Shown here one piece after another: positions 1-52,688 of a stretch of 52,688 nucleotides of DNA. Numbering within the stretch: the stretch's first letter is position 1; each line of letters starts with the position of its first letter. The notes beneath the pieces are model-generated. The model was not told where the DNA came from and ran no database searches. It saw nothing but the letters and a program-made list of their open reading frames with translations. Source of the DNA: a virus (lineage: Duplodnaviria > Heunggongvirae > Uroviricota > Caudoviricetes); IMG/VR virus record IMGVR_UViG_2531839667_000013. One strand, written 5' to 3'. Position numbers and translations under genes: made by a program.

Positions 1-219
1 CTAACGCGGGTATGTAATCATTCTGGCAATGCTTAATGCCGCTGCTTTTTCCAGATTGGTGATATCCTGCTCCAGAGCGGACAGATTTTCAGCCTGCTTA
101 GCTCTGGCTTCATTGGCCCATTTCAGATCCTGCGCTGCATTAATTTTCTGGTGCATCCACTCATAAAGTTCATCATCGGTATAGTCTGGCGCGATGATGA
201 CGGGTTCTCGTTTCTGCAT
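1..219 (-). CDS. YdfC-like small protein of the dicB operon (72 aa)
   Basis: Complete minus-strand ORF (stop at 1-3); recalled similarity to Qin prophage YdfC; lies downstream of dicA-like repressor with ydfA/ydfB-like genes. Confidence 0.5.
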   Translation of the reverse strand: MQKREPVIIAPDYTDDELYEWMHQKINAAQDLKWANEARAKQAENLSALEQDITNLEKAAALSIARMITYPR

Positions 220-248
220 ACTGATTCCTCGCGGTGCTGTTTCGCTTA

Positions 249-377
249 TCAGCCGTTAGATTTTGCCGAGCTGGAAAGCGCCTGTTTAAACTCACTGAAG
301 CTGAGAGCTTCTTCGCCTTCGGCAAGGCCTTCGAAGTATTCTTCGTAAGCCTTTTCCATGATTGTGTCGAAATCCAT
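249..377 (-). CDS. YdfB-like small protein (42 aa)
   Basis: Hand-translated minus-strand ORF MDFDTIMEKAYEEYFEGLAEGEEALSFSEFKQALSSSAKSNG; below the ORF-track length cut-off; sits between ydfA-like and ydfC-like genes as in Qin. Confidence 0.45.
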   Translation of the reverse strand: MDFDTIMEKAYEEYFEGLAEGEEALSFSEFKQALSSSAKSNG

Positions 378-378
378 A

Positions 379-534
379 TCACTCACCTGAGTTTCTTTCC
401 AGCCAGCGACGGGCACCATTTTCGGTTTTAAACGTTTTGCTTTTGGTATACGTCATCGCGGTGAATGTGCCGTCCTGGTTGGGAAACACGCCGTACACCA
501 GAGATTCGTTGTTGCCAAGACCGATAGTATCCAT
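379..534 (-). CDS. YdfA-like small protein (51 aa)
   Basis: Internal ATG of track ORF 379..588 with GAGGT RBS upstream; MDTIGLGNNESLVYGVFPNQDGTFTAMTYTKSKTFKTENGARRWLERNSGE; first gene after the repressor on the minus strand. Confidence 0.5.
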   Translation of the reverse strand: MDTIGLGNNESLVYGVFPNQDGTFTAMTYTKSKTFKTENGARRWLERNSGE

Positions 535-735
535 GTTGACCTCATTTCCCCTTAACGCCGGAGTAGCGGAACTGTTTGCTGAGAACACCGTGCGGTGTCT
601 TGATGAGTGAAATTTAGAATAACCTAAGGCATATGGTCAAGATTTTTATGTAGAAAAACCTAAGTTTTTTGGTGTAAAAAACACAAGTGTTTGAAAGTTT
701 GTGCTTTTTATTACAGGGTGTGGAGAAAAAAGGGG

Positions 736-1143
736 TTATTTGTTTGCGCTTCTTTTGCGAGCTTTAAGTAGTTCTTCAAAAAGTTTGTTGAAATTTTCAA
801 CTCGAGCACGCATCTCTGACAACAGGGCCTTTTGCTCTGAGTCAGGCAGTGCGTCGAACAGTTGAAGTAACTCTTTTTGATCTTCTGTCAGAATGGCTGG
901 CTGATTATTCGGGATCGGTTCGCCTGGTTGTTTATCTTCATCCCCAAAAAGAAGCCAAGTCGGTGAGCACTGAAGCGCTTGGCTCAGTGCGAATAATCTT
1001 TTCCCCGCCGGCTGTGTTTCATCTCTTTCCCATTGAGAAATTGTTACGTGAGCCACTTTGACCAGCTTACCTAATGCGGCCTGAGACAGTTTTAATTTTT
1101 TACGCCTATGTAAGAGGCGAGCACCGAAGGTTTCGTTTTTCAT
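736..1143 (-). CDS. dicA: DicA-like HTH (XRE family) prophage repressor, 135 aa, no S24 peptidase domain
   Basis: HTH motif LSQAALGKLVKVAHVTISQWERDETQP; length and C-terminal ...RARVENFNKLFEELLKARKR match recalled DicA; divergent from a cro-like gene. Confidence 0.8.
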   Translation of the reverse strand: MKNETFGARLLHRRKKLKLSQAALGKLVKVAHVTISQWERDETQPAGKRLFALSQALQCSPTWLLFGDEDKQPGEPIPNNQPAILTEDQKELLQLFDALPDSEQKALLSEMRARVENFNKLFEELLKARKRSANK

Positions 1144-1219
1144 ATTAGGGAATTCTAATTTTTCTTGACTTAGGTTTCTCTACGATCTAGTTTCCTTAGG
1201 AAAATCTAAGGAGCTCGAT
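1144..1219. promoter_or_regulatory. Divergent promoter/operator region between repressor and cro-like gene
   Basis: Inverted repeat CCTTAGGAAAATCTAAGG (1194-1211) and TTGACT -35-like hexamer (1164-1169); related CTAAGG motifs recur at 620-680 on the other side of the repressor. Confidence 0.5.
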
Positions 1220-1447
1220 ATGTTGAAAATTGATGCTATAGCGTTTTTTGGCAGCAAAACAAAGCTTGCCAATGCCGCAGGAGTTAGGTTGGCAAGCATT
1301 GCTGCATGGGGGGAACTGGTTCCTGAAGGTCGCGCGATGCGCCTGCAAGAGGCATCCGGCGGGGAACTTCAGTACGACCCCAAAGTTTATGACGAATATC
1401 GTAAGGCAAAGCGGGCGGGGCGGTTGAACAATGAAAATCACCCCTGA
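1220..1447 (+). CDS. dicC: DicC/YdaS-family Cro-like regulator (75 aa)
   Basis: MLKIDAIAFFGSKTKLANAAGVRLASIAAW...; divergent from repressor; AAGGAG RBS. Confidence 0.75.
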   Translation: MLKIDAIAFFGSKTKLANAAGVRLASIAAWGELVPEGRAMRLQEASGGELQYDPKVYDEYRKAKRAGRLNNENHP

Positions 1448-1982
1448 ACAGGTTTGTGAGGCTCTGGATGCCTGGGTATGCCGACCAGGAATGACACAGG
1501 AGCAGGCGACGATATTAATCACGGAAGCATTCTGGGCTCTGAAAGAACGCCCGAACATCGATGTTCAACGCGTCACGTTTGATGATGGCGCGGTTGATCA
1601 ACGGGCGCTGGGCGTTAACCGGGTGAAGATATTCGAACGCTGGAAATCTATCGACACCAGGGATAAGCGGGAAAAATTCACGGCGCTGATTCCGGCAATT
1701 ATGGCGGCTATCCGGATCAGTGATTTCAGGTTGTATCGTGAAATTACTGACGGAAAAAGCATTACGTACATGATCGCCGGGTTAAACAAAGAATATGGCG
1801 ATGTGGTGGAGTCAGGGCTACTTTTTGCGGATCCAGCTGTTGTGGAACGTGAGACTGACGAACTTATAGAAAAAGCTATTGCTTTCAAGCGTGCGTATCG
1901 TCAGCAATACCAACATTACTTTGCAGATAAACAAATATCTGTCTGGGGTTCGTATGAGTATCGATGCGCTACGATGGGCTAA
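1431..1982 (+). CDS. YdaT-like regulatory protein (183 aa)
   Basis: Position after cro-like gene; motif ...KFTALIPAIMAAI... resembles recalled Rac YdaT; overlaps cro stop. Confidence 0.45.
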   Translation: MKITPEQVCEALDAWVCRPGMTQEQATILITEAFWALKERPNIDVQRVTFDDGAVDQRALGVNRVKIFERWKSIDTRDKREKFTALIPAIMAAIRISDFRLYREITDGKSITYMIAGLNKEYGDVVESGLLFADPAVVERETDELIEKAIAFKRAYRQQYQHYFADKQISVWGSYEYRCATMG

Positions 1983-2994
1983 AAAGGTGAAAACCGGCAG
2001 TTCATCCAGTAAGTCAGTATTGACCTGGCTTGCTGATATGTGCGGTGCCGATTTGTGTGCATACCCGTCTGTATCTGCACTGGCAGAAGTAACGGAACTG
2101 AACAAAAAGACTGTGCAGGACAGCTTACGACACCTGATGGAGATTGGGTTAATTGTTGATACCGGTGAGAGAAAAGGCCGGACAAAACAAATTGTGGTGT
2201 ACCGACTTATCGGTGTTGAAGAAAGTGTTACCGAGGATGAATACACCCAAAAACGGGAGTCTTTAAAGGTAGGTAAAATTGGTACTGTTAATAAAAACAG
2301 AACCGAAAACGGTTATGTTTCAGCACAAAACAGCCCCAAAAACGGAACTCTTTGCTGCATGGAAAATAACCAAAGACACCCAAATTTTCCATCAAAGACA
2401 CCCAAAAACGGATCACGGAACCCAAAGGAACCCAAAGATTTAAACCCCACACATAACGCACGCGAGAGTGCTCCGACCAGTGAGCAGGAAGTTTTGTCGT
2501 TACAGGCAGTCCCCCCTGTATTCCTGGATGGCCTGAGCGAACCCATCGGAAAATTTCCGATGACCGATAACTGGTATCCGTCACGGGATTTTCGACGACG
2601 GGCTGCGTTGTGGGGGATGGCTTTGCCGGAGACAGAATTCACACCTGCTGAACTTGCCGCATTCCGGGACTACTGGGCAGCGGAGGGGAAAGTGTTTACG
2701 CAGGTTCAGTGGGAGCAGAAATTCGCCCGTCACGTAAATCACGTCAGGGCGCAGGTTAAACCAGTCAGCAAGGGGGTAAACCATGCAGCAGCACCAGGTG
2801 GAACCGCATCACGGGCAGTTCAGGAAATTCGGGCAGCACGTGAGCAGTGGGAACGTGAAAACGGATTTATCAGCGACGGAAACGGCCTGGAAGCTGTGGG
2901 AGCTCATGGGGGAGGTTTATTCGAACCGCTGGACCCAGAAGAACGGGGCCGCACCTTCGAAGCTCTGGATTGCACAGATTGGCGCGATGACTGA
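1954..2994 (+). CDS. Replication initiation protein (O-like; N-terminal HTH, C-terminal DnaT-like region)
   Basis: MSIDALRWAKKVKTGSSSSKSVLTWLADMCGADLCAYPSVSALAEVTELNKKTVQDSLRHLMEIGLIV; position before P-like gene; start chosen at ATG 1954 rather than track start 1879. Confidence 0.6.
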   Translation: MSIDALRWAKKVKTGSSSSKSVLTWLADMCGADLCAYPSVSALAEVTELNKKTVQDSLRHLMEIGLIVDTGERKGRTKQIVVYRLIGVEESVTEDEYTQKRESLKVGKIGTVNKNRTENGYVSAQNSPKNGTLCCMENNQRHPNFPSKTPKNGSRNPKEPKDLNPTHNARESAPTSEQEVLSLQAVPPVFLDGLSEPIGKFPMTDNWYPSRDFRRRAALWGMALPETEFTPAELAAFRDYWAAEGKVFTQVQWEQKFARHVNHVRAQVKPVSKGVNHAAAPGGTASRAVQEIRAAREQWERENGFISDGNGLEAVGAHGGGLFEPLDPEERGRTFEALDCTDWRDD

Positions 2995-3448
2995 GCAGCA
3001 AATCCGGCAGGTCTGCCGCCAGTGCATGGACTGCTGCCGGGCGGGTGAAACATGGCCTCCGGACCTGGCTGAGTTTGTGGCGCTGATTTCGGAAAGCGGG
3101 GCCAATCCATTTGGTCTGACGGTGGATGCTGTGATGGAGGAGTACCGCCGCTGGCGCAATGAGTCCTGGCGATACGACGGAAGTGATAAGTACCCGTGGT
3201 CTCAGCCTGTGCTGTATCACATTTGCCTCGAGATGCGTTCAAAGGGGATTGAACGCCAGATGACCGAAGGGGAGTTAAAACGGCTTGCAGAACGGCAGCT
3301 GACGAAATGGGCAAAGCATGTTAGCAACGGCCTGAGTGTTCCGCCTGTCCGGCGACAACTGGCAGCACCCAAACGTCCTGCGGGACCAACGCCAATTGAG
3401 TTGCTGAAACAGGAATATGAACGCCGGAAAGCGGCTGGGTTTGTCTGA
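2783..3448 (+). CDS. Lambda P-like replication protein (helicase loader)
   Basis: C-terminal DKYPWSQPVLYHICLEMRSKGIERQMTEGELKRLAERQL matches recalled lambda P motif ESYPWKSNAHYWLV...; start uncertain (ATG 2783 with GGGGG RBS overlaps O-like gene by 212 nt; alternative ATG 2906). Confidence 0.7.
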   Translation: MQQHQVEPHHGQFRKFGQHVSSGNVKTDLSATETAWKLWELMGEVYSNRWTQKNGAAPSKLWIAQIGAMTEQQIRQVCRQCMDCCRAGETWPPDLAEFVALISESGANPFGLTVDAVMEEYRRWRNESWRYDGSDKYPWSQPVLYHICLEMRSKGIERQMTEGELKRLAERQLTKWAKHVSNGLSVPPVRRQLAAPKRPAGPTPIELLKQEYERRKAAGFV

Positions 3449-3480
3449 TTTGAGAAGTAATTTTTACCGGGAGGAAATTT

Positions 3481-4227
3481 ATGGAGACTGTTTTTGACGC
3501 ACTGAAAGCGATGGGAAAAGCCACGTCGGTAGAGCTGGCTGCGCGACTTGATATCAGTCGTGAAGAAGTGCTGAACGAGCTGTGGGAACTGAGAAAGGCT
3601 GGCTTCGTTGATAAAAGCGTATACACCTGGCGTGTGGCTTATAACAACGTTCAGCAGGAACAGCCAGCGCCGGCAGAACTGTCGGAAGAAACCACCACGG
3701 CAACAGTCGCTAAAATTTCGGAGTGCGATTTAACTGCGACGGTTGAACAACGCGGACCACAAACGGCTGATGAGCTGGCTACGTTGTTCGGTACAACATC
3801 ACGCAAAGTGGCTTCAACGCTGGCAATGGCAATCAGCAAAGGTCGTCTGATTCGTGTAAACCAGAACGGTAAATTTCGTTACTGCATGCCGGGCGATAAG
3901 TTACCAGCAGAGCCGAAATCCGTGCCGGTAACGGAAAATGATGGTAAAGCCTTTCCTCAGCCAGCAGGTGTTGCGTTACCAGTACAGGAAGCTGCAACAC
4001 AGGAAGATATTAAAACAGAAACTGTGGCTGATATTGTGCAATCGTTGCCATCGTTTACTGAAACGCGAGCGGATGACCTGGTTTTACCATCGCTGCATAT
4101 GGCAAACCGCGAATTGCGTCGGGCGAAAAGTCATGTCCAGAAGTGGGAGCGAGTCTGCGCCGCGCTGCGGGAGCTGAACAAGCACCGAGATATGGTTGCC
4201 GGGATTTGTCGGAAGTCCGGGCAATGA
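3481..4227 (+). CDS. Prophage protein with N-terminal winged-helix domain (DUF1627-like), 248 aa
   Basis: Strong RBS GGGAGGAAATTT; N-terminal [33 protein letters not shown]; common post-replication gene in E. coli prophages. Confidence 0.55.
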
Positions 4228-4388
4228 GCGGATGGTGCAGGCCTGAAATTATGATACTAACAATGAAGGTAAAATGCATCGGCAGTCTGATTGGTCGTAG
4301 TGAGGCGGCGGTCAGGATGAAAGCCCGGGTTAAGGGAATAAGCCTGATTCTGCGGGGTAATTTTCACCAGTCAACAAAATATCCGTAG
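4224..4388 (+). CDS. Small hypothetical protein (54 aa), possibly translationally coupled
   Basis: ATGA start/stop overlap with upstream gene at 4224-4227; no recognised homology. Confidence 0.25.
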
Positions 4389-5086
4389 CGCGATAACGGT
4401 CAAAAATCATGGCGCTGACACTTTTGTGCCACTGTAGATGACTGTACCTAAGTTCAGGGGAGAAGAACACGTCCGGTGGGATGGTCGGGCCAGATTTAAA
4501 GGGCAGGTCATGGCTCCAGCCAGTACGCTGGCAATGGAGGCTGCCTGGCTGGAAATTGATATGGGAACCACGCCACTCAGGGATTTACTGCCGGTCCAGA
4601 GAATAAATTCCTGTTACGGTTACACCACTGTGATCTTGCAAGTGCAGGAAAGTAGGTCTACACGGTAACGCGAGTGCGTGTAACTTTTGATGTTATTTCC
4701 GTAGAAACACCGGACAAATTTTCGCTGGCAGGTCATGCTGAAGGTATAAATCTGCAGATTATGGACAATTACGGATATCCGGCAAGAGCCGGAAAAAGCA
4801 TGCCGCCTCTAATTCTCAGTGGAAGATGGACTTGATTATACTCATTGCATTGTCAGAAATAGTTATCCATTAAAGGCTGGCTATTCCAAACAGGATGTTG
4901 ATTACAAAAATGTAATCAACATGTAAGGTTTATACTCTTCAATATGCGTATAATTTTCCTTATTTTGTTAACTTTAAATAACAAGCTATGCACGAGGTAA
5001 AGTCGGATAAGTTTATCTGGATGTAATATATATTATTTGTAGTGTTTATAACTTTATTTCATGATAACCAATAAAAGGAGTTTTTT

Positions 5087-5845
5087 ATGAGGAACATAAT
5101 GGCAGGTTTTTTAATATTCCTGTCTTCTGCTGCTTATGCTGATATCAATCTGTATGGTCCTGGTGGCCCGCATACAGCCTTGCTTGATGCAGCCAAACTT
5201 TATGCCGAAAAAACAGGTATTATAGTGAACGTTCATTACGGCCCACAGAACAAATGGAATGAAGATGCCAAAAAAAATGCAGATATCTTGTTTGGCGCAT
5301 CAGAACAATCTGCTCTGGCTATCATTCGGGACCATAAAGACAGCTTCAGTGAAAAAGATATTCAGCCTCTTTATCTGCGAAAAAGTATTTTACTGGTAAA
5401 GAAAGGTAATCCTAAAAATATCCGGAGTATTGACGACCTGACCAGACCCGGGATTGGCGTAATTGTTAATGATGGTGGTGGTACCAGTAATACATCAGGC
5501 ACTGGCGTCTGGGAAGATATTGCCGGACGTAAAGGGAATATAGAAACTGTCGCCGCAATCCGAAAAAATATTATTTTATATGCGCCCAATAGCGGAACTG
5601 CACGTAAGGCTCTTGAGAATCAGCCTGAAGCAGATGTCTGGATAACCTGGGCTGACTGGGCAGCCAGTAATCCAGAAATTGGTGATGTCGTGGAAATAGC
5701 GCCAGACTACGTGATATGGCGTGATATGAACATTACAGTACGTCAGGATGCAAATGATGAAACCCGTCGATTTGCAGAATGGCTACAAACCGATGAAGCG
5801 GCGCCTGCATTCAAAAAATATGGCTGGACCAGGAAAGGCACTTGA
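5087..5845 (+). CDS. Orphan periplasmic substrate-binding protein (ModA/PBP type-2-like) with signal peptide; cargo gene
   Basis: AAGGAG RBS; N-terminal signal peptide MRNIMAGFLIFLSSAAYA; embedded in AT-rich DNA (4700-5086) and followed by a terminator; no permease or ATPase partner nearby. Confidence 0.7.
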   Translation: MRNIMAGFLIFLSSAAYADINLYGPGGPHTALLDAAKLYAEKTGIIVNVHYGPQNKWNEDAKKNADILFGASEQSALAIIRDHKDSFSEKDIQPLYLRKSILLVKKGNPKNIRSIDDLTRPGIGVIVNDGGGTSNTSGTGVWEDIAGRKGNIETVAAIRKNIILYAPNSGTARKALENQPEADVWITWADWAASNPEIGDVVEIAPDYVIWRDMNITVRQDANDETRRFAEWLQTDEAAPAFKKYGWTRKGT

Positions 5846-5850
5846 CATCC

Positions 5851-5880
5851 TCCACGTCCTTCAGAACGTGGATTCTTTTT
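5851..5880 (+). terminator. Rho-independent terminator after the binding-protein gene
   Basis: Stem TCCACGT/ACGTGGA with loop, followed by TTCTTTTT. Confidence 0.6.
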
Positions 5881-6183
5881 CCGGATGCCGCGCCAGCGGC
5901 ATGTAGGGGCAGCTCACAAAACGGAAAAAATTGTACGCTAAGCCTCGCCAGGTGAACTGAATTCATTCCGATATGGGAATTCCCATATCGGACGAAAACG
6001 GCTTGCTGTAACGGCAGAGTTAAGTAGAATTGCTGCGGGTGCTTGAGGCTATCTGCCTCGGGCATGAACACCAACGGCAGATAGATAAAAGCCCCACCCG
6101 ACTATAAATCGAAGTGAGGCCCCTATATGCTCGTCACATATAGATTGCCTCTTACGGACCGAAAGGTCAAGGAGAAGCAGGCT

Positions 6184-6339
6184 ATGAAGCAGCAAAAGGC
6201 GATGTTAATCGCCCTGATCGTCATCTGTTTAACCGTCATAGTGACGGCACTGGTAACGAGGAAAGACCTCTGCGAGGTACGAATCCGAACCGGCCAGACG
6301 GAGGTCGCTGTCTTCACAGCTTACGAATCTGAGGAGTAA
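6184..6339 (+). CDS. hokD: Hok/Gef-family type I toxin (51 aa); in-frame upstream extension from 6127
   Basis: MKQQKAMLIALIVICLTVIVTALVTRKDLCEVRIRTGQTEVAVFTAYESEE near-identical to recalled HokD/RelF; fold-back region and terminator downstream. Confidence 0.85.
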   Translation: MKQQKAMLIALIVICLTVIVTALVTRKDLCEVRIRTGQTEVAVFTAYESEE

Positions 6340-6407
6340 GAGACCCGGCGGGGGAGAAATCCCTCGCCACCTCTGATGTGTCAGGCATTCTCAACGCACC
6401 CGCATTT

Positions 6408-6437
6408 AACCCGCTTCGGCGGGTTTTTGTTTTTATT
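6408..6437 (+). terminator. Rho-independent terminator at the 3' end of the hok mRNA
   Basis: AACCCGC-TTCG-GCGGGTT stem-loop followed by TTTTGTTTTT. Confidence 0.75.
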
Positions 6438-6559
6438 TTCAACGCGTTTGAAGTTCTGGGCGGTGCCGGAATAGAATCAAAAATACTTAAGTAGCGCGCA
6501 GGGATAAGAGGGATGGACCCCGAACAGGGGAGTGCTATTTATCTGGAAGGATTCTGTTG

Positions 6560-6820
6560 ATGAAAATCGAAGAATTACGTGAAATTTTTACTGAAGATGG
6601 CCTCTATACTGTGCGCGTTGAGAATGGTGCTATTGTCAGTCACTGCCGTATTAAATGTTTACAATCTAAACAAAGGAAGAGTGGTGCTGCGTTAATTTAT
6701 TTTGTGGATGAACTTGTGACAGATGGTTTTATTTTGCGTGAAAATGAATTTGTCACATCATTGCAGTCTCTGAAAGAAGCTGGGCTTAAGGCTGGTTTTT
6801 CTGCTTTTGAAGATGAGTAA
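6560..6820 (+). CDS. Hypothetical nin-region protein (86 aa)
   Basis: ATG with GGAAGGA RBS 8 nt upstream; coding-like composition; no recognised domain. Confidence 0.45.
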   Translation: MKIEELREIFTEDGLYTVRVENGAIVSHCRIKCLQSKQRKSGAALIYFVDELVTDGFILRENEFVTSLQSLKEAGLKAGFSAFEDE

Positions 6821-6886
6821 ATTCATCTACAATTCAGCACAGGGCTGAACCCCTGTTGAGTAACACTGTGCCACCGGAGAAAACCG

Positions 6887-7165
6887 ATGGCGCAAAATTC
6901 CAGACCACACAATTCTGATAATTCAGCCGTCTTTGCCAGCAGGCACGGGCGGCGTTCTCATGCATTCAAATATGACTGGTACCAGCATGACCCATGCACT
7001 GAAGAACAGGCCGAATGGCTGATTCAGAACTACCGCAGGCGTGGGTATGAGTTTAGGAAAGCCCTCAGCCTCGATTATCGTCACTGGATAATCTACGTCA
7101 GGCTCCCTTATTCCGAACGCCCACCGCGTCCGTCCCGCACATTCCAGCAACGCATCTGGAGGTAA
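6887..7165 (+). CDS. Hypothetical nin-region protein (92 aa), possibly Rem-like
   Basis: GGAG RBS; sits immediately upstream of the YdfU-like gene, the position rem holds in Qin. Confidence 0.45.
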   Translation: MAQNSRPHNSDNSAVFASRHGRRSHAFKYDWYQHDPCTEEQAEWLIQNYRRRGYEFRKALSLDYRHWIIYVRLPYSERPPRPSRTFQQRIWR

Positions 7166-7166
7166 C

Positions 7167-8216
7167 GTGCGGGTATTACTTCGACCTGTTCCGGTACCGG
7201 AACTTGGGCTGGTGGTCCTTAAGCCGGGCCGTGAATCCATGCAGGTATTTCATAACCCTCGAGTGCTGGTGGAGCCGGAACCAAAAAGCATGCGCGGTCT
7301 GCCGTCCGGAGTCGTTCCTGCCGTTCGCCAGCCGCTGGCGGAGGATAAATCATTACTGCCATTTTTCAGCGATGAGCGGGTGATTCGTGCTGCTGGCGGC
7401 GCTGGTGCACTGTCTGACTGGCTGTTGCGTCATGTCAAATCCTGCCAGTGGCCTCATGGTGACTATCATCACAGTGAAACCGTCATACATCGTTACGGTA
7501 CCGGCGCGATGGTGTTGTGCTGGCACTGCGACAACCAGCTGCGTGACCAGACCTCTGAATCACTCGGGCAACTTGCTCATCAAAACCTGTCAGCATGGAT
7601 GATTGACGTCATACGCCATGCAATGAATGGCACACAGGAGCGGGAATTATCTCTGGCTGAATTATCCTGGTGGGCGGTCCGCAATCAGGTGGCGGACGCG
7701 CTACCGGAAGCTGTATTACGTCGTTCACTGGGGTTGCGTGCGGAAAAAATCCGCTCCTTGTACCGCGAAAGCGACATCGTACCGGGAGAGCAGACCGCCA
7801 CCAGCATACTGAAGCAGCGCACAAAAAATCTTGCGCCGTTGCTTCACACCCACCAGCCACAGAACCCAGCACAGGAAAAGGCGGTGGTCAGCATTACCGT
7901 TGATCCGGAGTCTCCGGAATCCTTCATGAAACGACCTAAACGTCGCCGCTGGGTAAATGAGAAATACACACGCTGGGTAAAGACACAGCCGTGTGCGTGT
8001 TGTGGTAAGCCAGCGGACGATCCTCATCATCTGATTGGTCATGGTCAGGGCGGAATGGGAACAAAATCCCACGATATTTTCACGCTACCGCTGTGTCGGG
8101 AGCATCACAACGAGCTTCATGCGGATCCGCTGGCGTTCGAAGAAAAGCATGGTTCCCAGGTTGATTTAATTTTTCGTTTTCTTGATCACGCCTTTGCAAC
8201 CGGCGTGCTCGGGTAA
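7167..8216 (+). CDS. DUF968 family protein (YdfU-like) with C-terminal Cys/His-rich HNH-like motif
   Basis: GTG start with GGAGG RBS; C-terminal CACCGKPADDPHHLIGHGQGGMGTKSHDIFTLPLCREHHNELH; same length as recalled YdfU (349 aa). Confidence 0.65.
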   Translation: MRVLLRPVPVPELGLVVLKPGRESMQVFHNPRVLVEPEPKSMRGLPSGVVPAVRQPLAEDKSLLPFFSDERVIRAAGGAGALSDWLLRHVKSCQWPHGDYHHSETVIHRYGTGAMVLCWHCDNQLRDQTSESLGQLAHQNLSAWMIDVIRHAMNGTQERELSLAELSWWAVRNQVADALPEAVLRRSLGLRAEKIRSLYRESDIVPGEQTATSILKQRTKNLAPLLHTHQPQNPAQEKAVVSITVDPESPESFMKRPKRRRWVNEKYTRWVKTQPCACCGKPADDPHHLIGHGQGGMGTKSHDIFTLPLCREHHNELHADPLAFEEKHGSQVDLIFRFLDHAFATGVLG

Positions 8217-8228
8217 AAGAGGTTACTG

Positions 8229-8588
8229 ATGCGTATAGAGTTTGTTTTGCCTTACCCGCCGACGGTGAACACCTACTGGCGACGTCGTGGCAGCACATAT
8301 TTTGTATCAAAAGCCGGTGAGCGTTATCGCCGGGATGTGGCACTTATTGTTCGCCAGCAGCGGCTGAAATTAAACCTGTCCGGAAGGCTGGCGATAAAGA
8401 TTATTGCCGAGCCACCGGATAAGCGCCGCCGTGACCTGGACAATATTCTGAAAGCGCCGCTGGATGCGCTGACGCATGCGGGGGTGCTAATGGACGATGA
8501 GCAGTTTGATGAAATCAATATTGTACGTGGTCAGCCAGTATCTGGTGGACGGCTGGGTGTGAAGATTTACAAAATTGAGAGTGAGTGA
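8229..8588 (+). CDS. rusA: Holliday junction resolvase RusA
   Basis: MRIEFVLPYPPTVNTYWRRRG...DKRRRDLDNILKAPLDALTHAGVLMDDEQF matches RusA motifs (DRRRRDLDN). Confidence 0.9.
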   Translation: MRIEFVLPYPPTVNTYWRRRGSTYFVSKAGERYRRDVALIVRQQRLKLNLSGRLAIKIIAEPPDKRRRDLDNILKAPLDALTHAGVLMDDEQFDEINIVRGQPVSGGRLGVKIYKIESE

Positions 8589-8596
8589 GCGTAAAT

Positions 8597-9127
8597 ATGA
8601 TATATCCGGAAATTACAGGCAAAAGCGGCGAACATTTACGCCTGAACACGCTGGAAGCAGTCTGGATCCAGGGGAAATTACGGATGTGGGGGCGGTGGTC
8701 GTATATCGGTGGGGGTAAATCCGGAAATATGTTTAACCGGTTACTGGTTTCGAAAAAGCTGACGAAAACAGCAGTTAATGAGGTTTTACGCAGCATGAAG
8801 AAATCCGGGCTGGAAAAACCGGAACTTGAGGCATTTTTTCGGGATATGACCAGAGGGAAGCAGAAGAGCTGGTTGTCACATTGTACAGACACAGAGGCGT
8901 TGATTATTGATCGCGTTATCAGTGAGGTGCTTGGGGAATATCCCGGGCTAATCAATATTCTCCGGCAAAGGTACGAAGGACGGGGAATGAGTAAGAGAAA
9001 AATGGCAGAATGTTTAAATCGTACTCACCCGGAATGGTGTTTCAGCACATGTGAGAAACGTATTGCAGGTTGGTTAGCCGTGGCTGAACACATGCTTTAT
9101 GTACCTATGCACGATTCATTTCGATAA
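8597..9127 (+). CDS. Late-gene antitermination protein Q
   Basis: Position after rusA and before tR' and lysis/late genes; recalled similarity to Q antiterminators of E. coli prophages; start could also be GTG 8585. Confidence 0.75.
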   Translation: MIYPEITGKSGEHLRLNTLEAVWIQGKLRMWGRWSYIGGGKSGNMFNRLLVSKKLTKTAVNEVLRSMKKSGLEKPELEAFFRDMTRGKQKSWLSHCTDTEALIIDRVISEVLGEYPGLINILRQRYEGRGMSKRKMAECLNRTHPEWCFSTCEKRIAGWLAVAEHMLYVPMHDSFR

Positions 9128-9221
9128 AAAAAGCTTGCTTTTTTACGCAGAAACAGCTTGAATTCCTGTAAGCTTCGCAAAGCTGTATCGCGAGGCGAAA
9201 TGCAAGTTTTTTCGCACAAGG

Positions 9222-9247
9222 AAGCCACCGGAAGGTGGTTTTTTTGT
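9222..9247 (+). terminator. tR'-like rho-independent terminator downstream of Q
   Basis: AAGCCACCGGAAGGTGGTTTTTTT hairpin plus T-run; the late promoter and qut site should lie in 9128-9221. Confidence 0.7.
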
Positions 9248-9368
9248 GTCCGTAATATACAGCAGCGCAATAAATTCGCTGGTGGTTATTAATACCGTTC
9301 TTTCAGGTTGCTGGCTTTTTCGACAAGAGTTATTGGTGTGTCACGTTAACCGGAAAAGGGAAAAAGAC

Positions 9369-9566
9369 ATGCTGAAACAGCAGGATATGACAGAAACCGC
9401 CAGAGTGGTGTTTAATGAATTAAGCGTTACCGACCCGGCGACAGTCGGGGAGATTGCGCAGAATACTTACCTTTCACGCGAACGCTGCCAGTTAATACTG
9501 ACCCAGCTGGTTATGGCGGGTCTGGCAGACTATCAGTTTGGTTGTTACAGACGCCTTCAGTCCTGA
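9369..9566 (+). CDS. Small hypothetical protein (65 aa)
   Basis: ATG with AAGGG RBS; followed by terminator at 9553-9578; no recognised domain. Confidence 0.4.
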   Translation: MLKQQDMTETARVVFNELSVTDPATVGEIAQNTYLSRERCQLILTQLVMAGLADYQFGCYRRLQS

Positions 9567-9578
9567 AGGCTTTTTTAT
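9553..9578 (+). terminator. Rho-independent terminator
   Basis: GCCTTCAG-TC-CTGAAGGC followed by TTTTTTAT. Confidence 0.6.
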
Positions 9579-9716
9579 TTGTGGTAAATGGGCGGCTGGT
9601 GGGTGTAAGGGGCACCCACCAGCCATCTGCTCATGCGTTGGGTTCACAAGCAAACCTCAGGCCCACTGCTTTGCGCAAAAGCAGAATGAGCCTATCAGAG
9701 ACAGGCTTAATGATCC

Positions 9717-10766
9717 ATGCTTAATACTGTAAAAATATCCAGTTGTGAGTTAATCAACGCCGACTGCCTGGAATTTATGCGGTCGTTACCCGAAAATTCT
9801 GTTGACCTGATAGTCACGGACCCGCCGTACTTCAAAGTGAAACCCGAGGGCTGGGATAACCAGTGGGCGGGTGATGAAGATTACCTGAAGTGGCTGGACC
9901 AGTGTCTTGCGCAGTTCTGGCGGGTGCTGAAACCTGCCGGAAGTCTTTACCTGTTCTGTGGCCATCGTCTGGCATCTGACACCGAAATCATGATGCGTGA
10001 GCGGTTTAACGTGCTGAACCATATCATCTGGGCAAAGCCGTCCGGACGCTGGAACGGGTGCAACAAGGAAAGCCTGCGGGCGTATTTCCCCGCCACAGAG
10101 CGCATTCTGTTCGCAGAGCATTATCAGGGGCCGTATCGTCCGAAAGATGCCGGGTATGAGGCGAAGGGTAGGGCACTGAAACAGCATGTGATGGCCCCGC
10201 TGATTGCTTACTTTCGTGATGCGCGCGCTGTCCTGGGGATAACGGCAAAACAGATTGCAGATGCCACAGGAAAGAAAAACATGGTGTCGCACTGGTTCAG
10301 TGCCGGTCAGTGGCAGCTGCCGAACGAAAGCGATTATCTGAAATTACAGGCACTGTTTGCCCGGGTGGCAGAAGAGAAGCATCAGCGGGGTGAACTGGAA
10401 AAGCCCCACCACCAGCTGGTGGATACGTATGCCTCTCTGAACCGACAGTATGCGGAGCTGCAGAGTGAATATAAGCATCTGCGGCGGTATTTTGGTGTGA
10501 CGGCGCAGGTGCCGTACACGGATGTGTGGACACATAAACCGGTGCAGTTCTATCCCGGGAAACATCCGTGCGAAAAACCGGCAGAAATGCTGCAGCAGAT
10601 AATCAGCGCAAGCAGTCGTCCGGGTGACCTGGTTGCAGATTTTTTTATGGGCTCAGGTTCAACGGTAAAAGCGGCACTGGCGCTCGGGCGTCGTGCAATT
10701 GGCGTTGAGCTGGAGACTGAACGTTTTGAGCAGACAGTCAGGGAAGTTCAGGATTTAATCGTTTGA
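9717..10766 (+). CDS. DNA N6-adenine methyltransferase (beta class)
   Basis: Motif IV DPPY (VTDPPYF) precedes motif I FFMGSGST near the C-terminus. Confidence 0.85.
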   Translation: MLNTVKISSCELINADCLEFMRSLPENSVDLIVTDPPYFKVKPEGWDNQWAGDEDYLKWLDQCLAQFWRVLKPAGSLYLFCGHRLASDTEIMMRERFNVLNHIIWAKPSGRWNGCNKESLRAYFPATERILFAEHYQGPYRPKDAGYEAKGRALKQHVMAPLIAYFRDARAVLGITAKQIADATGKKNMVSHWFSAGQWQLPNESDYLKLQALFARVAEEKHQRGELEKPHHQLVDTYASLNRQYAELQSEYKHLRRYFGVTAQVPYTDVWTHKPVQFYPGKHPCEKPAEMLQQIISASSRPGDLVADFFMGSGSTVKAALALGRRAIGVELETERFEQTVREVQDLIV

Positions 10767-10815
10767 AACGGATGAGATTGCAGAATTAATTTCGCACCAT
10801 TATTATTCTGGTCCC

Positions 10816-10891
10816 GGCCCTTTAGCTCAGTGGTGAGAGCGAGCGACTCATAATCGCCAGGTCGCTGGTTCAAATCCAGCAAGGGCCACCA
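10816..10891 (+). tRNA. tRNA-Ile (anticodon CAU, ileX/ileZ-like, lysidine type)
   Basis: Cloverleaf: acceptor GGCCCTT/AAGGGCC, anticodon loop CTCATAA, T-loop GGTTCAAATCC, 3' ACCA; close to recalled E. coli ileX. Confidence 0.85.
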
Positions 10892-10991
10892 TCACATACC
10901 GCCATTAGCTTATCAGGAAGAGCAGACGACACCATAACAGGGTTGTTGGTGCGGGGGCGGGTCCCCGATGGCGGTCCATTATCGGTATTCT

Positions 10992-11068
10992 GCGTTGTTA
11001 GCTCAGCCGGACAGAGCAATTGCCTTCTAAGCAATCGGTCACTGGTTCGACTCCACTACAACGCGCCA
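10992..11068 (+). tRNA. tRNA-Arg (anticodon UCU)
   Basis: Acceptor GCGTTGT/ACAACGC, anticodon loop CTTCTAA, T-loop GGTTCGACTCC, 3' GCCA. Confidence 0.85.
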
Positions 11069-11081
11069 CACTTATTTTCCA

Positions 11082-11106
11082 GGCTCGCTTCGGCGGGCCT
11101 TTTTTG
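11082..11106 (+). terminator. Rho-independent terminator after the tRNA genes
   Basis: GGCTCGC-TTCG-GCGGGCC followed by TTTTTTG. Confidence 0.6.
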
Positions 11107-11237
11107 TATCTGCGCCACGCCCGGTGCATATCAACCACAGAGCCTTTCGGGGGTGAGCTTACGGAGTGGTCAGTGTGACTTTCTCTGTGGGCAGATCGCT
11201 CCCGGGCGTTGGCTCACCCACCCAAAGGAACGTCACG

Positions 11238-11670
11238 ATGTTTGGTATTTTTGGTAAAAAAAGCCCGCAGAGCGGCAACGGAAATTAAAAAGTTTGAAAA
11301 ACGCGATCTGGCACAGGTGGTGATTAACGCCGCATACCTGGTGGCCTGTGCAGATGGTGAATGTGAGGCTTCCTAGAAAGCGAAGATCGAACAGGTACTG
11401 CGTAATCAGCCTGCGCTGTCCGCGTTTACGTCAGAAATTAATGCGATTAGCGCAACCATTATCGGTCAGCTGGATACGAACTTTAAAATTGGTCGTCGTG
11501 CGGCGTTACGTGAGATCGAGGATGTGAAACACGATACGCGTGAAGCGGAAGATGTGCTGGATGTGGCGGTGGCCATTGCGGAGGCAGACGGCGAAATTGA
11601 GCCGGAAGAGCGCAAGGTGCTGGAAGAGATTGCCGGTGTTCTGGGTCTTCGTCTGGAGAATCACCTGTGA
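11238..11670 (+). pseudogene. TerB-like (tellurite-resistance TerB domain) gene disrupted by a frameshift and an in-frame amber codon
   Basis: ATG 11238 with AAGGAA RBS reads MFGIFGKKSPQSGNGN then stops at 11286; the +1 frame continues with TerB-like repeats (VINAAYLVACADGECEAS, VAIAEADGEIEPEERKVLEEIAGVLGL) but carries TAG at 11374-11376; A7 run at 11256-11262 is the likely indel site. Confidence 0.55.
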
Positions 11671-11834
11671 CGGTAAAACTGCGCCTGACTGTGGCTGCAC
11701 TCCTGCTGTTTCTGGTGGTGATGGTGGATTTCACCAGCAGAATCATGTCGGTGCTGGCGGATGGGGTGCTGGTCTGCGGCATTGTGGTATTGCTGTGGCC
11801 GGTGATAAAAAGAAACAGCCTGCATAATGCTTGA
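11667..11834 (+). CDS. Small hydrophobic membrane protein (55 aa)
   Basis: GTG overlapping the TerB-like stop; TVKLRLTVAALLLFLVVMVDFTSRIMSVLADGVLVCGIVVLLWPVIKRNSLHNA has two predicted TM segments; below track cut-off. Confidence 0.3.
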   Translation: MTVKLRLTVAALLLFLVVMVDFTSRIMSVLADGVLVCGIVVLLWPVIKRNSLHNA

Positions 11835-12035
11835 TTTTTTTGTTTGCTGTTTATTAAAAACACTTCTGCATGGTGAATCCCCCTGTGCGGAGGGGCAATC
11901 AGCGAGTAGGTATATGGGATAATCGCGGATTCAGGTGCTGGTACTGAATTCACCGGGAGGCACCCGGCACCATGCTTTGCCACAAAAGTGTTATTTCTGT
12001 TTTTCTCAAACTATCATCGTTATCCCTTTATTTCC

Positions 12036-12063
12036 GGCTGCGCATGGCGCGGCCTTTTTTTTA
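12036..12063 (+). terminator. Rho-independent terminator upstream of nanS-p
   Basis: GGCTGCGC-ATG-GCGCGGCC followed by a T9 run. Confidence 0.55.
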
Positions 12064-12148
12064 CGACCAGCCACTGGCAGATGGTCATCCTGTGATTTGA
12101 TTCCGGTTCCGGCTTTTTAACTCTGTTCCTGTACACGGGAGAAATTCG

Positions 12149-13999
12149 ATGTCGATTAAACATTATGATGTTGTCAGGGCGGCGTCGCCGTCAGACCTTG
12201 CGGAAAAGCTGACACACAAACTGAAAGAGGGCTGGCAGCCGTTTGGTAGTCCGGTGGCCATAACCCCTTATACCCTGATGCAGGCGATTGCAGCAGAAGG
12301 TGATGTGGTGGTCAGTGGTGCAACTGAGCCGGATTGGTACTACGTCATCGTACTGGCCGGGCAGTCCAATGCAATGGCTTACGGGGAAGGGCTTCCGCTT
12401 CCGGATTCATACGATGCTCCGGATCCGCGCATTAAACAGCTGGCGCGCCGCAGTACAGTTACGCCGGGTGGGGCTGCCTGCAGATATAACGATATTATTC
12501 CGGCCGACCACTGCCTGCATGATGTGCAGGATATGAGTACGCTGAATCATCCGAAGGCAGACCTGAGCAAAGGGCAGTACGGCTGTGTCGGCCAGGGCTT
12601 ACATATTGCCAAAAAACTGCTTCCGTATATCCCGAATAACGCGGGGATCCTGCTGGTACCATGCTGTCGTGGTGGTTCTGCATTCACCCAGGGCGCTGAG
12701 GGGACATTCAGTGCGGACACGGGGGCCAGCCAGGATTCGGCACGCTGGGGTGTGGGTAAACCGTTATATCAGGACCTGATTGCGCGCACTAAAGCTGCAT
12801 TACAGAAGAACCCGAAAAATGTGTTGCTGGCGGTGTGCTGGATGCAGGGAGAGTTTGACATGAGCGCCGCCACCCACGCACAGCAACCTGCGCTGTTTAC
12901 AGCCATGCTGACACAGTTTCGTGCTGACCTCTCCGTGTTTAACGCGCAGTGCCATGGTGGCAGTGCTGCAGATGTGCCGTGGATTTGTGGTGACACGACG
13001 TATTACTGGAAAAATACCTACGGCACGCAGTACAACACCATTTACGGGGCGTACAAAAACAGGGAGAGTGAGGGCGTTTATTTTGTGCCCTTCATGACAG
13101 ACGGTAACGGCGTCAATACCGCCACTAACGCGCCGGCAGAAGATCCGGATATTCCGGCATCAGGATATTACGGTGCGGCATCGAGAACGAATGGAAACCA
13201 GGTATCATCAAACCGCCCGACACATTTCAGTTCATGGGCGCGCAGGAGCATTATTCCGGATCGTATGGCAACCGCTATTCTGAACGCAGCCGGGCGCACC
13301 TCAGCCTTCATCAGTGGTAAGGCACCGGAAATCAAACCCTCGCCCGGCGGCAACACGCCATCGGGTCCGTCTGCAGATACGTCCGTTCGCACAATCTCCC
13401 TGCTGCCGGCAGCCGGAGAGGCTGCTGCGCAGGGCTGGAGCATTAAGGATGGCGGAATTCAGTTGTCAGATGGTGTATTTAAGATCACCAAGCAGAGCAA
13501 TAAAACCTGGTCCCTGACGCATCCGGTGGATGACGCAATTACCCTGCTGACACAGGGCGGCAGACTGACCTGTAAGTTCCGCCTGTCAGGCGCACTGACC
13601 AACAATCAGTTCGGGCTGGGGATTTATCTGTATACGGATGCTCCCGTTCCTGATGGTGTGGCGATGACGGGTACCGGTAATCCGTTCCTGATGTCGTACT
13701 TCACTCAGACCACTGACGGCAGAGTGAATCTGATGCATCACAGGAAAGCCGGAAACACGAAGCTGGGGGAGTTCGGCGATTACGGTAACGACTGGCAGAC
13801 GCTGGAGCTGGTGTTCACCGCCGGCAGTGCCACGGTTACTCCGAAACTGAATGGAGTGGCTGGCCCGGCATTCCAGGTTATAAAAGACGGTCTGACACTG
13901 GGACTGAATGCGCTGACGCTGACGGATGTTACAAAAAATGCAGCGTATGGCGTTGAGATAGAAAGTCTGGTGCTGGAGATAAATGCACCGGCAGCATAA
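12149..13999 (+). CDS. Phage sialate O-acetylesterase NanS-p-like protein (DUF1737 N-terminus plus SASA esterase domain), 616 aa
   Basis: MSIKHYDVVRAASPSDLAEKL N-terminus and size/position (between Q/tRNA region and lysis cassette) as for NanS-p of Stx phages; GQSN motif in VIVLAGQSNAMAYGEG. Confidence 0.8.
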   Translation: MSIKHYDVVRAASPSDLAEKLTHKLKEGWQPFGSPVAITPYTLMQAIAAEGDVVVSGATEPDWYYVIVLAGQSNAMAYGEGLPLPDSYDAPDPRIKQLARRSTVTPGGAACRYNDIIPADHCLHDVQDMSTLNHPKADLSKGQYGCVGQGLHIAKKLLPYIPNNAGILLVPCCRGGSAFTQGAEGTFSADTGASQDSARWGVGKPLYQDLIARTKAALQKNPKNVLLAVCWMQGEFDMSAATHAQQPALFTAMLTQFRADLSVFNAQCHGGSAADVPWICGDTTYYWKNTYGTQYNTIYGAYKNRESEGVYFVPFMTDGNGVNTATNAPAEDPDIPASGYYGAASRTNGNQVSSNRPTHFSSWARRSIIPDRMATAILNAAGRTSAFISGKAPEIKPSPGGNTPSGPSADTSVRTISLLPAAGEAAAQGWSIKDGGIQLSDGVFKITKQSNKTWSLTHPVDDAITLLTQGGRLTCKFRLSGALTNNQFGLGIYLYTDAPVPDGVAMTGTGNPFLMSYFTQTTDGRVNLMHHRKAGNTKLGEFGDYGNDWQTLELVFTAGSATVTPKLNGVAGPAFQVIKDGLTLGLNALTLTDVTKNAAYGVEIESLVLEINAPAA

Positions 14000-14446
14000 T
14001 AAAAAAAGAGCCAGCGACTGACCTGAAAGAAGACGCTGGCTAAAAGGCCTTATATGTTTGTAGAGACTTATTTTTCACAGACAGCAATGATGCCTGTCAA
14101 TATATTATCAATATGCGGATTGTTTCAGTTACAGATGCTTTATTAAGGAAAAAAACAGCCAGCACTGACTTTCGGTGGAGAGGTGCTGGCTCAGAAGGAT
14201 AGTTGGATTTCACATGATACTTATGCCTGGCGGTATATTTTCTGACAGACAGTGACGGGTGTTGTCAAGATATTGTGTCATTTATAACCTGAATCAGGGG
14301 AGGCCGGAATGTTATCTGGCATTTTTAGCAGAGCCTGAATGCCATAATCACGGCTCCCGGAGTTGGCCGTCAGTGGGTGACACTGGCGGTTTTTTTGTTT
14401 TTCTTTACTTTCATTTTCTGTCGGCGGTGACGGAGACATACATCAG

Positions 14447-14653
14447 ATGGAAAAAATCACAACGGGTGTGTCATACACCACGTCAGCGGTGGGGACGGGA
14501 TACTGGTTACTGCAGCTGCTGGACAAAGTCTCTCCGTCCCAGTGGGTGGCAATCGGTGTGCTGGGGAGTCTGCTGTTTGGCCTGCTGACGTATCTGACTA
14601 ACCTTTATTTCAAGATTAAAGAAGATAAGCGTAAGGTGGCGCGGGGAGAGTAG
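14447..14653 (+). CDS. Class II holin (phage 21 S21-type pinholin)
   Basis: [68 protein letters not shown] closely matches recalled S21. Confidence 0.85.
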
Positions 14654-14908
14654 TCGATGAATAAACAATACGAACTGGTTGTAAAATGAATATTTCTAAC
14701 TGAAAAAACGTTCCATGAGGTAAGAAAAGGTCACAGGCAATCAATAACAGGACGTGATGAAAGACCCTTGCATTTGTGCGCTTTCTCTTTAGATAGCAGC
14801 AGATACTGAAAATCTGAGTTGTCGGGGAGTCAGGGATACAGCTGTGCAAGAGTTGGTCATTGTGATTCCATTGAAATCCTGTATGCCATGAAGGGCAGGA
14901 TTTTATGG

Positions 14909-15223
14909 CTACCTGAGCTTTGGTGATAGTAAGTTGAAAATTCGCATTTTTTGCTGACATGCGTAACGAGAATCCCATAAGCAGGGAGGACTTAATTCTT
15001 CATTAACCCATGCGTTGATATTATGTTTCAGCCGTTGAAGCATCAGCGGTGTTAATGTTGTGGTAATAATATCCAGCGTTTTATGTGAGATCTTACCGTA
15101 AGGGTCTGCAAGAATGCTGCTTGTTGCTTCGTTATTATCTGCCATCAGAAGAAGTAACTCTGATTTAACGTTTTCTGTCATTAGTTGTAAAAATCTTCTG
15201 CGCAAACTTTCTTTACTGTTCAT
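14909..15223 (-). CDS. YdfR-like (DUF1327-type) protein inserted between holin and endolysin, opposite strand
   Basis: 104-aa minus-strand ORF in an AT-rich insert; same position and size as Qin ydfR (103 aa); the call rests on position and length, not sequence identity. Confidence 0.4.
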   Translation of the reverse strand: MNSKESLRRRFLQLMTENVKSELLLLMADNNEATSSILADPYGKISHKTLDIITTTLTPLMLQRLKHNINAWVNEELSPPCLWDSRYACQQKMRIFNLLSPKLR

Positions 15224-15340
15224 TTATATGGCTTCATTTGTTGTAATCTGCTGCGTCTCAAGGGATATGTTTATGAGAGCGACCATGAGTGTTGGATTAT
15301 ATACCTAACATATCAAGGGATTAGAAATCGATAAATCCCC

Positions 15341-15874
15341 ATGAACGAAAAAATAAAATACGGCCTGTCGGCTGCCGTTCTGGCGCTGATTGGTGCAGGT
15401 GCTTCTGCGCCTGAAATCCTCGACCAGTTTCTGGATGAAAAGGAAGGTAACCACACCACGGCATACCGTGATGGTGCGGGGATCTGGACCATCTGCCGTG
15501 GTGCCATTCTGGTGGATGGTAAGCCTGTTATTCCTGGCATGAAGCTGTCAAAGGAAAAATGCGACCGGGTTAATGCCATCGAACGTGACAAGGCTCTGGC
15601 ATGGGTGGAGAAAAACATCCGGGTGCCGCTGACCGAACCCCAGAAAGCGGGGATCGCGTCATTCTGTCCGTACAACATTGGCCCCGGTAAGTGCTTCCCG
15701 TCGACGTTTTATAAACGAATTAATGCAGGCGATCGAAAAGGTGCCTGTGAGGCGATTCGCTGGTGGATTAAGGACGGTGGCAGAGACTGCCGTATCCGTT
15801 CAAATAATTGCTACGGTCAGGTCTCACGGCGTGACCAGGAGAGCGCGCTGGCGTGCTGGGACATCGACAGATAG
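15341..15874 (+). CDS. SAR endolysin (GH24 lysozyme with N-terminal signal-anchor-release domain)
   Basis: N-terminal hydrophobic SAR segment GLSAAVLALIGAGASA; lysozyme motifs EGNHTTAYRDGAGIWTICRG. Confidence 0.9.
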   Translation: MNEKIKYGLSAAVLALIGAGASAPEILDQFLDEKEGNHTTAYRDGAGIWTICRGAILVDGKPVIPGMKLSKEKCDRVNAIERDKALAWVEKNIRVPLTEPQKAGIASFCPYNIGPGKCFPSTFYKRINAGDRKGACEAIRWWIKDGGRDCRIRSNNCYGQVSRRDQESALACWDIDR

Positions 15875-16209
15875 CAGAATATTTTCCTGAAAAATGACGT
15901 TGGCCAACGCGGGTGGATAACACGAAATCCTGAAAACTGGTAAAACCTAAGTGAATAAAAGTAAAAACCCCGTTTGTTGGCAGCAAGCGGGGTTTTGTGT
16001 TTTCTGACCTTGAGTAAGGCAAGGGAGAAATTATGGGTAGGGAGGTACTTTCCCTATGAGGAAGTATAAAAGATTCTTTCTGAGGTTGTCCATTATGAAA
16101 GGCATTGAAGTGGAGACGCCAGCCAGTCTGGATTTAACAAGAGCGGCAGCTTTTGCCATTCGTATTGTGGCCATTGCTGTTCTGGTCTGGGCAATCCGTT
16201 GGTGGTGAT

Positions 16210-16677
16210 ATGAACCGTGTTCTGTGCGTGGTTATCATTGTCCTGCTGGTGGCCTGTGGTGCGCTTAGTCTGGGGCTGAATCATTACCGTGATCACGCCA
16301 TCATCTACAAAGAGCAGCGCGATAAAAAAGCCAGTGAGCTGGAGCTGGCGAACGCGACAATTACTGATATGCAGATACGCCAGCGTGATGTCGCTGCACT
16401 TGATGCCAGATACTCGAGGGAATTAGCCGATGCGAGAGCTGAAAATGAAACTCTGCGTGCTGATGTTGCCGCTGGTCGTAAGCGCCTGCGGATCAACGCC
16501 ACCTGCTCCGGTACCGTGCGTGAAGCCACCGGCACCTCCGGCGTGGATAATGCAACCGGCCCCCGACTGGCAGACACCGCTGAACGGGATTATTTCATCC
16601 TCAGAGAACGGCTGATGGCAATGCAGAAGCAACTGGAAGGAGCACAGGAATATATCCGTACCCAGTGTATACCGTGA
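16210..16677 (+). CDS. Spanin inner-membrane subunit Rz
   Basis: MNRVLCVVIIVLLVACGALSLGLNHYRDHAIIYKEQRDK... near-collinear with recalled lambda Rz. Confidence 0.85.
   Translation: MNRVLCVVIIVLLVACGALSLGLNHYRDHAIIYKEQRDKKASELELANATITDMQIRQRDVAALDARYSRELADARAENETLRADVAAGRKRLRINATCSGTVREATGTSGVDNATGPRLADTAERDYFILRERLMAMQKQLEGAQEYIRTQCIP
16445..16615 (+). CDS. Spanin outer-membrane lipoprotein Rz1, embedded in Rz in the +1 frame
   Basis: MKLCVLMLPLVVSACGSTPPAP... lipobox VVSAC, proline-rich; nested in Rz. Confidence 0.8.
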   Translation: MKLCVLMLPLVVSACGSTPPAPVPCVKPPAPPAWIMQPAPDWQTPLNGIISSSENG

Positions 16678-17142
16678 TGTTTTGTTATGAAGGTGTTACT
16701 GGTAACGTTAAGGTAATTTAACAAAGAGTCAGTTCCGGACTTTATAGTGTGCTCAGTTCATGGCCAAAAACGATTTCTGTGATAAATATTTTGAATATTA
16801 TTTACAGGTAAATGGAGTGGGGCACATGGATAGAAATATTACAATAGAGAATGAAGTATATGCCCGTATTGTATGGGCAGAGAAGGCAAAAACACGGTAA
16901 TTCCGTGTGTTGCCATGATACCTGATTGGCAGAATAGTTGTTTGGTTTTGAGTATATAGTCAGCGTTTTTTGTTCAGTAATTGCTCCCTCAAAAAATAAT
17001 AAAATAAGGTGATTATTTTTGTTTATTATTTAGTTTTTTTTGTGTGTTGTTTTATTGTTTTTGCGTGGTTTGTTTTTTATTGTTATTTCATTAAGGGAAG
17101 GTAAATTCAGGATGGCAGTCTGTAGATAATCGGAGGTCACTT

Positions 17143-17457
17143 ATGCTACATGATCACGTGGCAGAATGTCTGGAGAAAAAAGGACTGTACCGGAGAGCAG
17201 CTGAACGATGGGCAAAAGTGATGGTACAGCTAAGTGATGACCAGAAAAGAAAAGTGGCGGCACAGAAACGAGCAGAGTGTTTGCGTAAGGCGCGCCGGAC
17301 TCCGGTTTCACCGGTGAACCTGACCGAAATAAAACAAGCGGTCAACAGACTACATTCTGAGTTGGGAATGGGATTTGAAGAGCGGCGGGTATTCCGACGA
17401 TATAAAGGGACAGGAGAACAGAATACGTCCGGAAACGCGCGGTCAAAAAAATGCTAA
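17143..17457 (+). CDS. Small regulator, possibly ANR (AraC negative regulator) family
   Basis: GGAGG RBS; helical N-terminal segment RRAAERWAKVMVQLSDDQKRKVAAQKRAECLRKA resembles the ANR two-helix pattern as recalled; preceded by an unusual T/G-rich tract. Confidence 0.35.
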   Translation: MLHDHVAECLEKKGLYRRAAERWAKVMVQLSDDQKRKVAAQKRAECLRKARRTPVSPVNLTEIKQAVNRLHSELGMGFEERRVFRRYKGTGEQNTSGNARSKKC

Positions 17458-17538
17458 AAAATATCTGAGAGAGTTATTGCCTGTTACCATAAGAAAAAGC
17501 GACTTTAGTGGTCGCTTTTTGTGTCATATATAAGTCGT

Positions 17539-17763
17539 TTAAGTAAACCTGTCTGAACAGGTGCTCTGGTCGTGTTTGTCTTTGTTGGGTACAAATTGAG
17601 AATATTTTTCATTAATTAATCTTCTTCTGCAGGCTTCAATAACCCACGCTGAAAAATTACCTGAACCTTTCAGGTCAAGAGCGATGTTAATTTGTTCAAT
17701 TATCTGGTTTGGAAATCGGATGTTGCGGGTTGTTGTTCTGCGGGTTCTGTTCTTTGATGACAT
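17539..17763 (-). CDS. Ribbon-helix-helix (CopG/Arc-like) DNA-binding protein
   Basis: IRFPNQIIEQINIALDLKGSGNFSAWVIEACRRRL has beta-strand/helix/helix RHH layout; no adjacent partner gene. Confidence 0.4.
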   Translation of the reverse strand: MSSKNRTRRTTTRNIRFPNQIIEQINIALDLKGSGNFSAWVIEACRRRLINEKYSQFVPNKDKHDQSTCSDRFT

Positions 17764-17970
17764 AATGTTGCCCCGTATTCAGTGTTGCTGATTTGTATTA
17801 TCTGAAGTTGCTTTTACGCTAATTTGATGCAGATCAATTAATACGATACCTGCGTAATAATTGATTATTTCTCGTGGTTTGATGGCGTACACACATGTCG
17901 TGATAAACCTCATGTAGATGATAATTATTATCATTTTCGTGGGTCCTTTCCGGCGATCCGACAGGTTACG

Positions 17971-18130
17971 GGGCGGCGACCTCGCGGGTTTTCGCTATTT
18001 ATGAAAATTTTCCGGGATCCATGTCCGGTTTCTCTTCAAGTTAACTATATGAAAAATATAAAAACAGGTCTTCTGTGAACCGGACATGAACAAAAAACAG
18101 ACATGTAAACCGGACATGACCGGTTTTGTT
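17971..18130. other. cos site: cosN cohesive end GGGCGGCGACCT (17971-17982) plus cosB with repeated CCGGACATGA terminase-binding-like elements
   Basis: GGGCGGCGACCTCGCGGGTTTTCGCTATTTATGAAAATTTTCCGG is identical to the recalled left end of phage lambda; lies just upstream of Nu1. Confidence 0.85.
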
Positions 18131-18165
18131 GTGATTGTGAGGTGAGAGTTTTTGCGAGGTGAGGA

Positions 18166-18675
18166 GTGGCTACGCAGACTGAAGTTGCCAGGCATTTAAG
18201 TCTGACCGATCGCCAGCTTCGCAGATTGCAGAAATTGCCGGGTGCCCCGATATCGAATAAGCGAGGGCAACTGGATCTGGATGCCTGGCGCGATTTTTAC
18301 ATATCGTATCTGAGGAGAAGTAAAAACGATGTGCCTGATGGCGATAGCGAAGACGACTATGAGGAGAAATTGCTTATTGCCAGATGGGAACTGACAGCAG
18401 AACAGGCTGTTACACAGCAGTTAAAAAATGAGGTGTCAAAAGGAAAACTTATTGACACCGGGTTCTGTATTTTTGCCCTCAGTAAGCTGGCAATGGCGTT
18501 ATCCAGTACGCTTGATTCCATCCCTTTATCCATGCAGCGACAGTTTCCTGATTTAACACCGCGCCATCTTGACCATCTGAAAACCCTTATTGCTAAGGGG
18601 GCAAATCAGTGTGCGCGGGCAGGGGATAAATTACCGGATTTACTCGATGAATATATCAGAGCAACAACTGAATAA
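18166..18675 (+). CDS. Terminase small subunit (Nu1-like)
   Basis: GTG start; C-terminal ...GFCIFALSKLAMALSSTLDSIPLSMQRQFPDLTPRHLDHLK... collinear with lambda Nu1. Confidence 0.9.
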   Translation: MATQTEVARHLSLTDRQLRRLQKLPGAPISNKRGQLDLDAWRDFYISYLRRSKNDVPDGDSEDDYEEKLLIARWELTAEQAVTQQLKNEVSKGKLIDTGFCIFALSKLAMALSSTLDSIPLSMQRQFPDLTPRHLDHLKTLIAKGANQCARAGDKLPDLLDEYIRATTE

Positions 18676-20575
18676 TATGATGGCTGCCGTTTCGGTTGCG
18701 CTGCAGCCTCTGGTCAGGGTTGTACCAATGACGGCAGTTGAATGGGCTGATCAAAATTATTATCTGCCTAAAGAATCTTCATATGGTGAGGGAGAATGGA
18801 AAACGCTGCCATTCCAGATCGCCATTATGAACTGTATGGGTAACGACCAGGTTCGCACGGTTAACCTGATTAAATCTGCCCGTGTTGGCTATACAAAGAT
18901 GTTGCTGGGGGTGGTCGGGTATTTTATTGAGCATAAATCCCGAAACAGTCTGCTTTTTCAGCCCACGGATTCTGCCGCTGAAGATTTTATGAAGTCTCAC
19001 GTGGAGGCGACGATTCGGAACGTGCCATGCCTGAAAGACCTTTCCCCATGGCTGGGTCGTAAACATCGTGACAATACTCTCACGCTGAAACGCTTTTCAT
19101 CGGGCGTCGGTTTCTGGTGCCTGGGCGGTGCAGCCGCCAAAAACTACCGTGAAAAATCCGTGGACGTGGTCTGCTATGACGAGCTTTCCTCGTTCGAGCC
19201 GGATGTCGAAAAAGAGGGCTCGCCAACCCTGCTGGGGGATAAGCGTATTGAGGGCTCTGTATGGCCAAAATCCATTCGCGGCTCGACGCCTAAAATCAAA
19301 GGTACCTGCCAGATCGAAAAAGCGGCCAACGAGTCGGCGCATTTCATGCGTTTCTATGTGCCCTGCCCGCACTGTGGGGAGGCGCAGTATCTGAAATTTG
19401 GCGATGAATCCACGCCTTTTGGCCTTAAATGGGAGAAGGACAGCCCCGAAAGCGTTTTCTACCTCTGTGAACATCATGGCTGCGTGATCCATCAGTCTGA
19501 GCTTGACCAGAGTAACGGGCGCTGGATCTGTGAAAACACGGGTATGTGGACCCGTGACGGCCTGATGTTTTTCAGCGCCCGGGGGGATGAAATTCCGCCG
19601 CCGCGCTCCATCACGTTCCATATCTGGACGGCGTACAGTCCGTTCACCACCTGGATACAGATAGTCTATGACTGGCTGGATGCACTGAAAGATCCCAACG
19701 GCCTGAAAACCTTTGTGAACACCACGCTGGGCGAGACCTGGGAAGAGGCCGTGGGCGAAAAACTCGATCACCAGGTACTGATGGATAAGGTGGTGCGTTA
19801 CACGGCGGCGGTGCCTGCCCGGGTGGTTTATCTGACGGCGGGCATTGACTCGCAGCGAAACCGTTTTGAGATGTATGTCTGGGGATGGGCACCGGGAGAG
19901 GAAGCCTTTCTGGTGGATAAAATCATCATTATGGGCCGTCCCGATGAGGAAGAGACGCTGTTACGTGTGGATGCGGCGATCAACAAAAAATACTGCCATG
20001 CAGACGGAACCGAAATGACCATTTCCCGTGTCTGCTGGGACACCGGGGGGATCGATGGTGAAATTGTCTATCAGAGGTCAAAAAAACACGGTGTTTTCCG
20101 GGTGCTGCCGGTAAAAGGCGCATCTGTCTATGGCAAGCCGGTGATCACCATGCCGAAAACCCGCAATCAGCGGGGCGTGTATCTGTGTGAAGTGGGGACG
20201 GACACCGCAAAAGAAATTCTCTATGCCCGTATGAAAGCCGATCCCACTCCTGCGGATGAAGCCACGTCGTATGCCATCCGTTTTCCTGATGATCCGGAGA
20301 TTTTTTCGCAGACAGAGGCGCAGCAACTGGTCGCGGAAGAGCTTGTGGAGAAGTGGGAAAAAGGAAAGATGCGTCTGCTGTGGGATAACAAAAAGCGGCG
20401 TAACGAAGCGCTGGACTGCCTGGTGTATGCCTACGCGGCATTACGTGTGTCCGTGCAACGCTGGCAGCTTGATCTGGCTGTACTGGCAAAATCCCGGGAA
20501 GAAGAGACGACCCGGCCAACCCTGAAAGAACTGGCAGCGAAGCTGTCCGGAGGAGTGAATGGTTACAGTCGCTGA
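18647..20575 (+). CDS. Terminase large subunit (gpA-like)
   Basis: MNISEQQL...TAVEWADQNYYLPKES...KSARVGYTKMLLGV... collinear with lambda A; overlaps Nu1 end. Confidence 0.95.
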   Translation: MNISEQQLNNMMAAVSVALQPLVRVVPMTAVEWADQNYYLPKESSYGEGEWKTLPFQIAIMNCMGNDQVRTVNLIKSARVGYTKMLLGVVGYFIEHKSRNSLLFQPTDSAAEDFMKSHVEATIRNVPCLKDLSPWLGRKHRDNTLTLKRFSSGVGFWCLGGAAAKNYREKSVDVVCYDELSSFEPDVEKEGSPTLLGDKRIEGSVWPKSIRGSTPKIKGTCQIEKAANESAHFMRFYVPCPHCGEAQYLKFGDESTPFGLKWEKDSPESVFYLCEHHGCVIHQSELDQSNGRWICENTGMWTRDGLMFFSARGDEIPPPRSITFHIWTAYSPFTTWIQIVYDWLDALKDPNGLKTFVNTTLGETWEEAVGEKLDHQVLMDKVVRYTAAVPARVVYLTAGIDSQRNRFEMYVWGWAPGEEAFLVDKIIIMGRPDEEETLLRVDAAINKKYCHADGTEMTISRVCWDTGGIDGEIVYQRSKKHGVFRVLPVKGASVYGKPVITMPKTRNQRGVYLCEVGTDTAKEILYARMKADPTPADEATSYAIRFPDDPEIFSQTEAQQLVAEELVEKWEKGKMRLLWDNKKRRNEALDCLVYAYAALRVSVQRWQLDLAVLAKSREEETTRPTLKELAAKLSGGVNGYSR

Positions 20576-20765
20576 ACTACAGGCGCTACGTCAGGCGCGC
20601 CTTGATTTATTAACCGGTAAACGGGTGGTGTCTGTCCAGAAAGATGGTCGCAGAATTGAATATACGGCGGCTTCTCTGGATGAGCTTAACCGGGCGATCA
20701 ATGATGCGGAGTCGGTACTGGGGACAACCCGACGTCGCCGTCGTCCGCTGGGAGTGAGGTTATGA
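20559..20765 (+). CDS. Head-tail joining protein W
   Basis: LLTGKRVVSVQKDGRRIEYTAASLDEL matches lambda gpW. Confidence 0.9.
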   Translation: MVTVAELQALRQARLDLLTGKRVVSVQKDGRRIEYTAASLDELNRAINDAESVLGTTRRRRRPLGVRL

Positions 20766-22354
20766 AACGAACGCCTGTCCTGATTGATGTGAACGGCGTT
20801 CCGCTTCGTGAGAGTCTCAGCTACAACGGGGGCGGCGCAGGATTTGGCGGGCAAATGGCGGAGTGGTTGCCACCGGCGCAGAGTGCCGATGCAGCCCTGC
20901 TGCCTGCGTTGCGTCTGGGGAATGCCCGGGCAGATGATCTGGTGCGCAATAACGGGATAGCGGCCAATGCGGTGGCCCTGCATAAGGATCATATTGTCGG
21001 GCATATGTTTCTGATCAGCTACCGTCCGAACTGGCGCTGGCTGGGGATGCGGGAGACTGCGGCAAAAAGTTTTGTCGATGAGGTGGAGGCGGCCTGGTCG
21101 GAATACGCCGAAGGGATGTCTGGCGAGATCGACGTGGAAGAGAAACGCACGTTTACGGAATTTATTCGTGAAGGTGTGGGCGTTCATGCGTTTAACGGCG
21201 AAATCTTTGTGCAGCCGGTCTGGGATACGGAGAGCACGCAACTGTTTCGTACGCGTTTTAAAGCCGTGAGTCCGAAACGGGTGGACACGCCAGGACACGG
21301 TATGGGGAACCGTTTTCTGCGGGCCGGTGTGGAGGTCGATCGATATGGTCGTGCCGTTGCGTACCATATCTGTGAGGATGATTTTCCGTTCTCTGGGAGT
21401 GGACGATGGGAACGGATCCCGCGTGAACTTCCCACCGGGCGTCCGGCCATGCTGCATATTTTCGAGCCGGTGGAGGACGGGCAGACCCGTGGGGCCAATC
21501 AGTTTTACAGCGTAATGGAACGGCTGAAGATGCTCGATTCCCTGCAGGCAACACAGCTTCAGTCGGCCATAGTGAAGGCGATGTATGCAGCGACGATTGA
21601 AAGTGACCTTGATACCGAAAAGGCCTTTGAATATATCGCCGGTGCGCCGCAGGGGCAGAAGGATAATCCGCTTATTAATATTCTGGATAAGTTCTCCACC
21701 TGGTATGACACGAATAGCGTGACGCTGGGCGGTGTCAAAATTCCGCACCTTTTCCCCGGTGATGATCTGAAACTTCAGACCGCGCAGGATTCAGACAATG
21801 GATTTTCGGCGCTTGAACAGGCGCTGCTGCGGTATATCGCCGCCGGTCTTGGCGTTTCCTACGAACAGTTGTCCCGTGATTACTCGAAGGTCAGTTATTC
21901 AAGTGCCCGCGCATCCGCCAATGAGTCGTGGCGCTATTTTATGGGGCGGCGAAAATTTATTGCGTCCCGGCTGGCCACGCAGATGTTTTCCTGCTGGCTG
22001 GAAGAGGCACTTCTTCGGGGGATTATTCGTCCGCCACGGGCACGTTTTGATTTTTATCAGGCGCGATCAGCCTGGTCACGGGCTGAGTGGATTGGAGCCG
22101 GAAGAATGGCCATTGACGGGCTCAAGGAGGTTCAGGAATCAGTGATGCGCATTGAGGCCGGACTGAGCACGTATGAGAAAGAGCTGGCGCTGATGGGCGA
22201 GGATTATCAGGACATTTTCCGCCAGCAGGTCAGGGAATCTGCAGAGCGGGAAAAAGCCGGACTCTCACGTCCGGTGTGGATAGCGCAGGCGTATCAGCAG
22301 CAGATAGCGGAGAGTCGCAGGCCGGAAGAGGAGACAACACCACGTGAGACGTAA
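20762..22354 (+). CDS. Portal protein (gpB-like)
   Basis: Size (530 aa), position and sequence collinear with lambda B. Confidence 0.95.
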   Translation: MKRTPVLIDVNGVPLRESLSYNGGGAGFGGQMAEWLPPAQSADAALLPALRLGNARADDLVRNNGIAANAVALHKDHIVGHMFLISYRPNWRWLGMRETAAKSFVDEVEAAWSEYAEGMSGEIDVEEKRTFTEFIREGVGVHAFNGEIFVQPVWDTESTQLFRTRFKAVSPKRVDTPGHGMGNRFLRAGVEVDRYGRAVAYHICEDDFPFSGSGRWERIPRELPTGRPAMLHIFEPVEDGQTRGANQFYSVMERLKMLDSLQATQLQSAIVKAMYAATIESDLDTEKAFEYIAGAPQGQKDNPLINILDKFSTWYDTNSVTLGGVKIPHLFPGDDLKLQTAQDSDNGFSALEQALLRYIAAGLGVSYEQLSRDYSKVSYSSARASANESWRYFMGRRKFIASRLATQMFSCWLEEALLRGIIRPPRARFDFYQARSAWSRAEWIGAGRMAIDGLKEVQESVMRIEAGLSTYEKELALMGEDYQDIFRQQVRESAEREKAGLSRPVWIAQAYQQQIAESRRPEEETTPRET

Positions 22355-23849
22355 TCTTTCACACATTATTGCCGCAGCATTCAATGAACCGCTGCTTCTG
22401 GAGCCCGCCTATGCGCGGGTTTTCTTTTGCGCGCTCGGGCGCGAGATGGGGGCAGCAAGTCTTTCGGTACCACAACAGCAGGTACAGCTTGATGCTCCCG
22501 GAATGCTGGCTGAAACGGACGAGTACATGGCCGGAGGTAAACGACCGGCCCGTGTTTACCGGGTGGTGAACGGTATTGCGGTACTGCCGGTGACCGGCAC
22601 GCTGGTGCACCGGCTGGGGGGGATGCGGCCATTTTCCGGAATGACTGGCTATGACGGCATTGTCGCCTGTCTTCAGCAGGCAATGGCAGATAGCCAGGTG
22701 CGGGGCATACTGCTGGACATTGACAGTCCGGGCGGGCAGGCCGCCGGCGCGTTTGACTGCGCTGACATGATTTACCGCCTCCGTCAGCAGAAGCCGGTCT
22801 GGGCACTGTGCAATGACACGGCCTGTTCTGCAGCCATGCTGCTGGCGTCGGCCTGCTCCCGACGGCTGGTTACCCAGACATCCCGTATCGGCTCCATTGG
22901 CGTGATGATGAGCCATGTCAGCTATGCCGGTCATCTGGCGCAGGCCGGTGTGGATATCACGCTGATTTACTCAGGGGCGCACAAGGTGGATGGCAATCAG
23001 TTTGAAGCCTTACCGGCAGAGGTTCGCCAGGACATGCAGCAGCGCATTGATGCGGCGCGCCGGATGTTTGCCGAAAAAGTGGCGATGTTTACCGGTCTGT
23101 CTGTTGATGCCGTCACGGGAACAGAGGCCGCCGTTTTTGAAGGTCAGTCCGGCATTGAGGCCGGGCTGGCGGATGAATTAGTCAATGCGTCGGATGCCAT
23201 CAGTGTGATGGCCACGGCGCTGAACAGTAATGTCAGAGGAGGCACTATGCCGCAATTAACTGCAACGGAAGCCGCCGCGCAGGAGAACCAGCGAGTGATG
23301 GGGATCCTGACATGCCAGGAAGCGAAAGGACGTGAACAGCTTGCCACGATGCTGGCAGGACAACAGGGCATGAGCGTTGCACAGGCCCGGGCGATTCTGG
23401 CCGCGGCGGCACCGCAGCAGCCGGTGGCATCCACGCAGAGTGAAGCCGATCGCATTATGGCGTGTGAAGAAGCGAACGGTCGTGAACAACTGGCGGCAAC
23501 GCTGGCGGCGATGCCGGAGATGACGGTGGAAAAAGCCCGCCCGATCCTGGCTGCTTCACCGCAGGCGGATGCCGGACCCTCACTCCGTGATCAGATCATG
23601 GCACTGGATGAGGCAAAAGGGGCTGAGGCGCAGGCTGAACAACTGGCTGCCTGCCCGGGAATGACTGTGGAGAGCGCCCGGGCTGTGCTGGCTGCGGGAT
23701 CAGGTAAGGCAGAACCGGTCTCTGCATCCACAACCGCCCTGTTTGAACGCATCATGGCGAACCATTCACCGGCAGCGGTACAGGGTGGCGTGCCACAGAC
23801 GTCAGCAGACGGTGATGCGGACGTGAAAATGCTCATGGCCATGCCATGA
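22344..23849 (+). CDS. Head maturation protease C (S49/ClpP-like) with nested Nu3-like scaffold region carrying three tandem ~38-aa repeats
   Basis: AFNEPLLLEPAYARVFFCAL...GIAVLPVTGTL...KPVWALCNDTACSAAMLLASACSRRLVTQTSRIGSIGVMM collinear with lambda C. Confidence 0.9.
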   Translation: MRRNLSHIIAAAFNEPLLLEPAYARVFFCALGREMGAASLSVPQQQVQLDAPGMLAETDEYMAGGKRPARVYRVVNGIAVLPVTGTLVHRLGGMRPFSGMTGYDGIVACLQQAMADSQVRGILLDIDSPGGQAAGAFDCADMIYRLRQQKPVWALCNDTACSAAMLLASACSRRLVTQTSRIGSIGVMMSHVSYAGHLAQAGVDITLIYSGAHKVDGNQFEALPAEVRQDMQQRIDAARRMFAEKVAMFTGLSVDAVTGTEAAVFEGQSGIEAGLADELVNASDAISVMATALNSNVRGGTMPQLTATEAAAQENQRVMGILTCQEAKGREQLATMLAGQQGMSVAQARAILAAAAPQQPVASTQSEADRIMACEEANGREQLAATLAAMPEMTVEKARPILAASPQADAGPSLRDQIMALDEAKGAEAQAEQLAACPGMTVESARAVLAAGSGKAEPVSASTTALFERIMANHSPAAVQGGVPQTSADGDADVKMLMAMP

Positions 23850-23885
23850 AGTCAGTGCTGATCATCAACAGGAGGTTTTTACAAT

Positions 23886-24233
23886 ATGGTAACGAAAACC
23901 ATCACTGAACAGCGTGCGGAAGTACGTATTTTTGCCGGTAATGATCCGGCTCATACCGCCACAGGCAGCAGCGGGATTTCCTCGGCAACACCGGCACTGA
24001 CGCCCCTGATGCTGGATGAAGCCAGCGGGAAACTGGTGGTCTGGGACGGACAGAAAGCCGGTAGTGCAGTTGGCATACTGGTACTGCCGCTTGAAGGCAC
24101 AGAGACGGTACTGACCTATTACAAGTCGGGGACCTTTGCGACGGAGGCAATCCGCTGGCCTGAAAGTGTGGATGAACACAAAAAGGCAAATGCCTTTGCC
24201 GGCAGTGCCCTGAGTCACGCGGCGCTGCCGTAA
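23886..24233 (+). CDS. Head decoration protein D
   Basis: NDPAHTATGSSG...TPLMLDEASGKLVVWDG...YYKSGTF matches lambda gpD. Confidence 0.9.
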   Translation: MVTKTITEQRAEVRIFAGNDPAHTATGSSGISSATPALTPLMLDEASGKLVVWDGQKAGSAVGILVLPLEGTETVLTYYKSGTFATEAIRWPESVDEHKKANAFAGSALSHAALP

Positions 24234-24290
24234 CACGTTATCAGGCCACCGCGGTGGCCTGACTGATTTCTGAATGAAAGGAACTGATTT

Positions 24291-25319
24291 ATGGGATTGT
24301 TTACGACCCGCCAGTTACTCGGTTATACCGAACAAAAAGTGAAATTTCGTGCGCTGTTTCTGGAGCTGTTTTTCCGCCGTACGGTGAATTTCCATACCGA
24401 AGAGGTGATGCTGGACAAAATTACCGGAAAAACGCCGGTGGCGGCCTATGTCTCCCCGGTTGTTGAAGGAAAAGTGCTGCGTCATCGTGGTGGTGAAACC
24501 CGCGTGTTACGTCCGGGCTACGTCAAGCCGAAACACGAATTTAATTACCAGCAGGCGGTTGAGCGCCTTCCTGGTGAAGATCCGGCTCAACTGAACGATC
24601 CGGCTTACCGCCGTCTGCGTATCATTACCGATAACCTCAAACAGGAAGAGCACGCGATTGTCCAGGTGGAAGAAATACAGGCGGTAAATGCTGTGTTGTA
24701 TGGCAAATATACGATGGAAGGAGACCAGTTCGAGAAAATTGAGGTCGATTTTGGCAGGTCGACGAAGAATAACATCACTCAGGGTAGTGGTAAGGAGTGG
24801 TCAAAACAGGATCGTGACACGTTCGATCCTACACATGATCTTGACCTCTACTGCGACCAGGCCAGCGGTCTTGTGAATATTGCCATTATGGACGGTACCG
24901 TCTGGCGTCTTCTGAATGGTTTTAAGCTGTTCCGCGAAAAACTGGATACCCGTCGCGGTTCAAATTCTCAACTCGAAACGGCAGTGAAAGATCTGGGCGC
25001 AGTGGTGTCCTTCAAGGGGTATTACGGCGATCTGGCCATTGTGGTGGCGAAAACGTCTTATATAGCAGAAGACGGTATCGAAAAACGTTATCTGCCGGAG
25101 GGCATGCTGGTTCTGGGGAATACTGCTGCAGATGGGATCCGTTGTTACGGTGCCATTCAGGATGCGCAGGCGTTGTCCGAAGGTGTGGTGGCCTCTTCCC
25201 GTTATCCGAAACACTGGCTGACGGTGGGGGATCCCGCCCGTGAATTTACCATGACGCAGTCCGCGCCGCTGATGGTGTTGCCGGACCCGGATGAGTTTGT
25301 GGTGGTACAGGTGAAATAA
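24291..25319 (+). CDS. Major capsid protein E
   Basis: MGLFTTRQLLGYTEQKVKFRALFLELFF... 342 aa, collinear with lambda gpE. Confidence 0.95.
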   Translation: MGLFTTRQLLGYTEQKVKFRALFLELFFRRTVNFHTEEVMLDKITGKTPVAAYVSPVVEGKVLRHRGGETRVLRPGYVKPKHEFNYQQAVERLPGEDPAQLNDPAYRRLRIITDNLKQEEHAIVQVEEIQAVNAVLYGKYTMEGDQFEKIEVDFGRSTKNNITQGSGKEWSKQDRDTFDPTHDLDLYCDQASGLVNIAIMDGTVWRLLNGFKLFREKLDTRRGSNSQLETAVKDLGAVVSFKGYYGDLAIVVAKTSYIAEDGIEKRYLPEGMLVLGNTAADGIRCYGAIQDAQALSEGVVASSRYPKHWLTVGDPAREFTMTQSAPLMVLPDPDEFVVVQVK

Positions 25320-25370
25320 TCCGTGAGCGGGGGCGAAATGCCCCCGTGTCTTTTTTCACAGGGGGCTGAT

Positions 25371-25745
25371 ATGGCAACGAAAGAGCAAAATCTGAAACGG
25401 CTTGATGAACTGGCCCTGATTCTGGGGCGTGAGCCGGATATATCCGGGAGTGCCGCAGAGATAGCGCAGCGGGTGGCGGAATGGGAAGAGGAAATACAGT
25501 CATCCGGCGAGGATGTTCAGGTTGGGGATACGGTGATCCGGGAGCGGGAAACCGCGGCTCATGATGTTCGTGAGGATACATCCGGTGCGTTAACGCGCAT
25601 CAGAGTTCTGACCTGCCTCCATCTCTGTGGCATTGATGGTGAAACAGGGGAATCCGTTGAGATTGCGGATGTTGGTCGGGTGATTCTGATTATGTCCTCA
25701 GATGCAAAAACACACGTTGATGGCGGAATGGCTGTTTATGCGTGA
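25371..25745 (+). CDS. DNA-packaging protein FI
   Basis: Position between E and FII; ATG 25371 with GGGGG RBS; size about 124 aa. Confidence 0.75.
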   Translation: MATKEQNLKRLDELALILGREPDISGSAAEIAQRVAEWEEEIQSSGEDVQVGDTVIRERETAAHDVREDTSGALTRIRVLTCLHLCGIDGETGESVEIADVGRVILIMSSDAKTHVDGGMAVYA

Positions 25746-26091
25746 TTTTCAGAATGCCTTTGATGCTGCCCTTGCCGGGGTGGACAGTACGATTGTTGAA
25801 GTGATGGGGCTCTGTGCACAGTTCACCTCGGGGGCACAGTGTGGCGGAGAAGTTCAGGGGGTTTTTGACGATCCGGAGTCGCTGGGATTTGCCGGTAGCG
25901 GGGTCCGTATTGAAGGAAGCAGCCCGTCATTATTTGTGCGGACGGATACGGTTCGTGCTGTGCGGCGTGGTGACACGCTGACCATTAATGGTGAGACGTT
26001 CTGGGTGGATCGTGTTTCTCCGGATGACGGGGGCAGCTGTTATCTCTGGCTCAACCGTGGGCAACCACCCGCCGTTAACCGGCGACGATAA
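25738..26091 (+). CDS. Head closure / head-tail joining protein FII
   Basis: GVFDDPESLGFAGSGVRIEGSSPSLFVRTD...WVDRVSPDDGGSCYLWL..PPAVNRRR matches lambda FII. Confidence 0.9.
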   Translation: MRDFQNAFDAALAGVDSTIVEVMGLCAQFTSGAQCGGEVQGVFDDPESLGFAGSGVRIEGSSPSLFVRTDTVRAVRRGDTLTINGETFWVDRVSPDDGGSCYLWLNRGQPPAVNRRR

Positions 26092-26106
26092 ACGCAGGGT
26101 GAAATT

Positions 26107-26640
26107 ATGGCGATAAAAGGGCTTGAGCAGGCGATTGATAATCTGAGCCGGGTTCGTAAAAACGCCATTCCGGCGGCTTCTGCAATGACCATTAACCGCG
26201 TGGCCACAACGGCGATTAATCAGTCTTCATCACAGGTTGCCCGGGAAACCAGGGTGAGACGGAAACTGGTTAAGGAACGGTCCAGGCTGAAACGGGCCAC
26301 GGTCAGAAATCCGAATGCCAGAATTATCGTTAACCGCGGTGATCTCCCGGTGATTAAGCTGGGGATCAGGATGCCGGGGCGTCGTCCGGACAGCATACTC
26401 AAAGCCGGTCAGCATCGTTATCAGCGGGCATTTATTCAGCGATTAAAAAATGGTCGCTGGCATGTCATGCAGCGTGTGGTCGGGAAAAACCGTTACCCCA
26501 TTGATGTGGTGAAAATCCCGATGGCGGCCCCACTGAAACAGGCGTTTGATGAGAATGTTGACCGTATCCGGCGTGAACGTCTGCCCGGAGAACTGGCATA
26601 CGCGCTGAAACAACAACTGAGGATTGCGATAAAACGATGA
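26107..26640 (+). CDS. Minor tail protein Z
   Basis: MAIKGLEQAIDNLSRV... collinear with lambda Z. Confidence 0.9.
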   Translation: MAIKGLEQAIDNLSRVRKNAIPAASAMTINRVATTAINQSSSQVARETRVRRKLVKERSRLKRATVRNPNARIIVNRGDLPVIKLGIRMPGRRPDSILKAGQHRYQRAFIQRLKNGRWHVMQRVVGKNRYPIDVVKIPMAAPLKQAFDENVDRIRRERLPGELAYALKQQLRIAIKR

Positions 26641-27032
26641 AACATACTGATATCCGTGCTGCAGTGCTGGATGCACTGGAGCTGCATGAACACGGGGCGA
26701 CGCTGTTTGATGGTCGCCCCGTTGTTTTTGACGAAGAGGATTTTCCCGCGGTCGCGGTTTATCTGACGGATGCAGAGTATACCGGTGAAGAGCTGGATGC
26801 AGATACCTGGCGGGCCACACTGCATATTGAGGTGTTTTTACCAGCACAGGTACCGGATTCGGAGCTGGATTCGTGGATGGAAAGCCGGATTTATCCGGCG
26901 ATGACTGCGATCCCGGCACTGGCAGACCTGATTACCACGATGGTTACGCAGGGCTATGAGTATCGTCGTGATGACGATATGGCGTTATGGAGTTCTGCGG
27001 ATCTGACTTATTCCATTACATACGAGATGTGA
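26637..27032 (+). CDS. Tail terminator protein U
   Basis: Position and size (131 aa); ATGA overlap with Z. Confidence 0.9.
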
Positions 27033-27039
27033 GGACGAT

Positions 27040-27792
27040 ATGTCAACACCAAATCCCCTTGAGCCGGTAAAAGGTGCCGGTACCACCCTGTGGGTTTATA
27101 ACGGTCAGGGTGACGCCTATGCAAACCCGTTGTCAGACGATGACTGGCAGCGACTGGCTAAGGTGAAGGATCTGACGCCGGGCGAGATGACGGCAGAACC
27201 CTACGATGATAACTACCTGGATGATGAAGACGCGGACTGGACCGCGACCGGGCAGGGGCAGAAGTCTGCAGGAGATACCAGTTTTACGCTGGCCTGGAAA
27301 CCGGGAGAAGAAGGTCAGAAAGGGCTTATAGGCTGGTTTGAAAGCGGGGATGTGCGGGCCTATAAAATCCGTTTTCCGAACGGCACGGTGGATGTGTTTC
27401 GTGGCTGGGTCAGCAGTATCGGTAAGGCCGTGACGGCGAAAGAAGTGATCACCCGCACGGTGAAAGTGACCAACGTGGGCAAACCTTCTGTAGCGGAAGA
27501 ACGCAGCAAAATTACGCCGGTCACTGCGATTAAGGTGACGCCGACATCCGGTACGGTGGCAAAAGGGAAAACAACCACCCTGACGGTTTCTTTTGAGCCG
27601 GAAAGTGCAACCGACAAGACGTTCAGAGCGGTTTCCGCCGATCCGTCGAAAGCCACCATTAGTGTGAAAGATATGACAATTACGGTAAACGGCGTGGCGA
27701 CAGGTAAGGTGCAGATCCCTGTGGTGAGCGGAAATGGTCAGTTCGCCGCAGTGGCTGAAGTCACCGTTACTGAAGCGGGCGCTGCAGGGTAA
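27040..27792 (+). CDS. Major tail tube protein V with C-terminal Ig-like domain
   Basis: Position and size; C-terminal Ig-like segment ([21 protein letters not shown]). Confidence 0.9.
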
Positions 27793-27805
27793 ACGGAGGT
27801 AATAC

Positions 27806-28237
27806 ATGTTTCTGAAAACAGAACAATTTGAATATAACGGTGTGTCCGTCACGCTTTCCGAATTGTCTGCGCTGCAGCGTATTGAGCATCTTGCCCTCCT
27901 GAAACGGCGTGCAGAACAGGCAGAATCCAGCGGCAACCTGCAGGTAAGCGTGGAAGATCTCGTCAGAACCGGCGCGTTTCTGGTGGCGATGTCCCTGTGG
28001 CATAACCATCCGCAGAAAACGGCATCACCGTCAATGAATGAGGCTGTGATGCAGATCGAACAGGAGGTGCTCACCACCTGGCCTGCGGATGCCATTGCCC
28101 GGGCGGAAGATGTGGTGTTGCGTCTGTCCGGGATGAGCGGGGCTGTTCATGCGGATACTGACAGCACCGAAGTGGCGAAAAATAACGCGCTGACTGATGA
28201 TGATTTTTCTGCGGGAAAGTCTTCGACGGCGAGCTGA
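27806..28237 (+). CDS. Tail assembly chaperone G
   Basis: MFLKTEQFEYNGVSVTLSELSALQRIEHLALLKRRAEQAES... matches lambda G. Confidence 0.9.
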   Translation: MFLKTEQFEYNGVSVTLSELSALQRIEHLALLKRRAEQAESSGNLQVSVEDLVRTGAFLVAMSLWHNHPQKTASPSMNEAVMQIEQEVLTTWPADAIARAEDVVLRLSGMSGAVHADTDSTEVAKNNALTDDDFSAGKSSTAS

Positions 28238-28677
28238 ATTTTGCCCTCAGACTGGCGCGTGAGATGGGGAGGCCTGACTGGCGCGCCATGCTTGCCGGGA
28301 TGACATCCACCGAATATGCCGACTGGCGACATTTTTACCGTACGCATTATTTTCTCGATACCCAACTGGATATGCATTTTTCCGGGCTGACGTACGCCGT
28401 ACTCAGCCTGTTTTTTTGCGATCCGGATATGCATCCCTCTGATTTCAGTCTGCTTGCCCCCCGGCGTGAGGAAGCGCAGACGGAGATGCCGGATGAGGAA
28501 AAAATGCTGATGCAGAAAGCGGCAGGACTTGCCGGAGGCGTCCGGTTTGGTGGGGACGGAGGGCGTGAGATTTTATCGTCTGCGGATGTGGCGGATGTCA
28601 GCGAGGATGATGTCGCATTAATGATGGCTTCAGCGGGGATTTCCGGAGGTGTGAGATATGTCCCAGCCGGTTGGTGA
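27806..28677 (+). CDS. Tail assembly chaperone G-T fusion made by programmed -1 frameshift at GGGAAAG (28213-28219)
   Basis: Slippery heptamer G GGA AAG in the G frame; the -1 frame is open from 28213 and reads GKVFDGELNFALRLAREMGRPDW..., matching lambda T. Confidence 0.8.
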
Positions 28678-31237
28678 TCTTGTTATTGACCTGAGTCTGG
28701 ATGCGGTCCGTTTCGATGAGCAGATGAGCCGGGTAAGGCGTCATTTTTCCGGACTGGAGACTGACGCCAGAAAAACCGCCGGTGTTGTTGAGCAGAACCT
28801 GAGTCGTCAGGCGCTGGCTGCACAAAAAGCCGGGATTTCCGTCGGGCAGTATAAAGCGGCCATGCGAACCCTGCCCGCACAGTTTACGGATATCGCCACG
28901 CAGCTTGCCGGTGGTCAGAATCCCTGGCTGATCCTGCTGCAACAGGGCGGTCAGGTGAAGGACTCCTTCGGCGGGATGATCCCCATGTTCAGGGGACTTG
29001 CCGGTGCGATCACCCTGCCGATGGTCGGGGTCACCTCGCTGGCGGTGGCGACAGGTGCGCTGGCGTACGCCTGGTACCAGGGGGATTCCACGCTTTCAGC
29101 GTTTAATAAAACCCTGGTTCTTTCCGGTAATCAGTCCGGACTGACTGCCGATCGTATGCTGACTCTCTCAAGAGCCGGGCAGGCAGCAGGGCTGACGTTT
29201 AACCAGGCGAGAGAGTCACTGGCAGCCCTGGTGAATGCCGGTGTGCGTGGTGGTGAACAGTTTGATGCCATCAACCAGAGTGTCGCGCGTTTTGCGTCTG
29301 CATCCGGTGTGGAGGTGGATAAAGTCGCTGAAGCCTTCGGGAAGCTGACCACTGACCCGACGTCGGGACTGATGGCGATGGCGCGCCAGTTCCGTAACGT
29401 GACGGCAGAGCAGATTGCGTATGTTGCACAGCTGCAGCGTTCCGGTGATGAGGCCGGGGCCTTACAGGCGGCGAACGATATCGCCACGAAAGGCTTTGAT
29501 GAGCAGACCCGTCGCCTGAAAGAAAACATGGGGACACTGGAGACCTGGGCGGATAAAACAGGGAAGGCATTCAAATCGATGTGGGATGCCATTCTGGATA
29601 TCGGTCGTCCTGAGTCCTCAGCGGATATGCTCGCCAGTGCACAGAAGGCATTTGATGAGGCGGATAAAAAATGGCAGTGGTACCAGAGCCGGAGCCAGCG
29701 CCGGGGAAAAACCGCCTCTTTTCGTGCGAACCTTCAGGGTGCATGGGATGACCGGGAAAATGCCCGTCTGGGGCTGGCAGCGGCCACGCTGCAGTCGGAT
29801 ATGGAAAAAGCCGGTGAACTGGCCGCCAGGGACCGGGCCGAACGGGACGCATCACAGCTGAAGTATACCGGAGAGGCGCAGAAGGCGTATGAGCGTCTGC
29901 TGACGCCGCTGGAGAAATATACCGCCCGTCAGGAAGAACTGAATAAGGCCCTGAAAGACGGGAAAATCCTGCAGGCGGATTACAACACGCTGATGGCGGC
30001 GGCGAAAAAGGATTATGAATCGACGCTGAAAAAGCCGAAGTCGTCAGGAGTCAAAGTGTCAGCCGGTGAGCGTCAGGAAGACCAGGCGCATGCTGCCCTG
30101 CTGGCGCTTGAAACCGAGCTCCGGACGCTGGAAAAACTCAGCGGTGCGAATGAGAAAATCAGCCAGCAGCGTCGCGATTTATGGAAAGCGGAAAATCAGT
30201 ATGCGGTCCTGAAAGAGGCAGCCACGAAACGGCAGTTATCTGAGCAGGAAAAATCCCTGCTGACCCATGAGAAAGAGACGCTGGAGTACAAACGCCAGCT
30301 GGCTGAGCTGGGAGACAAAGTTGAACACCAGAAACGGCTGAATGAGCTGGCACAGCAGGCTGCGCGGTTTGAGCAGCAGCAGAGCGCGAAGCAGGCGGCA
30401 ATCAGTGCCCAGGCGCGGGGCCTCACCGACCGTCAGGCGCAGCGGGAGTCGGAAGAGCAGCGCCTTCGTGACGTGTACGGTGATAATCCGGATGCGCTGG
30501 CGAAGGCCACATCTGCACTGAAGAACACCTGGTCTGCGGAGGAGCAGCTTCGTGGAAGCTGGATGGCCGGTCTGAAGTCCGGCTGGGGCGAGTGGGCGGA
30601 AAGTGCGACGGACAGTTTTTCGCAGGTTAAAAGCGTGGCCACGCAGACCTTTGACGGTATTGCACAGAATATGGCAGCGATGCTGACCGGCAGCGAACAG
30701 AACTGGCGTGGTTTCACCCGTTCTGTGCTCTCCATGCTGACAGAGATTTTTCTGAAGCAGGCGATGGTGGGGATAGTCGGGAGTATCGGCAGCGCCATTG
30801 GCGGTGCTTTCGGTGGTGGTGCGTCTGCCTCCACGGGGACGGCCATTCAGGCTGCGGCGGCGAACTTCCATTTCGCGACCGGGGGATTTACGGGGACGGG
30901 GGGTAAATATGAACCTGCGGGGATTGTTCATCGCGGGGAGTTTGTCTTCACGAAGGAGGCAACCAGCCGGATTGGCGTCGGCAACCTGTACCGCCTGATG
31001 CGGGGCTATGCGGAAGGTGGTTATGTGGGCGGTGCCGGAAGTCCGGCGCAGATGCGGCGGACGGAAGGCATTAATTTTAATCAGAACAATCACGTGGTGA
31101 TTCAGAACGACGGCACCAACGGACGGGCGGGGCCGCAGCTGATGAAGGCGGTGTATGACATGGCCCGCAAGGGGGCGCAGGATGAGATTCAGGCGCAGAT
31201 GCGTGATGGCGGCGTATTTTCCGGAGGCAGGCGATGA
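28658..31237 (+). CDS. Tail tape measure protein H
   Basis: 859 aa; coiled-coil rich; position between G-T and M. Confidence 0.95.
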   Translation: MSQPVGDLVIDLSLDAVRFDEQMSRVRRHFSGLETDARKTAGVVEQNLSRQALAAQKAGISVGQYKAAMRTLPAQFTDIATQLAGGQNPWLILLQQGGQVKDSFGGMIPMFRGLAGAITLPMVGVTSLAVATGALAYAWYQGDSTLSAFNKTLVLSGNQSGLTADRMLTLSRAGQAAGLTFNQARESLAALVNAGVRGGEQFDAINQSVARFASASGVEVDKVAEAFGKLTTDPTSGLMAMARQFRNVTAEQIAYVAQLQRSGDEAGALQAANDIATKGFDEQTRRLKENMGTLETWADKTGKAFKSMWDAILDIGRPESSADMLASAQKAFDEADKKWQWYQSRSQRRGKTASFRANLQGAWDDRENARLGLAAATLQSDMEKAGELAARDRAERDASQLKYTGEAQKAYERLLTPLEKYTARQEELNKALKDGKILQADYNTLMAAAKKDYESTLKKPKSSGVKVSAGERQEDQAHAALLALETELRTLEKLSGANEKISQQRRDLWKAENQYAVLKEAATKRQLSEQEKSLLTHEKETLEYKRQLAELGDKVEHQKRLNELAQQAARFEQQQSAKQAAISAQARGLTDRQAQRESEEQRLRDVYGDNPDALAKATSALKNTWSAEEQLRGSWMAGLKSGWGEWAESATDSFSQVKSVATQTFDGIAQNMAAMLTGSEQNWRGFTRSVLSMLTEIFLKQAMVGIVGSIGSAIGGAFGGGASASTGTAIQAAAANFHFATGGFTGTGGKYEPAGIVHRGEFVFTKEATSRIGVGNLYRLMRGYAEGGYVGGAGSPAQMRRTEGINFNQNNHVVIQNDGTNGRAGPQLMKAVYDMARKGAQDEIQAQMRDGGVFSGGRR

Positions 31238-31563
31238 AAACATTTCGCTGGAAAGTGAAGCCGGATATGGAGGTGAACTCGCAGCCATCGGTGCGTGAAG
31301 TGCGTTTTGGTGACGGGTATTCGCAGCGTATGGCGGCGGGGCTGAATGCTGACCTGAAAACATACCGTGTGACGCTTTCCGTGACCCGGGAGGAGGCCCG
31401 ACATCTGGAGGCATTCCTGGCAGAGCACGGTGGCTGGAAGGCGTTTCTGTGGACACCGCCTTATGCCTGGCGGCAGATAAAGGTGACCTGTGCCGCCTGG
31501 TCATCACGGGTTCGCATGCTGCGGGTTGAATTCAGCGCGGAGTTTAAGCAGGTGGTGAACTGA
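31234..31563 (+). CDS. Minor tail protein M
   Basis: Size 109 aa; ATGA overlap with H; lambda order. Confidence 0.9.
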   Translation: MKTFRWKVKPDMEVNSQPSVREVRFGDGYSQRMAAGLNADLKTYRVTLSVTREEARHLEAFLAEHGGWKAFLWTPPYAWRQIKVTCAAWSSRVRMLRVEFSAEFKQVVN

Positions 31564-32261
31564 TGCAGGATATTCACGAAGAAAGTCTGAACGAGTCGGT
31601 TAAATCAGAGCAGTCACCGCGGGTGGTACTCTGGGAAATCGACCTGACGGTACAGGGTGGTGAGCGGTATTTTTTCTGCAATGAGCTGAATGAAAAAGGG
31701 GAGGCGGTTACCTGGCAGGGGCGGCAATATCAGGCATACCCGATTGACGGCAGCGGTTTTGAGATGAACGGGAAGGGCAGCAGTGCCCGCCCGTCACTGA
31801 CGGTGTCCAATCTGTTCGGTCTGGTCACCGGAATGGCGGAGGACCTGCAGAGCCTGGTGGGGGCCACGGTGGTCCGCCGCCGGGTGTATGCCCGTTTTCT
31901 GGATGCGGTGAATTTTGTGGCGGGCAATCCGGAAGCGGACCCGGAGCAGGAGCTGAGCGACCGCTGGGTGGTGGAGCAGATGTCAGAGCTGACGGCCATG
32001 ACAGCCTCGTTTGTGCTGGCAACACCGACGGAGACGGACGGAGCGCTGTTTCCCGGTCGCATCATGCTGGCGAACACCTGTATGTGGGATTACCGGGGAG
32101 ATGAATGCGGGTATAACGGTCCTGCGGTGGCGGATGAGTTCGATAAACCCACCACCGATATCCGTAAGGACAGATGCAGCAAGTGCATGCGCGGGTGTGA
32201 GATGCGCGGCATGGTGGCTAATTTTGGCGGTTTCCTTTCCATTAACAAACTTTCGCAGTAA
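31563..32261 (+). CDS. Minor tail protein L
   Basis: C-terminal Cys cluster (CMWDYRGDECGYNG...CSKCMRGC) as in lambda L. Confidence 0.9.
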   Translation: MQDIHEESLNESVKSEQSPRVVLWEIDLTVQGGERYFFCNELNEKGEAVTWQGRQYQAYPIDGSGFEMNGKGSSARPSLTVSNLFGLVTGMAEDLQSLVGATVVRRRVYARFLDAVNFVAGNPEADPEQELSDRWVVEQMSELTAMTASFVLATPTETDGALFPGRIMLANTCMWDYRGDECGYNGPAVADEFDKPTTDIRKDRCSKCMRGCEMRGMVANFGGFLSINKLSQ

Positions 32262-32266
32262 ATCCA

Positions 32267-33010
32267 ATGACACAGACAGAATCAGCGATTCTGGCGCATG
32301 CCCGGCGGTGTGTGCCTGCGGAGTCGTGCGGCTTCGTGGTGAGAACGCCGGAGGGGGAGCGGTATATCCCTTGTGTGAATATCTCTGCAGAGCCGGAGGC
32401 GTATTTTCGTATTGCACCGGAAGACTGGCTGCGGGCAGAGATGCAGGGGGAGATTGTGGCACTGGTCCACAGTCATCCCGGTGGTCTGCCTTGGCTGAGC
32501 GAGGCTGACCGGCGGCTGCAGATAAAAAGCGCACTGCCCTGGTGGCTGGTCTGCCGGGGTGACATTCACAAATTCCGCTGCGTGCCGCACCTGACGGGAC
32601 GGCGCTTTGAGCACGGGGTGACGGACTGTTACACGCTGTTCCGGGATGCCTACCATCTGGCGGGAATTGATATGCCGGGTTTTGAGCGTGAGGATGACTG
32701 GTGGCGCAACGGTCAGAACCTTTACCTGGACAATATGGCGGTCACCGGCTTTTACCGGGTGCCCCTGTCCTCTGCACAGGCGGGCGATATCCTGCTGTGC
32801 TGCTTTGGCGCATCGGTGGCCAATCATGCCGCCATTTACTGCGGCAACGGTGAACTGCTTCACCATCTGCCTGAACAACTGAGTAAACGGGAGAGGTATT
32901 CCGAAAAATGGCAACGACGAACGCATTCTGTCTGGCGTCACCGCCACTGGCACGCATCTGCCTTCACGGGGATTTGCAACGATTTGGCCGCCGCCTCAGC
33001 CTGTATGTGA
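32267..33010 (+). CDS. Tail assembly protein K (JAB/MPN plus NlpC/P60 peptidase domains)
   Basis: HSHPGG motif (JAB) and Cys/His residues of NlpC/P60; lambda order. Confidence 0.9.
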   Translation: MTQTESAILAHARRCVPAESCGFVVRTPEGERYIPCVNISAEPEAYFRIAPEDWLRAEMQGEIVALVHSHPGGLPWLSEADRRLQIKSALPWWLVCRGDIHKFRCVPHLTGRRFEHGVTDCYTLFRDAYHLAGIDMPGFEREDDWWRNGQNLYLDNMAVTGFYRVPLSSAQAGDILLCCFGASVANHAAIYCGNGELLHHLPEQLSKRERYSEKWQRRTHSVWRHRHWHASAFTGICNDLAAASACM

Positions 33011-33588
33011 ACACGGCAGCGGAAGCCATCCGTGCCCTGTCGATGCAGATGCCGGGATTCCGCCGTCAGATGAACGAAGGCTGGTACCAGATACGTATTC
33101 GCGGTGAGGACACGGCACCGGAGGCGGTGTACGCCCGTCTTCACGAACCTCTGGGTGAGGGAACGGTCATCCATATTGTGCCGCGACTGGCCGGTGCAGG
33201 GAAAGGCGGACTGCAGATTGTGCTGGGGGCGGCAGCCATCGTGGGCTCTTTCTTCACGGCCGGAGGCTCGATGGCGTTATGGGGTTCAGCCCTGGCAGCC
33301 GGTGGTTTTTCTGCCACCACGATGCTGTTTTCACTGGGTGCCAGCATGATACTGGGCGGTGTGGCTCAGATGCTGGCCCCGAAGGCAAAGACGCCGGAGT
33401 ACAAAAGTACGGATAACGGTAAACAGAACACGTATTTTTCGTCACTGGACAACATGATTGCCCAGGGGAACCCGATGCCGGTGCCTTACGGTGAAATGCT
33501 GGTTGGCTCCCGGCGAATCTCCCAGGACATCAGCACCCGTGATGAAGGTGGTGGCGGGAAGGTGGTGGTTATCGGGCGGCAGGGGTAA
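32908..33588 (+). CDS. Tail assembly protein I
   Basis: ARICLHGDLQRFGRR...GKQNTYFSSLDNMIAQGNPMPVPYGEM collinear with lambda I; overlaps K by about 100 nt. Confidence 0.9.
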   Translation: MATTNAFCLASPPLARICLHGDLQRFGRRLSLYVNTAAEAIRALSMQMPGFRRQMNEGWYQIRIRGEDTAPEAVYARLHEPLGEGTVIHIVPRLAGAGKGGLQIVLGAAAIVGSFFTAGGSMALWGSALAAGGFSATTMLFSLGASMILGGVAQMLAPKAKTPEYKSTDNGKQNTYFSSLDNMIAQGNPMPVPYGEMLVGSRRISQDISTRDEGGGGKVVVIGRQG

Positions 33589-33834
33589 AGCATAAAAAAA
33601 TCCCGCAGTGTATGGAGGCTGCGGGAACAGAAAATGAAGATTAACCACAGGGAGTTTTGTTTTTATTGGCCCGAAAAAACTGTAACGCCCGGGAATGATA
33701 TCTGCCACGGGGGCGTACAGAAAATGTGAAGAAATTCAGAAATTTTATTCCGTCATGACACAGGCACCCTCCGGGGTGCCTGTCGTTTTTGGGGCATAAA
33801 CAGATTCAGACATCAGACAGGAGAGGGGGACAGA

Positions 33835-36800
33835 GTGGGTAAAGGTGGCGGCAAGGCGCACACGCCGGTTGAGGCAAAGGACAATCTTAAGTCCACGCAG
33901 ATGATGAGCGTGATTGATGCCATTGGTGAAGGGCCGATTGAAGGTCCGGTGAAGGGGCTGCAGAGTATCCTGGTGAACAAAACCCCGCTGACGGACACGG
34001 ACGGTAATCCTGTGATACATGGTGTGACAGCGGTCTGGCGCGCCGGGGAGCAGGAGCAGACACCACCTGAAGGCTTTGAGTCCTCCGGGGCGGAAACCGC
34101 ACTGGGCGTGGAAGTGACGAAAGCAAAGCCGGTGACGCGCACCATTACGTCCGCGAACATTGACCGCCTGCGGGTCACCTTCGGGGTGCAGTCACTGTTG
34201 GAGACCACCTCAAAGGGCGACCGTAATCCCTCTTCTGTCCGACTGCTGATTCAGTTGCAGCGTAACGGTAACTGGGTGACGGAAAAGGATGTCACCATTA
34301 ACGGCAAGACCACCTCGCAGTTTCTGGCGTCGGTGATTCTGGATAATCTGCCTGAGCGGCCCTTTAACATCCGGATGGTCCGGGAGACAGCGGACAGCAC
34401 CTCGGACCAGCTGCAGAATAAGACGCTCTGGTCGTCATACACCGAAATCATCGATGTGAAACAGTGCTACCCGAACACGGCGATTGTGGGGCTGCAGGTG
34501 GATGCGGAGCAGTTTGGCGGTCAGCAGATGACGGTGAACTACCATATCCGAGGTCGCATCATCCAGGTGCCGTCAAACTATGACCCGGAAAAACGCACGT
34601 ACAGCGGCATCTGGGACGGCAGCCTGAAACCGGCATACAGCAATAACCCGGCCTGGTGCCTGTGGGACATGCTGACTCACCCGCGCTACGGCATGGGAAA
34701 ACGCCTGGGGGCGGCGGATGTGGACAAGTGGGCGCTGTATGCCATTGCGCAGTACTGCGACCAGACGGTCCCGGATGGTTTCGGGGGCACAGAGCCGCGG
34801 ATGACCTTTAATGCGTACCTGTCACAACAGCGTAAGGCGTGGGACGTTCTCAGTGATTTCTGCTCGGCGATGCGCTGTATGCCGGTATGGAACGGCCAGA
34901 CGCTGACGTTCGTTCAGGACCGCCCGTCGGATGTGGTGTGGCCGTACACCAACTGCGATGTGGTGGTGGATGATAACGGCGTGGGGGTTCGCTACAGCTT
35001 CAGCGCCCTGAAGGACCGCCACACGGCGGTGGAGGTGAATTACACCGACCCGCAGAACGGCTGGCAGACCTCCACGGAACTGGTGGAAGACCCGGAAGCC
35101 ATACTGCGCTACGGGCGCAACCTGCTGAAGATGGATGCGTTCGGCTGCACCAGTCGCGGTCAGGCCCACCGTGCCGGGCTGTGGGTGATAAAGACCGGAC
35201 TGCTGGAAACGCAGACGGTGGATTTCACGCTCGGGTCACAGGGGCTACGTCACACACCCGGTGACATTATTGAAATCTGTGATAACGACTATGCCGGGAC
35301 CATGACCGGCGGACGTATCCTGTCCATCGATGCCGCCAGCCGCACCCTGACACTGGACCGTGAGGTGACCCTGCCGGAGACAGGTGCCGCCACGGTGAAC
35401 CTGATTAACGGCAGCGGTAAGCCGGTGAGCGTGGCCATCACTGCACACCCCGCGCCGGACCGGATACAGGTCAGCACCCTGCCTGATGGTGTGGAGACAT
35501 ACGGTGTATGGGGACTCTCCCTGCCGTCACTGCGTCGTCGCCTGTTCCGCTGTGTCTCCATCCGGGAAAACACGGACGGCACCTTTGCCATCACGGCGGT
35601 GCAGCACGTACCGGAAAAAGAAGCCATCGTGGATAACGGGGCCAGCTTTGAGCCGCAGTCAGGCACCCTGAACAGCGTTATTCCACCGGCAGTGCAGCAC
35701 CTGACGGTGGAGGTGAGCGCGGCTGACGGTCAGTATCTGGCACAGGCGAAATGGGACACGCCGCGGGTGGTGAAGGGCGTGCGCTTCAGTCTGCGCCTGA
35801 CCAGTGGAAGCGGTCAGGACAGCCGTCTGGTGACCACCGCCATCACTGCGGATACAGAGCATCGTTTCAGTGGTCTGCCGCTCGGGGAATACACCCTGAC
35901 AGTCAGGGCAATTAACAGTTATGGCCAGCAGGGGGAACCGGCCACCACCACGTTCAGGATTAATGCACCTGCGGTACCCGCCACGATTGAGCTGACACCG
36001 GGCTATTTTCAGATAACAGCGGTCCCGCGTCTTGCGGTGTATGACCCGACGGTACAGTTTGAGTTCTGGTTTTCGGAAAAACGCATCACGAACACGGCAC
36101 AGGTGGAAAAATCTGCCCGTTATCTGGGGAGCGGCAGTCAGTGGACTGTCCAGGGAAGCCGGATTAAGCCGGGGACGGATTTCTGGTTTTACGTGCGCAG
36201 CGTCAACCTGGTGGGGAAATCTGCGTTTGTGGAAGTCAGCGGGCAGCCCAGCAATGATGGTGAAGGGTATCTGGAATTTTTCCGGGAAAAAATAGGAAAA
36301 CTGCATCTGGCTCAGGGGTTGTGGGAACTGATAGATAACAGCCAGCTTGCAGATGAGATGGCGGAGATGAAGACCACCATCACCGAAACCCGCAATGAAA
36401 TCACACAGACGGTCAGTAAAACACTGGAGAACCAGAGCGCCACCATACAGCAGATACAGCGCGTGCAGAAGGACACAAATGATGACCTGGCTGCGCTGTA
36501 CATGCTGAAGGTTCAAAAAACGAAAGACGGCATTCCCTATGTGGCCGGGATTGGTGCAGGGATTGAGGATACTGATGGCCAGCCACTGAGCAACATACTG
36601 CTGCTGGCTGACCGTATCGCGATGATAAATCCGGAGAGCGGCAACAGCACTCCGTTATTTGTGGCGCAGGGGAATCAGCTGTTCATGAACGACGTGTTCC
36701 TGAAACGACTGTTTGCGGTGAGCATCACCTCGTCCGGCAATCCCCCAGCATTTTCCCTGACGCCGGAAGGAAAGCTGACGGCAAGGAACGCGGATATCAG

Positions 36801-37311
36801 CGGAGCAATTACCGCGAATACCGGCACGCTCAATAATGTCACCATTAACGAGAACTGTGTCATCAGAGGGAAACTGTCTGCAAACCAGATTGAAGGCGAC
36901 CTGGTGAAGACGGTGGGGAAAGCCTTTCCCCGGAATAACAGTTATGCCAGCGGGACGGTAACCGTCACAGTTTACGATGACCAGGGCTTCGACCGGCAGA
37001 TTATCATTCCCCCGGTGCTGTTTCGCGGGACGAAACACCAGAATTTCAACAGCCCGAATCAGCAGTCGTACTGGTATTCCACCTGTAAGCTGCAGGTGCT
37101 GAAGAACGGGGTTGAGATTTTCCATGAACCGGCAACGGATGTCAGCCGGGTGTTCTCATCGGTGATAGATATGCCGGCAGGGCGGGGTCATGTCACCCTG
37201 ACGTTTAATGTGTCGTCGGCCGGTGCGAACAACTGGACGCCGACAACGTACATCAGTGATTTACTGGTTGTGGTCATGAAAAAATCCACGGCAGGGATCA
37301 GTATCAGCTGA
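33835..37311 (+). CDS. Central tail fibre / host specificity protein J
   Basis: GTG start; [37 protein letters not shown] matches lambda J N-terminus; 1158 aa. Confidence 0.95.
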
Positions 37312-37330
37312 CGGTTTATTAACCCGGACG

Positions 37331-37356
37331 GGCACCTCAGGAGGTGCCTTTTTTAT
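37331..37356 (+). terminator. Rho-independent terminator after J
   Basis: GGCACCTCAGGAGGTGCC hairpin followed by TTTTTTATT. Confidence 0.65.
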
Positions 37357-37379
37357 TGACTGAAAACAAAGAGGTAATC

Positions 37380-38003
37380 ATGCGGCATTTATACGCAACG
37401 ATATTATTGTTTACTACCCTGCTGGCAGGAATTGCCTTTCCTGCACAGGCTGAAAGCGGACACGGTGCATTTTCTGTGGGGTACACACAGGTGCACCCGG
37501 ACGGTACGCCGGGGCTTTCCGGTACCGGCATCAGGGCCGGCGATCTGAAAGGGATTAATGTGAAATACCGTTATGAGTTCACGGATCACCTGGGCGGCAT
37601 TGTCGCGCTGAGTTATGCATCGGTGAAGAAAAGTGACACGATGAAGACGGGTGAAAATACCTTCCATTATGAAAGCCTGCGCGGTCGTTATGTCAGTCTG
37701 ATGGCCGGCCCTGTCTGGCAGCTCAGTGAGCGGGTCAGTCTCTATGGCATGGCCGGGATGGCGTACACCCGCTGGTCTGACAGTGTTCAGGATTACCGAC
37801 GTGATGAAGTGAAACCGGGGTATGTGAAGGAGACCACCACCGCCAGTGATGGTCATACTGCGCGTCATCTGTCGCCGGCCTGGAATGCCGGGATTCAGTT
37901 CAGTCCCGTAGAGACGGTGGTTATTGACCTTGCTTATGAAGGTTCCGGCAGTGGCGACTGGCGCACTGACGGCTTCATCGTGGGTGTCGGCTATAAATTC
38001 TGA
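37380..38003 (+). CDS. lom: Lom/Ail-family outer membrane beta-barrel protein
   Basis: Signal peptide MRHLYATILLFTTLLAGIAFPAQA; C-terminal ...GFIVGVGYKF; position after J. Confidence 0.85.
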   Translation: MRHLYATILLFTTLLAGIAFPAQAESGHGAFSVGYTQVHPDGTPGLSGTGIRAGDLKGINVKYRYEFTDHLGGIVALSYASVKKSDTMKTGENTFHYESLRGRYVSLMAGPVWQLSERVSLYGMAGMAYTRWSDSVQDYRRDEVKPGYVKETTTASDGHTARHLSPAWNAGIQFSPVETVVIDLAYEGSGSGDWRTDGFIVGVGYKF

Positions 38004-38028
38004 TTAGCCAGGTAACACAGTGTTATGA

Positions 38029-38056
38029 CAGCCCGCCGGTTCAGGCGGGCTTTTTT
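38029..38056 (+). terminator. Rho-independent terminator after lom
   Basis: AGCCCGCC-GGTTCA-GGCGGGCT followed by TTTTTTG. Confidence 0.7.
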
Positions 38057-38067
38057 GTGGGGTGAAT

Positions 38068-39381
38068 ATGGCAGTAAAGATTTCAGGTGTGCTGAAAGAC
38101 GGCACAGGAAAACCAATACAGAACTGCACCATTCAACTGAAAGCCAGACGTAACAGCACCACGGTGGTGGTGAACACGGTGGCCTCTGAAAATCCGGATG
38201 AGGCAGGGCGTTACAGCATGGACGTCGAGTATGGTCAGTACAGCGTCACTCTGTTGGTGGAGGGATTCCCTCCATCACATGCCGGGACCATCACCGTGTA
38301 TGAAGATTCTCAACCGGGGACGCTGAATGATTTTCTCGGTGCCATGTCGGAGGATGACGTCCGGCCGGAGGCAATGCGTCGTTTTGAACTGATGGTGGAA
38401 GAAGCGGCGCGTCACGCAGAGGAGGCGAAGAAGAATGCCGGAGAGGCGGAGACATCAGCGAGGAATGCCGGCATATCAGCCAGTCAGGCAGAAGAGAGCG
38501 CTGCAAATGCTGACACTTCAGCAGGGGATGCATCGGAGTCAGCCCGGCAGGCGGCAGAAAGTGCAGCCGCTGCAAAGCAGTCAGAGGAGGCGTCCTCGTC
38601 CTCGGCCTCTGCGGCCGCTCAAAAAGCCAGTGAGTCATCACAAAGTGCAGCAGATGCTGAATTGTCAAGAAAGACGGCAGAAAGTGCAGCCGGTAATGCA
38701 GCCAGGGATGCAACGACCGCAACAGAAAAAGCCCGGGAGTCAGCAGAAAGCGCACAGTCAGCGGAACAAAGCAGGATAGCGGCGGAAGAGGCCGTAAACC
38801 GAATCCCCACCGTGGTGGGACCTCCCGGGCCAAAGGGGGAACAGGGGCCCGCGGGTCCTCAGGGGCCGAAGGGTGATAAGGGAGAGCGCGGTGACACCGG
38901 CCCTGTCGGGGCAACCGGCGAACGGGGACCGGCAGGTGATGCTGGTCCGGCAGGCCCGCAGGGGCCGAAAGGCGACAGGGGAGAGAGGGGAGAGACCGGT
39001 CTGACGGGAAATGCAGGTCCACAGGGTCCAAAGGGAGATACCGGTGCGGCAGGCCCGGCAGGCCCACAGGGACCGAAAGGAGAAACAGGTGCGGCTGGCC
39101 CGGTGGGGGCAACCGGACCTCAGGGGCCGAAGGGCGACCCGGGGGAGACGCAAATACGGTTCCGTCTGGGGCCGGGAAACATTATTGAGACAAACAGCAA
39201 TGGCTGGTTCCCGGATACAGATGGCGCACTCATCACCGGACTGACCTTTCTTGACCCCAAAGATGCCACACGGGTTCAGGGGTTTTTTCAGCATTTGCAG
39301 GTCAGATTTGGCGACGGGCCGTGGCAGGATGTCAAGGGGATGGATGAAGTGGGCAGTGATACAGGCAGAACAGGAGAATGA
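38068..39381 (+). CDS. Side tail fibre protein (Stf-like) with Ala/Ser-rich coiled region and collagen-like Gly-X-Y repeats
   Basis: [26 protein letters not shown]... matches lambda Stf N-terminus; about 35 consecutive G-X-Y triplets ([28 protein letters not shown]...) at about 38810-39150. Confidence 0.85.
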
Positions 39382-39382
39382 C

Positions 39383-39652
39383 ATGAACATACTAAAAAAA
39401 CTTATGCAGCGTCTGTGCGGTTGCGGAAAGCATGATGGCCGTGAACACGGGCAGTCGCTTACAGTACAACTGCGACTGGGGCCGGCAGACATCCTGGAGT
39501 CAGATGAGAATGGCATTATTCCGGAGCAGGCCAGGGTAATCACGCAGGTGGTGATACTGGATGCGGATAAAAAGCAGATACAGTGCGTGGTAAGACCGCT
39601 GCAAATCCTGCGTGCTGACGGGACGTGGGAAAATATTGGCGGGATGAAGTAA
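39383..39652 (+). CDS. Small tail-fibre-associated protein (89 aa), paralogous to the Stf C-terminus
   Basis: Starts 1 nt after the stf stop; LTVQLRLGPADILESDENGIIPEQ...VRPLQILRADGTWENIGGM parallels the Stf C-terminus [22 protein letters not shown]...[16 protein letters not shown]. Confidence 0.5.
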   Translation: MNILKKLMQRLCGCGKHDGREHGQSLTVQLRLGPADILESDENGIIPEQARVITQVVILDADKKQIQCVVRPLQILRADGTWENIGGMK

Positions 39653-39666
39653 CCCGACAGCTTCAC

Positions 39667-39692
39667 AAAACCGGAGTCCGGCTCCGGTTTTT
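39667..39692 (+). terminator. Rho-independent terminator at the end of the tail module
   Basis: AAAACCGGAGTCCGGCTCCGGTTTTTG. Confidence 0.65.
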
Positions 39693-39828
39693 GTTGTCAT
39701 GTCCGGTGGATGTTTGTTAGGAAAGCAAAGATGGCAAAACTGCTGGAGGTTTTGTGGTTGAGTATGCCAATATAATTAATAGATTAAAGAGTTAGTTGTG
39801 AAGAAAATATGGATAAACAGGACGACGA

Positions 39829-49483: not shown

Positions 49484-50164
49484 ATGGATTCTATAGATAA
49501 AAGGTTTCTTGATTTTATTCGATCTAAGAAAAATAATATAGTATTGGACGATAAGAAGGATGATTTCAAAAAAGACGATGGCTCTAGTTCGAAAATGGCA
49601 GATTATTTGTTATTTAATAACGATGTTATTTTAGAGCAAAAATTACTTACAAATGACAGAACTGATTTAATAAATGAAAAAATTAATGAGCTAGCTAAGA
49701 CTGATGAATGGCTTAAAAGAAGTTGGTTCGGTAGGGTTCATATTGAGGAATTGATTCAAAAACACCCCGACTCAGATGCTTTCAGAAAAAAGATAATGGA
49801 TTATGCTTATAGAAATATAAAAGATCTTGTAGCAACCTCCAATAGACAGATTAGAGTAACAAAGGAATCTTTAAATATTCCTAGAGCAGTCGGTGGACTT
49901 GTTATTCTTAATGAATCGATAATGCCTTATGAATCTGAAAATGTAATGAAAGAACTTAATTTTCTTGTTGAAAATCCACATTATGAACATGTTGATTTTG
50001 TTCTCTATATATCAGAACTACGTAGATCAACACATAATATGATTGATATGTCAGCAATTATAAAAAGCAGCTCTCCAAGATATGAGTTTGTAAACTGGTA
50101 TATAAAAAACGTTTTCTCATTCGATTTCGCTTCATTTTTTAATCACCCTATACAATTTTTATAG
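49484..50164 (+). CDS. Hypothetical protein (226 aa); possible nuclease-like motif
   Basis: ATG with AGGAAAG RBS; ADYLLFNNDVILEQK could be read as a D-x11-ExK motif, but this is weak. Confidence 0.4.
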   Translation: MDSIDKRFLDFIRSKKNNIVLDDKKDDFKKDDGSSSKMADYLLFNNDVILEQKLLTNDRTDLINEKINELAKTDEWLKRSWFGRVHIEELIQKHPDSDAFRKKIMDYAYRNIKDLVATSNRQIRVTKESLNIPRAVGGLVILNESIMPYESENVMKELNFLVENPHYEHVDFVLYISELRRSTHNMIDMSAIIKSSSPRYEFVNWYIKNVFSFDFASFFNHPIQFL

Positions 50165-50248
50165 TAGGGTGGGAGTTTGTTAAAATGCATTGGCTTTATG
50201 GAGTTATCATTCAGATAGGAGTTGCTTGAGAAAATCTCTTTCTTGAAA

Positions 50249-50830
50249 CTACTGCGTTTTGCCTTGGCAATTAATTTTGTTCTCTTTAGTTTTAGCTTTT
50301 TTGTCCTTCAAGTAATAAGTTTTCATGAAGGTTAAGCGATCACCATTAAACATATAGTCTGGATTAATAAAATAATAGTTCTGTATCATGGTCTCAGCAA
50401 TAAATTTCTTGTCAGCAAGTTCTTTCATCCCTTTGAAATATGTCGTTCTTGATATTTTTACAATCTCTTGATCAACAATATCGAATGACATTAATATCGT
50501 ATCTGTATCTTTATTGTCTCTAATAGCAAGATACAGTATCTTAAATACTTTCTTACCTGATGAGGATAAACCCTCAATAGCTGATACGCCATCCACATAA
50601 AGCTTCACGAACTGTGTCTTGTCTACTTCCATTGACTGAAAGAAACCACCATGCCCAACCTGTTCTCCTGTATTTTCATTTACTACGGCTAAGCGGTCTT
50701 TTCCTGTTGTGATACGTCTGATACCTGTTTTTGTATGTATATTTGTATCATTAAGGAATGGGTTTTTTACATGGCGAGGTAGACCTCTTCTTGATTTCTT
50801 TACTTCCGTTTGTATCTTATTTTCTATCAT
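50249..50830 (-). CDS. Putative winged-helix DNA-binding protein, RepL-like (replication/maintenance or regulator)
   Basis: NENTGEQ...FVKLYVDGVSAIEGLSSSGKKVFKILYLAIRDNKDTDTILMSFDIVDQEI...ISRTTYFKGMKELADKKFI resembles the RepL family pattern as recalled. Confidence 0.3.
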   Translation of the reverse strand: MIENKIQTEVKKSRRGLPRHVKNPFLNDTNIHTKTGIRRITTGKDRLAVVNENTGEQVGHGGFFQSMEVDKTQFVKLYVDGVSAIEGLSSSGKKVFKILYLAIRDNKDTDTILMSFDIVDQEIVKISRTTYFKGMKELADKKFIAETMIQNYYFINPDYMFNGDRLTFMKTYYLKDKKAKTKENKINCQGKTQ

Positions 50831-51753
50831 GGTATTTACTCCTTTATTTTTTTAGTTATACATTTAAGTAAATACTATATTTTGCGTGCAAGTCAATACT
50901 TAAAGTTTATATTTTTTAAAATAACTAACACTTGATGTTTTTACGTATAAAACTTGTAGTGCTACAGAATATATACAAATAACACTTTATTATTTTTATT
51001 TGAGAATAGTTATCAACTTAAGTACCGGGATTCGGGACTTTAACTCCCGAGAGTGCGTACTTTGTTTTAAGCTATAGCTGGCTTGAGAGCAGTTTTCTTC
51101 TTCATTATTCAAATAGCGAAGCTTTGGATGACATTTTAAAGAATATAATATTGGAAACAGTTCTTCTTTTTAGTTGATTGGTGCCATTATCAAAATGGCA
51201 CCAGTGGTGTTATCTGTGTTATTTTTCCTACTATGTTATTACAGCGAAGTGATTGTTGTATACAATCACGAACCGCTGCTACTATCGGGACTGCTTGATT
51301 AATTTTACTTTAACTTTATATGCGTCTACGACGCGATCTTTTTTGGATAAATCCAATATTAACAGGGGCAAGCCCTGTTCAGCAGAGTGATTGTTCGCAA
51401 CAATCATGAAGTGCTGCTATCAAGGATATAGTTTTCCTATACGTTTAAGAGCAAATGCTATATGTCTAAAGGGAAAAACTATGTTTAAACATAGGATCTA
51501 AATTCAGCATCATGAGGAAAAGAGATCAAACAATGATCGAGTACTTTTTTTATTTAAAAGACAGGAGATGAATAAAATAAAAATATCAGCGTCAGGGCGT
51601 AGCCGTGCGTAAGCACAGAGATAAAGATCTTTTCAAAAAGAAGTTTAATAATAAGAAGTAAAATCATAAATAAATGAAAATATATTTGATTTTTACGCTT
51701 ACAATAGAGTATTAAACAGTAATAAAATAATAAAATAATAAAATGAAAATACA

Positions 51754-52023
51754 ATGAACAATATTAAAATGATCACACTCTTCCATCCACATGACAAAAC
51801 ACCATTCATGATCTCTATTGTATGCAAAGTAGAAGATACAGAACTTGGATTGAAATTAACTCTTGAAAACGGCAACAACATTTGTGTCAATAATTATAGT
51901 CATTATCTGTTATCAGAGTCTGCAAGTCGTTGCGATAAACACAGGTTAAAGAATATTTATATTCGATTGGTTTCTGAACTCACGCAGATGAGTGATGAAA
52001 CTATAAAATCGCAAATGTTATAA
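51754..52023 (+). CDS. Hypothetical protein (89 aa)
   Basis: ORF in extremely AT-rich DNA; no recognised domain. Confidence 0.3.
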   Translation: MNNIKMITLFHPHDKTPFMISIVCKVEDTELGLKLTLENGNNICVNNYSHYLLSESASRCDKHRLKNIYIRLVSELTQMSDETIKSQML

Positions 52024-52105
52024 AAGTTATATTGAACATAATAAATATTTTTGATATTACGATCAGTTGCATGGTATTAAATAAAAACAATAACAGGAAA
52101 ATATC

Positions 52106-52489
52106 ATGAGAAAAATAAAAACAAAAATCTACTTGCCTACAGCTTTAACAGGAAATATGGATAAACACTATATCCCTATTTTAGAGGATTTAAGAAAATC
52201 AATATACAGCGACAGAATGTTATCAAGGCTTGCAGATAGCGGCAATATTGTTATCCATAGTTCAGTTGGGTATCCGGTTGCTAAATACAAAAACACGGGG
52301 ATTAGCATAGGTATAGAACCATTAAATCCAATGATAAGACAAGATCTGAGTCTTGGATATATCGTGGTAGTCAGAAACGGAAAAACACCACAGGAAGTTA
52401 ATGGTTTACTTAACAGGTCATTGCCAAAAGCAATAAGCACTTTTAAGGATCACATCAACGAATATGAATCAGTAAAAATCAAAATGTGA
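52106..52489 (+). CDS. Hypothetical protein (127 aa)
   Basis: ATG preceded by AACAGGAAAA; no recognised domain. Confidence 0.35.
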   Translation: MRKIKTKIYLPTALTGNMDKHYIPILEDLRKSIYSDRMLSRLADSGNIVIHSSVGYPVAKYKNTGISIGIEPLNPMIRQDLSLGYIVVVRNGKTPQEVNGLLNRSLPKAISTFKDHINEYESVKIKM

Positions 52490-52688
52490 TAACAACCTAT
52501 GATCTGGTAAAATATTTAGTCTGATAACTACAGGAGGAAGATGAGTGATGGAAGGTAAGTTAATTTTTTGTTCCGATGCAATACTACGGTTTCAGTCTGA
52601 TTACGATGAAACCGCTGCCGTTCCATTGTTCTCACTCGCTGAGAGAGAATCCTTTTGTTCCTCTGTTTTAAACATTGATGATAGCTAG

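Follow-up and report, generated by a model that had tools for sequence, protein, structure and literature searches.

The prophage gene paa (adfO) of Escherichia coli: a mobile single-gene cassette for a predicted periplasmic binding protein of the AcfC/PEB3 family

The window, i.e. the whole 52,688-base stretch of caudoviral DNA that was analysed, contains an intact open reading frame of 252 codons (Table 1), which an earlier note had recognised. It is the already described virulence-associated E. coli gene paa (synonym adfO), and the finding is in this respect ordinary. The RefSeq gene "paa: AcfC family adhesin Paa" matches with 100% nucleotide identity over 1181 nt in NZ_CP090611 and two other genomes. 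The "Paa/adherence factor AdfO" gene of the O157 PPompW (ompW) prophage shares 99.2% of its nucleotides (dN 0.002). A paa match is present in 822 of 5426 complete E. coli genomes (about 15%), and the best match is at least 99% identical in 563 of the 825 matching records. In strain EDL933 the same gene, encoding the porcine attaching-and-effacing associated protein, is Z2053 on OI-57/CP-933O, likewise a lambdoid prophage with a hok-type gene (ckf in the literature) directly downstream. What had been implied to be an uncharacterised orphan binding protein is thus named and experimentally studied. The alleles on plasmids start with MRTAIAG or MRSTIAG; therefore, the conserved start is Met1, not Met5. 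Comparisons with diverged alleles from plasmids and E. albertii yielded dN/dS values of 0.05-0.12, which point to strong purifying selection on paa.

The gene is flanked by the replication genes on one side and the sok/hokD (ckf)-nin region on the other. Downstream of it come sok (6037-6186; Rfam, 103.9 bits) and hokD (HOK_GEF, 1.1e-23); the hokD-type gene takes the ckf position. Annotated relatives carry paa and sok/hokD in the same order. In the Qin prophage of strain K-12, relB-relE are located directly upstream of hokD, as paa is upstream of sok/hokD in the window, and the equivalence of the two positions proposed in the earlier note holds. The backbone of the prophage in the window is mosaic, and outside roughly 1-9.4 kb the window differs from the prophages of DCE7 and O157. 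Effector genes of the NleB family, NleH and an NleF-like protein are also present in the window. The fimbrial remnant on the left shares 84% of its nucleotides with the "fimbrial protein" gene of E. coli MP1 (L011, 9001-9480), which is intact and belongs to a pap-like operon; weaker blastn matches are annotated as papH. The translation of the remnant shows stops and frame changes; the RefSeq annotation in DCE7 records a frameshift, an internal stop and a missing N-terminus. A stitched translation gave no Pfam match. The phosphoglycerate transport genes pgtP-pgtCBA are found beside the intact PapH-like operon of MP1. A connection to paa was considered and is read as a coincidence, because the MP1 locus lacks paa.

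Table 1. Features at the paa locus, in coordinates of the window.
Feature	Position	Strand	Description
Degraded PapH-like fimbrial minor-subunit gene remnant	4421..4885	+	immediately left of the paa cassette; outside the functional unit
Mobile paa cassette, ~1 kb	4886..5908	+	stretch common to diverged paa alleles of IncF plasmids
Perfect inverted repeat, 28 bp (ATGTTGATTACA-AAAA-TGTAATCAACAT)	4895..4922		left cassette edge; candidate operator
Candidate -10 hexamer TATAAT of an inferred paa promoter	4949..4954	+	kept in the prophage and both plasmid alleles
Shine-Dalgarno sequence AAGGAG	5075..5080	+	6 nt 5' of the ATG; read directly from the sequence
paa (adfO) coding sequence	5087..5845	+	252 aa plus stop; AcfC/PEB3-family periplasmic binding protein
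Predicted Sec signal peptide codons	5087..5140	+	residues 1-18, cut after AYA; sequence features
Predicted oxyanion-binding loop codons	5489..5506	+	N135-T136-S137-G138-T139-G140, aligned to PEB3 N137-G142
Terminator-like hairpin (5851-5872) plus T-tract	5851..5882	+	pattern scan; TTCTTTTTCC after the hairpin

The extent of the cassette was derived from blastn alignments with the plasmids pSTEC388_3 (4893-5908, 89%) and pCFS3246-1 (4883-5908, 86%). On the left side, the PapH-like homology ends at 4885; on the right side, homology to Qin is regained only at 6170. An AT-rich cassette had been claimed for positions 4700-5880. The AT-richness was confirmed, with a GC content of 26% in the 200 bp upstream of paa, while the coordinates need correction, 4700-4885 being the tail of the fimbrial remnant. 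The cassette has a GC content of 41% versus a window mean of 49%, and the paa coding sequence has 44%. GC3 is 35% in paa versus 55% in the adjacent DUF968 gene.

A ribosome-binding site and a terminator belonging to the gene had also been proposed, and candidates for both are present. The prophage and the two plasmid alleles share the Shine-Dalgarno region AAAAGGAGTT; across the alignment of five alleles, AGGAGTT does not vary. The hairpin, a candidate terminator by pattern match, has a predicted RNA folding energy of -13.9 kcal/mol (z=-2.79 versus shuffles) and falls within the stretch conserved with the plasmid alleles. No good -35 element was found for the putative promoter, and a consensus scan gave no full sigma-70 match inside the cassette. 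The two arms of the inverted repeat, 12 nt each and 100% complementary, are separated by 4 nt. Its 22-nt core is unique in the window and had no match in 100 shuffles. Both plasmid alleles retain the core ATTACAAAAATGTAAT; the chromosomal allele of E. albertii does not. The half-sites TTGAT/ATCAA resemble those of FNR. An FNR site was rejected, because the spacer in the palindrome has 12 nt and the FNR consensus spacer has 4 nt. The ribosome-binding site, the terminator-like hairpin, the deviant GC content, relBE at the equivalent position of Qin and the presence of the unit also on IncF plasmids identify paa as a single-gene cargo cassette ("moron") in a lambdoid, effector-carrying prophage.

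Paa is a soluble protein of ~26 kDa. The signal peptide mentioned in the earlier note is recognisable by its n-, h- and AXA-regions. The N-terminus MRNIMAGFLIFLSSAAYA/DINLY, with the predicted cut at the slash, contains one basic residue, a hydrophobic core of 13 residues (mean Kyte-Doolittle 1.66) and A-Y-A before the cut. Residues 5-15 form a helix of low pLDDT in the AF2 model. Alignments with the crystallised PEB3 chains 2hxw and 3fj7 begin at Paa residue 19 (chain residues 2 and 1, respectively). Export of Paa via a Sec signal peptide is therefore probable. The protein has no cysteine and, for this reason, is not a lipoprotein.

The only confident Pfam domain is SBP_bac_11 (residues 20-247, E=1.6e-34). 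In phmmer searches, Paa matched PEB3 from Campylobacter jejuni (E=4.1e-82) and AcfC from Vibrio cholerae (E=1.5e-81). NCBIfam holds no HMM that names Paa; sulfate and molybdate models matched below threshold only, with 22.7 bits against a cut-off of 288 for sulfate and 18.6 against 62.5 for modA. Overall, the molybdate and sulfate binding-protein models yielded 18-23 bits, with cut-offs of 62-470. An AF2 model built on a 41-sequence alignment reached a pLDDT of 91.6 and a pTM of 0.84; a single-sequence model (pLDDT 39.7) was discarded. Foldseek aligned the AF2 model to 3fj7, 4jb7, 2hxw and 3fir with a TMt of 0.94-0.97 and an rmsd of 1.2-1.9 Å. The best matches were PEB3 3fj7 (0.96) and AcfC 4jb7 (0.97), and ModA/Sbp reached ~0.7. 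The model predicts for Paa the two-lobed class II binding-protein fold of PEB3 and AcfC. Profile search and structure prediction, both suggested in the earlier note, hence point to the PEB3/AcfC family, and homology to a non-binding family, which had been considered there, was not found. The description as a type-2 periplasmic binding protein, ModA/sulfate-like, was right, because the ModA and sulfate-binding folds are the next best after PEB3 and AcfC.

The predicted ligand site is a loop with the sequence N-T-S-G-T-G. T136, S137, G138, T139 and G140 are invariant and N135 is nearly invariant in the 41-sequence alignment. The loop is also retained in a distant clade linked to ECF sigma factors. 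The family motifs YGPGGPH, GNP and WITWxDW occur in Paa; they are invariant or nearly so in the 41 sequences and kept in the distant clade. T136/S137 align with T138/S139 in the ligand site of PEB3, and a T138A/S139A variant of PEB3 has reportedly lost ligand stabilisation (work of Min and colleagues from 2009). PEB3 was deposited in complex with L-phospholactate (3fj7); the entries 3fjg and 3fjm are presumably complexes with 3-phosphoglycerate and phosphate. AcfC was crystallised with D-aspartate, and the purified protein binds sulfated glycans and mucin in ELISA (heparin sulfate, chondroitin sulfate, mucin). The earlier statement that the ligand cannot be inferred was too pessimistic in view of these data and of the conserved ligand-site residues in Paa. 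Position 133 of Paa is a threonine aligned to K135 of PEB3; the ligand preference may therefore differ.

PEB3 (2hxw, 3fj7, 3fjg, 3fjm, 3fir) is 52-53% identical to Paa (TMt 0.94-0.96, rmsd 1.5-1.9 Å). Both proteins have about 250 aa, Sec export (predicted for Paa), an identical SNTSGTGVWED loop and no adjacent ABC system. PEB3 is N-glycosylated in Campylobacter, at a sequon that we take to be DFNVS, whereas the aligned DSFSE of Paa is no sequon and E. coli lacks a Campylobacter-type N-glycosylation pathway. The PEB3 gene is chromosomal and BumSR-regulated, while paa resides on mobile elements. AcfC (VC_0841; 4jb7) is 52% identical in the structural alignment (TMt 0.97, rmsd 1.2 Å). It resembles Paa in being a colonisation factor whose gene resides on an element gained by horizontal transfer, the Vibrio pathogenicity island. 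The ABC importer proteins ModA, Sbp and CysP share with Paa the SBP_bac_11 clan and the class II fold at a TM of ~0.7. They bind the anion between the two lobes, as predicted for Paa. The sequence identity amounts to 11-19% only, the HMM scores of Paa are far under the cut-offs, and paa has no linked permease or ATPase genes.

The absence of nearby permease and ATPase genes had been noted before and extends over the whole window, which has no LSGG[QEK] ABC signature in six frames. In RefSeq, a prophage stretch that is nearly identical is annotated without any transporter gene inside the phage. Paa is full length in phmmer alignments with PEB3 (residues 11-248) and AcfC (residues 16-248). Together with the apparent purifying selection and the lack of ABC genes nearby, this led to the rejection of a truncated fragment of a transporter operon, a possibility raised in the earlier note. 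On the plasmids, paa is a lone gene with repA or STa as neighbour. Homologues in Edwardsiella, Enterobacter and Francisella are monocistronic, and ABC systems nearby have their own binding protein. Among 80 genome loci, an ORF with Walker A and LSGGQ motifs was found within 5 kb at two and adjacent at none. The absence of a linked ABC system is a trait of the whole AcfC/PEB3/Paa family examined. Close relatives (at least 50% identity) have no conserved neighbours, and their neighbourhoods are heterogeneous. Signal-transduction genes adjoin some of the loci. In V. cholerae, acfB, which encodes a chemoreceptor, and acfC form one operon, with acfC starting 5 bp downstream of acfB. Of the 80 loci, 15 contain a gene for an ECF sigma factor; at seven of them, the sigma factor, a putative anti-sigma factor and the binding protein are encoded as a cluster on the same strand, with Lipoprotein_15 in six of the seven. 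E. coli paa has no linked transducer.

Since the orphan status is family-wide and some loci lie beside signal-transduction genes, the favoured interpretation, which is held to be rather probable, regards Paa as a periplasmic oxyanion-ligand receptor acting via a host-encoded partner. The two lobes would shut on a small oxyanion held by the invariant loop with T136/S137. By analogy with PEB3, the ligand may be an organophosphate, for example 3-phosphoglycerate or phosphoenolpyruvate; by analogy with AcfC, for which this has been proposed, it may be a sulfated compound. The liganded protein would probably dock on a membrane partner of the host, either a signal transducer or a secondary carrier; a host-encoded partner is assumed because the prophage and the other family loci have no linked permease. 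The phenotypes in adherence, attaching-effacing lesions and protein production and secretion would be the downstream result of docking, and the prophage would provide the lysogen with a gut-niche colonisation trait. Several observations stand against this mechanism: Paa carries the label "adhesin" in the field, PEB3 has been presented as part of a transporter for metabolites that contain phosphate, K135 is replaced by T133, and the signalling links come only from V. cholerae and a clade that is 43-49% identical to Paa.

The main rival, a direct adhesin, follows the nomenclature of RefSeq and the literature. Paa would be a true surface protein that binds sulfated glycans or mucin of the host in an initial attachment before attaching-effacing lesions form. 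This is considered unlikely. In the literature, paa/adfO of the OI-57/CP-933O prophage is an adherence factor that also serves as a virulence marker, and adfO is reported always to be accompanied by ckf. Expression of the gene was observed in EDL933 and was higher in bovine rectal contents. An EHEC adfO mutant is reported to adhere less to HeLa cells and to make and secrete less of several proteins. Reduced adherence is likewise reported for paa mutants, and fewer attaching-effacing lesions are among the reported phenotypes. Batisson and colleagues are said to have located Paa on the bacterial surface by immunogold labelling in 2003 and to have achieved inhibition with anti-Paa antibody. The glycan and mucin binding of AcfC in ELISA agrees with an adhesin. 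However, Paa has no surface anchor, as judged from the lack of lipobox or cysteine, beta-barrel, autotransporter and chaperone-usher features, and the whole protein is occupied by the binding-protein fold. The residues of the small-metabolite pocket are invariant, and the family extends to free-living bacteria of marine and soil habitats. In cell fractionation, AcfC is found in the periplasm. An acfC mutant lost chemotaxis to mucin and kept adhesion; the deletion left adhesion to Caco-2 and HT-29MTX cells unchanged, and the authors' conclusion was that AcfC does not act as an adhesin for intestinal cell lines. Paa/AdfO mutants differ here in that they are reported to adhere less.

Nutrient scavenging in the gut, with Paa as binding protein of an unlinked host transporter, is improbable. 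An ABC importer or a secondary carrier might serve as transporter, for example an organophosphate:phosphate antiporter for 3-phosphoglycerate or phosphoenolpyruvate. The fold is that of the ABC binding proteins ModA and Sbp. Furthermore, 3-phosphoglycerate reportedly boosted the growth of wild-type C. jejuni, not of peb3 mutants, again in the 2009 work of Min and colleagues. The scores against the molybdate and sulfate models, the missing ABC genes in the window and at the plasmid alleles, and the 80 loci without an adjacent permease or ATPase speak against such a function, and a mobile single gene would require a compatible permease in each new host. Scavenging via an ABC importer, as proposed in the earlier note, is disfavoured, because no examined family member adjoins an ABC system. 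The receptor decoy also proposed there is supported by nothing, and a decoy or other phage-benefit protein (e.g. for a superinfection block) or a decaying non-functional passenger is highly implausible: the moron position beside a toxin-antitoxin locus and the adjoining pseudogene remnant would fit, but the reading frame is intact, dN/dS suggests purifying selection, most matching genomes have a near-identical copy, paa occurs on plasmids and chromosomes without phage context, and mutant phenotypes in host colonisation are reported.

paa, which was described two decades ago, is listed among the virulence markers of EHEC, EPEC and ETEC, and adfO/ckf of OI-57 are used in molecular risk typing. 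The invariant pocket, the lack of linked ABC systems in the family and the repeated linkage to a chemoreceptor or to ECF sigma/anti-sigma factors argue for an experimental re-test of the "adhesin" annotation. A more far-reaching and tentative proposal extends the receptor interpretation to the family: AcfC, PEB3 and Paa could be neither adhesins nor transporter parts, but stand-alone proteins that sense ligands in the periplasm and dock on signal transducers. In V. cholerae the transducer would be a chemoreceptor; in a clade of environmental and enterobacterial relatives, ECF anti-sigma factors would take this part. If this is true, the mobile paa would feed a new gut-metabolite input, an organophosphate or sulfated compound, into the host control of adherence and secretion, and the label "adhesin" would describe an indirect effect.

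The gene flagged by the earlier note in the interval 4700-5880 is the known paa (synonym adfO), encoding the 252-aa protein Paa. A megablast search with 4700-5880 as query found paa in 822 of 5426 complete E. coli genomes. In 563 of the 825 matching records, the best match reached at least 99% identity; three matches showed 100%, and all matches listed carried the annotation 'paa: AcfC family adhesin Paa'. Residues 20-247 match SBP_bac_11 (Pfam, E=1.6e-34), and the whole mature protein aligns with two solved relatives, PEB3 of Campylobacter jejuni (E=4e-82) and AcfC of Vibrio cholerae (E=1.5e-81). An AlphaFold2 model (41 homologues as input, pLDDT 91.6) overlays PEB3/AcfC with an rmsd of 1.2-1.9 A (TMt 0.94-0.97). 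The next-best folds, ModA and sulfate-binding proteins, reach a TM of ~0.7 at 11-19% identity. Scores for the ModA/Sbp/CysP ABC binding-protein families fall far under the cut-offs, and no transporter genes are linked to paa. Sequence, fold, motifs and orphan arrangement place Paa in the AcfC/PEB3/Paa family; export and ligand binding are predicted. The type-2 periplasmic-binding fold seen by eye was thus correct. The ModA/WtpA or sulfate guess hit the fold neighbourhood and missed the family, which is separate and has solved structures of its own. Likewise, the description as an orphan cargo gene for a binding protein holds, but the gene is not new: it had been named before, is widespread and has been studied experimentally.

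The Paa N-terminus, MRNIMAGFLIFLSSAAYA followed by DINLY, resembles a Sec signal peptide in its layout, and the first aligned residue is 19 for the crystallised PEB3 chains 2hxw and 3fj7. Paa contains no cysteine and is therefore not a lipoprotein. Plasmid-allele proteins open with MRTAIAG or MRSTIAG, so that the conserved start is Met1 (5087), not Met5. The GC content is 26% in the 200 bp 5' of paa and 44% in the coding sequence, against a window average of 49%; GC3 is 35%, versus 55% in the adjoining DUF968 gene. The terminator-like hairpin has a fold energy of -13.9 kcal/mol (z=-2.8 versus shuffles). Across all 52,688 bases of the window, no frame contains the ABC-transporter signature LSGG[QEK]. 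Signal peptide, AT-rich cassette with its own ribosome-binding site and terminator, and lack of a nearby permease or ATPase gene all agree with the earlier description.

Features of the prophage and of related loci
Feature	Position	Strand	Remark
Degraded PapH-like fimbrial minor-subunit gene	4421-4885 (RefSeq pseudogene span ~4438-4926)	+	directly left of paa
Perfect inverted repeat, 28 bp	4895-4922	.	ATGTTGATTACA AAAA TGTAATCAACAT; left edge of paa cassette
TATAAT	4949-4954	+	kept in plasmid alleles
Shine-Dalgarno AAGGAG	5075-5080	+	ATG begins 6 nt on (sequence reading)
paa ORF	5087..5845	+	252 aa (ORF call)
Terminator-like hairpin	5851-5872	+	7 pairs, then TTCTTTTTCC (pattern scan)
sok element, full	6037-6186		Rfam, 103.9 bits
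hokD (hok-type gene)	6187-6339		HOK_GEF match
DNA adenine methyltransferase gene	9717-10766		within DCE7-absent segment
tRNA-Met	10816-10891		within DCE7-absent segment
tRNA-Arg(tct)	10992-11068		within DCE7-absent segment
NleB-family arginine glycosyltransferase, NleH-like kinase, NleF-like protein	39829-42986		type III effector cargo, prophage right end
H-NS/StpA paralogue	48216-48620	-	in block 43983-50830
Same-strand ECF clusters	L053, L054, L055, L060, L061, L069, L074		genome loci; sigma factor nearby at 8 more

Comparison with diverged plasmid alleles (blastn, 85-89% identity) delimits a conserved unit at 4883/4893-5908. On the left, PapH-like homology stops at 4885, with the junction to the cassette at 4885/4886; 4700-4885 of the flagged interval belongs to the fimbrial remnant. 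On the right, homology to prophage Qin restarts only at 6170. The remnant shares 84% identity with an intact gene of E. coli MP1 that belongs to a pap-like chaperone-usher operon; this operon adjoins pgtP-pgtCBA. This suggests that the cassette arrived in the prophage along with part of a fimbrial locus. On IncF plasmids, too, the unit consists of one gene standing alone, next to repA, toxin-antitoxin genes or an IS1-flanked STa enterotoxin gene. The cassette fits the definition of a prophage moron. The inverted repeat at its left edge occurs once in the window and never in shuffles; its core and TATAAT are both kept in IncF plasmid alleles, and the core is not conserved in the chromosomal allele of E. 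albertii. A consensus scan found no full sigma-70 consensus for paa. These signals would fit a regulated promoter, with the repeat as candidate operator. An FNR site was rejected: the half-sites are similar, the spacing is wrong. A spacer-less 26-nt perfect palindrome, TCCGATATGGGAATTCCCATATCGGA, lies at 5967-5992, in the stretch 5909-6036 between the cassette and sok.

As the earlier note had it, paa stands where K-12 Qin carries relB-relE directly 5' of hokD; here it lies 5' of sok/hokD. Qin is homologous to the sok/hok locus from 6170 onward only and therefore lacks the sok leader, relBE being in its place. An in-frame extended ORF of 70 aa, beginning at 6127, runs over hokD. By position, this hok-type gene corresponds to ckf of the OI-57 literature.

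The type III effector cargo (NleB-family protein of 326 aa, 697 bits; NleH-like kinase of 234 aa against a 304-position profile, possibly truncated) identifies the host as an attaching-effacing pathogen. Beyond it, the block 43983-50830, which also holds DUF4756, DUF6387, a RepL-like protein and a 437-aa ORF, may be a separate integrated element. The segment 9364-11288 is missing from the otherwise similar prophage of E. coli DCE7 (NZ_CP090611). Past the right end of the paa prophage in DCE7, a region (L012, 36454-37737) begins with ydfJ, lacking its N-terminus, followed by ydfI, ydfZ, rspR, ydfG and dcp; in K-12 this is the Qin attachment region. The paa prophage of O157 and O121 sits in ompW; paa cargo thus appears to ride prophages at different integration sites.

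Of two PEB3 sequences in the protein alignments to Paa, one has E at position 135 and the other K, which fixes the numbering: PEB3 T138/S139 are Paa T136/S137. In 2009, Min et al. reportedly found that 3-phosphoglycerate and phosphoenolpyruvate no longer stabilise PEB3 carrying the double mutation T138A/S139A. Among 41 family members, T136/S137 and every position of the S-N-T-S-G-T-G loop vary little or not at all; the same holds for YGPGGPH, GNP, WITWxDW and R212/N215. Judged by this conservation of PEB3-equivalent residues, Paa is predicted, with near certainty, to have kept the ability to close around a small ligand that bears an oxyanion.

The Edwardsiella, Enterobacter and Francisella homologues lie in monocistronic units, and nearby ABC systems come with a binding protein of their own. 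Among 80 genome loci from across bacteria, an ORF with Walker A and LSGGQ motifs lay within 5 kb at only two, adjacent at neither. Locus comparison found no conserved neighbour gene common to close Paa relatives. In V. cholerae, acfC follows the dCache-type chemoreceptor gene acfB after 5 bp. An ECF sigma factor gene is present at 15 of the 80 loci, within a clade that has 43-49% identity to Paa and retains the family motifs (Endozoicomonas, Citrobacter, Serratia, Neisseriaceae, Aureimonas and others). Seven of these 15 are same-strand clusters of sigma factor, putative anti-sigma and binding protein, six with a Lipoprotein_15 repeat protein. The anti-sigma assignment is based on a zf-HC2 match for one of three protein clusters; the other two have no Pfam match. 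Such clusters may point to a sensory role of the family. Other members have SLAC1/TehA anion channels or sulfite-oxidase-like molybdoenzymes close by.

According to published accounts, Paa was discovered in an EPEC strain of porcine origin and plays a part in attaching-effacing lesions. In EDL933, adfO (z2053) is carried on OI-57/prophage CP-933O, described as constantly paired with ckf (z2054), a phage-associated killer gene. In this strain, paa is reported to be transcribed, and more strongly so in bovine rectal contents. An adfO mutant reportedly adheres less to HeLa cells and makes and secretes several proteins in smaller amounts. The favoured reading is that Paa would act as a ligand receptor, signalling or delivering via a host-encoded membrane partner, because of the neighbourhood evidence, the AcfC chemotaxis phenotype and this pleiotropic adfO phenotype. 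Conventionally, Paa is seen as a direct adhesin; this main rival draws on the adherence phenotypes and on the reported binding of sulfated glycosaminoglycans and mucin by purified AcfC. However, Paa has no surface-anchoring feature in its sequence, the family also occurs in free-living bacteria, and AcfC is described as periplasmic, required for chemotaxis to mucin but not for adhesion to Caco-2/HT-29MTX cells. Delivery of ligand to an unlinked transporter is possible. A decoy role, raised in the earlier note, or a non-functional gene is unlikely, since dN/dS (0.07-0.12 versus plasmid alleles, 0.05 versus the E. albertii allele) indicates strong purifying selection and no decaying passenger. 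The mechanistic question is whether 'adhesin' is apt for a periplasmic binding protein with relatives tied to signal transducers.

Follow-up and report, generated by a model that had tools for sequence, protein, structure and literature searches.

The late operon of this lambdoid prophage very probably carries a tciA-tciB moron in the slot that holds stxAB in Shiga toxin-converting phages, with tciA inactivated by two inherited lesions and with tciB, the adjoining small RNA (sRNA) gene, and the tRNA genes left intact. The window (the whole 52,688-nucleotide stretch of DNA analysed, IMG/VR record IMGVR_UViG_2531839667_000013) is a lambda-like prophage of E. coli with type III secretion effector genes aboard. 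Its genes include what looks like a full lambda-type morphogenesis set, together with those for NleB2 and NleF (type III effectors), Lom, and PerC. From approximately 6.9 kb to 46.3 kb, it shares 98.5-98.7% identity with a prophage of E. coli Z1323HEC0423. PGAP flags a frameshifted J gene and nleC and nleH pseudogenes in that relative.

The cassette itself is already known: it is the tciA/tciB moron (PHROG 632 and PHROG 1470, phage P1) in an ordinary, previously annotated arrangement. Of 5426 complete E. coli genomes, 667 contain the full 1.39-kb segment at a coverage of at least 80%, typically with copies in several prophages of the genome. Among approximately 170 related loci, the order ileZ, (relic), argO, terB, tciB, STnc100, nanS-p is dominant, and stx was absent from all of those examined. 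Copies with both lesions (A7 and TAG, described below), those of two genomes 99.7-99.9% identical to the segment among them, are marked by PGAP as TerB-family pseudogenes containing an internal stop. Because the arrangement is common and PGAP already flags the pseudogene, the interest assigned to this region by an earlier, sequence-only reading was too high. Two points are modestly new: the exact, RNA-bounded exchange point common to stx2AB and tciA-tciB, and the probable null status of the widely annotated 'intact' A7 allele (discussed below).

Organization of the late region and comparison with stx2AB

Gene calls and Pfam searches place the late genes in the order Q-like antiterminator, methylase, tRNAs, slot, NanS-p, P21-type holin, lysozyme, and Rz/Rz1 (Table 1). 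Apart from tR' (see below), this agrees with the sequence-only reading, which had proposed the order Q, tR', methylase, tRNA-Ile/tRNA-Arg, cargo slot, NanS-p, and lysis.

Table 1. Features of the late region, with positions in the window and the evidence for each assignment.
Feature	Position	Strand	Basis
Q-like late antiterminator, DUF1133 family	8585-9127	+	Pfam DUF1133, 367 bits; Phage_antitermQ PF06530, 35.1 bits (cut-off 26)
N6/N4 DNA methyltransferase	9717-10766	+	Pfam PF01555, 151.8 bits; inside the 91% block common with the Stx2a_1447 methylase region
tRNA-Ile2, ileZ-type, anticodon CAT	10816-10891	+	ARAGORN; Rfam tRNA, 72.5 bits
Degenerate tRNA relic, argN position	10899-10977	+	Alignment with argN of Stx2a_1447
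tRNA-Arg, argO-type, anticodon UCU	10992-11068	+	ARAGORN (TCT); Rfam, 60 bits; argO alignment
Intrinsic terminator after the tRNAs, left slot edge	11081-11105	+	8-bp stem, 6 G-C pairs, T run
tciA-like TerB-family pseudogene	11238-11669	+	Translation; Pfam TerB, PHROG 632, 2JXU; PGAP annotation of near-identical copies
tciB-like DUF3927 gene, 55 aa, intact	11667-11834	+	Pfam PF13064, 62.6 bits (cut-off 25); PHROG 1470
STnc100/PasD-family sRNA gene, right slot edge	11839-12011	+	Rfam RF02076, 101.5 bits (gathering score 47)
Intrinsic terminator	12036-12064	+	8-bp stem, 7 G-C pairs, T8
NanS-p type sialate O-acetylesterase	12149-13999	+	Pfam DUF1737, SASA, and DUF6645

The region had also been described as Stx-phage-like but devoid of either Shiga toxin subunit, and alignment with the Stx2-converting phage Stx2a_1447 upholds both the backbone and the position of the cargo. 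A blastn comparison shows 91% identity across window positions 9237-11127, a block spanning a 65-aa ORF, the methylase, ileZ, the argN position, argO, and the terminator, all of which are shared with the Stx2a_1447 / 933W-type stx2AB locus. This left block stops 31 nt short of stx2A. Homology restarts at 11850, corresponding to a point 87 nt past stx2B and within the STnc100 copy of Stx2a_1447 itself, and runs on through nanS-p, the holin, and the endolysin, so that the sRNA and these three genes are the features shared to the right of the cargo. In place of stx2AB (L006, 7390-8630), the window has positions 11128-11849 carrying tciA-tciB, the cargo measuring 722 bp here versus 1358 bp in the Stx2 phage. 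Because collinear homology flanks both cargos, tciA-tciB sits at the stx2AB position. On the left, the exchange point is limited by the tRNA-Arg terminator, which is also conserved in the Stx2a phage, and on the right by the STnc100-family sRNA.

The two loci differ in other respects. The Q gene belongs to the DUF1133 family in the window and to another family in Stx2a_1447 (homology begins only at 9237), argN is degenerate in the window, and the NanS-p gene has approximately 70% nucleotide identity to its Stx2a phage counterpart. A tblastn search of the entire window, using Stx2A and Stx2B as queries, identified no stx homology (best E = 0.66), in accordance with the earlier claim: the window has the late backbone of an Stx-converting phage, but neither stxA nor stxB. 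As no stx is carried, it has no bearing on toxin risk.

The tRNA cluster to the left of the slot contains two recognisable tRNA genes. ARAGORN names the CAT tRNA Met and PGAP names a near-identical copy tRNA-Ile; its body is identical to ileZ of Stx2a_1447, and it would be expected to read AUA after lysidine modification. The 100 nt between the two tRNAs align with argN of Stx phages; the relic in this interval retains the acceptor and T arms of Stx2a_1447 argN, with a rewritten anticodon arm. It folds into a cloverleaf-like outline in which the anticodon arm is aberrant, and it yields neither an ARAGORN call nor an Rfam tRNA match at E <= 1. A suppressor tRNA in the cluster was considered and ruled out: the two called tRNAs have CAT and TCT anticodons, and the element between them is not recognisable as a tRNA. 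This relic, both intrinsic terminators (11081-11105 and 12036-12064), and the STnc100-family sRNA were all absent from the sequence-only reading.

The sRNA match begins four bases beyond tciB and extends over positions 1-206 of the RF02076 model. The window copy differs from this model in having no aligned 3' terminator part: the model's 3' terminator stem is gapped in the alignment, and a strong terminator is located 25 nt further on, which is probably the 3' end of the sRNA transcript. A member of the STnc100 family is also found 3' of stx2B in Stx2a_1447 (L006, 8705-8920), a position that agrees with a published report in which STnc100 lies 75 nt to the 3' side of the stx2 operon (PMC12370729). 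A 2026 preprint relates PasD to STnc100, beside a sialate esterase gene, and includes TerB in its list of conserved genes surrounding the prophage sRNAs PasA and PasC (bioRxiv 10.64898/2026.05.13.724894). The window copy is in the place reported for STnc100/PasD sRNAs, following the cargo and immediately preceding the sialate esterase gene.

Terminator and promoter scans located neither tR' nor pR' in the late region of the window. A single terminator-like hairpin (9553-9570) is present in the Q-to-methylase interval, and no plus-strand sigma-70-like promoter was found in 9050-12200, hence neither a tciA promoter nor pR' was placed. The slot lies between the tRNA cluster with its terminator and the STnc100-family sRNA, ahead of nanS-p and the lysis genes. 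By analogy with stx2, it would be transcribed chiefly from the late promoter after induction, with Q-modified RNA polymerase reading through both terminators.

The right-hand gene of the cassette is intact. TciB matches PHROG 1470 over positions 1-54 of 54 (E = 5.6e-30), and its hydropathy profile shows a pair of hydrophobic stretches (approximately residues 5-22 and 26-48), such that the 55-aa ORF is a DUF3927 protein of the membrane type that had been anticipated. Its GTG start overlaps the tciA stop (GTGA) and is preceded by its own GGAG 8 nt upstream, from which tciB would still be translatable, with coupling to tciA presumably lost. In 20 of 21 loci with the A7 allele, tciB stays 55 aa in length.

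tciA and its two lesions

The tciA reading frame is interrupted twice. The ATG at 11238 opens with MFGIFGKK and a stop is reached after 16 codons. An A7 run at 11256-11262 (codons 7-9) contains a +1 insertion relative to A6 alleles, which places the TerB frame at +1 from the ATG frame, and within the TerB frame codon 46 is changed from GAG to TAG (11374-11376). Following repair of both lesions (one A removed and TAG translated as Glu), the 143-aa product matches Pfam TerB PF05099 with 42.3 bits (cut-off 24.4) over profile positions 7-109 of 118, and PHROG 632 over positions 1-143 of 143 (E = 2e-68). The solved TerB structure 2JXU is similar in sequence (E = 5.7e-8, residues 15-137 versus 21-144), and in NCBIfam there is a sub-threshold match only, to the DjlA TerB-like domain (residues 87-138). 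By profile match and by sequence similarity to a solved TerB, tciA is a member of the TerB family; the window copy has no intact ORF.

An N-terminus of MFGIF(G/K)KK(A/T)RRAA is in frame with the ATG across nucleotide-divergent E. coli alleles that differ synonymously. At 40-70% identity, P1 TciA and the Erwinia jumbo-phage and Pseudomonas phage homologues share this ATG-start N-terminus, and E46, the residue at the TAG codon in the window, is invariant among the homologues compared. Given this conservation, A7 represents a genuine frameshift and TAG a genuine nonsense mutation. Translation supports the sequence-only reading on the +1 frameshift in A7 and the in-frame TAG, and the conserved N-terminus and invariant E46 justify its description of the gene as decayed. 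Judged from these sequences, A6 with the ATG start is the ancestral form and A7 is a later +1 insertion. Expansion from A6 to A7 carries the ATG-initiated frame into the early stop, and the codon for the invariant Glu46 has become TAG. The cassette in the window most likely contributes no TciA function.

Programmed recoding would reconcile both lesions with a functional gene: a +1 slip on the A run combined with amber read-through would produce full-length TciA at a low, regulated level. On the sequence A AAA AAA G, a tRNA-Lys can shift and pair again in the +1 frame, and the doubly lesioned A7+TAG allele is widespread. The slip site, however, is followed by AGC rather than by a slow or rare codon or a stop, no stimulatory element is seen, the base after TAG is an A (not a read-through context), and neither of the phage tRNA anticodons is that of a suppressor. 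Homologues also code the same residues in one frame, several of them without an A run, all four combinations of the two alleles exist, and A7 alleles gain nonsynonymous changes. With this evidence, recoding has a close to negligible probability, and we retain the interpretation that tciA is inactivated.

Distribution and coding status of the A7 and TAG alleles

Both lesions were traced in complete E. coli genome records by exact matching of 74-mers. The A7 74-mer was present in 554 records, and its A6 version was present in eight. The TAG 74-mer was identified in 520 records, including O157, O26, O103, O111, O121, and O145 as well as non-STEC isolates, and the GAG-allele 74-mer was identified in 297. 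Homopolymer runs are classic sites of error and the lesions of the window are known from assembled sequence alone, so that the frameshift and stop might be attributed to sequencing or assembly with the gene intact in the organism. Identical alleles nevertheless recur in hundreds of independent assemblies, the two lesions occur together in 31 IMG/VR contigs, and the two closest genomes (described above) have both A7 and TAG. The lesions are not sequencing errors on these grounds, and an artefact is scarcely credible.

In a pattern scan of IMG/VR, A7 was found with TAG in 31 cases and with GAG in 15, and A6 was found with GAG in 37 and with TAG in two. The presence of all four A-run/codon-46 combinations points to recombination or recurrent change in run length. 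Through descent and recombination, the two lesions circulate among E. coli prophages singly as well as in combination. Inheritance of this type can be set against a second possibility, that the A6/A7 run is a phase-variation switch turning the moron on or off in lysogen populations. A6 and A7 are found on otherwise near-identical backgrounds, and there exist both an A8 variant and A6+TAG recombinants or revertants. Six or seven A residues are, however, short for high-rate slippage, the ratio of A7 to A6 on the window background (554:8 records) resembles stable inheritance rather than frequent switching, and other tciA lineages encode the same residues without a long A run (TTC AAA AAG AAA ACC). 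A switch is considered very improbable.

Whether A7 is a null allele in the absence of TAG is a separate matter. Among 22 distinct intact alleles, pN/pS is 0.052; intact tciA therefore encodes a protein under strong purifying selection. Substitutions private to A7 alleles show a different pattern: in a biased sample of loci that provided six such substitutions only, five are nonsynonymous (E46*, I70M, S71R, D117E at an invariant Asp, and R125C) and one is synonymous, a ratio that fits neutrality and argues against intact-like constraint (binomial p = 3e-4). Because of this 5:1 ratio, A7 is probably null, and TAG probably arose mostly on an already dead A7 background. Translation signals are consistent with this. 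A Shine-Dalgarno sequence (AAGGA) is located 8 nt from the ATG at 11238 and 12 nt from a weak TTG at 11242; as this spacing favours the ATG, ribosomes should initiate there and stop after 16 codons.

RefSeq/PGAP treat A7/GAG copies differently, annotating them as intact with a TTG start at 11242 (the 142-aa WP_001303509.1). According to this interpretation only TAG inactivates the gene, and A7 is an ordinary, working allele whose translation begins at the TTG. The TTG-start product is nearly identical to the ATG-start protein (MVFLVKK... versus MFGIFGKK...), differing only at residues 2-6 and keeping their hydrophobic character, and for this reason the A7 lesion alone may be less than fully null. 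A7 is also by far the commonest form of the window sequence type in complete E. coli (554 records versus 8). These points are outweighed by the spacing of AAGGA, by conservation of the ATG-frame N-terminus down to homologues of 40% identity, by a private substitution ratio that is incompatible with the constraint on intact alleles, and by the accumulation of the nonsense mutation mostly on the A7 background (31 versus 2). A functional A7 allele is consequently judged improbable, and we continue to regard A7 as a probable null.

A broader proposal is that tciA has been lost repeatedly and independently in E. coli prophages (through A7, TAG, and an A8 variant with a compensating indel) while tciB, the STnc100 sRNA, and the tRNAs stay intact. 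We view this as doubtful. If true, TciA would either be selected against in lysogens or be turned on and off by mutation at the A run, with the corollary that the TTG-start TerB proteins of 142 aa, annotated as 'intact' across hundreds of RefSeq genomes, would be null alleles.

Predicted function and implications

The same two-gene unit, in which a TerB-domain protein of approximately 143 aa is followed by a hydrophobic protein of approximately 55 aa, is found in phage P1 and in the lambdoid phage JLK-2012. The TciA encoded by the window is 97% identical to that of JLK-2012 and 40% identical to that of P1. The window differs from both phages in that tciA is a pseudogene (A7 and TAG) and tciC is absent. 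Its unit is in a lambdoid late-operon slot, whereas the P1 unit is in the ban region. Phage tRNA genes adjoin tciA-tciB in P1, JLK-2012, and the window alike. A general linkage between tciAB and tRNA genes was also examined and proved incomplete: tRNA genes adjoin the cassette in P1, JLK-2012, and an Erwinia jumbo phage, yet this adjacency recurs in no more than four of 20 species-representative genomic loci.

PHROGs classes both genes as morons (PHROG 632, 'tellurite resistance'; PHROG 1470, 'TciB-like') and has a further family, PHROG 3920, for the C-terminal remnant of 48 aa that broken copies retain. The P1 annotation, 'tellurite or colicin resistance or inhibition of cell division', is by homology. 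TerB belongs to the ter cluster for tellurite, colicin, and phage inhibition. TciA has the same domain as ter cluster TerB (Klebsiella, 2JXU, PF05099) and the TerB-like domain of DjlA, the latter match being weak; in contrast to TerB of the ter cluster, TciA is a stand-alone phage gene product with none of terZACDE nearby. PADLOC gave no meaningful defence-system match for TciA or TciB (best PDC-S48, E = 0.006 over 35 residues). Literature searches for tciA/tciB retrieved no experimental function, the results being swamped by Trypanosoma 'TcIa/TcIb' and otherwise consisting of P1-like plasmid papers, and neither DUF3927 nor a TerB connection with prophages, Shiga toxin, or morons yielded anything specific.

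Intact TciA would be a 143-aa cytoplasmic TerB-domain protein and TciB a 55-aa membrane peptide, with both names given by homology only. The most plausible role for the intact pair, as predicted from sequence, would be a membrane-associated TerB module that modifies the envelope or stress physiology of the lysogen or the induced cell.

In Stx-type lambdoid phages, cargo is exchanged at a precisely defined point, the toxin slot, and in non-toxigenic relatives this slot is usually occupied by tciA-tciB. The A7 allele, which is annotated as intact in more than 500 complete E. coli genomes, behaves in a pseudogene-like manner, and this affects comparisons of gene content among STEC prophages.

Flanks of the cargo slot

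The cargo slot, which holds stx2AB in Stx phages and tciA-tciB in the window, has as its conserved right flank an sRNA gene of the STnc100/PasD family: in the window this gene lies between tciB (immediately 5') and nanS-p (3'), and a member of the same family also follows stx2B in the Stx2a phage Stx2a_1447. Published STnc_100 qPCR primer sites (PMC12370729) were found on reading the window sequence.

At the argN position, the middle one of the phage tRNA genes, the window has a degenerate tRNA that none of the tools used called as a tRNA. The annotation of this position varies in related prophages (argN, tRNA-Lys, tRNA-Val or pseudo-tRNA). Phage tRNA genes adjoin tciA-tciB in unrelated phage lineages, among them P1, an Erwinia jumbo phage and JLK-2012, with compared loci L192, L188 and L182 listed as further cases. 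This linkage is recurrent but not general: among 20 species-representative genomic loci, only 4 have a tRNA within approximately 1 kb of tciA-tciB.

Features of the window and of compared loci (L-numbers)
Feature	Location	Strand	Remarks
sok antisense RNA	window 6037-6186	+	Rfam RF01794, 103.9 bits
Degenerate tRNA, argN position	window 10899-10977	+	acceptor, D and T arms retained; anticodon arm rewritten
STnc100/PasD-family sRNA gene	window 11839-12011	+	Rfam RF02076, 101.5 bits
Terminator of sRNA region	window 12036-12064	+	
ORF, 104 aa (ORF listing)	window 14909-15223	-	PHROG 1853, function unknown; PGAP extent in relative, 14909-15181
perC	window 17143-17454		
lom	window 37380-38000		
nleB2	window 39829-40806		type III secretion effector gene; 100% identical to Z1323HEC0423 copy
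nleF	window 42417-42983		type III secretion effector gene; 100% identical to Z1323HEC0423 copy
sRNA after stx2B, Stx2a_1447	L006 8705-8920		STnc100/PasD family
sodC, closest relative	L173 33614-34446	-	Cu/Zn superoxide dismutase
tciA-tciB + tRNA, P1	L174 1616-3276		tRNA-Asn, tRNA-Thr, tciABC, tRNA-Ile2(CAT)
tciA-tciB + tRNA, Erwinia phage ChrisDB	L175 587-2814		jumbo phage
tciA-tciB + tRNA, JLK-2012	L001 4792-5786		
A7/GAG tciA annotated intact	L005 3442-3870 and equivalents		O157:H7 strain 4276; TTG start corresponds to window position 11242

Other cargo and mosaicism

The window is an effector-carrying lambdoid prophage of the EPEC/EHEC type without stx, encoding nleB2 and nleF as well as lom and perC. 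Its sok gene belongs to a hok/sok (hokD-type) toxin-antitoxin locus, with DUF968, RusA and Q-like genes downstream. The PHROG 1853 ORF is inserted between holin and endolysin, where other prophages instead have a plus-strand YdfR-family gene.

Unlike the window, the closest relative (the prophage of E. coli Z1323HEC0423) carries a sodC moron flanked by the tail assembly genes and J; tblastn of the window gave no sodC match, and the corresponding window site is 33611-33835. At this site, too, the cargo of the prophage is variable. Collinearity with the relative is lacking in the window's early, left part (1-6865), which shares only short patches of 86-98% identity with it; across the late and structural region the identity is 98.5-98.7%. 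This pattern is consistent with a mosaic prophage having a recombination break near 6.87 kb.

RefSeq annotation of A7/GAG tciA alleles

The tciA alleles with the frameshifted A7 run but an intact Glu codon 46 (A7/GAG) appear in RefSeq as an intact 142-aa protein with a TTG start codon (WP_001303509.1). The private substitutions of A7 alleles (5 nonsynonymous to 1 synonymous) suggest that the A7/GAG alleles are nulls. If so, the RefSeq calls would represent a frameshifted gene rescued systematically by annotation.

What the first reader, a model, noticed from the sequence alone, without database searches (positions are those of the whole stretch)
51180..51420. Paired palindromes in AT-rich intergenic DNA
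Two copies of a related element lie about 140 bp apart: GTGATTGTTGTATACAATCAC (51249-51269) and GTGATTGTTCGCAACAATCAT (51387-51407), each followed by GCTGCTA. Additional hairpins sit at 51181-51201 and 51361-51380. They are 420-580 bp upstream of the RepL-like gene start and could be its binding sites, an origin, or operators for an unidentified regulator.
Basis: seen in the sequence. Interest (0 to 1): 0.45.

Follow-up and report, generated by a model that had tools for sequence, protein, structure and literature searches.

The report
Conserved hairpin repeats in a mobilisable island
The two palindromes are real copies of a strand-specific hairpin motif that marks an undescribed, structured non-coding region conserved in ROD21-like (EARL) mobilisable genomic islands across Enterobacterales; they are not RepL-specific sites, and my best guess is that they are single-strand DNA priming or origin signals.

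Summary
A 40-nt unit occurs at 51242-51281 and 51380-51419. Each copy has an outer CAGCR/YGCTG stem, an inner GTGATTGT-N5-ACAATCAY stem and a GCTGCT tail.

The window's right end is an EARL/ROD21-like mobilisable island, the same family as the CFT073 and Nissle serU/tcpC island. The motif (D) is present in 49 enterobacterial species loci, with 1-3 copies per locus, always on the same strand.

D sits in a ~450-nt array of hairpins (A, B, C, D, E and others, plus an invariant GGGCGTAGCCGTGC block). Hairpins A and C show compensatory changes.

The array is the same next to three RepL types that share only 22-35% identity, and next to RepL genes on either side or strand. The iteron-like repeats differ with RepL type. 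RepL-specific binding is therefore unlikely.

Nothing matches in Rfam or the phage collection. The only plasmid matches are four records: two carry the island gene set and two were not examined. The EARL papers I read do not describe the array.

Function is unproven. My ranking:
- sso/ssi-like single-strand priming signals of the island's replication/transfer origin region: ~0.3
- operators of an unknown regulator (TATAGT lies 19 nt downstream of D; TACAAT lies inside copy 1): ~0.25
- structured RNA: ~0.2
- secondary MobQ relaxase sites: ~0.1

The parts
50249..50830 (-). RepL-like gene (193 aa), divergent from the hairpin array
   Evidence: ORF; Pfam PF05732 RepL, E=1.5e-5; annotated 'replication/maintenance protein RepL' in E. 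coli WL297 and CFT073.
51181..51203 (+). Hairpin H0: GGTGCCATTATCAAAATGGCACC
   Evidence: Folds. A GTGCC..GGCAC hairpin is conserved at this position in many, not all, loci, with a variable loop.
51242..51281 (+). Motif D, copy 1: outer stem CAGCG/CGCTG, inner stem GTGATTGT/ACAATCAC (51249-51269), tail GCTGCTA. The loop plus 3' arm spell TACAAT (51261-51266).
   Evidence: Copy-1-type alignment. A TACAAT-type -10 with a weak -35 is found in 30 of 41 copy-1 sequences.
51322..51344 (+). Hairpin A (GCGTC-TAC-GACGC) followed by GATC and a T6 run; terminator-like on the + strand
   Evidence: Terminator scan and fold. Compensatory changes occur at two pairs: GC 41 / UA 7 / AU 1, and GC 40 / UA 11 / AU 3.
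51343..51356 (+). Hairpin/palindrome B (TTGGATAAATCCAA). It overlaps a DnaA-box-like 9-mer, TTTGGATAA, whose reverse complement is TTATCCAAA.
   Evidence: Nearly invariant in 57 modules. One mismatch to TGTGGATAA.
51361..51379 (+). Hairpin C (AACAGGG-GCAAG-CCCTGTT), always immediately 5' of copy-2/3-type D
   Evidence: Folds. Compensatory changes: AU 51 / GC 5 / CG 1, and GC 48 / AU 5. The Yersinia version is GGAGG..CTCC.
51380..51419 (+). Motif D, copy 2: outer stem CAGCA/TGCTG, inner stem GTGATTGTT/AACAATCAT (51387-51407), tail GCTGCTA
   Evidence: Alignment of 57 full modules. Inner-stem cells are 99.3% paired and 4 of 8 pairs never vary.
51426..51463 (+). Block E: ATATAGTTTTCCTATACGTTTAAGAGCAAATGCTATAT. 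It contains a -10-like TATAGT (51427-51432) 19 nt after D2, and alternative stems (ATATAG with CTATA or with GCTATAT).
   Evidence: Conserved. TATAGT is at a fixed distance in 38 of 57 modules. On the + strand, 19 G.T pairs against 4 A.C.
51479..51494 (+). Palindrome/hairpin CTATGTTTAAACATAG
   Evidence: Aligned. Pair counts: 122 Watson-Crick, 9 G.T, 2 A.C.
51524..51538 (+). GATC-N7-GATC hairpin, part of a GATC cluster (51495, 51524, 51535, 51626)
   Evidence: The L007 variant GAAC..GTTC keeps the pairing. Four GATC sites observed against 0.63 expected in 51420-51660.
51595..51616 (+). Invariant block GGGCGTAGCCGTGC-loop-GCAC. In other loci the loop is expanded by a ~25-nt insert that looks self-complementary, and the block is followed by the hairpin ATGAGCGTTAGCTCAT.
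   Evidence: Found 169-222 nt (mostly 217-218) downstream of the last D in most loci, and 80-84 nt in a short variant.
51686..51715 (+). Promoter-like site for orf89: TTGATT, 18-nt spacer, TATTAA. Many other loci have AAATTTGATTTT..TGGTAT at the equivalent place.
   Evidence: Read from the sequences. This is an inference, not a tool-scored promoter.
51754..52023 (+). orf89, the first rightward gene after the array; function unknown
   Evidence: Its start lies 337-415 nt after the last D in 18 of 19 loci checked (593 nt in L022). All homologues are unnamed. The AF2 model is low confidence (pLDDT 63), beta-rich, with no HTH or RHH evident.

Best explanation
The two palindromes are copies of motif D, the most conserved hairpin of a ~450-600-nt, plus-strand-specific array of stem-loops. 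The order is H0, D1, A, B, C, D2, E, the palindrome, the GATC hairpin and the GGGCG block. This array forms the non-coding core between the RepL/iteron-like cassette(s) and the rightward genes of EARL (ROD21-like) mobilisable islands.

I propose that the array works as single-stranded DNA. That state arises when the excised island is unwound at its RepL origin, or when it enters a recipient as the transferred strand. The plus strand would then fold into these hairpins, and they would act as single-strand initiation signals (sso/ssi-like). Conserved host machinery (primase, PriA or RNA polymerase) would start complementary-strand synthesis there. D, a hairpin followed by the invariant ..AGYG-CTG-CT tail, would be the recognition and start site, by analogy with phage G4.

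Shown here:
- the motif, its conservation and its fixed strand;
- compensatory changes in neighbouring hairpins;
- independence from RepL type.

Inferred, not shown: that the active form is ssDNA rather than RNA or duplex DNA; which factor recognises D; and that priming occurs.
For: 1. D is conserved with a fixed orientation: 85 distinct copies in 49 enterobacterial-type loci, 1-3 per locus, all on one strand.

2. The neighbouring hairpins A and C show compensatory substitutions. Overall, 18 pairs have changes on both sides against 9.0 in shuffles, and the covariation score is 0.146 against 0.079 (0 of 500 shuffles as high). Slid controls score about 0.03-0.06. The GTGC..GCAC stem tolerates a ~25-nt insert. 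Duplex protein-binding sites do not predict these features; a folded single strand does.

3. The region folds far better than shuffles as DNA: z = -5.7 for 531 nt and z = -5.0 for the A-B-C-D module. The D hairpins (-11.0 and -8.5 kcal/mol) match G4 stem-loop I (-10.8).

4. Wobble asymmetry points to the plus strand. G.T against A.C counts are 9:2 for the D inner stem, 19:4 for E and 9:2 for the palindrome.

5. Distribution is cassette-like. The same array sits beside three RepL types of 22-35% identity, to the right of a minus-strand RepL in about 35 loci and to the left of a plus-strand RepL in 13 loci. Its orientation relative to mobQ is constant in 11 of 11 loci. This mirrors how sso cassettes are shared among rolling-circle plasmids with different Rep proteins (PMC5703833).

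6. The D inner stem (4 of 8 pairs never vary in 57 modules; 99.3% of cells paired) and the GGGCG block (recovered at <=2 mismatches in most loci) are almost invariant, while island proteins diverge: orf89 40-58%, MobQ 46-73%, RepL 22-35%. That fits recognition by conserved host factors.

7. Precedents exist. pSN2-type RepL plasmids replicate by rolling circle and carry ssoA (PMC5703833). ICEBs1 has an orientation-specific sso needed for stable acquisition (PMC4595007). In the G4 record the primer starts at a CTG 3 nt after stem-loop I. In D, G of the CTG is kept in 84 of 85 copies, 6 nt after the inner stem.

8. The context looks like an origin: iteron-like repeats in two RepL types, a DnaA-box-like 9-mer and a GATC cluster.
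Against: - There is no experimental or transcript evidence.
- There is no sequence similarity to G4 or to any phage record. The only plasmid matches are four records; two carry the island gene set and two were not examined.
- The CTG is predicted to be base-paired in the outer stem rather than exposed.
- D itself shows almost no covariation, so it could equally be a duplex operator.
- Promoter-like hexamers sit at fixed positions relative to D. That favours a transcriptional role.
- Single-copy loci and extra B-C-D copies upstream of traD fit a regulatory site as well as they fit a priming site.
- The transferred strand is inferred only from an unverified oriT candidate next to mobQ.
- G.T excess would also be expected for a plus-strand RNA.
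Confidence: 0.3

Rival explanations
1. Duplex-DNA operator. D is the binding site of a dimeric transcription factor, encoded by the island or the host, that controls rightward promoters. Copy 1 would overlap a TACAAT -10, acting like a repressor site. Copies 2 and 3 would be centred near -42 of a TATAGT promoter that has a poor -35, a class-II-activator-like geometry. The extra copies upstream of traD would place the transfer operon in the same regulon.
For: - The inner half-sites GTGATTGT/ACAATCAC are invariant while the centre varies, which is the classic operator pattern.
- TATAGT lies exactly 19 nt after D in 38 of 57 full modules.
- TACAAT lies inside D in 30 of 41 copy-1 sequences, and copy type correlates with the loop bases: TA in copy 1, GA/AA/AG in copies 2 and 3.
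- B-C-D units lie upstream of traD in several islands, about 5-100 nt from -35-like TTGACA hexamers or candidate -10 hexamers read by eye.
- The orientation is always co-directional with the downstream genes.
Against: - No cognate regulator was identified. orf89, the first downstream gene, gives only a low-confidence model that shows no HTH or RHH fold.
- An operator would be expected to co-diverge with an island-encoded regulator, as the iteron-like repeats do with RepL. D is invariant across genera.
- The outer arms are asymmetric (2-nt against 4-nt spacers), which is odd for a symmetric dimer.
- The model does not explain the compensatory changes in hairpins A and C or the variable insert in the GGGCG stem.
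- Promoter-like hexamers are common in 30%-GC DNA: 5 were found against 5.3 expected.
- The short variant and the traD-proximal copies lack TATAGT at the fixed distance.
Confidence: 0.25
2. Structured RNA. The array is transcribed rightward as a long leader or a separate non-coding RNA. D, C and the downstream hairpins would be RNA stem-loops serving as protein-binding, stability, processing or attenuation elements. Hairpin A with its U-run would act as a terminator or attenuator.
For: - Compensatory changes occur in the hairpins, and the GGGCG stem has a variable-length stem-loop.
- G.U tolerance is on the plus strand.
- Hairpin A followed by a T-run scores as a terminator-like site on the plus strand.
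- As RNA the 261-nt core folds with z = -5.3.
- Block E offers alternative pairings (ATATAG with CTATA or with GCTATAT), and D1 can pair with D2.
- The orientation always matches the downstream genes.
Against: - There is no Rfam match at the gathering or E-value thresholds in two representatives.
- No convincing conserved promoter lies upstream of the whole array, and no terminator lies at its end.
- orf89 appears to have its own conserved promoter about 40 nt upstream of its ATG, so the array need not be its 5' UTR.
- If TACAAT or TATAGT are the promoters, D1 and the 5' arm of E would lie outside the transcript.
- The T-run after hairpin A is not conserved in all lineages.
Confidence: 0.2
3. 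Relaxase sites. D copies are secondary or vestigial MOBQ oriT-like sites bound, and possibly nicked, by the island's MobQ relaxase. They could serve for alternative transfer initiation or termination, or for relaxase-driven rolling-circle replication next to RepL.
For: - MobQ's N-terminal domain is homologous to NES of pLW1043 (4HT4, E=7e-23) and to MobA of R1162.
- The oriTs of those relaxases, as I recall them, are a hairpin followed directly by (A)TAAGTGCGCC. The recalled strings occur verbatim in pSK41 and in a small E. coli plasmid I take to be IncQ-like.
- Copy-2-type D is a hairpin followed directly by TAAGTGC.
- D orientation is constant relative to mobQ in 11 of 11 loci.
- Variable copy number (1-3) could result from relaxase-mediated recombination between direct repeats.
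Against: - The nick-flanking core GCG|CCCT is absent from D.
- Copy-1 tails read GAAGCGC or GAACCGC, and position +2 of the tail varies.
- A better-placed candidate oriT lies about 120 nt upstream of mobQ and is conserved in five loci: ACACTGC-GTA-GCAGTGT followed by ATA(G/A)GTGGGC. Its hairpin arms are unrelated to those of D.
- Matches of 7 in 12 to the MOBQ core are frequent by chance in 900 nt.
- Actively nicked direct repeats 138 nt apart should be unstable, yet the pair is conserved.
Confidence: 0.1
4. RepL binding sites (iterons or operators). RepL would bind the palindromes to initiate replication or to autoregulate.
For: The copies lie within 420-560 nt of the repL start, and RepL family proteins carry an HTH domain (PMC5703833).
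Against: - The identical palindrome accompanies RepL proteins of 22-35% identity.
- It also accompanies RepL genes located on either side and either strand of the array.
- Two other RepL types each have their own tandem iteron-like repeats close to the gene: GGTTTCCNNNNGGAAAC-type in the Klebsiella locus and ATCTACAATCGTGAAGAAA-type in the Yersinia locus. A downstream plus-strand RepL has TTCCTGACT..GTCAG repeats.
- D also occurs upstream of traD, away from any RepL.
Confidence: 0.03

Closest known systems
Single-strand origins (ssoA/U/T/W) of rolling-circle plasmids, and sso1 of ICEBs1
   Same: Both are non-coding, orientation-fixed clusters of stem-loops. Both are shared as a cassette among replicons with unrelated Rep proteins. 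Both sit on elements that pass through a single-stranded stage, and RepL (PF05732) plasmids of the pSN2 family carry an ssoA (PMC5703833, PMC4595007).
   Different: I found no sequence similarity. The CS-6 motif, as I recall it (TAGCGT/TAGCGA), is not in a hairpin loop; the only TAGCGA is at 51114, outside the array. The host is Gram-negative. The element is repeated 1-3 times, and activity has not been tested.
G4-type single-strand initiation signals (phage G4 complementary-strand origin; plasmid 'G-sites' such as that of R1, from my own knowledge)
   Same: Both have several consecutive stable hairpins on one strand followed by a CTG. The D hairpin energy equals that of G4 stem-loop I. In the G4 record the primer starts at the CTG 3 nt after stem-loop I. 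In D, G of the CTG is kept in 84 of 85 copies.
   Different: There is no sequence homology. In D the CTG is 6 nt after the inner stem and is predicted to be paired in the outer stem. The D stems are AT-rich, and primase dependence is untested.
ssiA/ssiB priming hairpins in the IncQ (RSF1010) oriV (from my own knowledge)
   Same: Both place 40-nt hairpin-plus-tail elements next to iterons in an origin, on a mobilisable MOBQ element.
   Different: The IncQ sites face each other on opposite strands and are read by a plasmid primase (RepB'). All D copies share one strand, and no primase gene was seen in the parts of the island examined.
MOBQ origins of transfer (RSF1010/R1162, pSK41/pLW1043)
   Same: Both have an inverted repeat immediately followed by TAAGTGC. 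The island encodes a NES/MobA-like relaxase.
   Different: D lacks the GCG|CCCT nick core. It is multi-copy and lies about 8-9 kb from mobQ in the E. coli relative. A different hairpin with an ATAGGTGGGC tail next to mobQ is the likelier oriT.
Repeated palindromic operators of plasmid global regulators (for example the KorA/KorB regulons of IncP; from my own knowledge)
   Same: Both are identical palindromes placed upstream of several operons (orf89 or RepL(+), and traD) at fixed distances from -10-like hexamers.
   Different: No regulator is known. The flanking hairpins covary like folded nucleic acid, and the outer arms of D are asymmetric.
Frpo-type single-stranded-DNA promoters of conjugative-plasmid leading regions (from my own knowledge)
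   Same: Both would be strand-specific folded DNA on the transferred strand. D1 and D2 can pair into a ~38-bp imperfect duplex that contains TACAAT.
   Different: The -35-like hexamer would be largely unpaired. Single-copy loci cannot form the duplex. I found no homology, and the position is not a leading region if the mobQ-proximal oriT is correct.

Membership tests
RepL iterons / Rep-binding sites | Repeat sequence co-varies with the Rep protein type | tested here: not met
   D is invariant beside RepL proteins of 22-35% identity. Separate iteron-like repeats differ by RepL type.
RepL iterons / Rep-binding sites | Fixed position and orientation relative to the rep gene | tested here: not met
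   A minus-strand RepL lies left of D in about 35 loci and a plus-strand RepL lies right of D in 13. Four or five loci have only the downstream RepL. D orientation is unchanged throughout.
MOBQ oriT (RSF1010 / pSK41 type) | Inverted repeat directly 5' of the nick region | tested here: met
   An 8-9-bp inner stem is immediately followed by the tail.
MOBQ oriT (RSF1010 / pSK41 type) | Conserved core AAGTGCGCC|CT with the nick after G | tested here: not met
   Copy-2-type tails read TAAGTGCTGCTT (7 of 12 matches, without GCG|CCCT). Copy-1 tails read GAAGCGC or GAACCGC. The reference strings were confirmed to exist in plasmids.
MOBQ oriT (RSF1010 / pSK41 type) | Located next to its relaxase gene | tested here: not met
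   The window copies correspond to sites about 8-9 kb from mobQ in E. coli WL297. A different conserved hairpin lies about 120 nt upstream of mobQ.
MOBQ oriT (RSF1010 / pSK41 type) | Site-specific cleavage by the cognate relaxase | not testable with these tools
   Needs a nicking assay with MobQ.
G4-type ssi | Cluster of stable hairpins on one strand of ssDNA | tested here: met
   The A-B-C-D module folds at -22.6 kcal/mol, z = -5.0; the 531-nt region gives z = -5.7; covariation is seen in A and C.
G4-type ssi | CTG start site just 3' of the last hairpin, single-stranded | tested here: inconclusive
   G of the CTG is kept in 84 of 85 copies, 6 nt after the inner stem, but it is predicted to be paired in the 5-bp outer stem. 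In G4 the CTG is 3 nt after stem-loop I.
G4-type ssi | Sequence homology to G4-like origins | tested here: not met
   No match in 50,697 phage records.
G4-type ssi | Primase-dependent, rifampicin-resistant priming on SSB-coated DNA | not testable with these tools
   Needs an in vitro or M13-based assay.
sso of rolling-circle replicons | Non-coding, orientation-specific, cassette-like distribution across Rep types | tested here: met
   All copies lie on one strand, and the same array sits beside three RepL types.
sso of rolling-circle replicons | Conserved RSB / CS-6 (TAGCGT or TAGCGA in a terminal loop; motif recalled from memory) | tested here: not met
   No TAGCGT on either strand. A single TAGCGA at 51114 lies outside the hairpins. 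RSB was not tested.
sso of rolling-circle replicons | Promotes second-strand synthesis in one orientation only | not testable with these tools
   Needs plasmid ssDNA-accumulation or stability assays.
Known RNA families (Rfam 15) | Score at or above a family's gathering threshold | tested here: not met
   No hit in 50800-51800 at gathering or at E<=10 beyond noise. The same holds for the Dickeya locus.
Palindromic operator of a transcription factor | Conserved half-sites with a variable centre at a fixed distance from a promoter | tested here: inconclusive
   Half-sites are invariant. TATAGT lies 19 nt downstream in 38 of 57 modules, and TACAAT lies inside copy 1 in 30 of 41. Promoters are unverified, and the pattern is absent in the short and traD-proximal variants.
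Palindromic operator of a transcription factor | Identified cognate DNA-binding protein | tested here: inconclusive
   orf89 has no named homologues and a low-confidence beta-rich model. Other candidates were not tested.
   E. coli genomes that have any match carry a median of one place and a maximum of three. Matches are always in this island locus, and nothing is annotated over the intergenic region in the E. coli records.

The most novel reading that the evidence does not exclude
The hairpin array is active as folded single-stranded DNA on the transferred (plus) strand and does two things in a new recipient. It primes complementary-strand synthesis. Through D1:D2 pairing into a Frpo-like duplex that carries TACAAT, it also drives early leftward transcription of repL, the DUF4756 gene and the H-NS-like 'stealth' gene hfp before the island is double-stranded.

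A related variant is that the HUH-less RepL recruits the MobQ relaxase to nick at the TAAGTGC tails of D and so start rolling-circle replication.
Probability: 0.07. Interest if true: 0.72.

Novelty: new variant of a known kind. Interest (0 to 1): 0.48.

Why it matters
EARL/ROD21-like islands include Salmonella Enteritidis ROD21, K. pneumoniae ICEKp258.2, and the serU/tcpC island of UPEC CFT073 and of probiotic Nissle 1917. They carry virulence and anti-phage cargo. In the papers I read, their oriT is not mapped and their oriV and regulation are not described (PMC6035254, PMC10763509).

About 10-12% of complete E. coli genomes carry this array. The ~450-nt conserved cis-acting region next to RepL is the obvious candidate for the control point of replication, or of establishment after transfer.

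If it is an sso/ssi-like element, it would extend the ICEBs1 finding to Gram-negative mobilisable islands: that integrative elements need dedicated second-strand origins. It would also give a defined target for testing how these islands establish in new hosts. If it is an operator or an RNA instead, it defines an unknown regulon shared by the replication and transfer modules.

Tried and rejected
- **Rfam.** I searched the whole window at gathering thresholds and the region at E<=10, and did the same for a Dickeya homologue. Nothing relevant turned up.
- **BLAST against phages and plasmids.** I queried the 901-nt region, a 184-nt module consensus and a 73-nt C-D unit. There were no phage hits. 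The only plasmid matches were four records; two carry the island gene set and two were not examined.
- **Full-text search for the palindrome halves.** It returned only unrelated eukaryotic papers. The EARL/ROD21 papers and a CFT073 tcpC paper do not mention the region.
- **orf89 as the cognate regulator.** Its homologues are all hypothetical proteins, and the AF2 model has pLDDT 63. That is too poor for a fold search and shows no HTH or RHH.
- **Pfam and NCBIfam scans of neighbouring ORFs.** They gave nothing useful beyond RepL, DUF4756, AlpA, H-NS and MobA_MobL.
- **Strand assignment from G.T against A.C counts.** Hairpins A, B, C and the outer D stem were ambiguous. Only the inner D stem, E and the palindrome favour the plus strand.
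- **Candidate identities considered from memory and by eye, and dropped:**
  - CRISPR mini-array (spacing 138 nt, two copies);
  - type III toxin-antitoxin repeat array (copies not tandem);
  - integron attC;
  - XerCD dif/cer sites;
  - CRP, LexA, Fur, matS or SlmA boxes (spacing or half-sites do not fit);
  - shufflon sfx sites;
  - ERIC/REP elements;
  - a P4-type seqA/B/C RNA immunity system (no supporting feature beyond paired repeats).
- **A minus-strand promoter TTGCTC-18-TATATT overlapping block E.** It is present in only 23 of 57 modules and reads TATATC in the window.
- **The GGGCG block as a minus-strand MOBQ nick site (..CTACG|CCCT).** It matches 7 of 12 positions, no better than the other candidates, so I left it as an open observation.
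Full report
**Observation**

- The two 21-mers lie at 51249-51269 and 51387-51407.
- Each is followed after 5 nt by GCTGCTA.
- They are 138 nt apart.
- They lie 419 and 557 nt upstream of the start of a minus-strand RepL-like ORF (50249-50830; Pfam RepL, E=1.5e-5).

It is a 40-nt direct repeat at 51242-51281 and 51380-51419. In each copy an outer 5-bp stem encloses the inner palindrome through an asymmetric internal loop. The outer stem is CAGCG/CGCTG in copy 1 and CAGCA/TGCTG in copy 2. As DNA the copies fold at -11.0 and -8.5 kcal/mol.

Chance is excluded. The degenerate pattern occurs only at these two places in the 52.7-kb window, against 0.10 expected.

**Context**

Positions 1 to about 42 kb of the window look like a lambdoid prophage: the ORF layout together with tRNA-Met, tRNA-Arg, sok and STnc100. 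The last ~9 kb belong to a genomic island.

In E. coli WL297 and CFT073 the same island lies at tRNA-Ser, next to mtfA and tRNA-Asn. Its gene order is:
- DUF6387, AlpA and truncated plus full-length H-NS-like genes;
- DUF4756 and RepL (minus strand);
- a ~900-bp unannotated gap;
- small rightward ORFs and defence or virulence cargo (SIR2/TIR in WL297, tcpC in CFT073);
- a MobQ relaxase on the minus strand;
- in WL297, TraD and type IV pilus genes beyond the relaxase; the CFT073 locus I fetched ends at mobQ.

[quoted passage not shown] The family has a MOBQ relaxase and TraD but no T4SS (PMC6035254, PMC10763509). In CFT073 it is the 'serU island' that carries tcpC and an hns-like gene (PMC8835471).

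The gap region is present in 518-671 of 5,426 complete E. coli genomes, always chromosomal, with nothing annotated over it. Carriers include CFT073, Nissle 1917 and NC101.

**The motif family**

A 21-specified-base pattern (GTGATTG N7 CAATCAY N AA NN GCTGCT) scanned over one genome per species returned 51 loci. Forty-nine are enterobacterial-type loci: Escherichia, Salmonella, Klebsiella, Citrobacter, Enterobacter, Yersinia, Serratia, Pectobacterium, Dickeya, Brenneria, Photorhabdus and others. A few MAG contigs carry misleading labels. Two hits look like chance matches.

A relaxed search finds 99 copies, of which 85 are distinct. There are 1-3 per locus, and all copies within a locus are on one strand. 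Spacings are about 138-142, 164, 292-330 and 468-499 nt.

The consensus is yCAGCRAW-GTGATTGT-N5-ACAATCAC-KAAGYGCTGCTt.
- The inner arms are essentially invariant.
- The five central bases vary.
- G of the CTG in the tail is kept in 84 of 85 copies.

**A larger module**

Copies of the second and third type are preceded by three further elements:
- hairpin A (GCGGC-TAYC-GCCGC followed by a T-rich run);
- the invariant palindrome B (ATGGATAAATCCAT);
- hairpin C (ACAGGG-N5-CCCTGT).

They are followed by block E (ATATAGTTTTCCTATACGTTTAAGAGCAAATGCTATAT).

Downstream come two more hairpins and an invariant block. These are CTATGTTTAAACATAG and GATC-N7-GATC, then GGGCGTAGCCGTGC..GCAC.
- The block lies at a strikingly constant 217-218 nt from the last D in many loci (range 169-222, plus a short variant at 80-84).
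- Its loop is expanded in ten of the 26 aligned loci by a ~25-nt insert that looks self-complementary.
- In most loci it is followed by the hairpin ATGAGCGTTAGCTCAT.

In the window these features are at 51322-51344 (A), 51343-51356 (B), 51361-51379 (C), 51426-51463 (E), 51479-51494, 51524-51538 and 51595-51616.

**Evidence for folded single strands**

On an alignment of 57 modules the proposed helices are 93% paired.
- Eighteen pairs show changes on both sides, against 9.0 in shuffles.
- The covariation score is 0.146 against 0.079, and 0 of 500 shuffles reach it.
- Versions with the 3' partner slid by 1-3 columns score about 0.03-0.06.

The compensatory changes are concentrated in A (GC to UA/AU at two pairs) and C (AU to GC, GC to AU). 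D's inner stem hardly varies: 4 of its 8 pairs are invariant, and there are three small compensated cases.

As DNA the 531-nt region folds with z = -5.7 and the A-B-C-D module with z = -5.0.

G.T pairs outnumber A.C pairs for the inner D stem, E and the palindrome: 37 against 8 in total. This points to the plus strand as the functional one. Hairpins A, B, C and the outer stem are uninformative on this point.

**Not RepL sites**

The RepL proteins next to the array fall into at least three types that share only 22-35% identity. Two of them have their own, mutually unrelated, tandem iteron-like repeats close to the gene. I saw no clear tandem iterons for the window's own type. The array itself keeps about 70-80% nucleotide identity and an invariant D.

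In about 35 loci a minus-strand RepL lies to the left of the array. In 13 loci a plus-strand RepL lies to the right. In four or five loci only the right-hand RepL is present. D never changes orientation. By contrast, mobQ is on the opposite strand to D in all 11 loci where both are visible.

A shorter B-C-D unit also occurs in the mobQ-traD intergenic region of several islands, far from any RepL.

**Transfer origin**

MobQ's N-terminal domain is homologous to the NES and MobA relaxases.

About 120 nt upstream of mobQ there is a conserved hairpin, ACACTGC-GTA-GCAGTGT. It is followed by ATAGGTGGGC, or ATAAGTGGGC in Pectobacterium. It lies on the same strand as D in five loci. It resembles the hairpin-plus-ATAAGTGCGCC architecture of MOBQ oriTs. 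That role is from my own memory, but the strings I recalled occur verbatim in pSK41 and in a small E. coli plasmid that I take to be IncQ-like.

I take this site as the likeliest oriT. If so, the plus strand, which is the strand on which D reads hairpin-then-tail, is the transferred strand.

D's own tail (TAAGTGC in copy-2-type copies) also resembles the MOBQ core. It lacks the GCG|CCCT nick context, is multi-copy, and differs in copy 1.

**Promoter-like features**

A simple scan projected onto the alignments gave two results.
- A -10-like TATAGT lies exactly 19 nt after D in 38 of 57 full modules. That puts the centre of D near -42 of a promoter with a poor -35.
- A TACAAT, formed by the loop and 3' arm, is present in 30 of 41 copy-1 sequences, with weak -35 hexamers 16-17 nt upstream.

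The loop bases differ systematically between copy types: TA in copy 1, and GA, AA or AG in copies 2 and 3. These observations are the main support for an operator/promoter reading.

They are weak in 30%-GC DNA, where the tool finds as many promoter-like sites as in shuffles. They are also absent in the short and traD-proximal variants.

orf89, the first gene downstream, seems to have its own conserved promoter-like site about 40 nt upstream of its ATG. It has only unnamed homologues and a low-confidence, beta-rich model.

**Interpretation**

The data establish a conserved, strand-specific, multi-hairpin non-coding region that is characteristic of EARL islands. D is its signature element.

I favour a role as folded single-stranded DNA, at about 0.3. 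In this reading the array is an sso/ssi-like priming region, used when the excised island replicates from its RepL origin or arrives as the transferred strand. Four reasons:
- It explains the covariation and the fixed strand.
- It explains the cassette-like independence from RepL type.
- It explains the near-invariance of D and the GGGCG block despite divergent island proteins, because recognition would be by conserved host factors.
- It fits the origin-like surroundings: iteron-like repeats, a DnaA-box-like TTATCCAAA and four GATC sites against 0.63 expected.

Precedents exist in RepL-type rolling-circle plasmids with ssoA (PMC5703833) and in ICEBs1 sso1 (PMC4595007). The phage G4 origin is a further precedent: the annotated primer starts at a CTG just 3' of a hairpin of the same stability.

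The rivals remain live: a duplex operator (~0.25), a structured plus-strand RNA (~0.2) and secondary MobQ sites (~0.1). RepL binding is unlikely (~0.03).

**Novelty**

I found no description of the array in any source searched:
- Rfam has no match.
- No phage record matches. The only plasmid matches are four records; two carry the island gene set and two were not examined.
- The EARL and CFT073 papers I read do not mention it.

In kind, it resembles known cis-acting origin or operator elements. I therefore rate it as a new variant of a known kind, of moderate interest. It is directly testable in well-studied strains such as CFT073 and Nissle 1917.

Noticed in passing
window 51595-51616 (and the equivalent block about 170-220 nt right of the last D in most of L001-L054): An invariant block GGGCGTAGCCGTGC..GCAC. 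Its loop is replaced in ten of 26 aligned loci by a ~25-nt insert that looks self-complementary, and in most loci the block is followed by the hairpin ATGAGCGTTAGCTCAT. On the minus strand it reads hairpin + GGCTACG|CCCT, which loosely resembles a MOBQ nick core.
   Followed up: partly
L001 21785-21815; L003 11833-11863; also L011, L012, L026: A conserved hairpin ACACTGC-GTA-GCAGTGT followed by ATA(G/A)GTGGGCATTG, about 120 nt upstream of mobQ and on the same strand as motif D. It is the likeliest oriT of EARL islands; the papers I read do not map the oriT.
   Followed up: partly
L006, L009, L018, L020, L021, L031-L033, L037-L039, L043, L053 (oriented loci): Many islands carry a second, very different RepL gene on the plus strand, 0.6-0.9 kb right of the array. 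In the one locus I read in full (L020) it has its own TTCCTGACT..GTCAG iteron-like repeats. Some islands have only this RepL.
   Followed up: partly
L003 12290-12444; L013 7303-7457; L017 about 6870-7000; L026 5507-5661; L005 about 1610-1740: A shorter B-C-D unit (without A or E) is inserted in the mobQ-traD intergenic region of some islands. In the two loci where both sites are visible (L003, L026) it lies about 500 nt from the putative oriT. It is absent at that place in the E. coli relative L001.
   Followed up: partly
window 50831-51180: The ~350 nt upstream of the window-type repL are highly conserved among islands with this RepL type but show no clear tandem iterons. Only scattered ACTT-containing repeats are visible, plus a hairpin TCGGGA-CTTTAAC-TCCCGA (about 51031-51049) and a palindrome AGCTATAGCT (about 51070-51079).
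   Followed up: partly
window 48216-48620 (-) and 46060-46347 (+): A full-length H-NS-like protein (the same length as, and 95% identical to, the protein product also annotated in the CFT073 serU island) and a truncated H-NS N-terminal-domain protein are encoded on the island.
   Followed up: no
window 46691-48004 (-) and 49433-50164 (+): Two cargo ORFs (437 aa with an HFDDDH motif, and 243 aa) have no Pfam match. They occupy positions where other islands carry different cargo, such as NACHT or DUF6404 genes.
   Followed up: no
window 6037-6186, 10816-11068, 11839-12011, 41527-42986: The left part of the window is prophage-like. It holds a sok antitoxin RNA, tRNA-Met(CAT) and tRNA-Arg(TCT), STnc100, and ORFs near its right end with sub-threshold OspG-kinase-like and above-threshold NleF-like matches.
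   Followed up: no
L003 7409-7975 and homologues (73-78% identical across 10 loci: L003, L011, L016, L019, L027, L028, L030, L045; reference in Yersinia L002): A very conserved ~190-aa protein downstream of orf89 has only weak hits (tRNA_anti-like OB fold; lipoprotein signal). It is much better conserved than its neighbours.
   Followed up: no
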